This document shows positions 1 through 42,338 of a stretch of 42,338 bases of DNA, in pieces. Origin of the DNA: an uncultured Gammaproteobacteria bacterium (GTDB lineage Bacteria; Patescibacteriota; Microgenomatia; Levybacterales; UBA12049); assembly GCA_964608945.1 (NCBI GenBank), contig CAZSQB010000003.1, forward strand, positions 1 to 42,338, read 5' to 3'. A program made the position numbers and the translations under genes. The notes beneath the pieces were generated by a model. That model searched no databases, was not told the origin of the DNA, and was given only the letters and a program-made list of their open reading frames with translations. Numbering within the stretch: the stretch's first letter is position 1; each line of letters starts with the position of its first letter.

Positions 1-1041
1 TGGGCCTGACATTTCAAATGTTAACTCCTCTGGTTCCAAATGAGATAACACATCCAAAAGATATCGGGCATTAAACGCAATCTCATTCTCCTCCCCTATC
101 ATTTTTGCTTCAACCTCGACAGTGTTCTCTCCCAACGATGGCGTTTGGGATGAAACAATGATACTGTCTTTTCGTATGGAAAGTTTTATAATGTTGGCAG
201 AATCGCGGGCAAAAATAGAACAGATCTTCACAGCCTTTAACAACTCTTCCCTATCAAATGTTGTTGTTAATGAAAAATCATTCGGGATGATTTTTTCAAA
301 ACTTGGAAACTCTGCTTCGATTAGTCTTCCAACCAACTCTGTCTGCCCTATTTGGAAAAGTATTTGATTTTTTTCCTTTGAGACAAAAACAGCTATGGTT
401 TCTCCCTCATCCTTGGCGCTGATAATCTCACGAAACGCACGGGCTGGGACAATCATACTGACTCCCCCCCCGCCGTTGTTATCAGTTTTTAGCTTGGTGG
501 CGCTGTGTTTTAAGGACAAACGATACCCATCTGTTGCAACGAGGAGAAATCCCTCTTCTTCTTGTCTTAACAAAACACCCGAAAGCGCAGGACGAGCCGT
601 ATCAACGCTTGCGGCAAAAATAACTGATGCGAAATCCACATGGAGTTCTTTTGTGCTGAGTAAGGCTAGAACTTCTCCTTTCTCTTCATAGAGCTTTGGG
701 AATTCGTCTTTGGCAATTGTCTGAAACAAACTTTTTACTTTCTTGGTTGAGACTTCAAGCGCTGCGTCTTGCATCTTGAGTATTACATCTCCCTGGGAGA
801 GTGAATTAATAAGCTCGGTAAAAGTCCTTGCGGGAACTGTCGTTGATCCTTCATCGCTTACTTTTGCAGGAAGAAATGTCTGAATACCGATCTCAAGATC
901 GGTGCTACTTATCTTTAATGTATCCTTACTCGCTTCTAAAAGAAAATGCAGGAGTATTGGCAATTGGCTTCTTGAAGATATAGCATGACTCGCAAAAGCA
1001 AGTTTTTTTTGCAGACCTAATATTGATACTGAAGCTATCAT
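1..1041 (-). CDS. dnaN: DNA polymerase III beta sliding clamp (3' end outside window)
   Basis: Manual translation from ATG at 1041: MIASVSILGLQKKLAFASHAISSRSQLPILLHFLLEA...STDLEIGIQ...VATDGYRLS...FPSFEKIIP...IAFNARYLLDVL; directly downstream of dnaA. Absent from the ORF track because it has no stop in the window. Confidence 0.95.
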   Translation of the reverse strand, partial: MIASVSILGLQKKLAFASHAISSRSQLPILLHFLLEASKDTLKISSTDLEIGIQTFLPAKVSDEGSTTVPARTFTELINSLSQGDVILKMQDAALEVSTKKVKSLFQTIAKDEFPKLYEEKGEVLALLSTKELHVDFASVIFAASVDTARPALSGVLLRQEEEGFLLVATDGYRLSLKHSATKLKTDNNGGGGVSMIVPARAFREIISAKDEGETIAVFVSKEKNQILFQIGQTELVGRLIEAEFPSFEKIIPNDFSLTTTFDREELLKAVKICSIFARDSANIIKLSIRKDSIIVSSQTPSLGENTVEVEAKMIGEENEIAFNARYLLDVLSHLEPEELTFEMSGP

Positions 1042-1185
1042 ACTTTATATCTTTTTGTTGTTGTAGTAGTGTATAGGGAAAAGTGGAAAAAAGCAAGCAA
1101 GCGTGCCTAAAAAAATGTGGATAAGTTGTTGATATCTTTGGGGAAAAGCTACTGATAAGTTTTCATGTCCTGTTATCCAAATCTT
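1042..1185. other. Replication origin oriC (dnaA-dnaN intergenic): DnaA boxes, DnaA-trios, AT-rich segment
   Basis: Perfect box TGTGGATAA at 1116-1124; degenerate boxes near 1082-1090, 1127-1135, 1139-1147 and 1173-1181; TTG-TTG-TTG-TAG-TAG trio run at 1055-1069 next to an AT-rich stretch. Confidence 0.85.
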
Positions 1186-2535
1186 TTACCCTTTGAGCGT
1201 TCTGGTTATCCCCAAAATATCCTCAGACACTTTTGCTTTGTCTTTCACAAGGGTTTGTATTTTTTCCACACCATACATAATCGTTGTATGATCCCGTCCG
1301 CCCAACAGGTTCCCGATTTCAACCAACGTAAGCCCTAACTCAGTCTTGAGAAGATACATTGCAACTTGCCGTGCCTTTACAAGCGATGCGTCTCGCTTTG
1401 GTCCCTTTAGCTGTGTAGGTTTTATATTATAAAACTCACAGATATTTTTGATAACGTCTTCTGTATGAATCGTGCTCTTTCGTTCTTCCCGAACCGTCCG
1501 AAAGCTACTTTCAGCAAGCTCAAGCGTGATTGGTTCATTATTGGTTGAAGCCTCAGTAATAACCCGAAGCAATAACCCCTCTAAGCTTCTTGTATCCTCG
1601 GCCATTTCTGCAAGATATTTTGCCACTTCTATCGGCAATTCGTGTCCATATTTTTTTGCCTTAATAAGAATAATTGCGCTTTTTAATTCAAAATCCGGCG
1701 GCCCTATGTCAACAGTTAAGCCTCCTGCGAATCGACTCGATAGCCGCTTCTCAAGTTTTTTTATTTCATGGGGCGGTCTGTCAGATGAAAGACAAATTTG
1801 CGAGCCCTGGTCAATGAGGATATTAAAGGCGTGAAACAACTCTTCTTGTACGCGCTCTTTTCCTTCAATAAATTGTATATCATCGATAAGAAGGATATAG
1901 GCAGAGCGGAATCTCCGTTTCATTTTCCCCGTTTCATTGTTGCGGATTGCCTCAACAACTTCATTGGTAAACTCCTCGCTCGTGATGTAGATAATCTTTT
2001 TATCCGGTTGTCTTTGGTACACGTCATTTGCAATAGCGTGCATCAAGTGGGTCTTCCCGACGCCCACCGGACCGTAGATGAAAAAAGGATTATAGGAATG
2101 ACCGATATTCGAAGCGACCCGTGATGCCGAGACGAAGGCAAGTTGATTGCTTCCTGAAACGGCAAAGTTTTGGAAGGTAAAATCCGCCCGTACGCGGGGA
2201 AGGTGGCCAACAACAGGTTTGATTTCTTGCTTTTCTTCCCGAGCAAAGAGCGGACCTGCTTTTTCATCTCCCATTATTTTTGCTGACTTGGTGACAAAGA
2301 CAAGGGCTGTTTGTTGCCCTGTATGCTTATCAAGAAGCGATTTGATCTGTTCAAATAATCGTTTCTTAAGAAGGTCAACAATCATGATAGAGGGAGCAGC
2401 AATGGTTGCGACGCTGTTTTCTAATGAAACAAGGCTGGATTTTTTAAAGAGAGTAACAAAATTAGCGTGTGAGATTTGTGGCTCTATATCAGAAAGTATT
2501 TTTTTCCAAAGATCGCTAGTCGCTTTTTCGTCCAT
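1186..2535 (-). CDS. dnaA: Chromosomal replication initiator DnaA
   Basis: YNPFFIYGPVGVGKTHL Walker A, LLIDDIQF Walker B, RLSSRF, GGRDHTT domain IV. Confidence 0.99.
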   Translation of the reverse strand: MDEKATSDLWKKILSDIEPQISHANFVTLFKKSSLVSLENSVATIAAPSIMIVDLLKKRLFEQIKSLLDKHTGQQTALVFVTKSAKIMGDEKAGPLFAREEKQEIKPVVGHLPRVRADFTFQNFAVSGSNQLAFVSASRVASNIGHSYNPFFIYGPVGVGKTHLMHAIANDVYQRQPDKKIIYITSEEFTNEVVEAIRNNETGKMKRRFRSAYILLIDDIQFIEGKERVQEELFHAFNILIDQGSQICLSSDRPPHEIKKLEKRLSSRFAGGLTVDIGPPDFELKSAIILIKAKKYGHELPIEVAKYLAEMAEDTRSLEGLLLRVITEASTNNEPITLELAESSFRTVREERKSTIHTEDVIKNICEFYNIKPTQLKGPKRDASLVKARQVAMYLLKTELGLTLVEIGNLLGGRDHTTIMYGVEKIQTLVKDKAKVSEDILGITRTLKG

Positions 2536-2574
2536 ACGAGTATTAATTTGTAAAGATAAATTGCAGTGTAATAA

Positions 2575-2583
2575 TGTGGATAA
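2575..2583. promoter_or_regulatory. Perfect DnaA box upstream of dnaA (autoregulation or bipartite oriC)
   Basis: TGTGGATAA is the reverse complement of TTATCCACA, 40 nt upstream of the dnaA ATG. Confidence 0.75.
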
Positions 2584-2628
2584 CTGGTGTCAAGCACCAA
2601 AATAAAATTACATTCATTTTGGTGCGCA

Positions 2629-2672
2629 GATCCTGAGCGGAGCCAAGTCTGACTTGGCGGAGTCGAAGGATC
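2629..2672. repeat. REP-like element CCTGAGCGGA..GTCGAAGG with nested palindrome GCCAAGTC-T-GACTTGGC
   Basis: GATCCT-GAGCGGA-GCCAAGTCTGACTTGGC-GGAGTCGA-AGGATC; the outer part is close to the reverse complement of the element inside ruvC (23331-23350). Confidence 0.75.
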
Positions 2673-2722
2673 AAGGAGTGCGTCTTTTAAGCCCCCGGCT
2701 TTTTTGCTATAATGTAAGCCAG

Positions 2723-2857
2723 ATGGAAAAATTCGTTACCCTTAAAAAAGTCAAACGCAAGAGGAAGCATGGATTTCGCTCCCGCATGAAAACGCATACT
2801 GGTAGAAAAGTCCTCAAGCGCCGAATTGCCAAAAAACGAAGTAGGCTTTCTCTGTAA
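2723..2857 (+). CDS. rpmH: 50S ribosomal protein L34
   Basis: KRKRKHGFRSRMKTHTGRKVLKRRIAKKRSRL; ATG 2723 follows TGcTATAAT (2705-2713). Confidence 0.95.
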   Translation: MEKFVTLKKVKRKRKHGFRSRMKTHTGRKVLKRRIAKKRSRLSL

Positions 2858-2868
2858 CTTCAGTCTTT

Positions 2869-3198
2869 ATGTTAAAACGCGCCTATCGTTTGCCGCTCAG
2901 AAAGCCTCTTGTGTCTCCGCAGTCAGCACAAACACCAGTCTACTTTTTTAAAGTCGCGCCAAATACACTCCCCCACAGTCGATTTGGATTCATTATTTCA
3001 AAACGGATCGCCGGATCTTCGGTCTTGCGCAACAGAGCAAGAAGGCTTTTTCACGCGTGCATAGCAGGGCGCCTTTCCCGTATAAAGCCAGGATATGACA
3101 TCTTATTTATAACGAGAAAAGACCCGTTTTCTGACAAAGGAGCGTCTCCCTGTGATATAATTGCAGCAATCCTTAAAAAACAAGGGCTCCTTACATGA
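2869..3198 (+). CDS. rnpA: Ribonuclease P protein component
   Basis: MLKRAYRL, RFGFIISKRI, VLRNRARR (RNR motif); canonical position after rpmH. Confidence 0.93.
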   Translation: MLKRAYRLPLRKPLVSPQSAQTPVYFFKVAPNTLPHSRFGFIISKRIAGSSVLRNRARRLFHACIAGRLSRIKPGYDILFITRKDPFSDKGASPCDIIAAILKKQGLLT

Positions 3199-3413
3199 GG
3201 CATATTACCATTGTTTTACTCACGCTCTATCAGGCAATTGTATCGCCGCTCCTAAAGCAGCTGTTGGGTCAAAGCGCGATGTGTCGCTATCCAATTTCCT
3301 GCTCTGAATACGCCAAGCAGTCGATACGCACATACGGGCTTATTCAGGGAGGCACGCTAGCAATCCTACGTTTTCTTTCCTGCCTGCCGGCAGGCAGGCC
3401 TGCCAACCGTTAG
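3195..3413 (+). CDS. yidD: Membrane protein insertion efficiency factor YidD; C-terminus altered by a 20-bp palindrome
   Basis: YQAIVSP..CRYPISCSEYAKQSIRTYGLIQG..RFLSC; lies between rnpA and yidC. Confidence 0.9.
   Translation: MRHITIVLLTLYQAIVSPLLKQLLGQSAMCRYPISCSEYAKQSIRTYGLIQGGTLAILRFLSCLPAGRPANR
3379..3398. repeat. Perfect 20-bp palindrome CCTGCCTGCCGGCAGGCAGG inside yidD
   Basis: Self-reverse-complementary and followed by a further CCTGCC. Confidence 0.9.
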
Positions 3414-3419
3414 CTCGCT

Positions 3420-4241
3420 ATGATAGGACAGCTTTTTAATCTCCTTTTTGTCAATCCAATTACAAACGGCCTTTTGGCCGTCTATCAGGTCCTGCTTTCT
3501 TTGCATGCTCCGTACGCCTTGGGCTTCTCGATTATCGTTCTTACTATTATTATTCGCTTACTGCTTGCCCCGCTCACTGCCTCGCAGCTTAGGACGTCAA
3601 AAAAACTTCAAGAATTGGGGCCAGAACTTGCCAAATTAAAAGAGAAATATAAAGACGATCAACGCCGGCAGCAGCAAGAGACGATGCTTTTGTATCGCCA
3701 GCATGGTGTGAATCCATTGGGTGGATGTCTTCCGTCAATTCTTCAGATCATCCTTTTCTACGGGCTCTACAGCGTGCTAACAGCATTTGTTAAGCCAAAT
3801 GCCGCTGAGACACTTAAGTACGTTAACAGCGTTGCTTATTTTGACTTTCTAAAGCTAGATAAAATTGGCGACCCAACATTTTTTGGACTACCGCTTGGAC
3901 AGAGTCCCTCTCAACTCCTTGGCGCAGTTGGCTTTCTGATTCTGCTCGTTCCAGTGCTCACCGGCGTATTTCAGCTTATCCAGTCAAAAATGATGTTTAC
4001 CTCCCCGTCTACAGCAAAGAAAAAAGAGCAAAAGACACAGCCTGATTTTCAATCGATGATGCAAACGCAGATGACCTATTTTATCCCTGTCACAATCGGC
4101 ATTGCTGCATTCACTTTTCCACTGGGCCTGTCGCTCTACTGGAATACTTTTTCCATTTTTGCTATCATACAGCAGTATCGATTGCAAGGATTAGGGGGAC
4201 TTACGCCCTGGGTCGCTTACCTGAGAAAAGCCAGGGAATAG
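3420..4241 (+). CDS. yidC: Membrane protein insertase YidC (short form, no large periplasmic domain)
   Basis: GFSIIVLTIIIRLLLAPL, LYRQHGVNPLGGCLP, PLGLSLYW. Confidence 0.95.
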   Translation: MIGQLFNLLFVNPITNGLLAVYQVLLSLHAPYALGFSIIVLTIIIRLLLAPLTASQLRTSKKLQELGPELAKLKEKYKDDQRRQQQETMLLYRQHGVNPLGGCLPSILQIILFYGLYSVLTAFVKPNAAETLKYVNSVAYFDFLKLDKIGDPTFFGLPLGQSPSQLLGAVGFLILLVPVLTGVFQLIQSKMMFTSPSTAKKKEQKTQPDFQSMMQTQMTYFIPVTIGIAAFTFPLGLSLYWNTFSIFAIIQQYRLQGLGGLTPWVAYLRKARE

Positions 4242-4244
4242 CCT

Positions 4245-4724
4245 ATGAATACTGAAGAGAAGACGCAGGTAACAGAAAGAGATATAGAGACGATACGAGA
4301 AGTCGCATCTGCGCTTTTTTCTCAACTTGAGATTGACGGTACATTTGATCTTGTCCAGCAAGACGACGCAGTCGAGCTGCTTCTGGATACGAAAGACAGC
4401 GGCATTGTCATAGGCTACCATGGTGAAATGCTTGAAGCATTGCAGCTTGTTCTTTCTCTTCTTGCTGCAAAAAAGCTTGACCGTTTTGTCAGGATAATGG
4501 TTGAGGTCGGTGATTATCGCAAAAATCGAAGTGAATACTTACAAAAGCTCGCCCTGCAAGCAAAAGAAAAAGCGGTATCAGAAGACACCGAGCAAGCAAT
4601 CCATTCTTTAAAATCCTGGGAACGCAGAATTATCCACGTTCTCCTTAAAGATGATGCGGAAGTTACCTCAGAATCAGCCGGCGAGGGAAAAGACCGCGTC
4701 CTTATCGTCAAGCCGCGAAACTAA
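4245..4724 (+). CDS. jag: Jag/EloR (KhpB)-like KH + R3H RNA-binding protein lacking the N-terminal Jag domain
   Basis: GIVIGYHGEMLEALQ (KH), SWERRIIHVLL (R3H), SESAGEGKDR; follows yidC. Confidence 0.9.
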   Translation: MNTEEKTQVTERDIETIREVASALFSQLEIDGTFDLVQQDDAVELLLDTKDSGIVIGYHGEMLEALQLVLSLLAAKKLDRFVRIMVEVGDYRKNRSEYLQKLALQAKEKAVSEDTEQAIHSLKSWERRIIHVLLKDDAEVTSESAGEGKDRVLIVKPRN

Positions 4725-6030
4725 ATTTTTCCCATGGGAAGGGCAGCTTTCTTCCTGGCTTTTCTTCTCAATTATACTTTTTCTTCCAACGCAGCTTGGA
4801 AAGCATTTTTGGCCAGATTACTCGGTCGTCTACGGCATACGAGTTGACTACCTCTCCCCCACCTTATTCTTTAGCGACATTCTAGTTTTGCTTCTGTTTG
4901 CATCCGTCATTATCAACAAGTTGTCGCTAAAGAAAATCTCAAATGTCAAATCTCAAATATCAAATCTCAAATCACACTGGAAGTTGATAGTACTCTTTTC
5001 GCTTCTCGTTATTGGTGTTTTTCTTTCAAAGAGTCCGGCGGCGGGATTATATGGGTTTTTAAAACTTCTTGAATTTACTTTCTTTGGCGTCTTTACAGCC
5101 TGGTTTCTTAGGAAGCCTAAGGCATATCCAACAGTTTTGTTGCTGTTTGCGCTTGGAATTATCGCAGAGTCAGTACTTGCCGTGATGCAGTTTGTCAATC
5201 AAGGGTCTATTGGTGGGATATTATATTGGCTTGGGGAACGGAGTTTTACCAGTCAGACGCCAGGTATTGCTAACGCATCGGTTTCAGGAAAGCTGTTGCT
5301 TCGACCATATGCCACATTCCCCCACCCAAATGTCTTAGCGGGTTACTTGGTGCTTGGTATGACATTGATAATTTCAAATTTCAAATTTCAAATTTCAAAT
5401 TTCCGAAAAACACTCTATGGCTCAGCGCTGGCTCTTGGAATCATTGCGCTTTTGCTGAGCATGAGTAGAATTGCAATCGTCGTATTTGTGATATGTGCGT
5501 CTGTTGTGTTGTATAAAAAACTTCCGCGTGCGTATGCAATAATTGGTACAATCTTTTGCCTGATAGGCTTTACCTTGCTTTTCCTCCTCCTCCCCCATCG
5601 CTTTTTTCCCTTGGTTTTTGCCGACCAGACAATCAGCGTTCGCAAGGAGTTATTTGATGCAGGGGTAAGAATGGTTGGAGCGCACCCGTTGTTTGGCGTT
5701 GGGCTTAATAACTTTTTACTTAGCCTCCCCGCCTATATGCCCCAAAAAAACAGTGTTATTTTTCTTCAGCCAGCGCATAATATTTTTTTACTCTGGATTG
5801 CACAAACTGGATTTGTCGGCGCTAGTCTCATGACAGGATTTTTCATTGCGCTGTACAAGCGGTTATTGAGACGCTTTATGTGGACGCAAGGACTGGTCAT
5901 TTTTACACTCGTTGTGTTTGGCAGTGTTGATCATTACTTCCTGACTTTGCAGCAGGGGCAGTTGCTTCTTTCTTTCTTTTTAGGACTCGTGTTGGGAAGA
6001 AAAAACAGTAAAAAGGCAACACGCGTTTAG
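4651..6030 (+). CDS. O-antigen ligase/Wzy_C-family polytopic membrane protein (start uncertain)
   Basis: RPYATFPHPNVLAGY, LLSMSRIA, HPLFGVGLNNF, QPAHNIFLLWIAQTGFVG, many TM segments. Confidence 0.85.
   Translation: MMRKLPQNQPAREKTASLSSSRETKFFPWEGQLSSWLFFSIILFLPTQLGKHFWPDYSVVYGIRVDYLSPTLFFSDILVLLLFASVIINKLSLKKISNVKSQISNLKSHWKLIVLFSLLVIGVFLSKSPAAGLYGFLKLLEFTFFGVFTAWFLRKPKAYPTVLLLFALGIIAESVLAVMQFVNQGSIGGILYWLGERSFTSQTPGIANASVSGKLLLRPYATFPHPNVLAGYLVLGMTLIISNFKFQISNFRKTLYGSALALGIIALLLSMSRIAIVVFVICASVVLYKKLPRAYAIIGTIFCLIGFTLLFLLLPHRFFPLVFADQTISVRKELFDAGVRMVGAHPLFGVGLNNFLLSLPAYMPQKNSVIFLQPAHNIFLLWIAQTGFVGASLMTGFFIALYKRLLRRFMWTQGLVIFTLVVFGSVDHYFLTLQQGQLLLSFFLGLVLGRKNSKKATRV
4934..4973 (+). repeat. 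Heptamer tandem array (AAAT[C/G/A]TC)x5 inside the O-antigen ligase gene
   Basis: aaatctc aaatgtc aaatctc aaatatc aaatctc aaatc, translated KISNVKSQISNLKS. Confidence 0.85.
5370..5403 (+). repeat. Heptamer tandem array (AATTTCA)x4+ inside the O-antigen ligase gene
   Basis: Four perfect copies plus a partial one, translated ISNFKFQISNF. Confidence 0.9.
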
Positions 6031-6178
6031 CTTGTCTTTGCAGCCCAGAACAGTAAAAAATTTTGGAACCGATCACGCGCAAGGTGAAAGAGTTATGAAA
6101 TTTACCCGATAAGAAAGGTCAAGGCTGCAATATTCTGTTTTTTTTGAATGATTGGCGTTTTTTGTGTACACTAGATAT

Positions 6179-8869
6179 ATGCCTTCATCACGATTGGTTA
6201 GTGCCACCTTAGAACAAAAATTGCCGGTTTTAATTGTCGATAGACAAGGACTTTTCGCGTCTCTACTGGTCAGCGCTTTGGCGGATGAGTTTTTACCGGT
6301 TGTCCTTACCCAGAGAGAACTGCCAAGCGCAAAGGAGACGAGCGTTTTTATTCCTTTTGCAGAGCGTATACCCCGCATTCCAGACAACCACTTTCCCTAC
6401 ATATTTATCGTCTATGACAAAGACAAAAAAACGCGCGCAATGCTTCCTTCGCTTATTGCAAAAGCGAGCGAAACACATGCGACGCTTTTTGTTATCAGTA
6501 TTTTTACTGACGCGGATGACAAATTGCTTACAGCGCTTTTGACAAAAGCCCCATCTGTTCGAGTGATTGTTTATGGCGAGATGTTTGGCAATATTCCCCT
6601 GCCCCGCTCACCATTTGGATTCCTCCTTTCTCAGGCAACCTCTGGACAAGTTATCGTTTTTGGCACTGGATTACAAAAAGTCTATCCTGTCCACACAGGA
6701 GATGTTATTTCAGGCATACTCGCTTGCGCTTTTGCCGATCAAGGCAAAGAACGCCTTTTTTATCTCCTTCCCAAGCATCCGCCGACTGAATTATCAGTTG
6801 TCAGACTTCTTCGAAAAATTCACCCGCTCTTAAAACTCGATTTTGCCAAGCGGAAAAGAGACGATATCGTTCTTCCGTTCCACAGAGGAAAGTATTTACT
6901 CGAAGACCCCTATCCCTTAGAAGATCGTCTTCGCATACTGGATCTTCCAATGCCAGGCGAGAAGAAAGGAAAACCAATCCAGCTTGAGCCAAAAAAAGAG
7001 CGGGTAAAACTCCCGTCATTTACGCGCCTGATTGGTTTGGGATTTATCCTGACGAGCATGCTACTTCTCCCCTTACTCTTCCTGTCAGGTCTTGGTTTTG
7101 CAGGAGGCGCGCTTCTTGCACAGTCGCTGCGCGAGCTAGAACAGGGCAATTTTATAAAAGCCAGGGAGACAGTCGGTCTTGCAAAGCATGCCTTTTCACT
7201 TGGAGAGACAACAACGCTTGAGCTTTTGCCGACAGCAACTTTCCTTAAGCAGGAAAGGCTCGTTGAGAATTTTTCAAACTCATTTCATGCAGGAACAATC
7301 GCATCTGACACAACGCTTTCTGGTATCGAGGCGTTTTCTCTTTTTCAAAGCGTTGTGGATGGGAAAACGCAGCATCCAAAAGAGGATTTTCATAAAGCGT
7401 TGCAAGAGAGCAAAAATGCAGCGGTACTCCTCAAGCAGCTGCAAGCTGAAAAACGAATTCCCAAACTCTATTCCCAAAAGCTTGAAAAATATGAGCCAGC
7501 ACTCGCGCTTTTTATGGCAGTTTCGGATGCGCTTCCTGAGCTTTTGGGATTTGAAGGAGAAAGAGTCTACCTTGTATTATTTCAAAACAACATGGAGCTG
7601 CGTCCAGGTGGGGGGTTCATCGGGTCTTACGGCCTTTTGCGCTTAAGAGACGGTAAGCTAATAAGCTTTACCATCCATGACGTCTACGATGCAGACGGCA
7701 AGCTCAAGGGTCACATAGAGCCGCCTTTTGCGATCAAGCGACATCTGGGCGCGTCCCACTGGTTTTTAAGAGACAGCAATGTGTCAGCAGATTTTCCCAC
7801 CAACGCAAAACAGGCCGCATATTTTCTCAATCTTGAGACAGGGGAAAAGGTGGATGGCGTTATCGGTGTGGATGTAGCATTTGCGCAAACACTCCTTTCA
7901 GTGGTTGGGCCAATCCAAGTCCCCGAATACCAAACAAGCGTCTCCTCGGAGAACTTCTTTTTACTGGTTGAGACAAAAACCGAGAAAGATTTCTTTCCTG
8001 GCTCAACGCAAAAGCGAGACATCCTAACAGCGGTATATAAAAGCCTTGAACAAGCGCTTTTTACTCCCGGAAAAGCGCCGCTTTTGAAGCTTCTTTCGGG
8101 AGCGACAGCCGGTATTGAGCAAAAGCACGTGCAGTTTTCCTTCTCAAGTCCTAGTCTGGCACGGATCTTTAGTGTCAATAATTTATCTGGGTCAATTGTA
8201 GATGAGCGAGTAGTAAAGCAAGATGCAGTAAACGACTTTCTTCTTGTCAGCGAAATAAACGTTGGCGTGAATAAGGCAAACTACTATGTTAAGCGTGCAA
8301 TTGATATGATGGTACAGATTGACGATGGTGGGCGGGTAATGGAAACGGTAAAAATATCCTACACGCATACAGGATCGGAAAAGAGCGCATTTAACGGAGA
8401 CTACAAAAACTATCTGCGCGTATTTGTGCCCAAAGGGGCAATTCTTGAGCAGGTGGCGATTGACGGGAAGAGCATGTCGATTGTGGAGGCGGTGACCGAC
8501 CCGGCTGTCTATCAAAAAAAACAGTTTCGCCCGCCTGTTGGACTAGAGATTGAGACATTGGAGGAGGAGGGGAAGCGGGGATTTGGCCTTGTGCTTATGC
8601 TACCGACTGGGTCTCGAAAAACAGTTGCGCTTACGTATCGGCTAGCAAAGACCGTTGCCCTTTCCCAGCCAATATTTTCCTATGATTTTTGGTTTCTTAA
8701 GCAGCCAGGGACCAACCACGATCCTTTTACATTTACTCTGCTTTTCCCAAAGTCATTCCGGCCAGTTAATCTGCCTATCCTACTTCAGCCGGAGGGGGAC
8801 AATCAGCTCACATTCTCAAACGTACTGACAACAGATAAGACGATTCATGTTGATTTTGCCAAACAGTGA
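6179..8869 (+). CDS. DUF4012-family membrane-anchored protein with a degenerate N-terminal NAD-epimerase-like region
   Basis: YLVLFQNNMELRPGGGFIGSYG, WFLRDSN..DFP, VDGVIGVD, NVGVNKANYY, DYKNYLRVFVPKG, KQPGT; ATG 6179 lies 6 nt after TACACT. Confidence 0.8.
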   Translation: MPSSRLVSATLEQKLPVLIVDRQGLFASLLVSALADEFLPVVLTQRELPSAKETSVFIPFAERIPRIPDNHFPYIFIVYDKDKKTRAMLPSLIAKASETHATLFVISIFTDADDKLLTALLTKAPSVRVIVYGEMFGNIPLPRSPFGFLLSQATSGQVIVFGTGLQKVYPVHTGDVISGILACAFADQGKERLFYLLPKHPPTELSVVRLLRKIHPLLKLDFAKRKRDDIVLPFHRGKYLLEDPYPLEDRLRILDLPMPGEKKGKPIQLEPKKERVKLPSFTRLIGLGFILTSMLLLPLLFLSGLGFAGGALLAQSLRELEQGNFIKARETVGLAKHAFSLGETTTLELLPTATFLKQERLVENFSNSFHAGTIASDTTLSGIEAFSLFQSVVDGKTQHPKEDFHKALQESKNAAVLLKQLQAEKRIPKLYSQKLEKYEPALALFMAVSDALPELLGFEGERVYLVLFQNNMELRPGGGFIGSYGLLRLRDGKLISFTIHDVYDADGKLKGHIEPPFAIKRHLGASHWFLRDSNVSADFPTNAKQAAYFLNLETGEKVDGVIGVDVAFAQTLLSVVGPIQVPEYQTSVSSENFFLLVETKTEKDFFPGSTQKRDILTAVYKSLEQALFTPGKAPLLKLLSGATAGIEQKHVQFSFSSPSLARIFSVNNLSGSIVDERVVKQDAVNDFLLVSEINVGVNKANYYVKRAIDMMVQIDDGGRVMETVKISYTHTGSEKSAFNGDYKNYLRVFVPKGAILEQVAIDGKSMSIVEAVTDPAVYQKKQFRPPVGLEIETLEEEGKRGFGLVLMLPTGSRKTVALTYRLAKTVALSQPIFSYDFWFLKQPGTNHDPFTFTLLFPKSFRPVNLPILLQPEGDNQLTFSNVLTTDKTIHVDFAKQ

Positions 8870-8890
8870 ATATTAGTTGAAAGATGATGG

Positions 8891-8975
8891 GTTAGGAAAC
8901 CAGTATAGACCAGGGGTAAGGTGAGGAGTCAAAAATACCCTAAACTTAACCCCCTCACGATACAGGCTTCCTAAC
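8891..8975. repeat. Imperfect inverted repeat pair; a related copy lies at 32101-32176
   Basis: GTTAGGAAACCAGTAT (8891-8906) versus ATACAGGCTTCCTAAC (8960-8975), 14/16 complementary; CCTCACGATAC is shared with 32117-32127. Confidence 0.55.
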
Positions 8976-9021
8976 TTTTATACCTTAAACTGTCCCTAAG
9001 CTTCGTGTTATAATTTGATCT

Positions 9022-9930
9022 ATGGATTTTCTATCTATCGGTCTTATTGTCGGCGGATTGGTTTTGTTTGAGGTAATTACCAGCATTGATAATGCTGTTA
9101 TCAATGCTGAGGTACTCTCGACCATGCAGGCGAAGGCGCGGAAGTGGTTCCTTTTCTGGGGGCTATTTTTTGCGGTTTTTGTCATACGTGGGCTTTTGCC
9201 CTGGGCGATTGTCTGGGCTTCGCTGCCAAGCCTTGGGCCTATCGGTGCGCTGACCGCGACATTTAGCAGCGATCCCAAAGTCGTTGAGGCAGTTGAGAAA
9301 GCAGCGCCTGTACTTCTCATAGGCGGGGGAACGTTTCTTCTTTTTCTTTTTTTCCACTGGTTATTTGCTGAGCCGAAAAACTATGGCTTACGCGGCGAGC
9401 GCTTCTTTCACCGTCAATCAGTCTGGTTTTACGCAGTCGTTTCTATACTACTCAGTGCGATTATTTGGTTTGCTCTTAAAACGCATCCTTTAATGGCATT
9501 TGGCGCAGTTGTCGGGTCAACAGCCTTTTTTATAACCCATGGCTTTAAGTCGAATGCAGAAGCAGAGGAGAAGCGGCTTATGCAAAAGGGGAGATCAGAT
9601 ATTAGTAAGATTTTCTATCTTGAAGTAATTGATGCGACTTTCTCCATAGACGGCGTGTTGGGCGCATTTGCCTTTACGCTTTCTGTGCCGCTTATTCTTT
9701 TGGGAAATGGCATAGGCGCGGTCGTGTTGCGGCAATTAACGGTGAGCAATATTGAAAGAATTAAGCAATATAAGTATTTGAAAAATGGCGCGATGTATGC
9801 AATCCTATTTTTAGGAATGATAATGATATTAAATAGTTTTGGCTTTCATATTCCTGAGATAATAACGCCGGTTATCACTTTTGTGATAGTTGGGTATTTC
9901 TTCATCAAATCAAGAAGAGAAACGGCGTAG
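9022..9930 (+). CDS. DUF475 family (TerC-related) integral membrane protein
   Basis: EVITSIDNAVINAEVLSTM, FYLEVIDATFSIDGVLGAFA, YKYLKNGAMYAI. Confidence 0.88.
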   Translation: MDFLSIGLIVGGLVLFEVITSIDNAVINAEVLSTMQAKARKWFLFWGLFFAVFVIRGLLPWAIVWASLPSLGPIGALTATFSSDPKVVEAVEKAAPVLLIGGGTFLLFLFFHWLFAEPKNYGLRGERFFHRQSVWFYAVVSILLSAIIWFALKTHPLMAFGAVVGSTAFFITHGFKSNAEAEEKRLMQKGRSDISKIFYLEVIDATFSIDGVLGAFAFTLSVPLILLGNGIGAVVLRQLTVSNIERIKQYKYLKNGAMYAILFLGMIMILNSFGFHIPEIITPVITFVIVGYFFIKSRRETA

Positions 9931-10551
9931 GAGACTTTTAGCCGTAGCGATCAATTGTCTTCTTTGCTTTTTTGTCTTCATGGCATGATAGATACCAGGC
10001 GCAATTGAGACAAGGACAATAGCCGCGATGATAGGGAGGAGGTAGCGATCCACATCTGGGATAGCTCTTCCTAAGAAATAACCCGCGAGTGGCAACCCTA
10101 CTGCCCAGAGAAATCCTCCAACCACATTGAAGGCAAGAAACTTTGAGTATTCCATGTTACCAATGCCCGCAACAACTGGCGCAAAGGTACGGATGATTGG
10201 TATAAACCGGGCTAAGATGATTGTCTTTCCACCGTGTTTCTCATAAAACCTTTGTGCTCGAATGAGGTGATCTTTATGAAAAAAGAGTGAATCACTACGG
10301 TGAAATAAGCGCCTGCCAAATTTGTGGCCAATGTAATACCCAACGCTATCACCGCTTACTGCCGCGACAAAAAGAAGAAGGCAAAGGGGTACAATATTGA
10401 ATATACCTTGCGAGGCGAGGATACCTGCGGTGAATAAAAGGCTGTCACCAGGGAGAAAAAAGCCAAACAGCAAACCTGTTTCAGCAAAGACGATGCCGAA
10501 AATACCCAAGTACCCGACTGTTTCAATAAGCGCAGCTAAATCGCCATGCAT
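9910..10551 (-). CDS. dedA: DedA family membrane protein
   Basis: FAETGLLFGFFLPGDSLLFTAG, GDSVGYYIG, ARFIPIIRTFAPVVAG. Confidence 0.95.
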   Translation of the reverse strand: MHGDLAALIETVGYLGIFGIVFAETGLLFGFFLPGDSLLFTAGILASQGIFNIVPLCLLLFVAAVSGDSVGYYIGHKFGRRLFHRSDSLFFHKDHLIRAQRFYEKHGGKTIILARFIPIIRTFAPVVAGIGNMEYSKFLAFNVVGGFLWAVGLPLAGYFLGRAIPDVDRYLLPIIAAIVLVSIAPGIYHAMKTKKQRRQLIATAKSLLRRFSS

Positions 10552-10627
10552 AAAAATCTATTATAGCAGAAGGAAGTGAAGAGAAGACAGAGAGCTGACA
10601 AAAATAAAGCAGGGTTAGGGGAGGCAG

Positions 10628-11101
10628 TTATCTTCTGCCTGAGCCTCTCTGGGTGTAGGGCCTTGGTCTATCAACGCTTTTTCTTGTTGAGTAAGGAGTT
10701 CGAATCCAAGCATTTTGCTTGGTCAAAGCGTCTAGCTTGGCTTGTTCAGCTTGAGCATGTGCAACCACCTCTGGTGTTGCCTTCACTTCTTCTTGGCTTA
10801 CTGCCCCTTCTCCAGTCTCAGTACCGCTTCCGCCCTCTGGTGCCATACCGTTATTATTATCGCGATCCTCCTTCCATGTCAACGGGTCAGACAAATAGAT
10901 CGTGTGGTAAATGGGAAGACGAAGCGCTGCCGAGTCCTTTGGCGAGGGAGGAGATTCAGGATCAGTAGACACAATATGTGCTCCTCTGCCATTCATCTCA
11001 AACCGAGACATGCCTGCGCCAACGCCCAAAGCACGGAAACGCTCCCCTCGTATGGAGAGGTTCTTTTGGGCTAATACTACTGTTTCAGAAGTTGCAGGCA
11101 T
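10628..11101 (-). CDS. Hypothetical protein
   Basis: 157-aa ORF starting 6 nt after the upstream ORF's stop; no recognisable motif. Confidence 0.55.
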   Translation of the reverse strand: MPATSETVVLAQKNLSIRGERFRALGVGAGMSRFEMNGRGAHIVSTDPESPPSPKDSAALRLPIYHTIYLSDPLTWKEDRDNNNGMAPEGGSGTETGEGAVSQEEVKATPEVVAHAQAEQAKLDALTKQNAWIRTPYSTRKSVDRPRPYTQRGSGRR

Positions 11102-11107
11102 AAGTAA

Positions 11108-11374
11108 TTATGAGAGCCTCCCGCTTTCTTGCAATGCGCCATTTGTGCTCGGTTTGGTTACAAGAGGCGAATCAACCACATCAAGAGGAGTGGGGTCAGG
11201 TACTCCAGCTTGATTTTGACCAGACGTAGCCGCGACGAGCTCTTCGTGCGTTCTTAGCCACCTAAGAGCAAACGGATTCGCACCATTTTGTTTTTCTAAT
11301 TGTTGAGAAGCAGTAGGTTGACTTCCATCTGGGTCAAGGCCAGCTATTCTTCTCGCTTGTTCGCTATATCCCAT
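11108..11374 (-). CDS. Hypothetical protein
   Basis: 88-aa ORF with TATAGT 6 nt upstream of the ATG. Confidence 0.5.
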   Translation of the reverse strand: MGYSEQARRIAGLDPDGSQPTASQQLEKQNGANPFALRWLRTHEELVAATSGQNQAGVPDPTPLDVVDSPLVTKPSTNGALQESGRLS

Positions 11375-11633
11375 ACGCGTACTATATGTTTTTAGTTATA
11401 AAATCGCTTGACTTCAAAATTACCAAAATCCTGACATAAAACTGATAAAACACTAAGCATAGAGAATGAATATAAAAAATAAGTAATTATTTGGTAAGTA
11501 TTCATCAGTGAGCAGCCCATCAGTTGTATGAGGCGAAAAGTGAATAGGTTGCCGTTTTAAGCATAGGCGATATAGTACTACAGAAGGATAAAATGGGCTT
11601 GATTGGTGGCAGACGAGTACCTGACAATTGAGG

Positions 11634-12707
11634 CTAGGAAACGAGTTTTGCGGCGCCGAAGATGGGAGAGTCTTCGATTTTCATGAATTTGATGCTGTAT
11701 TCGGGGACGAGATTTAAGAGAAGCTGCTTGACGTGGCGGCGGTAGCCTGCGGCGTTCCAAAAGACTGATCCTTCCATGACAAAGACCAGGTCTTTTTTCT
11801 TGAACGCGGTGATTGCGCCTATGGCGGTTGCGACAAAGCTTGCTGACCGGACAAGCAGCATTTTGGCGACAGGGTAGGCGTCTGAGTCTTTGTTTTCGAG
11901 GATTCGGTCAAGTTCAAGGGTGGACGCGATCGGCGGGTGATCAATGCCGTCTCTTTTGGCAATGATATTGAAGTGTTTGTAGAGATATGCGCCTGATGTT
12001 TCTTTTTCAAAGAGCGCCATACCTGGTTTGGCTGATTCTTGATCGATGATTTTGCCTTCAGGAGTTTGTGGGTATTTGTCAAAATTTGCAGCCTCAAGGT
12101 TGACAGCACGCTCTCTATCTAAAAAGAAGGCGAGATTCATGCCTGTGCCGACGATGCCTGCAGCGATGTCGTGTGAGGTAGTTTCCGTGAGACCTGAGAG
12201 GAGGAGGCAGATTGTATCGTTGGCGACTGAGACTGTGATTGTTTTTCCTGTTTTTTGCTTGATTCTCTTTTCAATTTCCTTACCGACTTTTTGTCCAACT
12301 AGTCCATCAAACGTGTTTTCTTTGGATCCAGCGACGAGGATACCGTCTAGTTTTCCCCGCTCAAAAACTGGTGTTAACGGATAGGCGAGGTTGACTGCGA
12401 CAAGGCTGACTGATGGATCGAGTTCTTGCTCAACGAGTGATAAAAACTCCTCTTTGGTTGGGAAGCGTTTCTGGCCGCGGCTTTCTCTTTTAAGTAAAAC
12501 GAGCTTGTTATTGCGTTTTTTGAGAAGCGCATTAAGAGTGACGCTGCCACCGAAGACTAAAACCTGGAATGTTTCTCCTTCCTTGACAAGAGGGGAGGGG
12601 GAGAGCGTGTGGACAATGTAGGTAAGGCTTGTTTTTTTGCCGCTTTCTGAGAGTTCAAGCTCTTTGACGAAGCTATCTTGGATTATTTTTAATTGATTTA
12701 TATCCAT
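11634..12707 (-). CDS. Hexokinase-family sugar kinase
   Basis: KKTSL.YI, LVFGGS, NLAYPL, SVANDTICLL, GIVGTGMN, NLEAANF, FEKETSGAYL, EGSVF, FGAA match the hexokinase_1/2 pattern. Confidence 0.8.
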   Translation of the reverse strand: MDINQLKIIQDSFVKELELSESGKKTSLTYIVHTLSPSPLVKEGETFQVLVFGGSVTLNALLKKRNNKLVLLKRESRGQKRFPTKEEFLSLVEQELDPSVSLVAVNLAYPLTPVFERGKLDGILVAGSKENTFDGLVGQKVGKEIEKRIKQKTGKTITVSVANDTICLLLSGLTETTSHDIAAGIVGTGMNLAFFLDRERAVNLEAANFDKYPQTPEGKIIDQESAKPGMALFEKETSGAYLYKHFNIIAKRDGIDHPPIASTLELDRILENKDSDAYPVAKMLLVRSASFVATAIGAITAFKKKDLVFVMEGSVFWNAAGYRRHVKQLLLNLVPEYSIKFMKIEDSPIFGAAKLVS

Positions 12708-12788
12708 AGTGAATATCTAAGCATTATAGCACGTCAAATTTCTTCCAATATGCTTAAGATGATAGTTTGTGTCCGGAGGTCTGCACAG

Positions 12789-13139
12789 TTACTGTTCAAG
12801 AGCGAAACTTATCTCTTCCATGTCCAGGCGAGTAAATCCCAGCTGCCGAAATTCGATGCCCAGAGCGCTCTTTACTTGGGATACCAGCCCACAGAGGAGT
12901 AAGGTTGGTCCAAGAATTGACAACGAGATGCTCAGACTTGGCATCTGAAAAATTCAACATATCATAATATGTCTCATGTTCTTCATTTCAGAGAATTTCA
13001 TTCATCGAATGCATGATTCTTTTGCGAGATGAATCATTGCCTGAAGTTCTAAATAGTAATAGGTATTGGCATCAACTGATTCAGCAGAGAGATCAGGGAG
13101 ATTTGATGTTGTCGGATTGTTGTCTGCGCCTGATTCCAT
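12789..13139 (-). pseudogene. Possible degraded gene remnant
   Basis: Two short protein-like minus-strand frames (MESGADNNPTT...KESCIR* and MPSLSISL...KSALGIEFRQLGFTRLDMEEISFALEQ*) in a ~500 bp gap of an otherwise dense genome. Confidence 0.25.
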
Positions 13140-13231
13140 CGCAGATCGCCACCGGACAAGACCTGACAACCCCTTTTACTGCAAGTTTAATAACTTTAGG
13201 TAGTTTGAGGCTATGGTATACTATACGGAGC

Positions 13232-14098
13232 ATGCAGCATTTAGCCTCAAAGATATTCATTGATGGTGGGGTGCCGGAGGAAACAGAAAAAGCAAATAGT
13301 GCTTTTGAGGCCAATTTTGGCTATCCGCTTGATGGTCAGACTACGAACCCCTCTCTTATTGCCAAAAATTTGAAGCAGCGGATGAGTGGGGGAATGTTGA
13401 CAGAAGAGCAGGCGCTTGAGGAATATAAGCGGATTGTTCAGGAGATTACTAAGATCTTGCCGCATGGATCGATATCGATTCAGGTGTTCGCAAATGACAG
13501 TACGCCTGCCTCGGATATGATAGCCCAGGCTCGTGACCGGATTACTTGGATTCCTAACGCAAGCATCAAGCTGCCGTGTGTTAAGGCTGGGCTTGAGGCT
13601 GCGGAGGCTGTTTGTCAGGAAATGCCGATTAATATTACTTTGGTTTTTTCCCAGGCGCAGGGTGCTGCGGTTTATGAGGTAACAAAGCAGGCAAAACATC
13701 CGGTATTTATCTCTCCGTTTGTGGGCCGACTTGATGATATAGGACAGGCCGGGATGGATGTTGTGGCGAATATGCTTCAGCTGTACAAAGAGGGAGACAG
13801 GCACGTTGAGGTGCTTACAGCCAGCGTTCGTTCTTTGGATCACCTCCATTATGCTCTCGCGCTTGGCTCGCCGATAATTACTCTACCGTATAAAGTGTTT
13901 GAGATATGGCAACAGGCCGGCTTTTCCCAGCCAAGCCAAGATTTTGCGTATAATAGAGGTTCACTTGTCGCTATTCCTTTTAGGGAAGATATTATACTTG
14001 GGAAGCCGTGGCAGGAATATGATATTTCGCACACTTTGACAGAGAAAGGATTGGCCGCATTTTGGTCTGATTGGAGGGGTCTTTTTCAAAAAGCCTAA
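13232..14098 (+). CDS. tal: Transaldolase / fructose-6-phosphate aldolase family
   Basis: KIFID, GQTTNPSL, SIKLP (Schiff-base Lys), INITLVFS, FISPFVGRLDD, LTASVR; likely ATG 13232 after TGgTATACT. Confidence 0.9.
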   Translation: MQHLASKIFIDGGVPEETEKANSAFEANFGYPLDGQTTNPSLIAKNLKQRMSGGMLTEEQALEEYKRIVQEITKILPHGSISIQVFANDSTPASDMIAQARDRITWIPNASIKLPCVKAGLEAAEAVCQEMPINITLVFSQAQGAAVYEVTKQAKHPVFISPFVGRLDDIGQAGMDVVANMLQLYKEGDRHVEVLTASVRSLDHLHYALALGSPIITLPYKVFEIWQQAGFSQPSQDFAYNRGSLVAIPFREDIILGKPWQEYDISHTLTEKGLAAFWSDWRGLFQKA

Positions 14099-14103
14099 AG
14101 GTT

Positions 14104-15261
14104 TTACCCTAGTGCCTCGATGCCGGGGAGGGTGCCGTTTTCAAGGTACGTAAGCATGGCGCCACCACCAGTTGAGATGTGGGTGACCTTATCAAGTTGC
14201 CCTGATCCTGCAATTGCAGCAAGAGTCTCCCCACCCCCAACGACTGACGTAGCCTGCGTATTATCAGTAATGGCTTTGCAGATAGCTTTTGAGCCTTGGC
14301 GATACAAAGGATTCTCAAAATATCCCATAGGGCCATTCCAAACAATGGTTTTAGCCTGCGAGATGGTACTTGCAAAGGCTTGACGCGTTTTTTTTCCAAT
14401 GTCTAAGATCATGTCATCTGGCAGCATCTGGTCAGGAGACTTGTTAACGGGATTTGGGTCATCAGTTGCATGTCCTACAATAGCATCGAGAGGAAGCATA
14501 AGTTTGTTGCTAGATTCAGTAAGGATTTTTTTAGCTTCTTGAACAAGCTTAGGCTCGCAGATGCTTTTACCGATCTTTTTTCCTTGGGCTAAAAAAAGTG
14601 TATTGGCAAGTCCGCCGCCAAGGAGCAATGTGTCTACCAGCGGAAGCAGCTTGTGGATGAGGGGGAGCTTGTTTGAGATTTTTGCTCCTGCCAGAATCGC
14701 GACAAAGGGATGGTGAGCTTTGGTAAGAACCATGTCCATGGCTACTATCTCTTTTTGCAGCAAAAGTCCAGCAAATGAAGGGAGAAGCTGAGGGATGCCA
14801 ACTACAGACGCATCTTCTCTATGGCAGACACCAAATGCATCATTAACATAGACATCAGCAAGTGAGGCTAATTGCTTTGCAAACTCAGGATCGTTCTTTT
14901 TCTCACCCTCATAAAAGCGGATGTTTTCAAGCAGCAAAACTTCAGTATCTCCTTGTTCATTCAGAGGAGAGCGATCAGTCATGAAATCATCTACCAACCG
15001 GACTGTATAGTTAGGAAGATATGCTGTAAGTCGTTTGGCGACTTTCTCAAGCGAAAGTTTTTTCTCTCTTCCTTTTGGTCTGCCAAGGTGCGAGACGAGG
15101 ATAAGCTTGTTGTGATTTTTGAGGAGGCGTTCTATGGTGGGGAGTGACTGTTTGATTCTCGCATCATCAGCTATCGTGTAGTCGCCATTGAGTGAGACAT
15201 TAAAATCAACTCGCAAAAGGACTCGTTTGTTTTGGATAGTTGCTTCGTCAATGTATTTCAT
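14104..15261 (-). CDS. pgk: Phosphoglycerate kinase
   Basis: KRVLLRVDFNV, SHLGRP, LLENIRF, YVNDAFGVCHR, WNGPMGYFE, HISTGGGA; ATG 15261 preferred over TTG 15270. Confidence 0.98.
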   Translation of the reverse strand: MKYIDEATIQNKRVLLRVDFNVSLNGDYTIADDARIKQSLPTIERLLKNHNKLILVSHLGRPKGREKKLSLEKVAKRLTAYLPNYTVRLVDDFMTDRSPLNEQGDTEVLLLENIRFYEGEKKNDPEFAKQLASLADVYVNDAFGVCHREDASVVGIPQLLPSFAGLLLQKEIVAMDMVLTKAHHPFVAILAGAKISNKLPLIHKLLPLVDTLLLGGGLANTLFLAQGKKIGKSICEPKLVQEAKKILTESSNKLMLPLDAIVGHATDDPNPVNKSPDQMLPDDMILDIGKKTRQAFASTISQAKTIVWNGPMGYFENPLYRQGSKAICKAITDNTQATSVVGGGETLAAIAGSGQLDKVTHISTGGGAMLTYLENGTLPGIEALG

Positions 15262-16201
15262 CTTTTGCAAAAAGGCTTACCTCGTGTTTGCTCCCGAGTG
15301 CGATTGGGGCTGTTTGGTGAAGAGAAGAAGGGATGAGGGTTAGTGGGTCCTTGCCATGTGAAACTGCCATGCCGCCTGCTTGGGTTATGAGAAATGCTGC
15401 AGGATTTACCTCATACAGCAATCGTAATTTGCCTTGTGGATGCTTGCTGTCTTTGGGATAGAGGAAAATGCCGCCTTTGAGAAGCGTTCTGTGCAGATCC
15501 GCAACCATGGTGCCGATATAACGGGACTTATATCCTTTGTTCTTAAGCCGATCAATATATGCTTTTATTTTTTCATCCCAAAGTATTGCATTTCCTTCAT
15601 TTACAGAATAGATATTGCCTTTTTCAGGAATCGTTATCAACGGGTGAGACAGGAGAAAACTGCCAATCGTTGGATCAAGCGTAAATCCATTGACGCCATG
15701 GCCGCAGGCGTAGACAAACATCGTGCTTGAGCCGTAAATAACATAGCCTGCGGCAACTTGTTTTTTCCCAGGCTGAAGAAGAGAGCCTGATGTGTGATAA
15801 ATAGAGAAGATCGTACCAACACTTGCATTCACATCGATATTTGACGAACCATCAATTGGGTCAAAAAAAACCATGTATTTGCCTTTTGTATCAACATGAA
15901 TTGGTTTTTCCAGTTCTTCTGAGGCAAGTATTGAGACAACGCCTGTCGATGAAAGAATGTCGATAAGGAGTTGATTGCTCTGCTCATCGAGTTTCTGCAC
16001 CTCATCTTGATAGATATTTTTTTTGCCAGCTGTGCCGAGAATATCAACTAGTCCAGCGCGAGCAATGTGGCTTGCAATAATTCGCGTAGCGTAGTCAATA
16101 TGGGTCAGAAGAAGCGTCAAGGTTCCGGTTGCGCCGTGCGCTTTTTTCTCTTCGGCTAAGATAAATTCGATAAGACTTGTCGGTTTAGTAAACATAAGCA
16201 T
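15248..16201 (-). CDS. fbp: Fructose-1,6-bisphosphatase class 1
   Basis: VQKLDEQSN, ASEE, FDPIDGSSNIDVN, RYIGTMVADLHRTLLKGGIFLYP, GKLRLLYEVNP. Confidence 0.97.
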   Translation of the reverse strand: MLMFTKPTSLIEFILAEEKKAHGATGTLTLLLTHIDYATRIIASHIARAGLVDILGTAGKKNIYQDEVQKLDEQSNQLLIDILSSTGVVSILASEELEKPIHVDTKGKYMVFFDPIDGSSNIDVNASVGTIFSIYHTSGSLLQPGKKQVAAGYVIYGSSTMFVYACGHGVNGFTLDPTIGSFLLSHPLITIPEKGNIYSVNEGNAILWDEKIKAYIDRLKNKGYKSRYIGTMVADLHRTLLKGGIFLYPKDSKHPQGKLRLLYEVNPAAFLITQAGGMAVSHGKDPLTLIPSSLHQTAPIALGSKHEVSLFAKDEIH

Positions 16202-16202
16202 G

Positions 16203-16300
16203 ATTGTTATATTGCTACATTGCTAAATTGTTACCCTCTCCCTCTGGGGAGAGGGATTAAGGGTGAGGGAACAATGAAACAATTTAACAATCAAACAATT
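16203..16300. repeat. Composite element copy 1: (ATTG[T/C]TNN)x4 + CCCTCTCCC..GGGAGAGGG..GGGTGAGGG core + (AACAATNN)x4
   Basis: Octamer arms in inverted orientation around a purine/pyrimidine hairpin core; the right arm includes the fba stop codon. Confidence 0.85.
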
Positions 16301-17526
16301 GAAATATACCGGTCGACCACGCTTCTCGTGTCAAACACATTTAACTTCTCAAACAAGAAGGCGAATTGGTCTCTCAATTTCTCTCGAATCGGCGCCTTGT
16401 CTTCATTTGTTAACTCCCACAGCTTTTGTTTGAATGGACCGAGTGCAATTTTCCGCATTTTGTAGACAAATTGTTCATCAGACCAGCCTTCTTCTCGTTC
16501 TTTTTGACAATTATCTTTGGTCCATTGATGCATTTCCTTACGAAGGGATGTGGGCATAGTGTCATAGACGATGTTTTGAAAACCAGTAGCAAGGTGTATT
16601 TCAAGTGTTTCTGCTTTGACGAACTCGCCAAAGAGTTCACTGGGGAGGGTTGAGGCGCCATGCTGTACAGCACCACCAAGTCCATATTTTTCTCTTGCTA
16701 CTTTACCTACGTTTGCAAGGACTGAGAAATCGAGCTTTATATCTGCCATTGTTCCATCAGGAAGCGGAACGCCGCCATGAGACGTGCCAGTTTGCACGCT
16801 CACCTTGCTGATGCCAGGAATATCGAGTAACGCGAGATACCCTTCCATGAAAGCGCCGAAGTCAGCAGTAGTACTATTTTTTCCGCCAATATGGCCGATC
16901 TCGCCTCCGATGGCAATCGTTGTGCCTTTTGGCTCTAAGCTTCGAATATGCTTGGTCAGAGTTGCTGTTACTTCGAAATTTGTTTTTTGCTGCTCTGAGA
17001 GTATTGGTTTTTCCAGATCAACGAGGGTTGAGGCATCGATATCGATGTTAAAAAACTGAGCTTGTATTGCCTCTGTTGCCAAATCGCGAATTTTTTGTAT
17101 TTCAGATTCTTGATTTTCAGTAAAGCGCCTTTTGCTCAGTTGGAAATGGTCGCCTTGAAGAAAGATTGGGCCACTGTAGTTTTCTTTTATGGCAGCAGCG
17201 AGTACTGAGACTGCGTATTCGTCTGGGCGTTGGTCTGTGTAGTCCATTTCAGAGCGCGCGATTTCAAAAATTACTGTACCGATGTGGTGTTTCTTCATCA
17301 AAGAAAAAATGATGCGGGCGGTATCGTAGGTGAGGGTGCGGATATTTACTGCAGGGACAGTAAAGCCTGAGACTTCTTTCTTGCCAAAGGCCTGATACAG
17401 AGGAAAGATAGAGGCGGGGAATATGCCTTGTGATTTGGCAAGTTTACGAATCTCTGCTCGTGCCTCTTCTTTTTGCTGTCCGTCTTGCGAGAAGACAGCC
17501 GTGTTGATGAGCTGATCTATGGTCAT
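16291..17526 (-). CDS. Class II fructose-bisphosphate aldolase family protein
   Basis: FTVPAVNIR, PIFLQGDH, IDIDAS, GGEIGHIGG, SVQTGTSHGG, AVQHGASTL, EIHLATGFQ. Confidence 0.9.
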   Translation of the reverse strand: MTIDQLINTAVFSQDGQQKEEARAEIRKLAKSQGIFPASIFPLYQAFGKKEVSGFTVPAVNIRTLTYDTARIIFSLMKKHHIGTVIFEIARSEMDYTDQRPDEYAVSVLAAAIKENYSGPIFLQGDHFQLSKRRFTENQESEIQKIRDLATEAIQAQFFNIDIDASTLVDLEKPILSEQQKTNFEVTATLTKHIRSLEPKGTTIAIGGEIGHIGGKNSTTADFGAFMEGYLALLDIPGISKVSVQTGTSHGGVPLPDGTMADIKLDFSVLANVGKVAREKYGLGGAVQHGASTLPSELFGEFVKAETLEIHLATGFQNIVYDTMPTSLRKEMHQWTKDNCQKEREEGWSDEQFVYKMRKIALGPFKQKLWELTNEDKAPIREKLRDQFAFLFEKLNVFDTRSVVDRYISIV

Positions 17527-17640
17527 AGATTTGTTTCAGTATAACACAGGAAGCTCTGCAAGCTTGACGTTTTGCTGATACTAAAGCAGTCAAATTACCT
17601 TATCATTGCGAAAAGAATAGAAAGGCTTTACAATACACAC

Positions 17641-18951
17641 GTGGATATCTCAATTATTGAGGTTACATACCCGCTGAGTTTTCGCGAGAGGGACGCAAAG
17701 ATTCTCGGCGAGCATTTGCGCCATCGGCATTCAGTCGATCTTATTGGCATGAAGCGGGTAGGGATAAGCAATTTCCTGCGTTATTTCCTCTATCGGCCAG
17801 AAATTGTAACAAACTATATCAGCACTGAGCAAAAACACCTCTTTATTCCTGTGGATCTAAATGACCTGGTCGAGCGGGAGATTTATCCGTTCTGGTCGCT
17901 CACACTCAAGCGAATTGTCGATATCGTCAATGCATCCCATTTGCCCGGAGTAAATAAGCGAAAGATTGAATCCCTCTTTGAGAGCAGTATACAGTCACAG
18001 GATCTTTTTCTCATGATTGACAGTGTCAGGCAGGCGCTCATTGAGGCTATGAGCCAAGGCGTTGTTGTCACTCTGTTCTTCCTCCGCTTTGACCGGATGC
18101 GCGAGGTCGTAACGCCGCAATTTTTTGATAATTTGCAAGGCTTAAAAGATGCGACACATCAGAAGCTTGCCTATGTATTCACAAGCTTTCGAAGCCTAGA
18201 CAAACTTTCTCCAACAGCGTTTCCCAAAGCCTCGCTTTCGGTTTTTTCCCACCAGCTCTATGTAAAACCTGCTTCCTCTGTTGACACGCAGATTATTTAC
18301 CAGATGTATAAGAAGCGATACCAGCTTCAGCCGTCAGCAGACGTAGAAGAAGAGCTATTCCGCCTCGTTGACGGCTATGTACAATACTTACAACTCGCGC
18401 TTATTGTCCTAAACGAGAAGAAGACAGCAATTCCGCTAAAAAATGAGCTTTTCCAAGCTCTTCTGTCGGATGAGAGAATATTGCTTCAGTCGGAAGAGTT
18501 GTGGGAAAGCTTAGGGCGCGAGGAAAAAGACGCGCTTTTGAAGGTGAGTCGCGACGAGAGTCTTCCTGAAGACGCAAAAGCAAAGGCGTCGTATTTGTGG
18601 GATACAGGATTTGTCAAAGAAAGAGAAGGGAAACTAGAGCTATTCAGCCCATTGTTTACCGAATTCTTAGGCAGAAAAGACGATACTGATGTTCAACCTG
18701 GTGCAGCGGTCCATTTCAGCAAAAAGGAGCATATGCTCTATACGTTACTTGAGCAGCATGTTGATCAGATCTGCGAGCGAGAAACTATCGTTGAGACTGT
18801 GTGGCCAGAGTACCGAGAACTTGGTGTCTCTGACTGGGCGATTGATAGGCTTGTTGCGAGGGTACGCGTGAAGCTGAAGCAGCAGAAGAGTCCGTATGAG
18901 ATTGTGACGATCAGGACGAGAGGGTATAAATTGGCTTCTTTAAACCACTGA
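17641..18951 (+). CDS. Degenerate P-loop NTPase fused to a C-terminal OmpR/PhoB-type winged-helix domain (putative regulator)
   Basis: DLIGMKRVGISN (altered Walker A); FSKKEHMLYTLL..ICERETIVETVW..AIDRLVARVRVKL..IVTIRTRGYKL (Trans_reg_C); GTG 17641 lies 6 nt after TACAAT. Confidence 0.8.
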   Translation: MDISIIEVTYPLSFRERDAKILGEHLRHRHSVDLIGMKRVGISNFLRYFLYRPEIVTNYISTEQKHLFIPVDLNDLVEREIYPFWSLTLKRIVDIVNASHLPGVNKRKIESLFESSIQSQDLFLMIDSVRQALIEAMSQGVVVTLFFLRFDRMREVVTPQFFDNLQGLKDATHQKLAYVFTSFRSLDKLSPTAFPKASLSVFSHQLYVKPASSVDTQIIYQMYKKRYQLQPSADVEEELFRLVDGYVQYLQLALIVLNEKKTAIPLKNELFQALLSDERILLQSEELWESLGREEKDALLKVSRDESLPEDAKAKASYLWDTGFVKEREGKLELFSPLFTEFLGRKDDTDVQPGAAVHFSKKEHMLYTLLEQHVDQICERETIVETVWPEYRELGVSDWAIDRLVARVRVKLKQQKSPYEIVTIRTRGYKLASLNH

Positions 18952-18957
18952 GTATAT

Positions 18958-18990
18958 TTCCCGAGTATTCCCCGAATAATTACCGAATTC
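18958..18990. promoter_or_regulatory. Three 11-bp-periodic direct repeats upstream of a sigma70 promoter
   Basis: TTCCCGAGTAT TCCCCGAATAA TTACCGAATTC, then TTGACT (19013) and TGtTAGAAT (19032-19040). Confidence 0.45.
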
Positions 18991-19067
18991 AGAAAGATTG
19001 GCTTTCTACACATTGACTGGTATAGAAAAAGTGTTAGAATATAGCTGCTTAATAGGAAGATTCTTCT

Positions 19068-19634
19068 ATGACGAAAGAGCGCGAAGATACAAGGTTAGGT
19101 GGGGTTGCTCCTGATTCTTTGTTTCCTGTAGTTCCGATAGATATTGTTGTGCCTCCAAGTTCAGTAAGGGCAACTGATCAAGATATAGTCAGCGCTGATC
19201 GATACGTTGTGGATTCAGTTGAAGCTTGCCGAGAAGCCTCAGCCAACTTTGTCCCATCTTTATCTCGCAGAGGTCATATTCCTCAAGTGACCGAAGCTGT
19301 TGGAGAATATACTGGAGAATTATTCCAAGTTGATACTGTTGATGGGGTTGTTTTCTTAACTGGAGACAATCGTCGTGCCCCAACGACTCTGAACGTGCGC
19401 GTTCTCGGTCGGTTTGGCCAAGATACACCTGAGGCTGCAAATAACTTTCGCGCTGTCGCGACGGCAACGGCGGCACTTTCAGAACGGCTTGATGCTGTCG
19501 GGATGCCAACTGGGCTTCGTTTTATTAATATTCCAGACGGTGCCGTCTTGGGCAGAGAGGCGCAACTACGGGAATATTGGGGTCAAGATACGAGTCAACA
19601 ATTGCGAGCATTTATTGCTTTTCAGCGATCATAA
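19068..19634 (+). CDS. Hypothetical protein
   Basis: 188-aa ORF with its own promoter-like elements; no motif recognised. Confidence 0.6.
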   Translation: MTKEREDTRLGGVAPDSLFPVVPIDIVVPPSSVRATDQDIVSADRYVVDSVEACREASANFVPSLSRRGHIPQVTEAVGEYTGELFQVDTVDGVVFLTGDNRRAPTTLNVRVLGRFGQDTPEAANNFRAVATATAALSERLDAVGMPTGLRFINIPDGAVLGREAQLREYWGQDTSQQLRAFIAFQRS

Positions 19635-19761
19635 ATTACCTCGTACGTAATTGCCTCATATGTGAGGCTGTGCTACAATCAGCCTGCCCATTTAATCTTC
19701 CCGTTCGGCTCCAGGTACTATTCGTACACGGCTCACGGGGCAATTTGACGGGCCAAGCAGT

Positions 19762-21864
19762 ATGGACAAAGTATACGATCATAGAAAGGTAGAGGAGAGT
19801 ATTTACAAGCAATGGGAGGAGAGGGGGTATTTTAAGCCTGAAATACATCCAACGGGTAAGCCATATTCTATTATTCTGCCGCCGCCAAATGCGAATGCGC
19901 CGCTTCATTTTGGGCATGCGATGTATACCGTAGAGGACATCTTGATTCGTTACCACCGCATGAAAGGGGAGGCTGCGCTCTGGCTTCCCGGCACAGACCA
20001 CGCAGGAATTGAGACCCAGTTTGTATACGAGAAAAAGCTGCAAAATGAGGGTAAATCGCGGTTTGATTATGATCAAGAAACACTTTATAAGATGATTTGG
20101 GAATACGTTGAGCAGAATAAAGGAAGGATACAGAATCAACTGCGAAAACTCGGCTTTTCACTTGATTGGTCCCGGGAAAAATACACGCTTGATCCGGATA
20201 TTGTTGCGCTTATACATAAAACATTCAAGAAGATGTATGACGATGGTTTTGTCTACCGTGATTACCGGTTGGTGAATTACTGCACAAGAGACGGCACGTC
20301 CTTTTCTGATTTAGAAGTTGTTTATGAAGAGCGGAATAGCCCGCTGTATTACATTAAATATGGACCACTTATTCTGGCAACAACCCGTCCTGAAACAAAA
20401 TTCGGCGATACCGGTGTTGCGGTTCATCCACGTGATAAGCGATATAAACAGCATATCGGTACAGAAATAGAGATTGAGACGGTATTAGGAAAGGCAAAGA
20501 TTAAAGTTGTTGCCGATGAATCAGTCGACCCGGAGTTTGGTACTGGCGTTGTCAAGATCACGCCAGCACATGATTTCAACGACTTTGAGGTAGGGAGGCG
20601 GCATGGCTTACCGATGAAGCAGGTTATTGATTTTGACGGAAAGATGAATGAACATGCGGGGAAGTTTGCGGGTCTGTATGTCAAACAGGCCCGTAAAGCG
20701 ATTGTTGAGGAAATGCAGAAAAAAGGATTACTAGAAAAAATTGATGAAAACTACATTCATAGAATCGGATTGTGCTATAAGTGTAAAACCGTGCTTGAGC
20801 CACTTCCGCTTGAGCAATGGTTTGTGAAGGTTGAGACACTGAGGCGTGCAGCAATAGACGCTGTCAAAGAAGGGAAAATCAGAATCTATCCAAAAACATT
20901 TGAAACACACTACTTCCAATGGCTTGAGAATCTTCGCGACTGGAATATCTCACGACAAATTATCTGGGGAATACGAATTCCAGCCTGGAGGAACATCCAT
21001 ACTGGCGAGTGGCTAGTAACAGAGGGAGAAGCGCCTTCTGGGGATGAGTGGGAGCAGGATACAGACACGTTTGATACATGGTTTTCATCGGGCCAATGGC
21101 CCTTCGTAACACTCAGGGCAAGCCATGTTAAAAGTGACTTTGACAGGTTCTATCCAACTGCTGTTTTGGAGACTGCTTACGATATTTTGCGAGCGTGGGT
21201 ATCGCGAATGATAATGTTGGGACTATACATGACGGGGGAGAAGCCATTTAGCGATGTGTTATTTCATGGTATTGTTAACGATCCGTATGGCAAGAAGATG
21301 AGCAAGAGTAAAGGAAATGTCGTCAACCCCTTGGAGCTTATTGACCAATACGGTGCAGATGCAGTGCGTTTTGCCCTTATTTATGGCAATGCAACAGGCA
21401 ATGATCAGAGTCTGTCTTATTCGATGCTTGATGGAGCGAGGAAATTTACCAATAAACTGTGGAATATGGCGCGATTCATTGTGATGAATCGAACTCAAAA
21501 CTCAAAACTAAAAACTCAAAATTTAAGTTTAAAGGAACTAGAGAAGATAGCAAAGCACAAGAACGATAAGGAATGGACAAAGAAGACAAAAGACTTAGTT
21601 GAAGAAGTTACGAGATATCTGGATAATTACCAATTTAATCTCGCAGCAGAGCGTCTTTATGAATTCGCCTGGCACGAATTCGCCGACGTCTACATAGAAG
21701 ATGTAAAAAACAGAATCGATGGTAACTCATACTTAATACTCAATACTTTATACTTAATACTCTTAAAGTTGCTCCATCCCTTCATGCCTTTTGTGACTGA
21801 GGAGTTGTACAAGCAGCTTCAAGGAGAAGGAATGCTCGTTATTGCGTCTTGGCCAACAAAATAA
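19762..21864 (+). CDS. valS: Valine--tRNA ligase (short form without the C-terminal coiled-coil arm)
   Basis: PPPNANAPLHFGH, PGTDHAGIETQ, ATTRPET, KITPAHDFNDF, DWNISRQ, DTWFSSGQWP, KMSKSKGN, LLHPFMPFVTEE. Confidence 0.97.
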   Translation: MDKVYDHRKVEESIYKQWEERGYFKPEIHPTGKPYSIILPPPNANAPLHFGHAMYTVEDILIRYHRMKGEAALWLPGTDHAGIETQFVYEKKLQNEGKSRFDYDQETLYKMIWEYVEQNKGRIQNQLRKLGFSLDWSREKYTLDPDIVALIHKTFKKMYDDGFVYRDYRLVNYCTRDGTSFSDLEVVYEERNSPLYYIKYGPLILATTRPETKFGDTGVAVHPRDKRYKQHIGTEIEIETVLGKAKIKVVADESVDPEFGTGVVKITPAHDFNDFEVGRRHGLPMKQVIDFDGKMNEHAGKFAGLYVKQARKAIVEEMQKKGLLEKIDENYIHRIGLCYKCKTVLEPLPLEQWFVKVETLRRAAIDAVKEGKIRIYPKTFETHYFQWLENLRDWNISRQIIWGIRIPAWRNIHTGEWLVTEGEAPSGDEWEQDTDTFDTWFSSGQWPFVTLRASHVKSDFDRFYPTAVLETAYDILRAWVSRMIMLGLYMTGEKPFSDVLFHGIVNDPYGKKMSKSKGNVVNPLELIDQYGADAVRFALIYGNATGNDQSLSYSMLDGARKFTNKLWNMARFIVMNRTQNSKLKTQNLSLKELEKIAKHKNDKEWTKKTKDLVEEVTRYLDNYQFNLAAERLYEFAWHEFADVYIEDVKNRIDGNSYLILNTLYLILLKLLHPFMPFVTEELYKQLQGEGMLVIASWPTK
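21492..21526 (+). repeat. Heptamer array (AACTCAA-like)x5 inside valS
   Basis: aactcaa aactcaa aactaaa aactcaa aatttaa, translated TQNSKLKTQNL. Confidence 0.85.
21730..21761 (+). repeat. Heptamer array (TACTTAA-like)x4 inside valS
   Basis: tacttaa tactcaa tacttta tacttaa tact, translated YLILNTLYLIL. Confidence 0.85.
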
Positions 21865-21919
21865 GCTTCCTCTTGCAAAGCATATAGGTGATTCTTTACA
21901 ATAATTTGCGCTTGCCCAT

Positions 21920-22369
21920 ATGCCAAAATCCAAACTCCCCACAAAAAAATTTAAAAAAAAGGCAGTTATTGTCGGGTTGTCCAAAAAATCGCAATTCCCG
22001 AGCATTTTCCGAACAATTACCGAACTCCCAGGATTTTCCTTCCTGCCAGTGCTTAATCGGTGGGCAGTCGTTGGCTTTGTGTCTGGCATACTGCTCATGG
22101 GGATTATTATCACAGGCGTGAGCCTGTGGCAAAATAATGAGGCGTTAGCAAAGGTAAAGCAAGAACGAGCAAGGTATGTACAAGAAGTCGCATTTTGGAA
22201 GAGGGTAGTTGATCAGTATGACGGGTATCGGGATGGGTATTTTAAGCTTGCGCTTTTGACCTATCAACTTGGAGAAAAGACCCAGGCGCGATCATATCTG
22301 CAAAAAGCAATGGAGCTTGATCCGAATTTCCAAGAGGGAAGAGCGTTTGCGCAAAAATTGGGGAGCTAG
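21920..22369 (+). CDS. Single-TM protein with a C-terminal TPR
   Basis: TM segment WAVVGFVSGILLMGIIITGVSLW; YRDGYFKLALLTYQLGEKTQARSYLQKAMELDPN (TPR). Confidence 0.8.
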   Translation: MPKSKLPTKKFKKKAVIVGLSKKSQFPSIFRTITELPGFSFLPVLNRWAVVGFVSGILLMGIIITGVSLWQNNEALAKVKQERARYVQEVAFWKRVVDQYDGYRDGYFKLALLTYQLGEKTQARSYLQKAMELDPNFQEGRAFAQKLGS

Positions 22370-22371
22370 CG

Positions 22372-23106
22372 TTATTTTCCCTCTTTTTTCTCATCAATTG
22401 CTTTTTCTTCTTTCTCACCCTTTTCGCCTTTTTCACCCTCAGCCTTTTCTTCTCCGCCTTCTTCTTTCACCTCGCCCTTTTCACCCTCAGCCGCGGCTTC
22501 GCCTTCAGCGCCTTCCGCAGCCTCTTCAGGTGCTGGCTCTTCAGGCTCTTCTTGTACTGGTTCGTCAATCTTAACGATGATTTGTGCGGGATCGGTTAAG
22601 ATAGCGACGTCTGGATCGGTCTTGAGATCCTCAACTGAAATTTGGTCGCCGATATTTGCCAAATTTGTTACGTCAACGGTTATGTTTTCAGGCAATTTGT
22701 CTGGAAGCGCTTCGACTTCGACCTCTGAGACTTGCTGGAGTAAAATGCCAATCTTGTCGAGTACTGCTTTTGCTTCGCCTGTAATCTCAACTGGAACCAT
22801 GGCTTTTACTTTTTCTTTGAGGTTGACTTGGTAAAAATCAGCGTGAAGCGGCATGTGGGAGGGGTACTGAAGCTGTAAGTTCTTAACTAAGACCGGGCGC
22901 GTCTCGCCGTTGACTTGTAAATCAATAAGACCAGTCTCTCCGACTTCTTTAAATACAGTTTGGAATTCCTTAAGGTTGACCTGAATTGCGAGCGAGCTGA
23001 GGTCTTTACCGTAGACATTGGCTGGTAACAAGCCTTCTCTACGAAGCTTTTTGACTTTTTTGCCGACTACTTGTCGAGCATCTGCTTTCAAAACAGCGTG
23101 TTTCAT
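22372..23106 (-). CDS. rplY: 50S ribosomal protein L25/Ctc with an acidic tail
   Basis: GKKVKKLRREGLLPANVYG, PLHADFYQV, EVEALPDKLPENITVDV. Confidence 0.95.
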   Translation of the reverse strand: MKHAVLKADARQVVGKKVKKLRREGLLPANVYGKDLSSLAIQVNLKEFQTVFKEVGETGLIDLQVNGETRPVLVKNLQLQYPSHMPLHADFYQVNLKEKVKAMVPVEITGEAKAVLDKIGILLQQVSEVEVEALPDKLPENITVDVTNLANIGDQISVEDLKTDPDVAILTDPAQIIVKIDEPVQEEPEEPAPEEAAEGAEGEAAAEGEKGEVKEEGGEEKAEGEKGEKGEKEEKAIDEKKEGK

Positions 23107-23136
23107 ACGGAGTATTATACCATAGATACAAAGGAA

Positions 23137-23248
23137 ATTGTTTTATTGTTGCATTGTTTCATTGTTACTCTCTCCCTTTGGGAGAGAGCGAGAGTGAGGG
23201 AACAATTTAGCAATCTAGCAATCTAGCAATGTAACAATGTAACAATGG
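23137..23248. repeat. Composite element copy 2: (ATTGTTNN)x4 + CTCTCTCCC..GGGAGAGAG..GAGTGAGGG core + (A[A/G]CAATNN)x6
   Basis: Same architecture as 16203-16300; lies between divergent rplY and ruvC and abuts the ruvC TATAAT. Confidence 0.85.
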
Positions 23249-23260
23249 TATAATTTCGCT

Positions 23261-23767
23261 ATGCGTATTCTTGGCATTGATCCGGGAATTGGACGGACGG
23301 GGTGGGGAGTGGTAGAAGTTCAAAAATCAACCCTTCGACGCCGCTCAGGGCAAGAGCTAAAGGCGCAAAGCTATGGATGCGTTGAGACATTCTTAAAAGA
23401 CTCCCTAGAGCAACGATTATTTCAATTATACAAAGAGGTTAACGAAGTTATAAAAGAACATAAACCTGATGCATTGGCGATTGAGGAGTTGTTTTTTAAT
23501 ACCAACGCCAAGACCGCACTTGTTGTTGGGCAGGCAAGGGGAGTTGTATTGCTGGCAGCGGCTCAAAAAGGTTTGTCGGTTGCTGTCTATACGCCGCTTC
23601 AGGTAAAAATTGCAGTGACTGGGTATGGGAGAGCAGAGAAGAAACAAGTTGAGAGGATGGTTATGACACTTCTCGCTCTTACAAAAAAACCAAAATATGA
23701 CGATACCTCAGACGCGCTGGCAGTCGCGTTAACCCACGCCTATTCACGAAAGTATCCAACGGTCTAG
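23261..23767 (+). CDS. ruvC: Holliday junction resolvase RuvC with an in-frame repeat insertion
   Basis: MRILGIDPG, LAIEELFF, GQARGV, YTPLQVKIAVTGYGRAEKKQV, DDTSDALAVALTH. Confidence 0.97.
   Translation: MRILGIDPGIGRTGWGVVEVQKSTLRRRSGQELKAQSYGCVETFLKDSLEQRLFQLYKEVNEVIKEHKPDALAIEELFFNTNAKTALVVGQARGVVLLAAAQKGLSVAVYTPLQVKIAVTGYGRAEKKQVERMVMTLLALTKKPKYDDTSDALAVALTHAYSRKYPTV
23331..23354. repeat. 24-bp REP-like insert CCCTTCGACGCCGCTCAGGGCAAG in ruvC
   Basis: Reverse-complement relative of the 2629-2672 element; translated TLRRRSGQE. Confidence 0.8.
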
Positions 23768-23836
23768 GCAATACATGCGCCGCTCCAAAATGCTCATTCC
23801 CTTTGTGTGGTTAATAAGGGGTCCTTTTGTATAGAC

Positions 23837-23865
23837 TTGACCAAAAGAGAATAGGGCAGTAAAAT
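23837..23865 (+). promoter_or_regulatory. Sigma70-type promoter of the DUF1848 gene
   Basis: TTGACC-17 bp-TAAAAT, ATG 9 nt downstream. Confidence 0.65.
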
Positions 23866-23874
23866 GCCGCTGGC

Positions 23875-24780
23875 ATGTCTCTCGAAGCACGAGCAATTCC
23901 AACCGGACAGCTTCTTTTACCAAGTACCGACCTGACACCACGACCTGTGGTTGTTTCTGCTTCTCGAAGAACAGAAATGGTAGGACTACGGCCGAATTTA
24001 CTTGTAGAGAGATTGCAGCGTTTTCCACAGGAGATTCACTCAGTAGTTCTTTGGACAAAAGACCCAACGAATATATATGAAAATAAAGAATTGAGAGAGG
24101 AATTAGCAAAGCACAACCTCTTGGTTCATTTTACGCTTACAGGAATGGCAGGAACGCGGATTGAGCCGACAGTACCTGATGCCGAAACACTTCTTGCCCG
24201 CATGCCGCAGTTATTAGATTTTCTCGGTGATCCGCGGCGACTACGGTGGCGTTTTGACCCAATTGTTACTCTTAAAAAGGAAGATGGAGAATATTGGTCA
24301 AGCGTAGAATATTTTCCAAAATTAGCACAAGCAATGGCAAAATTTGGTATTAATAATTGTTATTTTTCTTTCTGTCAAATATATCCCAAATTTGCAAAAC
24401 GACATTTAGCTGAAGCAGGAATTTACTTAGTTACCCCATCGCGAGATGAGCAGCGAGTTGTTGTTGGGGAAATGAAGAAGATAGCAGATCGGTTAGGAAT
24501 CGCGTTGTATTCATGTGCGCAGCCATTGCTAGAAAATATACCTGGCATTACGCCAGCAAAATGCATCGACGCAGAGTTATTGACTGAACTACATCCGCAA
24601 AAACTGCCCGCTGATCCGGATCGTGATGCGACACAGGAAAAATATAGGCCAGCTTGCTATTGTACTGAGTCGAAAGATATTGGGAGTTATCTAGCATGCG
24701 GTCACGGATGTGTTTATTGCTATGCTGAAGCAGCAGTCCCTATCCCTACAAAGCTTATCCAAAAACCCATGCCAGAATAA
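23875..24780 (+). CDS. DUF1848 family protein (C-terminal CxxxCxxC Fe-S motif, radical-SAM/SPL-related)
   Basis: SASRRT, VLWTKDP, HFTLTG, IEPTVP, WRFDPI, KCID, CYCTESKDIGSYLACGHGCVYCYA. Confidence 0.88.
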   Translation: MSLEARAIPTGQLLLPSTDLTPRPVVVSASRRTEMVGLRPNLLVERLQRFPQEIHSVVLWTKDPTNIYENKELREELAKHNLLVHFTLTGMAGTRIEPTVPDAETLLARMPQLLDFLGDPRRLRWRFDPIVTLKKEDGEYWSSVEYFPKLAQAMAKFGINNCYFSFCQIYPKFAKRHLAEAGIYLVTPSRDEQRVVVGEMKKIADRLGIALYSCAQPLLENIPGITPAKCIDAELLTELHPQKLPADPDRDATQEKYRPACYCTESKDIGSYLACGHGCVYCYAEAAVPIPTKLIQKPMPE

Positions 24781-24785
24781 AGAAT

Positions 24786-24814
24786 TTGCTATTATAGGAT
24801 GCTTATAGTACAAT
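24786..24814 (+). promoter_or_regulatory. Sigma70-type promoter of the repeat-protein/helicase pair
   Basis: TTGCTA-17 bp-TACAAT, ATG 9 nt downstream. Confidence 0.6.
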
Positions 24815-24823
24815 TTTGCTCTT

Positions 24824-26551
24824 ATGGCAGGAGATATTGAGACAGCAAGAGAATCCATTGCTCCAACCGGTTGGGAAGTGGTGAGTCCAGAGGTCTTTGA
24901 TTCACTTCCTCCAGGGCCTCCAAGTCGTCAAAGAACACCTAAAGCAACAAACGGAGCTTCCAGCCATCTGACGGTAACGATGGCTCCTGTGCCTATATCA
25001 ACCGCTATCTATACGGACTTGCATTCTCCCGCCCAGCGATCAACATCAAGACGACAGGGACCATATAGCTATTGGACTCCAGAGCGAACAGAGGAAGAGT
25101 ATGGAAACTTCTATTTGATTACTGGAGATGCATCAGCTACCGCCCTAGTGGAATCGAACAGAGGAGACCTCCACCATGCAGTGAATAGATACCCAGGGGG
25201 ATTCAGAGGTTTAAAAAGAAAATTGAATGTCCCTCACGCTGATAGAAGATATAGAGATGAAAAAGCAAAAAGAAGAAGAGCTGTTGTAGAAAGCGAAGCC
25301 CAAGTAGATACTGACCTGAGAACTGTCCTTTCAGAAATAACCCGCAATAGCCGTGGTGATGTGCAATGGACGTTACCGGGAAACACAAATGTAGAAAATC
25401 TTTATTTAGGCATCAGTAACATAAGAGGTCTTTTTCTTGAACAATTTCCCACATTTGATGAGCTTTTCCCACGTGGAGAAGACGGAGTAATATTAGAGCA
25501 TAAAAGAGAGGAAGCAAAACGCTTTGTCCTTGATCGCTTAGGAAGCAGTAAAGCGATTAATTCATTATGGGGATCTGCCACTAACGCGAAAGTAGCTCCT
25601 TATTTTGGGGGCTCATATATAATCGTTATTAAAGAGTCTTTTAGGACATGGGGACTTGAGTTTGGTATTGAAGACAGTCCTAAGCTGAGAGATTCAAATA
25701 ATGCCCCTATTGTAGATGAAGATGGTAGAGTATTGGTTCCTCTAGATTTTGCTGGACGGTACCTTTGGGCCACATTAGAAGACAAGCCTGAACAACTAAA
25801 GAAAGCAATACAAATAGCAGCAAAAAGACAAGTGGAAAATGGAGTACTACTAACTTCAAATAGTTTGCAACAGGCAGGCGAACATAGCTTAATTAACGTC
25901 ATAACCAAACGATATCCAGGTGGACTTTCTGCCTTGAAGCGAGAGTTAGGTATAAGCACAGACAAGCTTCCAAGAGGTTATTGGAATGCAGACTTAGTTA
26001 GAGAAGAGGCGGTAAGATTTCTGCAACGAGAAGGCGAGTTAACGAGGGCATTATTAATAGAAAGAGGAGAAGGGCGTCTTGGAGATGCTATTAATAGGCA
26101 TTACCCAGGTGCCTTGACTCAGTTAAAAGTAGATATTGGCTCGCAGAGCGTTAAAAAACCAAATGGTTATTGGGTGCCCGAAAGAGTTCGGCAAGAAGCA
26201 TTAAAATTTCTTCAAGAAACCGGATATTTGTCTCATGTTTCGCTTGATAAATTTGGAAGATGGGATCTTATTGGTGGAATTAACGGCTATCCGGGCGGAA
26301 TGACCGCATTAAAAGAAGAACTAGGAATTCCTCATCAGCCGAGAAAACGAGAAGTGGAAAAAAGCAATAAGGAGCAAAATGGAAAACCTGTAACAGATTT
26401 TGAAGTTCAAGCAGTCTTTGTTACGCTTTCTCCCGAAGATAAACATGAAATTCTGGCATCTTTTAGATTGTATATTAGAGAAAACCCTCATACAACGATG
26501 TCAGTTATGGATTTTATTTATAACTCGTTGCAGAGGGAAGGGAAAATATGA
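24824..26551 (+). CDS. Hypothetical protein with four ~60-aa helical repeats (YW...YPGG...LK.ELG)
   Basis: Repeats seen directly; the stop overlaps the next start (ATGA 26548-26551). Confidence 0.85.
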   Translation: MAGDIETARESIAPTGWEVVSPEVFDSLPPGPPSRQRTPKATNGASSHLTVTMAPVPISTAIYTDLHSPAQRSTSRRQGPYSYWTPERTEEEYGNFYLITGDASATALVESNRGDLHHAVNRYPGGFRGLKRKLNVPHADRRYRDEKAKRRRAVVESEAQVDTDLRTVLSEITRNSRGDVQWTLPGNTNVENLYLGISNIRGLFLEQFPTFDELFPRGEDGVILEHKREEAKRFVLDRLGSSKAINSLWGSATNAKVAPYFGGSYIIVIKESFRTWGLEFGIEDSPKLRDSNNAPIVDEDGRVLVPLDFAGRYLWATLEDKPEQLKKAIQIAAKRQVENGVLLTSNSLQQAGEHSLINVITKRYPGGLSALKRELGISTDKLPRGYWNADLVREEAVRFLQREGELTRALLIERGEGRLGDAINRHYPGALTQLKVDIGSQSVKKPNGYWVPERVRQEALKFLQETGYLSHVSLDKFGRWDLIGGINGYPGGMTALKEELGIPHQPRKREVEKSNKEQNGKPVTDFEVQAVFVTLSPEDKHEILASFRLYIRENPHTTMSVMDFIYNSLQREGKI

Positions 26552-29500
26552 GGGGTGGAGAAGTAGTATCTGGGGTTAGTCTAATAGATTCTTCCGGAGC
26601 ATTGGGTTTTCCTGCAGACAGACCGCCATTGGGGGCGATCAAAGGAGATCCTTTTGAAATTGACATCCTTCAACATGAAGTTGGGATCGGTAAAGTGCCT
26701 ATTGCACTTGCTGCGCCGAGGTTTCGGGAACTACTAGCACAGAATCCTGAATGGGAAGCGCTTTTTGAACATTTTGGCGATTCGTCAAAGCATCTCACTC
26801 GTCTTTTGGTTGAATTATATCCTGATCGGTTTCGCGCGTACGGCCATTTGTATCGTATGACAAAAGCACTCAATCTTGGTGAAGGGCCACATCACCCGAG
26901 AGTGATATTGTTTCCTAAACCATCAGCTATGCCTGAATGCGCTAGTCCGCGGCAGGAAATTAATATTCAAGATATTATTACTGATTTCGAGACCGAAAAA
27001 CACTTTACTGGCTTTGTGCATAATCGTGAATCAATGCTTGCGAGATTGAGAGAGCTTATAGATAGTGAGTCTAATTCAGTTTTAAGAGCGTCTTATCAGC
27101 AGGCGCTCGACCACTTTCTGGATATTATTCATCTTTCGATTCCCGCTTTCAGAGAAGAATACCAGCCACGTCCGTATCAAGCAGAAGCGATATTGAAAGG
27201 ATTACATCGGGGAATTGAGGAAACAAGCATGGCAGATTTCGATGGTCCACGATCTGGAAAAACACTTGTAGCGCTTGGCCGTTTTGAACATCTGCGTCGG
27301 TTAGGTGTTGCAAAAAAAGCAGTGATTATTGCTCCTGCTGACGTCAAAGGGCAATGGCAGGAGAGAATGAATGAGTATTATATCGATTTGCCAAAGAGCG
27401 TCTTTATTGAAGGGAATGCAAAAGAAAAGCAATTGGCACTCGCTGCATTGCCTGACACAGCGTTTACTATCGCGAGCTATGATCTGCTTGTCAGCAGAAA
27501 AAACAGAAGCGGGCAAGCACAAGAAACTGATGAAAAAGTAAGTCGTTGGGTTGAAGAGTTAGGTTCTCTCGGAGCAGACTGTTTGATTGTAGATGAAGGA
27601 CACTATGCGAAAAATGTCCAGTTAGGTACTAAGCGAGCTGAGGCAATTTTGCGGCTTGCTAAAGCTTCAGGTTTTAAACACTTAATCTGGCTTACTGCGA
27701 CTCCAGCTGATCGGGTGAAGGATATGAACATTGTTGCCCACCTTTTAGACCCAGAGACATACCCGACGGTAGTGAGTTTTTCTACAATGCATCAGGATAA
27801 CCCGCGACTTGGCCATAATGACCTTATGACAAAGGTTGTTCGTCGAACAGCAAAAGAAACGTTAGGCTTACCAGATGACGAAGAGAATATTGTGCCGATA
27901 CAGTTGACGCCGACTCAGCAGGCAGTATACGAACATATCCACCAACAGGAAGACTCGCATCAATTTAGAAAGCTAACGAATCTTCGTGCCGCTCTTTTAC
28001 AGCCTGGACTCGTTGGGAGCGATACGCTCCCATTTGATAAGCAAACAGCCTACGCACTTATTACTGGTGCATATCTGAGGTGGCGACAGCAAGTAGCGCG
28101 CAATCCTGATTTATCATTTGATTCGGATTTTTTAGTAACCAACGGCTATAAGGAGTTATACTTGTCTGCACTTTTTAATCTTAACGGTGGCATAACAGAA
28201 TTTATACAGGAACTGCACAGTCCTCTTATCGCTGAAGCATGGCATGGTGAGACAGTTCCTGCAAAATTTGTGAAAATAAAAGAACTTATTGAGGAGTGTA
28301 TTAAAAAAGGAGAAAAAGTTGTTGTATTTTCGAGTATCTTTGCAAAGGGAGTAACAGATGATGTTGGCAGAGAGCATTTTCAATCACTGCTGCAGTACTT
28401 GCAACAAGAATTTGGTGAGGAAACTATCTTAAAGATTGATGGTAGTAATCATACAGAGGCTCGTGTTGTTCTTCCTGATGGAAGCAGGGTAAGCGAACGG
28501 GAGCTTATTCGGCGACAATGGAAAGATGATCCAACGAAACGAATTCTTTTGACGACTATTGGATCATCATCGCTTGGGATAGATCTCTCTATTCAGGATC
28601 CAACGATACCATCTGTGTCGGTCATTTTTGAAGGGTTGCCGTACTCATATAGCGCGTATGAGCAATCAGTTGCACGCGTCCATTGGTATGGGCAAACAGC
28701 ACCAACCCGAGTGTACATTGTTGAAGCTGAGAACGCCCTTGATGAGGAAATCTATCAGCTCCTGCGAGAGAAAAAACAATTGATTGATATGCTTCTTGAC
28801 GCAGTGCCATTGACAGATGAAGAAATAAAATTCCTTGAAGAAAGCCCTGATAAAGTTTCTAGTATTCTTTCTAGAATGATCCATTCCCCTCGGCAAAATA
28901 TGGCGTGGATGTTTCAATACATGCAGGGTAAACCGGCCGATGTAAATAGACAGTTCCTTGCAGGAAAATTTACCAAGTCACAAACATGTGAGGAATACTT
29001 AGCAGAATGGTATGACGAATTGTATGAGCACGGCTATCCTAAATATGTTGCAGATGTAGTAAAAGCGGTCATTGAAGGATTAGAAAGCAGATATGGAGTT
29101 GCTGAGCGTCTTGCTGATTTGGCATGTGGTACGCTCGGTGTTGCCCGAGCACTGGGGAGGCCTGTTATTAGTCTAGATATCAATGAATCAATGCTTCGGG
29201 AAGGGAAGAAAAAATTAGTAGATCAAGATATTGCCATACCTGATGAATGGCTAGTAGCTGGCAGCATTACGGAGTTACCGAAAGATGTCTTTCCTGATGA
29301 AAGCATTGATATTGGAGTTTGTTCGCTTGCGCTTGATTGCACTGCACCAGGTGAAGAACGAGAACAGGCAGTCAAAGAAATGCGTCGCAGTCTTAAGCCG
29401 GGAGGGCATCTTATCTTGACCCTTCCGGAAGGAGTGTTGACTAGCGAAGACTTTGCGCAGTTTCGTCAGGAGTTAGAGGCAATAGGATTTCAAGACAACC

Positions 29501-29916
29501 TAGGTTTATCAGGGTACGTCAGAGGGCACACTGGTAATGCAACCGTCTTTCATACATGGCTTTTCGTATTACAGAAAATAGACAGTCAGGAGTATTCTGT
29601 AGATTCACAGAAATTACTCTTTGCCTTTGAAAAACAGCAGGGAGGCAAGAAACGGAGTAAGGAAAGACAATTGCAGAAGCGCGCGCGAGATCGAGCACAA
29701 AAAATGCCTACAGTTGAGAGGCTTATTGTTTGTGTTCCTGAAGCAAGACAGACCTCCAACCATTGGGTGGAGAAAGGAGAACTGCATGAGCTTGTTGGAA
29801 ATTCGTTGCGAAGAGAGCTAATGGATTTATCAGAGGATGAGCTGGCTACCTATGGGTTTGAAAGAGATATCTACGTTCGCGGCGGGAAGCAAGGGATTCG
29901 GTTGACACGACAATAA
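26548..29916 (+). CDS. SNF2-like SF2 helicase/ATPase fused to a C-terminal class I SAM-dependent methyltransferase
   Basis: PRPYQ, GPRSGKT, IIAP, ASYD, IVDEGH, LTATP, KVVVFS, SSLGIDL, QSVARVHWYGQ; then LADLACGTLG, SLDINESML, DIGVCSLALD, RRSLKPGGHLIL. Confidence 0.88.
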   Translation: MRGGEVVSGVSLIDSSGALGFPADRPPLGAIKGDPFEIDILQHEVGIGKVPIALAAPRFRELLAQNPEWEALFEHFGDSSKHLTRLLVELYPDRFRAYGHLYRMTKALNLGEGPHHPRVILFPKPSAMPECASPRQEINIQDIITDFETEKHFTGFVHNRESMLARLRELIDSESNSVLRASYQQALDHFLDIIHLSIPAFREEYQPRPYQAEAILKGLHRGIEETSMADFDGPRSGKTLVALGRFEHLRRLGVAKKAVIIAPADVKGQWQERMNEYYIDLPKSVFIEGNAKEKQLALAALPDTAFTIASYDLLVSRKNRSGQAQETDEKVSRWVEELGSLGADCLIVDEGHYAKNVQLGTKRAEAILRLAKASGFKHLIWLTATPADRVKDMNIVAHLLDPETYPTVVSFSTMHQDNPRLGHNDLMTKVVRRTAKETLGLPDDEENIVPIQLTPTQQAVYEHIHQQEDSHQFRKLTNLRAALLQPGLVGSDTLPFDKQTAYALITGAYLRWRQQVARNPDLSFDSDFLVTNGYKELYLSALFNLNGGITEFIQELHSPLIAEAWHGETVPAKFVKIKELIEECIKKGEKVVVFSSIFAKGVTDDVGREHFQSLLQYLQQEFGEETILKIDGSNHTEARVVLPDGSRVSERELIRRQWKDDPTKRILLTTIGSSSLGIDLSIQDPTIPSVSVIFEGLPYSYSAYEQSVARVHWYGQTAPTRVYIVEAENALDEEIYQLLREKKQLIDMLLDAVPLTDEEIKFLEESPDKVSSILSRMIHSPRQNMAWMFQYMQGKPADVNRQFLAGKFTKSQTCEEYLAEWYDELYEHGYPKYVADVVKAVIEGLESRYGVAERLADLACGTLGVARALGRPVISLDINESMLREGKKKLVDQDIAIPDEWLVAGSITELPKDVFPDESIDIGVCSLALDCTAPGEEREQAVKEMRRSLKPGGHLILTLPEGVLTSEDFAQFRQELEAIGFQDNLGLSGYVRGHTGNATVFHTWLFVLQKIDSQEYSVDSQKLLFAFEKQQGGKKRSKERQLQKRARDRAQKMPTVERLIVCVPEARQTSNHWVEKGELHELVGNSLRRELMDLSEDELATYGFERDIYVRGGKQGIRLTRQ

Positions 29917-29930
29917 TAATATGCTATAAG
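29902..29930 (+). promoter_or_regulatory. Sigma70-type promoter overlapping the helicase gene end
   Basis: TTGACA-17 bp-TATAAG with an extended TG. Confidence 0.65.
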
Positions 29931-29938
29931 CTAAGTCA

Positions 29939-30379
29939 TTGCCTATGGGAACTGAACCAAGAGATTTACCATCACCAAAATTTAGTTTCGAGGCGGATGC
30001 TACGGAGGTAGCAGATCAATTGATAAACGCGCGATTTCAAGTAGGCGATCAAACTGCAACTATTGTTGAGACAGAATGGTTTACAAGAGATGAAAACGAT
30101 CGAGGACAGTACCGAATTCTCACGAAATTGCCACCAGCTCGGCTGGTAGGCATTCCATACATCGCTTCAACGTTAGCTTTGGTAACTACAGGGAATGGAA
30201 GCGCAGTTAAGCTAAATGGGCTAGAGGTTACAATGCCTGATGGGGCAATAAAAAAGGTAGAGGGGTCTGGTAACGTTGGCAAGTTCTTCGGTCTTAACAA
30301 GGGCGATGTGCGAGAAATATCCATTCAAGACCCTTATTCAAAAGTATTTAGAGTAGAAACACCACACACCTCACAATAG
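29939..30379 (+). CDS. Divergent 3-methyladenine DNA glycosylase (MPG/AAG)-like protein (start TTG 29939 or ATG 29945)
   Basis: FEADATEVADQLI, ATIVETEWF (cf. GRIVETEAY), LPPARL..IPY, GSAVKLNGLE (cf. GxAVLIRAxE), EGSGNVGKFFGL (cf. GPGKLxxALGI). Confidence 0.6.
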   Translation: MPMGTEPRDLPSPKFSFEADATEVADQLINARFQVGDQTATIVETEWFTRDENDRGQYRILTKLPPARLVGIPYIASTLALVTTGNGSAVKLNGLEVTMPDGAIKKVEGSGNVGKFFGLNKGDVREISIQDPYSKVFRVETPHTSQ

Positions 30380-30434
30380 TTTTTTATTACCCTGATTCCA
30401 CATATTCTTTCTGTGTTATAATTTTCCCACGCTT

Positions 30435-31013
30435 ATGATCGGGATGTTGCGTGGGATAGTGGGACTGCGAGATATAAACTTCATTATTGTTGATGTGCAG
30501 GGAGTTGGCTACAAAGTGCTTCTTTCGCAAAAAGCCCTCAGTCAAATCCAATCCACCGGCGAGTCGATACAGCTTTTTACGTACACCTACGTTCGCGATG
30601 ACGCGATTGATTTGTATGGCTTCACGAACATGGAGGACTTGAAGTTGTTTGAGATGTTAATTAGTGTTTCAGGTGTTGGGTGTAAATCTGCTTTGGGCAT
30701 TTTCTCAATTGGGAGTAGGGGTAAGATCATCGATGCAATTCTGAAAAATGACGTCGCGTTCTTTATGAGCGCTCCGCGTCTGGGCAAGAAAAATGCCCAA
30801 AAAATCATCATAGAGCTTAAGAGCAAGCTCGGAGATGCTACAGATTTTGATTTAGGAACAGAGGAAGGAAAGGACGCTGATGAGGTGATCCAAGCGCTCA
30901 AAGGCTTTGGATTTACCTATCGTGAAGCACAAGACGCTTTGCGTCAAAGCAATGGCAAAGGCGAGACAACAGCTGAAAGAATCAGACAAGCATTAAAATA
31001 TCTTGGGAAGTAG
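30435..31013 (+). CDS. ruvA: Holliday junction branch migration protein RuvA
   Basis: [52 protein letters not shown]. Confidence 0.97.
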
Positions 31014-31047
31014 GTTACCTAAGGCACCTAAGTTACTTAAAGAACTT

Positions 31048-32091
31048 ATGGACAAAACGAAACAATTACTAGAAGAACATATCGAGCAGGAAGCGCCAGA
31101 AGAGGAAGTGCTATTTACTTCTTTAAGGGCAAAAACGCTTGCTGAATTTTTAGGCCAGGAAGATATTAAGAAGTCGTTAAAAATCGCAACAGAGGCGGCC
31201 AAGCAACGAAGCGAAGCGCTTGAGCATATTCTCCTTTATGGACCGCCGGGTCTTGGCAAGACCACGCTTTCTCACATTATTGCTCAGGAAATGGGAAGTA
31301 ATATTCGCGTTACCTCGGGTCCTGCTATCGAGCGAGCAGGTGATGTAGCATCAATCCTGACCAATCTTGAGAAAGGCGACATCCTTTTTATCGACGAAAT
31401 TCACCGACTTAATACAGTAGTTGAGGAGACATTGTATCCTGCGATGGAAGATTATGCCCTGGATATTATTATCGGCAAAGGGCCATCAGCCAGAACAGTG
31501 CGACTTGATCTGCCGCAGTTTACAATTGTTGGTGCAACAACCAGGATTGGACTTTTAACAGGACCGCTTCGCGACCGCTTTGGCGTTGTGCATCGGTTGA
31601 ATTTCTACAGCCCTGAGGAGTTGTCGCATATTATTACCGCTGCTGCAAAAAAGCTGAAAGTAAAAATAGACAAAGAGAGTGTAAAAGAGATTGCTATTCG
31701 CGCTCGAGGAACACCACGTATTGGCTTAAAGCTTCTCAAACGTGCACGGGATTATGCACAAGTAAAGGGAGAGGGACATATTACAAAAGAGCTGACACAG
31801 GAAGCGCTGAAGATGCTTGGTGTTGACCGGCTTGGGCTTGATCCTTTGGATATTAGGTTTTTATACGCAATTATTGAAAAACATAGCGGGGGGCCTGTGG
31901 GAATTGAGACAATTGCATCAACTATTGCCGAGGATATTGGTACTCTGGAAGAGGTAACAGAGCCGTTTCTCCTGCAGATCGGTTTTCTCAAACGAACACC
32001 CAGAGGTCGCGTCGCGACAAGGAGGGCATATGAGCATATTGGCTACCCATATCCCCACGAGGAAAAATCCCGGCAGCAGAAGCTAATCTAG
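31048..32091 (+). CDS. ruvB: Holliday junction branch migration helicase RuvB
   Basis: [60 protein letters not shown]; ATG 31048 preferred over TTG 31003. Confidence 0.98.
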
Positions 32092-32129
32092 CGCATCTCT
32101 CCCCTTAACCTGACTTCCTCACGATACTG

Positions 32130-32163
32130 GCCCTGTACCAGAACGGTACGGGGCGGGTTTTCT
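32130..32163. terminator. Hairpin GCCCTGTACC-AGAAC-GGTACGGGGC between convergent ruvB and ATPase genes (terminator and/or REP-like insert)
   Basis: 10-bp stem with one G:T pair, followed by a short T-run. Confidence 0.5.
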
Positions 32164-32186
32164 TACCATTTACCCCTGAGCCAAAC

Positions 32187-34550
32187 CTAGTACACCAAGT
32201 GAAATATTTCCTGAAAAAATGGCGTTGTTGTGATAATTATTTGCAGTAAAAGTGTCACAAACACTGTAATAATGAGCATTTTGTTTATTCTGAAGATTGA
32301 CTGTCCCCTTATGAAAAACGCAAAGACCATGTGATAAAACACAAGAAGATTGAAGATGATAGTACGAGCGTGGGGCTCTGAGTGGGTATGGAGTAATTGC
32401 TGAAAGATAAGGAGAAGAATACTCGCTGCGCCTAAGCCAACGGTTACGATCAGAAGCACCCGGTGTGTAGTCAAAATAGGAATTTTGGGGTTACGGGGAG
32501 TGTGTTTGAGTATGTCAGGATTTTTGTTATCGCTCGCCAGTGCAAGAGCAGGTAGTCCATCTGTGACAATATTTATCCAAAGAATCTGCGTTGGCAAAAG
32601 CACAGAAGGCATGCCAAAAAGCGCTGCAAAAAAGACGAGGGAGAGCTCTGAGAGATTTCCTGAGAGAAGATACGTGATAGCTTTCACAATATTACTATAA
32701 ACAGTTCGTCCTTCCTCAACCGCTTTTACCAATGTTGCAAAGTTATCATCAGCTATGACAATGTCGCTTGCTTCTTTTGCAACATCCGTTCCCGACTCTC
32801 CCATAGCGATCCCAACGTCTGCTTTTTTCAAGGCGAGGGCGTCGTTTACTCCGTCACCTGTTACGCCGACGACATACCCCAGCTTTTTAAGAAGAGTGGC
32901 AAGTCGGAGTTTGTCATGCGGCTCTGTGCGGGCAAATACTCGAGTTTTCAGGACAAGAGACGAAAGCTCGTCATCTGACATACGCTTTAATTCTTCCCCT
33001 GTGACAACATCTTCATCTTTTTGTATAAGCCCTATTTCTTTGGCGATTGAGAGCGCAGTATATTCATTGTCTCCGGTAACCATAATGGTTTTTATTCCGG
33101 CAGCTCTTGCTTCGTGAATTGCGTGTTTCACCTCAGGCCGGGGCGGATCATAGATACCGATGAGGCCGAGTATATGAAGATCGTTCTCAAGCTCTGCACG
33201 ATCTTTTTTGTGTGCATCTGTATCTTCTTTAAATGCTAAAGCAATGACACGAAGTCCTTCTTTTGCATACTCTTGATAAAGAGACTCAAGTGCCTGTCGT
33301 TCTTGTTGTGGAGCAGTAGATCGAGCAAGGATCGCCTCAGGCGCGCCACGTGAGAAAACATATTTTTTTCCGTCTTTTTCCCAGACTGTGGTGATCATGC
33401 GGGTGGCAGTATCGAAGACATGCTCGTCAATAATCTTGCCTAATTTTACCTGTTCTTCCATACCCGGTTCGGCTTGTTTGGCATAGAGGAGCAGTGCTCC
33501 GTCAGTCTTGTCACCGACAATGTCAAAATGTTTTCCTTCCGCCTGCTGTATAAGAGATGCTGTATTGCCAAGCATGCAACCCAAAAGAAGATTGGGCAGG
33601 TCGTCTTTTTTGACAACCCAGACTTTTTTTACCTGCATTTTGTTTTGGGTTAAGGTCCCGGTTTTATCAACGAGTATTACTTGGACAGCGCCAAGCGTTT
33701 CAACAGCCGGCATTCTCCGAATAAGAGTCTTGCGTTTCGCCATACGGTTGGTGCCTATCGCAAGCGCAATTGTGATAACTGCGGGGAGGCCTTCCGGGAT
33801 AGCCGCAACGGCGATACTCGTGGCAAGGAGCAAAAACGGTAAAATATCTTTTCCCTGAGCGTAGCCAATTGGAAGCAAAAGGAGTGCTATGGCTATAGCA
33901 AAAAGCGAAATTGCTTTACCCAATGTGTCAAGCTGTTTTTGTAACGGAGCTTTATCTTCCTCAATGGTTGCAAGAGATTCTGCGATCTGCCCGAACCTAG
34001 TCTGCATCCCAATCTGGGTTACACGCATTTTGCCTTTTCCTTTAACAATCAGCGTGCCCAAGAAAGCTTCATTGTTTTCCAGTTTGATAACTGGTAAAGA
34101 TTCGCCGGTGAGGAGGGATTCATCGATTTCCAGATGGCGGGTCGTAAGAAGTGTCCCGTCCGCCGGGATCCGGTCACCTTCTCTGAGGACGATGATATCG
34201 TCAGGAACAAGCTCTTGTGTTGGTATTTCGGTTTCTTTACCCTCTCGTATTACTCGAGTTGTTGTGGTTGTATAGGTTTTTAGCTTTTCAAGTGACTTTT
34301 CTGCTCTATATTCCTGAAAGAAGCCAAAGATACCATTGATAAAGACGATGGCAAGAATAAAGTAGCCGTCAATCGGATCATGGACCAGAAAAGAGATCGT
34401 CGCTGCAAGAAGGAGTATGCCATTAATAAATATGGGAAATTGGGAGAGAAAAATCGATACGGCAGAAGTAGTTGATTTGGTTACGATTTCATTCTTACCA
34501 AATTGTTGAGATTTTTCCGCGACTTGCGTTAATGATAAACCGTTTTCCAT
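32187..34550 (-). CDS. Cation-transporting P-type ATPase (type II, Ca2+-like)
   Basis: LLTGES, AIPEGLP, DKTGTLT, MVTGDN, TGDGVNDA, QILWINIVTDGLPA; ATG 34550 follows TGgTAGAAT. Confidence 0.95.
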   Translation of the reverse strand: MENGLSLTQVAEKSQQFGKNEIVTKSTTSAVSIFLSQFPIFINGILLLAATISFLVHDPIDGYFILAIVFINGIFGFFQEYRAEKSLEKLKTYTTTTTRVIREGKETEIPTQELVPDDIIVLREGDRIPADGTLLTTRHLEIDESLLTGESLPVIKLENNEAFLGTLIVKGKGKMRVTQIGMQTRFGQIAESLATIEEDKAPLQKQLDTLGKAISLFAIAIALLLLPIGYAQGKDILPFLLLATSIAVAAIPEGLPAVITIALAIGTNRMAKRKTLIRRMPAVETLGAVQVILVDKTGTLTQNKMQVKKVWVVKKDDLPNLLLGCMLGNTASLIQQAEGKHFDIVGDKTDGALLLYAKQAEPGMEEQVKLGKIIDEHVFDTATRMITTVWEKDGKKYVFSRGAPEAILARSTAPQQERQALESLYQEYAKEGLRVIALAFKEDTDAHKKDRAELENDLHILGLIGIYDPPRPEVKHAIHEARAAGIKTIMVTGDNEYTALSIAKEIGLIQKDEDVVTGEELKRMSDDELSSLVLKTRVFARTEPHDKLRLATLLKKLGYVVGVTGDGVNDALALKKADVGIAMGESGTDVAKEASDIVIADDNFATLVKAVEEGRTVYSNIVKAITYLLSGNLSELSLVFFAALFGMPSVLLPTQILWINIVTDGLPALALASDNKNPDILKHTPRNPKIPILTTHRVLLIVTVGLGAASILLLIFQQLLHTHSEPHARTIIFNLLVFYHMVFAFFIRGQSIFRINKMLIITVFVTLLLQIIITTTPFFQEIFHLVY

Positions 34551-34572
34551 GTACCATTTTATTCTACCATTC

Positions 34573-36315
34573 TTATTGGCAGTGTGTTTGGTACTGCTTG
34601 GCAACTATTTCGGCTGCGAGGTTTTGTTGTTGCGCGTAATGAACGCTCAGGTTATATAAGACTTGGCAATCCCGAGGATCAATAGCGAGAATATCCTGAT
34701 ACGTTCGGATTTCAGGTTCTGTCCAGCCGACGGTATTGAAAAAGTGCGCAAGCTGCAGGAGGGAATTGCGATTTTGTTTGTCCAAGTGACTGACTGCAGG
34801 GTTTTTCTCTGTTTGTGAAAAGCGTTCAATGAGCGATGCATTGCTTTTGTTGTTTTTGACGAGAATAACGATTGTATCATCAAGATACACAACGCGCCAT
34901 AAAGGAGTATTGACAATGCGCTTCAAAAACGCATCCGCCCATGGTGTTTGGTCTGTATGTGAGAAAAAAATAGTATTGAAGTGATATTTCTTATCCTGCT
35001 TGGCAAAGACCACTTCATCTTGCTGCATGGGAATATATGTATTCTGAAAAAAATCTTTGGGGTATGCTTCAGGTCTCCCGTCGACAAATACCCGCTCCTT
35101 AGGATACAGTCTGTAGATAAGGTATCCTCCGATATCAAAATTATTGAAAAGCGGCCCTCGCAGATTGTTTTCTTCAAAAAATGTCACACCGTTTTTTGCA
35201 CCAGTTACCTCATGTAAGCCAACGCCCTTTTTTGCAACAATAACCTTGATTTGTAAAAGCAATATTCCCATAACAAGAATAACTGCAAGGCTTTTGAAGC
35301 GCTTATTTGCTAGCATTCTTGTTTTATTGAGCTTTTCATAGAGCAGAGAAAAGCTATACATAAAAGGAATTAATGTCGCAAAGACAAATAAGGGAAAGTT
35401 TCGAACAGCAGAGAGCGCAAGGTATGTAAAGACAATTGCAAGCAGCCAGTCAATACGCCGTGAGCGTTTCAGCGTTAAAAAAAGAGAAAGAAAAAGAAGG
35501 AAAACTGTGATTTTAAAGTAGGGAAATGACAATTTTTGAAACCCAAGTGACTCAAGGAGAAACATTGATTGGTTTTCTTCAATGGTGTAGCCGTAGTTTT
35601 GTAGGACATGGAAAGGGTAAATTGCGCCTTGTAGGCCGTTTGGATTTATCAGTGTTACAAGCAGCGTAGCGCAGAAAACAATTACTAATATACTAGTATA
35701 TTTGGAGGAGAGAGCATGGCGGTGAGTGATAATTACGTCGATAACAAACAATCCAACAATCAGTATTCCTATAATAAAATAGATGTGCATATTGACCCAT
35801 AAAAGTTCAAGGGGAACAAGCAGAAAAACCAAGGCTGTGAACTTTTCTCTATAGCGGTAGAGCACAACGATAAAAATCGCAGTTAAGAGAAAGCTGAAGA
35901 TTTCTGGCCGAAGATCAGTCCGCTCAAATAGAATTGGGAGATTGAGCATTGATGCGATAGCAATAAGTACGGTATGCCTTATCAGGCGGTATCCTGTGCT
36001 AACAAGTAATCCATATGCGATGAGCATCAGTAGTGTCATAACGACCAGCAACCCTGTGAATCCGAAAGCGGAAGAAAGAGCAGAAAAGATGATTTCTGAA
36101 AGGTAGTGCGTATTTATAAATGGAAAGTCAGGATAGGTGTAGGAAAACAGGTTGGTTTTTGGTATCTGTCCTGTCTGCGCAATCATTTTTCCCAAAAGCA
36201 AATGTCTCCCTAAATCCTGCGTGATGGCTGTTATAGGGTGGAAATAGCCAACAAAAAGCAAAAGGAATACAAGAACGAGGAGACTTATGTCAATGATATG
36301 CAATTTCCGAAGCAT
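34573..36315 (-). CDS. Polytopic membrane protein, GT-C glycosyltransferase-like, with a C-terminal TPR-like segment
   Basis: QDLGRHLLLG, LRPEIFS, LWVNMH, INPNG, RNFP, GGYLIY..VFVDGRPE; many TM segments. Confidence 0.65.
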   Translation of the reverse strand: MLRKLHIIDISLLVLVFLLLFVGYFHPITAITQDLGRHLLLGKMIAQTGQIPKTNLFSYTYPDFPFINTHYLSEIIFSALSSAFGFTGLLVVMTLLMLIAYGLLVSTGYRLIRHTVLIAIASMLNLPILFERTDLRPEIFSFLLTAIFIVVLYRYREKFTALVFLLVPLELLWVNMHIYFIIGILIVGLFVIDVIITHRHALSSKYTSILVIVFCATLLVTLINPNGLQGAIYPFHVLQNYGYTIEENQSMFLLESLGFQKLSFPYFKITVFLLFLSLFLTLKRSRRIDWLLAIVFTYLALSAVRNFPLFVFATLIPFMYSFSLLYEKLNKTRMLANKRFKSLAVILVMGILLLQIKVIVAKKGVGLHEVTGAKNGVTFFEENNLRGPLFNNFDIGGYLIYRLYPKERVFVDGRPEAYPKDFFQNTYIPMQQDEVVFAKQDKKYHFNTIFFSHTDQTPWADAFLKRIVNTPLWRVVYLDDTIVILVKNNKSNASLIERFSQTEKNPAVSHLDKQNRNSLLQLAHFFNTVGWTEPEIRTYQDILAIDPRDCQVLYNLSVHYAQQQNLAAEIVAKQYQTHCQ

Positions 36316-36323
36316 GTATCCTA

Positions 36324-37193
36324 CTATTTTAGTTTCTGGTAAAAGTCAACGACGTTTTTTGCGATCTTGGATATCGTCTCCTTTGTTTCTTGTTCATCAT
36401 TGCCGATATCAGATGTCAAAACGCCGAGAAAAAAAATAGTATCACCGTTTTTGATAATGCCAACATCATGAACACTCCCTACTACGTCTCCTGTTTTGTG
36501 ATATACGACAGATCCTGGGGGGAGAAGCCTTGGCAATCGATCCTCAATGTCAGTATCCTGCATAAAGCCAAGCAGCTCCTGGCTTTTTGCTGGAGTGGTT
36601 ATTTCGTTGTTGTAGATTTTCTTAAACAAAAGATACATGTCATAGGCTGACGTTTGATTTGTGGCCATATTTGTCTGGGTAAGGCCAAGCTGATCGATCG
36701 TTTTTTGTATATTATCCTCGCCAATCTTATTGCCGATGATATGGGCAGCGGTATTGTCGGACTGGTTGAGCGCGAGCTTTGCAAGGGTTTTTAGCGAATA
36801 GGTGCTGCCTGGTTTTTGGTAGCGAAGCGAGCCTGTTCCATAGTCTTGGATATCAACCTCTTGCAGGGTTATTTGTTCATCAAGACGTATTTTTCCTTTA
36901 TTTTCCAAGTAGTAAAGCGTCGCGACGATTGGAACCTTGTGGATTGACGCGCCGGTAAAAAGTTCTTTTTCAGAAATACCAAAGGTATCACCTGTTGTAA
37001 GGTTAGCAAAATAGATGCCGTAATTGCCTTTTTTGTCTTTGATAACAGCGCTGACTTCTTTTTTAAGGTCGTTGGCATACGTTTTGGGATTTGAAAGAAC
37101 AACAAAGCGGGGAAGGAAGGGTAGGTTCCGGCCAATTAATAAAACAATAAGAGTGTAAACAATAATCGTAAATGCTTTCCGTAACGAATACAT
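36324..37193 (-). CDS. Class A beta-lactamase-like serine hydrolase (Beta-lactamase2 family), membrane anchored
   Basis: ASIHK (SxxK), SDN, HKTG, HDVGII. Confidence 0.88.
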   Translation of the reverse strand: MYSLRKAFTIIVYTLIVLLIGRNLPFLPRFVVLSNPKTYANDLKKEVSAVIKDKKGNYGIYFANLTTGDTFGISEKELFTGASIHKVPIVATLYYLENKGKIRLDEQITLQEVDIQDYGTGSLRYQKPGSTYSLKTLAKLALNQSDNTAAHIIGNKIGEDNIQKTIDQLGLTQTNMATNQTSAYDMYLLFKKIYNNEITTPAKSQELLGFMQDTDIEDRLPRLLPPGSVVYHKTGDVVGSVHDVGIIKNGDTIFFLGVLTSDIGNDEQETKETISKIAKNVVDFYQKLK

Positions 37194-37198
37194 AGCAT

Positions 37199-38731
37199 CT
37201 AATATACTACTTCAGAGCGTGGTCTGTATTGCAAGGCTTCGGCGATGTGCTGGGTTTTAATTTTATCTGTGCCTTCAAGATCAGCGATCGTACGAGCAAG
37301 CTTTATTGTTCGGTGATACGAACGCGCAGAGAGTTGCATTTTTGCGGCAGCAAGGCGGAGTAAGGACAAGCAATCTTCTGAGAGTTGGCAAAACTGCTTG
37401 ATATCTCTCGTCGTTAATTCGGCATTGGCTGTAATTGTCGTTTTTGCAAAGCGTTTGGTCTGTCTGTCTCGCGCTTTCTGAACGCGCTTTCGTATGTCTC
37501 TTGATGATTCTGAAGCCGTGTCTTTGTTCGTCGTTAATTTCTCTACTCGTACTGCGGGAACATCAAGGTGTATGTCTATTCTATCAAGGAGCGGGCCTGA
37601 GACTTTCTTTCTGTATCTTTGGATCTGCGTTGGCGTACAGGAGCATGAGTGCGTTTTATCGCCGAAGTAGCCGCACGGGCAAGGATTTTGCGCGGCAACG
37701 AGCATGCATTTTGCTGGAAATATAGCTCTGCCGCTTGCGCGGGCAATAGAAACAATGCCGTCCTCAATCGGCTGCCGAAGCGATTCCAAAACGCTTCGGG
37801 GGAATTCAGGAAACTCATCTAAAAATAGTACACCTCGATGTGCCAGCGTTATCTCGCCTGGGCGGGGTATGCTGCTTCCGCCGATAAGCCCGATAAGAGA
37901 TGTTGTGTGGTGGGGCGCGCGGAATGGACGCGTCGTCACGACAGCTTTTTTGCCCAGTTGACCAGCAATGCTATATATCTTTGTTACTTCAAGCGCTTCA
38001 GGAAATGTGAGGCGAGGAAGAATGGATGGGAGCGTGCGCGCAAGAAGTGTTTTTCCTGCACCCGGTGGCCCTTTCATGAGGACGTTATGTGATCCAGCTG
38101 CGGAAATCTCAAGCGCACGTTTTGCGAGGTTTTGCCCCCTAATGTTTTTCATATCGAATTCATAATTCTCCTCCTCAAGATGGTCGTTTATATCTGTGTG
38201 CGGCGTTGGGGAAAGTGGAATTTGTTGGCTTAAGTGCTGGTATAGCGAAAGAAGCGTTTCTACTGGATAAATAGTCACAACATCGATGATCGCTGCTTCT
38301 TTCGCGTTCTCAGACGGCAAATAAACATGTTGCATGCCTTTCTGATGAGCAAGCGAGGCGTATGTGAGTGCACCATTTCCCCGTCTTATTCTTCCATCAA
38401 GAGACAGCTCGCCGGCAAAAAGCGCATTGCTCACGTCTGTTTTTATCTGCTCTGAGGCAATGAGAATACCAAGAGCAATCGGAAGATCGTAGGATGGGCC
38501 TTCTTTTGGTAAATCGGCAGGCGCAAGATTTACGGTAATTCGTTTGGCGGGAAAGTCAGCGCCTGAATTCTTTAGAGCCGATCGGACGCGTTCTTTGGCT
38601 TCTTCAACTGATTTATCCGGTAAGCCGACGATAGTAAAACTCGGCAAACCCTGCGAAGCAATGTCTACTTCAACTTCTATAGGCACCGCATCAAGTCCGA
38701 CAACTGCGGCAGAAAGAACCTTGGCGAGCAT
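37199..38731 (-). CDS. comM: YifB/ComM Mg-chelatase-like AAA+ ATPase
   Basis: IVGLPDKSVEEAKERVRSA, NLAPADLPKEG, GPPGAGKT, RPFRAPHHT, FLDEFPEF, NPCPCGY, SGPLLDRID, LSARSY. Confidence 0.95.
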   Translation of the reverse strand: MLAKVLSAAVVGLDAVPIEVEVDIASQGLPSFTIVGLPDKSVEEAKERVRSALKNSGADFPAKRITVNLAPADLPKEGPSYDLPIALGILIASEQIKTDVSNALFAGELSLDGRIRRGNGALTYASLAHQKGMQHVYLPSENAKEAAIIDVVTIYPVETLLSLYQHLSQQIPLSPTPHTDINDHLEEENYEFDMKNIRGQNLAKRALEISAAGSHNVLMKGPPGAGKTLLARTLPSILPRLTFPEALEVTKIYSIAGQLGKKAVVTTRPFRAPHHTTSLIGLIGGSSIPRPGEITLAHRGVLFLDEFPEFPRSVLESLRQPIEDGIVSIARASGRAIFPAKCMLVAAQNPCPCGYFGDKTHSCSCTPTQIQRYRKKVSGPLLDRIDIHLDVPAVRVEKLTTNKDTASESSRDIRKRVQKARDRQTKRFAKTTITANAELTTRDIKQFCQLSEDCLSLLRLAAAKMQLSARSYHRTIKLARTIADLEGTDKIKTQHIAEALQYRPRSEVVY

Positions 38732-38784
38732 ATTTGCTTATATCATACATCTTTTCGTAAAGGATAGAATGATAAAATTGCGAC

Positions 38785-38820
38785 TTGACATGGTGGCGAA
38801 TTAGTAATAAAATATTACTA
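38785..38820 (+). promoter_or_regulatory. vapBC promoter with an overlapping palindromic operator
   Basis: TTGACA-17-TAAAAT; inverted repeat TAGTAATA-AAA-TATTACTA at 38802-38820. Confidence 0.8.
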
Positions 38821-38822
38821 GT

Positions 38823-39128
38823 ATGAAAATAGGCATGATCACAAAACCTAATATGAAAGGGCAAATCGTTATTCCAAAAGAAATCAGGGATACGTTGAAA
38901 ATTGATCAAAATTCCTGCCTCAATATAACTCTGGCAGGTAGTGGTATTTACGTCCAGCCTGTAGATGAAGTCTATACAAAAACAGAGACAAAAAGTGCTT
39001 TTCTTGCAATGTTAGAAAAAACTAAAGGCTCTTTAGCGGAGGAGAATTGGACAGCGTGGGAGGAAAGTGAAAAAAGATACAGAAAAGGAGAGATTGCAGC
39101 AGTCAAAAAAAATAAAAAGGCGTGGTAG
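38823..39128 (+). CDS. AbrB/MazE-fold antitoxin (VapB-like)
   Basis: KGQIVIPKEIRDTLKI swapped-hairpin motif; overlaps the PIN gene. Confidence 0.85.
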   Translation: MKIGMITKPNMKGQIVIPKEIRDTLKIDQNSCLNITLAGSGIYVQPVDEVYTKTETKSAFLAMLEKTKGSLAEENWTAWEESEKRYRKGEIAAVKKNKKAW

Positions 39129-39514
39129 TCATTGACACCAATATTATTATCGATCATGTCAGAAAAACGCGCGAAGATTCATACCTCATGCGTTTGGTAA
39201 AGCAGCTCCATAAAGACGAAGTAGGGATCTCGCTTATAACCTTACAAGAATTATATCAGGGAACAAGTACGAGAAGCCTTCATGTGGTAGAAGTCTTAAG
39301 CATTATCCTTTCTCCACTTACTCTTCTACCATATACCTACGAGATAGCAAAGCTCGCTGGTGCAATTACGCGCGATAGTCAACAGCCAGTAACCTTTGTC
39401 GATGCAGCCATCGCTGCGACGGCTATCAGCAATAGCTGTACCCTTGCGACGCTCAATCCAAAAGATTTTGCTGGAATTACTAATTTGGAGTTGGTGAAAA
39501 TAAAAGAAGCTTAA
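39122..39514 (+). CDS. vapC: PIN-domain ribonuclease toxin
   Basis: VIDTNIII, TLQELYQG, VDAAIAATA, TLNPKDF. Confidence 0.9.
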   Translation: MVVIDTNIIIDHVRKTREDSYLMRLVKQLHKDEVGISLITLQELYQGTSTRSLHVVEVLSIILSPLTLLPYTYEIAKLAGAITRDSQQPVTFVDAAIAATAISNSCTLATLNPKDFAGITNLELVKIKEA

Positions 39515-39517
39515 ATC

Positions 39518-39718
39518 TCAAGCTTCCGTCTCCTTCAAACTCGATAAGTACGCCATCTTAATCTGCTCCTTGGTTAAAAATGGGTATTCTTTTAGTATCT
39601 CTTCAATCTCCATACCAGAGGCCAAAAGTTCCAATATTGACTCAACTGACATACGAGTTCCAGCAATAATCGGTTTTCCACCTAGTATTTTTGGGTCTTG
39701 GGTAATGAGCTTTTTCAT
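39518..39718 (-). CDS. DUF433 family protein
   Basis: ITQDPKILGGKPIIAGTRMSVESILELLASGMEIEEILKEYPFLTKEQI; ATG 39718 lies 6 nt after TGcTATTAT. Confidence 0.9.
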   Translation of the reverse strand: MKKLITQDPKILGGKPIIAGTRMSVESILELLASGMEIEEILKEYPFLTKEQIKMAYLSSLKETEA

Positions 39719-39793
39719 ATCAGCATAATAGCATAGAGAGAGGAGTAGGTAATCAATTAGCACGGAACCGGTGAATGCTTTATAATATAAGCT

Positions 39794-40063
39794 ATGAATG
39801 AAACTGAAGCATTGGAAAAGCGTATTGCTCAAATAGAACAGAGGAATGAGAGGGTTGAGGCAGATAAAGCATGGGAAACAAGTTGGTCAAGACGCATGCT
39901 GTTGGTTATTTTTACTTATCTTGCAATTAGCCTGTATCTCAACGCGATTCGTATTGAGAGGCCTTGGTTAAACGCAATCGTTCCTGCAATCGGGTTTTTA
40001 CTCTCAACTTTGACACTTCCTATTTTTAAGGAGTTATGGAAGAGGTACTTTTATAGAAAGTAA
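39794..40063 (+). CDS. Small two-TM membrane protein of unknown function
   Basis: RNERVEADKAWETSWSRR, two hydrophobic segments, TATAAT 7 nt upstream. Confidence 0.8.
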   Translation: MNETEALEKRIAQIEQRNERVEADKAWETSWSRRMLLVIFTYLAISLYLNAIRIERPWLNAIVPAIGFLLSTLTLPIFKELWKRYFYRK

Positions 40064-40065
40064 TT

Positions 40066-40482
40066 CTACGCTCTCTCTGCGACTCGTCGCATAACGATAC
40101 CATTTCCCCAATCTATAGTCCCATTCCCTGCTTGTCTATATACTCCTGCATCACCTCTCGTTAATACAGAACCAACATGCGATTCTCCTGATCGCAATGG
40201 ACCGCCTTTACCTACTAGGTCAATGAACCCTTCTGGAGTATAAGCTATACTTGCACGTTTTCCAGGTTTTATTTGCAGTATGCCGCCAGACAATCTTGCA
40301 CTTCCCAACTCATCATATGGTGCTCCAGGTAGAGAAAGAGGTATTTCTTGACCTTCAGAAAGGACACCTAAAGGACGAGTTCCTTCAACTGCTTTTTTAG
40401 GTCGCCCTAAAAATCCTCCTCGTCTTACCGCCGTATATTTGTACACGACTTCATATGTGTCTGCTTGTTCCAATATTCTCAC
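40066..40482 (-). CDS. Hypothetical protein (start uncertain)
   Basis: 138-aa ORF with a TTGACG-17-TACAAT promoter-like element upstream. Confidence 0.55.
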   Translation of the reverse strand: MRILEQADTYEVVYKYTAVRRGGFLGRPKKAVEGTRPLGVLSEGQEIPLSLPGAPYDELGSARLSGGILQIKPGKRASIAYTPEGFIDLVGKGGPLRSGESHVGSVLTRGDAGVYRQAGNGTIDWGNGIVMRRVAERA

Positions 40483-40683
40483 CTCACATTCTGGACAGAT
40501 ATGGTTAGCGTCTGGATTGTAGGAAGAATATTGTTCTGCGTCAATAGATTGAACTATCAGAGACTTCGTGATAAGACTGAAGTTTTATAAGCTACAGTTT
40601 ATCTCAAATTTTGCTTTTGCGTTCCATCGTTTGTAAATGAGGGCAGTCCTTGGCGAGCATACCCTCATCATAGCACGATATTT

Positions 40684-40791
40684 TTAGGAGTTATGGGGAT
40701 GAAAGTAGTCATGGAGAACCATCAGCGCAAGAAGTGTTGTCGGAAACACAACAAGCCACAAGAAAAATACGGTCGATACACCATTTGCCAT
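40684..40791 (-). CDS. 35-aa single-TM small protein
   Basis: MANGVSTVFFLWLVVFPTTLLALMVLHDYFHPHNS, preceded by a GAGGTG Shine-Dalgarno-like sequence. Confidence 0.55.
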   Translation of the reverse strand: MANGVSTVFFLWLVVFPTTLLALMVLHDYFHPHNS

Positions 40792-41079
40792 ATGCACCTC
40801 TCGTATCACAAAACTGTTGTAAATCTTGTAAGATGAGAGTAAGAATGTAGAAAGAAAGAAAAACAACAGAAAGAAAAACAACTATTGACAAATGGTGGTC
40901 TATAGTAGTACGCTGGTGTTGTTGGGTCGATGCATAGACTCTAACTTGCCGACGGAATAGTGATTCTAGAGCATTAGATCCTAAGGGACATAAAAAATTG
41001 CATGCATCGCAAGATGTAAGCAAACAAAACTCATAAAGGGATTTTGTTTCAAAGCATTTCTTTTTATGAAGTTTTAAAA

Positions 41080-41115
41080 AACAGAAAAGCCTGCCTAAAA
41101 ACGGGCTTTTTTGTT
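41080..41115. terminator. Probable bidirectional intrinsic terminator
   Basis: AACAGAAAAGCCTG-cctaaaaa-CGGGCTTTTTTGTT, just downstream of the 41125 stop. Confidence 0.7.
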
Positions 41116-41124
41116 AGGTGGCTA

Positions 41125-42069
41125 TTAGTTTCTTGTGTAGATAAGTCTTCCGCTTGGGGAGGCAGCTGTCGCGCGTGAAGAACTATAAATAGTCTGCATT
41201 CTGGCGATTGGATCATTGTCGCTCTTCTCTTTTCTTCGCAGCGGACACGTCTGCAAATGTCCATCGCGACCACGGCAGAATGCGCAGAGCAAATGCTCAT
41301 TGTTTTTCTCATCAATTGTTACATAAACGATAACATTTTGACCATCTTCCATATGTTCAAGGAAGGTATACTCACCAGGCGGAAGCTGCAGCTTTCCTTC
41401 AAGCGTAGATTCATCTCTTGGCGCGTCTTCATTTCTTTGGGCATTCTCATCGAATGGTTTTATACCGCGTTCTGCTTCGCGTCTCGCAATATCTATCATC
41501 TGATTAATTAAGGATTCACCATATGCTTCTTCCGTGTCAGCAATAATCACGGCAAGAGTATGAATGTAATTATGATCCATTAATGCTGCCTTTTTTTGAG
41601 CACGCGCAATTGCTTCTGAAACTGTCATTCCTCCATGCTTCATCCATAAGCCATGGATTTGCGCTATATCTGAATCTCCGTCTGTTTCTGAACCAAATCC
41701 TTCAGCAAGACCAAATGGCGTATTGCATGTTCCTCCAGCAACAACAACTTTAAAACGCTCAGGATTGATAGTATCTATGTGCCCCGGAAAAATAGTTCGA
41801 CCAAGCGAATTTCCTTGACGTTTAACTGAAACACCGTAGACAGGAATATTAATTTCTAGATCTCGAGCAAGTGCAACGTGCCACGCTTCGTGCCATGGGG
41901 TCTTAAGCTCATGCGGAAGGAAGGAGCGGCGTTCGTGAGGCTGTCTTAATGGTCCATAGTCGTTAATTGTTAGTCCTTCGTGAATAGCGCCGTGCGCAGA
42001 CGGGAAGGGTTCCCTAGCAACAGGGGCCATATGAGGGGAGGCAATTTGTCGTGCTAAACGACTCTCCAT
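41125..42069 (-). CDS. Stand-alone M41(FtsH)-like HExxH metallopeptidase domain with a C-terminal Cys/His zinc-knuckle-like motif
   Basis: TPWHEAWHVALA..PVYGVSV...LGRT..VAGG..AE..G..SDIAQ; CAFCRGRDGHLQTCP. Confidence 0.6.
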   Translation of the reverse strand: MESRLARQIASPHMAPVAREPFPSAHGAIHEGLTINDYGPLRQPHERRSFLPHELKTPWHEAWHVALARDLEINIPVYGVSVKRQGNSLGRTIFPGHIDTINPERFKVVVAGGTCNTPFGLAEGFGSETDGDSDIAQIHGLWMKHGGMTVSEAIARAQKKAALMDHNYIHTLAVIIADTEEAYGESLINQMIDIARREAERGIKPFDENAQRNEDAPRDESTLEGKLQLPPGEYTFLEHMEDGQNVIVYVTIDEKNNEHLLCAFCRGRDGHLQTCPLRRKEKSDNDPIARMQTIYSSSRATAASPSGRLIYTRN

Positions 42070-42165
42070 ATCAATATTATAGGCTACTTCTAGCTATAAA
42101 GCAAGTCGAAATTGCGGCTGTATTATACGCTTATTTATCTTTTGGGCAAGAGGTCTAAACTGAGG

Positions 42166-42338
42166 CTAAGAAGGGACAAGTGCATCGGTTTTTGAGGCTA
42201 GGATGAAGTCATTTAAGGATAAGCCTTTGATAGCATGGGTGGTGAGTGAGATTTTGACTTTGCGCCAGTTGTGAAGGAATATATCTGGGTGGTGACCTTC
42301 TTGTTCTGCAATATCTGCGACTTTGTTGACGAAAGCTA
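42166..42338 (-). CDS. phhB: Pterin-4a-carbinolamine dehydratase (5' end outside window)
   Basis: Manual translation: AFVNKVADIAEQEGHHPDIFLHNWRKVKISLTTHAIKGLSLNDFILASKTD. Confidence 0.9.
   Translation of the reverse strand, partial: AFVNKVADIAEQEGHHPDIFLHNWRKVKISLTTHAIKGLSLNDFILASKTDALVPS

Follow-up and report, generated by a model that had tools for sequence, protein, structure and literature searches.

A candidate defence cassette between ruvC and ruvA couples an SNF2 helicase-methyltransferase fusion with a miniature alkylpurine-glycosylase fold

The window, a stretch of 42,338 nucleotides from the genome of an ultra-small, uncultivated groundwater bacterium (G000), carries four genes between ruvC and ruvA that form one block of 6.6 kb (approximately positions 23817 to 30411). 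On balance, we favour the view that this block is a horizontally acquired cassette lodged in a recurrent slot, wherein a core module is accompanied by a DUF1848 protein, that it most likely protects its host from phages or other mobile DNA, and that its position among the ruvABC genes is incidental. The core, which comprises one or more repeat proteins, an SNF2 helicase-methyltransferase fusion (Hel-MT) and a miniature AAG-like protein (mini-AAG), recurs in ultra-small bacteria. DISARM, BREX and related systems, in which an SNF2 motor is paired with a methyltransferase, represent a major and poorly understood class of bacterial immunity. To this pairing the cassette adds a miniature alkylpurine-glycosylase fold and, in this genome, DUF1848, neither of which has been reported as its partner, and the combination of genes hints at steps that write, read and erase an unusual mark on DNA bases. 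The defence repertoire of such hosts is largely unknown, and the cassette is small enough to be expressed and tested in a laboratory host.

Genes were assigned from a list of open reading frames (ORFs) followed by Pfam and NCBIfam profile searches (Table 1). All four lie on the forward strand, in the shared orientation that a preliminary description of this DNA had reported from the letters and ORFs. The gaps from ruvC through ruvA are, in order, 107, 43, -4, 22 and 55 bp according to the ORF coordinates, and the overlap of the middle two genes by ATGA, also described earlier, can be read directly at 26548-26551, where the stop of the repeat gene meets the start of Hel-MT. Likewise, the absence of an integrase and of att repeats holds, in that no integrase domain, flanking direct repeat or tRNA was found. 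The three separate promoters proposed earlier do not stand out from background, since there are 11 promoter-like sites versus 14.3 +/- 3.5 in shuffled sequence; one such site precedes the DUF1848 gene and another precedes the repeat gene. A domain search of the remainder of the window reveals housekeeping genes and no defence island around the cassette.

Table 1. Features of the cassette and its flanks, in coordinates of the window
Feature	Coordinates	Strand	Remarks
ruvC	23261..23767	+	left flank, outside cassette; PF02075 171 bits, NF000711 200 bits
Conserved 48-bp intergenic element	23769..23816	+	left boundary of insertion; overlaps terminator-like hairpin 23799-23821
DUF1848 protein P0004, 301 aa	23875..24780	+	PF08902 162.5 bits; probably an Fe-S, radical-SAM-like enzyme and optional accessory
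Repeat protein P0001, 575 aa	24824..26551	+	four or more helical repeats of ~62 aa each; C-terminal tail motif
Hel-MT P0003, 1122 aa	26548..29916	+	SNF2 helicase/class-I methyltransferase fusion (SNF2 + Methyltransf_11)
Mini-AAG P0002, 146 aa	29939..30379	+	TTG start; 144 aa from ATG at 29945
Right boundary	30412..30434	+	TGTGTTATAAT, extended -10-like sequence and ruvA leader; kept in G001 and G002
ruvA	30435..31013	+	right flank, outside cassette; ruvA/ruvB: TIGR00084 173 bits, NF000868 492 bits
ruvB	31003..32091	+	right flank, outside cassette

The four genes constitute a single insertion-deletion difference of 6.6 kb from relatives, bounded by positions 23817 and 30411. In sequence alignments, likeness to two genomes of the same genus (G001 and G002) ends at 23816 and restarts at 30412. 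The 48-bp element at the left boundary is 96% identical to a site located directly upstream of ruvA in G002, where it is followed by some 17 bp and then the ruvA leader, and 85% identical to an internal site in G001, whereas the flanking genes are only 71-77% identical to those of the two genomes. This element is present as a single copy in all three searched genomes of the genus, and outside the genus a weak match in G036 (E 0.003) is the only one. The cassette is absent at the same two boundaries in one genome of the genus and in one co-occurring population of the source samples. A contig from run X3 joins 23805 to 30412, thereby skipping 6606 bases, and has a depth of 18.5 versus 38.8 for the cassette-bearing form; this joint is seen at 90% likeness with a side of 34 letters, and thus comes from a relative that is not necessarily part of the same population. 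Contigs of 2811 and 2900 nt in runs X1 and X2, which derive from a co-occurring relative, match from 30412 onwards only, and a 6716-nt contig in run X1 covers 23779-30494 at a depth equal to that of the flanks. The single indel with sharp boundaries supports the earlier reading of these genes as a unit rather than a chance pile-up.

Hel-MT carries an N-terminal domain (residues 1-200), an SNF2 ATPase (approximately 205-752), a class-I SAM methyltransferase (approximately 818-987) and a C-terminal domain, of which the first and the last are of unknown kind. The Pfam model SNF2-rel_dom (PF00176) scores 46.4 bits against a cut-off of 24.9, and Methyltransf_11 scores 53 bits. With its Walker A, DExx and motif VI, the protein is, as judged by sequence, an ATPase of the SNF2 family. 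The best PDB profile match for this part is the Sulfolobus SNF2 core (1Z63, E 6e-23), with further matches to ISWI and INO80 and also to RapA (E ~1e-5). Residues invariant among eight Hel-MT homologues include G237-K238-T239 of Walker A, D349-E350 and Q706/R710 in the ATPase, and D857, G861 and D877 in the methyltransferase. The latter domain matches generic class-I models only (Methyltransf_11/25/31, UbiE and, weakly, Methyltransf_8), and its nearest solved structures are generic or ring-nitrogen methyltransferases (1WZN, GNMT, MitM, cap G-N7). Assignment as an N6A/N4C or C5 methyltransferase was rejected because no model matches, motif IV being judged by eye; N6_Mtase, MethyltransfD12, N6_N4_Mtase and DNA_methylase are absent from the 10 Pfam families that Hel-MT matches at E<=0.01. 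Neither a nuclease domain nor an N6-adenine methyltransferase motif is detected with Pfam or PDB profiles. Because the domain is not of the amino-methyltransferase type, a mark on a ring nitrogen or another unusual mark is plausible.

The initial AAG signal of P0002 is an NCBIfam match of 38 residues (E 3.4e-4), and its score against PF02245 (Pur_DNA_glyco) is 11.1 bits, below the gathering threshold of 27. A profile built from 43 relatives nevertheless has human AAG as all of its top five PDB matches (1BNK, 3QI5, 1F4R, 1EWN and 7XFH; E 3e-5 to 7e-5). A Foldseek search with the AlphaFold model (pLDDT 93.6) likewise ranks human AAG structures in the first eight places (prob 1.00, TMq 0.53-0.60). 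By both profile and predicted fold, P0002 is therefore a miniature AAG/MPG protein, in agreement with the MPG/AAG-like label it was given earlier. It has the fold of human AAG and bacterial Mpg (PF02245) and keeps the IVETE motif with its catalytic Glu, wherein E46 in IVETEWF aligns with Glu125 of the human enzyme (IVETEAY). However, it differs in length (some 146 versus 200 amino acids) and lacks, in the profile alignment, the loop that connects the Glu motif of human AAG to its core. Across the 43 family members, the residue at the Glu position is E in 23, Q in 12, T in 3, K in 3, G in 1 and D in 1. Unlike AAG/Mpg, the family thus often swaps the catalytic residue, which is present in only 23 of the 43 and replaced by Q in 12, making excision doubtful as a general activity of the family. 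A family search yields 141 matches at E<=1e-3, and among the 41 top matches 14 give a Pfam match and four reach 27 bits. Strong matches to the family profile (E<1e-30) occur among 401 genomes of the phylum only in G000 and G178, both adjoining Hel-MT, and in the loci read a mini-AAG, in contrast to AAG/Mpg, is always encoded beside Hel-MT.

The repeat protein has the repeat consensus W..E.V..EA..F...G.L....L...G...L..AI...YPGG...LK..LG and no match in Pfam, even at E<=10. Its identification as HNH_repeat (PF18780), for which there are only Atlas language-model leads of 0.78-0.82, was rejected on the same Pfam result. Repeat proteins of one locus have a tail in common, and a related tail is carried by P0001, P0060 and a 131-aa ORF beside the Hel-MT of G178; the tail motif is short, with one invariant column in five sequences. 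We propose that P0001 may be an adaptor for DNA binding or targeting.

There are four other Hel-MT loci with available DNA, and a mini-AAG gene adjoins Hel-MT in three of these while P0001-like repeat proteins are found in two. In G808 (L011), two repeat proteins with homology to P0001 (5e-31) are located upstream of Hel-MT and a 162-aa mini-AAG. In the G819 locus (L225), Hel-MT and mini-AAG are preceded by four genes, and three of these match P0001 (2e-66, 1e-60 and 3e-33). In G178 (L177), Hel-MT is accompanied by a 205-aa mini-AAG (Pfam MPG 6.6e-5), and in G341 (L178) it adjoins an IS1595 transposase and has only a weak 90-aa match and no recognisable partners. Hel-MT identity among the genomes with the recurring core is only 25-30%. 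None of 40 close relatives was found to have Hel-MT, and at the full-family level it occurs in two of the 400 further genomes sampled from the phylum. The neighbourhood comparison suggested in the preliminary description thus places repeat protein, Hel-MT and mini-AAG together in distant genomes; the original set of four is borne out for these three genes, and obligatory membership of DUF1848 is not supported.

P0004 matches PF08902 with 162.5 bits (cut-off 30.5), wherein residues 45-284 correspond to profile positions 39-262 of 262, and it matches the PADLOC model RTasDUF1848 at E 3.5e-45. A C-terminal cluster of Cys residues, including a CX3CX2C motif, is formed by C261, C263, C275, C279 and C282; four of these are invariant in 61 DUF1848 sequences and C275 is nearly so. 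These features suggest that P0004 is probably an Fe-S, radical-SAM-like enzyme. The Pfam Radical_SAM model gives 17.6 bits (threshold 29.5) across 13 residues, and a PDB sequence search gives no match at E<=0.5. Of the likeness to spore photoproduct lyase put forward in the preliminary description, what shows up here is the CX3CX2C motif and a 'DNA repair photolyase' label given to DUF1848 by some sources, which is an annotation only. The 21 nearest relatives of P0004 cluster tightly, at 59-71% identity. Within the phylum sample DUF1848 is not found in any of the 400 other genomes, and the class sample has it on a single high-GC contig of 2.5 kb; it is also missing from the four other Hel-MT loci, and genome-wide searches of G178, G341 and G808 likewise find none. 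Two of the closest relatives nevertheless point to Hel-MT: P0064 (70% identical to P0004) lies on a single Logan contig of 14097 nt, and the single contig with the Hel-MT homologue P0006 is also 14097 nt; similarly, P0078 (65% identical) and the Hel-MT homologue P0010 are each found on a single contig of 9521 nt. By a rough estimate, 0.012 such coincidences of equal length are expected, with P(>=2) ~7e-5. Judged from the equal nucleotide sizes alone, DUF1848 very probably accompanies Hel-MT on two further contigs. Since it is missing from the four other loci, its membership rests on the window and these two pairs of contigs, and it looks like an optional addition to the core module.

Close adjacency of ruvC and ruvA, another point to be checked in relatives, is found in most of them. 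Among the 28 relatives that have both genes on one contig, 18 have a gap of less than 100 bp, but in the other 10 the gap is 0.2-4.5 kb. In G001 and G002 its cargo is a MazE-PIN toxin-antitoxin pair plus unrelated genes. Because the gap carries other cargo in relatives, the sequence comparison makes it look like a recurrent insertion hotspot rather than a functional link. One could still imagine, as was proposed earlier, that the cassette makes DNA intermediates resolved by RuvABC, which would explain its position and would fit possible read-through transcription from ruvC into ruvA. We regard this as very improbable, given that the other Hel-MT loci have unrelated surroundings (rseP/proS-tig, rpoD/ribD, the IS1595 transposase and G819) with no ruv gene among the neighbours examined (for G819, cassette profiles only), that the same slot has unrelated cargo in G001, and that ruvA retains a conserved extended -10 sequence of its own. 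The hotspot is also relevant to an earlier caveat, according to which the four genes could have arrived separately, and so would do no joint work. The absence of DUF1848 from the other loci and the promoter-like sites before its gene and the repeat gene are compatible with such a history. However, three of the four genes occur together in genomes that differ as widely in Hel-MT as noted above, and the ATGA overlap, the single clean indel and the two exact size coincidences of DUF1848 and Hel-MT contigs also argue against separate arrival, which we consider quite improbable. For the three-gene core the caveat is largely refuted.

Perhaps the module instead serves these ultra-small symbionts outside of defence, as a repair, epigenetic or DNA-processing device that, for example, marks or processes imported DNA. 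Hel-MT would then be a repair-coupled SNF2 enzyme and mini-AAG a true repair glycosylase. The cassette resides among housekeeping genes here, in G178 and in G808, and the single MPG-type profile match in G000 implies that P0002 may be the only AAG-type protein of its genome. Against this stand the very patchy distribution of Hel-MT, the presence/absence polymorphism of the cassette between co-occurring populations, the transposase beside Hel-MT in G341, the toxin-antitoxin and other cargo in the same slot of sister genomes, and the loss of the catalytic Glu in about half of the mini-AAG family, which together make such a non-defence role unlikely. Alternatively, the methyltransferase could act on RNA, on a protein or on small molecules, such that Hel-MT is a RapA-like remodeller of RNA polymerase or nucleoprotein and mini-AAG is structural. 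The generic class-I models and the solved small-molecule or cap methyltransferases matched by the domain, the RapA match, and the frequent loss of the catalytic Glu are in line with this, but the best SNF2 matches are dsDNA translocases, the constant partner of Hel-MT has a DNA-glycosylase fold, and DUF1848 bears its photolyase annotation. We therefore give little credence to a target other than DNA.

If the cassette is a defence module, as we favour, the best guess is that its translocase is coupled to methylation of bases and that mini-AAG reads or excises the resulting mark. The repeat protein would bind DNA and dock on Hel-MT via its C-terminal tail, Hel-MT would track along DNA as a dsDNA translocase while methylating bases, and mini-AAG would flip out the methylated purine to read or excise it. 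DUF1848 might work with the methyltransferase chemistry to reverse or elaborate the mark, as in its usual pairings with methyltransferase folds. A more specific and rather unlikely version is that the adaptor-guided SNF2 motor methylates a purine ring nitrogen on invading DNA, at which mini-AAG creates destructive abasic sites, while the radical-SAM-like DUF1848 protein acts as an eraser by which the cell's own DNA is protected or reset, and mini-AAG proteins without Glu serve as readers only. If true, this would be a hitherto undescribed principle of defence, wherein the host writes a lesion; to our knowledge, known defence systems recognise the lack of a modification.

As anticipated in the preliminary description, PADLOC gives no full match to the cassette, and the four-gene set is described in no PADLOC model nor in the literature searched. 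DISARM (DrmD SNF2 helicase, DrmMI/MII methyltransferase, DrmA, DrmB and DrmC) likewise has an SNF2-type ATPase and a methyltransferase in one module, and DrmD models are the best matches in defence libraries for the helicase of Hel-MT (PADLOC 42.3 bits, NCBIfam 40.9 bits). Identity with DrmD was rejected, as the NCBIfam scores of 40.9 and 34.8 fall far short of the respective cut-offs (950 and 610), and there are no DrmA, DrmB or DrmC neighbours. In contrast to DISARM, the methyltransferase of the cassette shares one chain with the helicase and belongs to neither the N6-adenine nor the C5 type, and mini-AAG, the repeat protein and DUF1848 are partners unknown in that system. Zorya, BREX, Hma, MADS and Dpd were also rejected, as there are only partial-domain matches of 16-44 bits to ZorD, BrxH, HmaA, mad2 and DpdE, and Pfam and PADLOC searches find no ZorAB, PglX/PglZ/BrxC, HmaB/C, mad1, mad3-8 or other DpdA-K components in the cassette. 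Type ISP restriction enzymes (LlaGI) and the DarB-type methylase-helicase proteins of phage P1 are single-chain helicase-methyltransferases, and thus resemble Hel-MT in that one polypeptide combines a methyltransferase with a helicase that translocates. Hel-MT differs from these in that its ATPase is of the SNF2 type, no nuclease domain is detected, and the adaptor and glycosylase-fold subunits are separate.

DUF1848 is an uncharacterised, probable Fe-S protein that is found repeatedly beside methyltransferases, and the window ties it to the SNF2-methyltransferase/mini-AAG module, which offers a route to its function. Mestre et al. (2022, PMC9226505) present UG25 as a methyltransferase-RT fusion associated with DUF1848, which there lies beside a protein with a SAM-methyltransferase domain, as in the cassette. 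Identity with UG25/DRT was rejected, since no ORF of the cassette or its flanks has an RVT domain. Compared with UG25 and with pairs of DUF1848 and a methyltransferase-like protein, the cassette has its methyltransferase fused to SNF2 and has no reverse transcriptase. Such pairs occur on two IMG/VR contigs (L207 and L208), in which a methyltransferase-like gene for some 280 amino acids, whose product has no similarity to the Hel-MT methyltransferase by BLASTP, overlaps the start of the DUF1848 gene.

There are four genes between ruvC and ruvA in this ultra-small bacterium, whose genome of 1.14 Mb (102 contigs, completeness 93%) includes the window as contig C3. The cassette that they form is real and mobile, and it has no published description. 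The preliminary description was right to report four genes in this gap; its interpretation, a module acting on base modification, is supported in part, and we infer the mechanism. The ATGA overlap that it placed between the second and third genes is present in the sequence, and the remaining intergenic gaps, from ruvC through the four genes to ruvA, are 107, 43, 22 and 55 bp. As it also stated, there is no integrase and no flanking att-like direct repeat. No tRNA genes are found anywhere in the window, and an Rfam search of 22000-32500 matched no families. The rest of the window is filled by housekeeping genes (dnaA, rnpA, yidC, glycolysis genes, valS and L25). The region 38823-39832 holds a MazE-PIN toxin-antitoxin pair (38823-39514) and, in the other orientation, a DUF433 gene.

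Genes of the cassette and its flanks in the window, and gene order at four other loci encoding the SNF2 helicase-methyltransferase fusion (Hel-MT)
Genome/locus	Feature	Position	Strand	Details
Window	ruvC	23261-23767		left flank of cassette
Window	P0004, DUF1848	23875-24780	+	Pfam 162.5 bits against a cut-off of 30.5; PADLOC RTasDUF1848 3.5e-45
Window	P0001, repeat protein, 575 aa	24824-26551	+	no Pfam match even at E<=10
Window	P0003, Hel-MT, 1122 aa	26548-29916	+	SNF2-related domain, ResIII, Methyltransf_11/25/31
Window	P0002, predicted miniature AAG (mini-AAG), 146 aa	29939-30379	+	
Window	ruvA	30435-31013		right flank of cassette
G808/L011	upstream part			RseP; repeat protein, 378 aa (5e-31 to P0001); repeat protein, 249 aa; then Hel-MT
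G808/L011	Hel-MT (30% identity) and beyond			mini-AAG; PaaX/Cas2-like; tRNA ligase; trigger factor
G819/L225	gene order			four upstream genes, three matching P0001 (2e-66, 1e-60, 3e-33); Hel-MT; mini-AAG (2.2e-13)
G178/L177	gene order			uvrB; dnaG; rpoD; two uncharacterised opposite-strand genes; Hel-MT; mini-AAG; RibD_C
G341/L178	gene order			IS1595 transposase; Hel-MT (1305 aa); uncharacterised 326-aa gene; weak mini-AAG-profile match

Both ruvC and ruvA were looked for in 40 relatives, none of which carries Hel-MT, and the two genes are located on one contig in 28. The adjacency of ruvC and ruvA assumed at the outset holds for 18 of these 28, wherein the gap is shorter than 100 bp, but the other 10 are interrupted by 0.2-4.5 kb. 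Two same-genus genomes exemplify the cargo: in G002, MazE and PIN are accompanied by an ORF of 79 aa and one gene resembling PEMT/ICMT, and in G001 they are followed by an ORF of 78 aa and by genes for two proteins, 318 and 885 aa long. The genes for the latter two overlap on the minus strand of contig C6 of G001 (L003, 2776-6344) and occupy the same slot as the cassette. Their products have no Pfam or PADLOC matches, and the pair may be another system of its own.

The 48 bp that follow the ruvC stop codon (23769-23816) exhibit 96% identity to the sequence immediately upstream of ruvA in G002 and 85% identity to a mid-insert site in G001, higher than the 71-77% of the flanking genes. Similarity to the relatives picks up again at 30412, with the conserved sequence TGTGTTATAAT in front of ruvA. 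The toxin-antitoxin genes of G001 and G002 are placed between ruvC and the 48-bp element, and the four cassette genes, like the two uncharacterised genes of G001, are placed between this element and the ruvA leader. This pattern of similarity therefore indicates two cargo slots in the gap. Terminator, regulatory site and recombination target are all possible roles for the element. A dispersed repeat was considered and rejected, because each of the three genus members searched holds a single copy; the one match beyond the genus is weak, in G036 (E 0.003). The four cassette genes amount to a single insertion-deletion difference at a hotspot, and the proposed tie to RuvABC is reduced to a link of position.

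The cassette is present in four groundwater DNA runs, all from one study, and three of them are possible sources of the window's DNA and therefore not independent of it. In these runs the depth of the cassette equals that of its flanks, and a contig of 6716 nt covers 23779-30494. A contig from run X3 links 23805 directly to 30412 (depth 18.5 versus 38.8), a joint detected at 90% likeness with 34 letters on one side, and contigs of 2811 and 2900 nt in runs X1 and X2 begin to match only at 30412. Together these contigs point to a co-occurring relative that lacks the block and has the same boundaries. The cassette-less joint belongs to a related organism; that it comes from the same population is not demonstrable.

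Recurrence of the gene set was assessed on the DNA of the four other Hel-MT loci. The expectation that all four genes co-occur holds for the mini-AAG gene, which adjoins Hel-MT at three of these loci, and in part for P0001-like repeat proteins (two loci), but not for DUF1848 (none of the four). The core of the cassette is thus three genes. The weak match in G341 is an ORF of 90 aa on the minus strand of its contig C4 (L178, 8257-8529; mini-AAG profile 6.3e-5, 16.8 bits), which immediately precedes the Hel-MT gene and is read in the opposite direction. It may be a mini-AAG remnant or a chance match.

There are 11 accepted homologues of Hel-MT (P0005-P0015) from a word-indexed search of 5.8 billion proteins: four at 48-51% identity, three at about 30% and four weaker. 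The best solved match of the ATPase part is the Sulfolobus SNF2 core 1Z63 (6e-23), followed by ISWI, INO80 and CHD1. Residues of Walker A, DExx and motif VI are invariant across eight homologues, as are D857, G861 and D877 of the methyltransferase part. By sequence, the ATPase is a true member of the SNF2 dsDNA translocases. For the methyltransferase part, all model matches are to generic class-I types; the closest solved structures are 1WZN, glycine N-methyltransferase, MitM and a cap guanine-N7 methyltransferase, and a Pfam search of Hel-MT gave no matches to models of DNA amino-methyltransferases or C5 enzymes. Ring-nitrogen methylation would be a guess from these weak structural neighbours. 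Conservation within the family extends to residues 1-200 and about 990-1122, for which nothing matched, and a search of the Atlas with the N-terminal 200 residues produced no useful leads. Scans of metagenome and viral contigs with the Hel-MT alignment recovered only generic SNF2 helicases, wherein the methyltransferase part was never matched, and thus no new loci. Similarly, in tblastn searches of plasmids (12 records) and phages (32 records) P0003 was matched through its SNF2 N-domain alone, with query coverage no higher than 28%.

The fourth gene had been labelled MPG/AAG-like on a thin basis, and this label is now backed by profile, PDB and Foldseek matches. A Candidatus Curtissbacteria MAG is a relative that carries a homologue, and P0061, the product of the gene 3' of Hel-MT on a Curtissbacteria contig, is homologous (BLASTP 2e-5) to P0060, a 205-aa protein encoded 3' of Hel-MT in G178 that has a Pfam Pur_DNA_glyco match (6.6e-5). 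A profile built from P0060, P0061 and P0002 was searched against 1.84 billion representatives and gave 141 matches at E<=1e-3, of which 66 reach E<=1e-10, among them relatives of P0002 at 37-45% identity. Pfam MPG matches occur in 14 of the 41 best of these (four above threshold), and no other recurrent family occurs among the same 41. Against the PDB, the top five matches of a 43-sequence profile are all human AAG. For the AlphaFold model of P0002 (pLDDT 93.6, pTM 0.84), the eight best Foldseek matches are all human AAG, and related C-terminal domains of formyltransferases come next. By profile and predicted fold, the product of gene 4 is a miniature AAG. An earlier reading of P0002 as an orphan, since the word-indexed search had matched only the protein itself, was overturned by the exhaustive profile search; with P0002 alone, a PDB sequence search yields no meaningful match (best E 0.72).

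The segment IVETEWF of P0002 aligns with IVETEAY of human AAG, and the Glu aligned to the catalytic Glu, which we take to be Glu125, is retained. The AAG mutant E125Q is inactive. Across 43 family members this column holds E in 23, Q in 12, T in three, K in three, G in one and D in one. Because the Glu is replaced in so many members, many of them are probably binders rather than enzymes. In a sample of 401 genomes of the phylum, profile matches below 1e-30 are confined to the genome of the window and G178. The other 56 matches range from 1e-12 to 1e-3, mostly in ORFs of 180-240 aa, and look like ordinary Mpg.

The repeat protein P0001 contains at least four copies of a unit of about 62 aa, each ending in YPGG...LK..LG. 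A language-model search of the Atlas gave weak leads (0.78-0.82) to clusters carrying HNH_repeat (PF18780); assignment to this family was rejected, as the Pfam model itself has no match. The repeat proteins of one locus have a common C-terminal tail. All four genes upstream of Hel-MT in G819 end in ISPDEANEQL..LLE, both repeat proteins of G808 end in LLN.YE.AL..R..SFREFL, and a related tail is carried by P0001, P0060 and a 131-aa ORF adjoining Hel-MT in G178. This sharing of a short motif is compatible with a docking mechanism that we infer, wherein exchangeable repeat adaptors would attach to Hel-MT through the shared tail.

The window places DUF1848 beside the Hel-MT module. In the phylum sample, no PF08902 match was found in any of the 400 genomes other than that of the window, G178 and G341 included, and G808 lacks it too. 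The class sample holds one DUF1848-bearing contig only, of 2.5 kb and high GC, in a genome without Hel-MT. This contig, C43 of G601 (L181), carries a truncated DUF1848 and was rejected as a true member, because the small genome is otherwise low in GC and the contig is thus probably a binning contaminant. The close relatives of P0004 number 21 and cluster tightly (59-71% identity), with all further matches at 44% or less, and a PDB sequence search with P0004 alone yielded no meaningful match (best E 0.52). One group member, P0064, is located on a single Logan contig of 14097 nt, the size also of the single contig with the Hel-MT homologue P0006 (49%); for P0078 and P0010 (30%) both contigs are 9521 nt. 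A rough kernel estimate puts the expected number of such coincidences in the 11 x 21 pairs at 0.012, and by their equal size the members of each pair probably reside on the same contig. With moderate confidence, we take DUF1848 to be a probable optional accessory in a subset of Hel-MT modules.

DUF1848 is also linked to methyltransferase domains independently of the window. One report describes UG25 reverse transcriptases as having an N-terminal methyltransferase and as associated with a DUF1848 cluster (PMC9226505). Full-length DUF1848 matches occur in 13 IMG/VR contigs, seven of them annotated. In two of these seven, a methyltransferase-like gene of about 280 aa overlaps the start of DUF1848; the two copies are 43% identical, have no similarity to the Hel-MT methyltransferase domain, and in one contig, L207, the pair adjoins a Type I HsdR. 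On L207 (IMG/VR, 2899-10295) the order is DUF2924, serine recombinase, methyltransferase-like gene, DUF1848, a 164-aa ORF and Type I HsdR (PADLOC REase_I 3e-229), wherein the DUF1848 pair shares an integrative element with a restriction enzyme. On L206 (IMG/VR, 5386-7030) the gene after DUF1848 has an S-adenosylmethionine-synthetase N-domain match (3.6e-9), which makes it another SAM-related neighbour, and ParB_N genes come next.

No full match in defence libraries had been anticipated, and PADLOC indeed yields only partial-domain matches to the cassette (DrmD, ZorD, BrxH, HmaA, DpdE and mad2; 16-44 bits) and none to the repeat and mini-AAG proteins. The NCBIfam equivalogs of DrmD, from DISARM, score 41 and 35 bits on Hel-MT against cut-offs of 950 and 610. 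The cassette contains no signature partners of DISARM, Zorya, BREX, Hma, MADS or Dpd, and the gene set is not described in the literature listings and abstracts searched.

Two further features are located upstream of the cassette. The valS ORF (700 aa, region 19762-22369) seems to lack its C-terminal part, since its match stops at about position 697 of valine-tRNA ligase models of 860-863 positions; the next ORF, of 149 aa, bears one TPR motif. Between the L25/ctc gene and ruvC (23100-23260) there are short tandem words, CAATCTAG and CAATGTAA, together with inverted repeats. In contigs of the four runs, depth in this region spikes to as much as 705, and at least five length variants occur at 23158-23224 (skips of 34-58 bases). 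It is a hypervariable, repeat-rich promoter region common to many co-occurring genomes.
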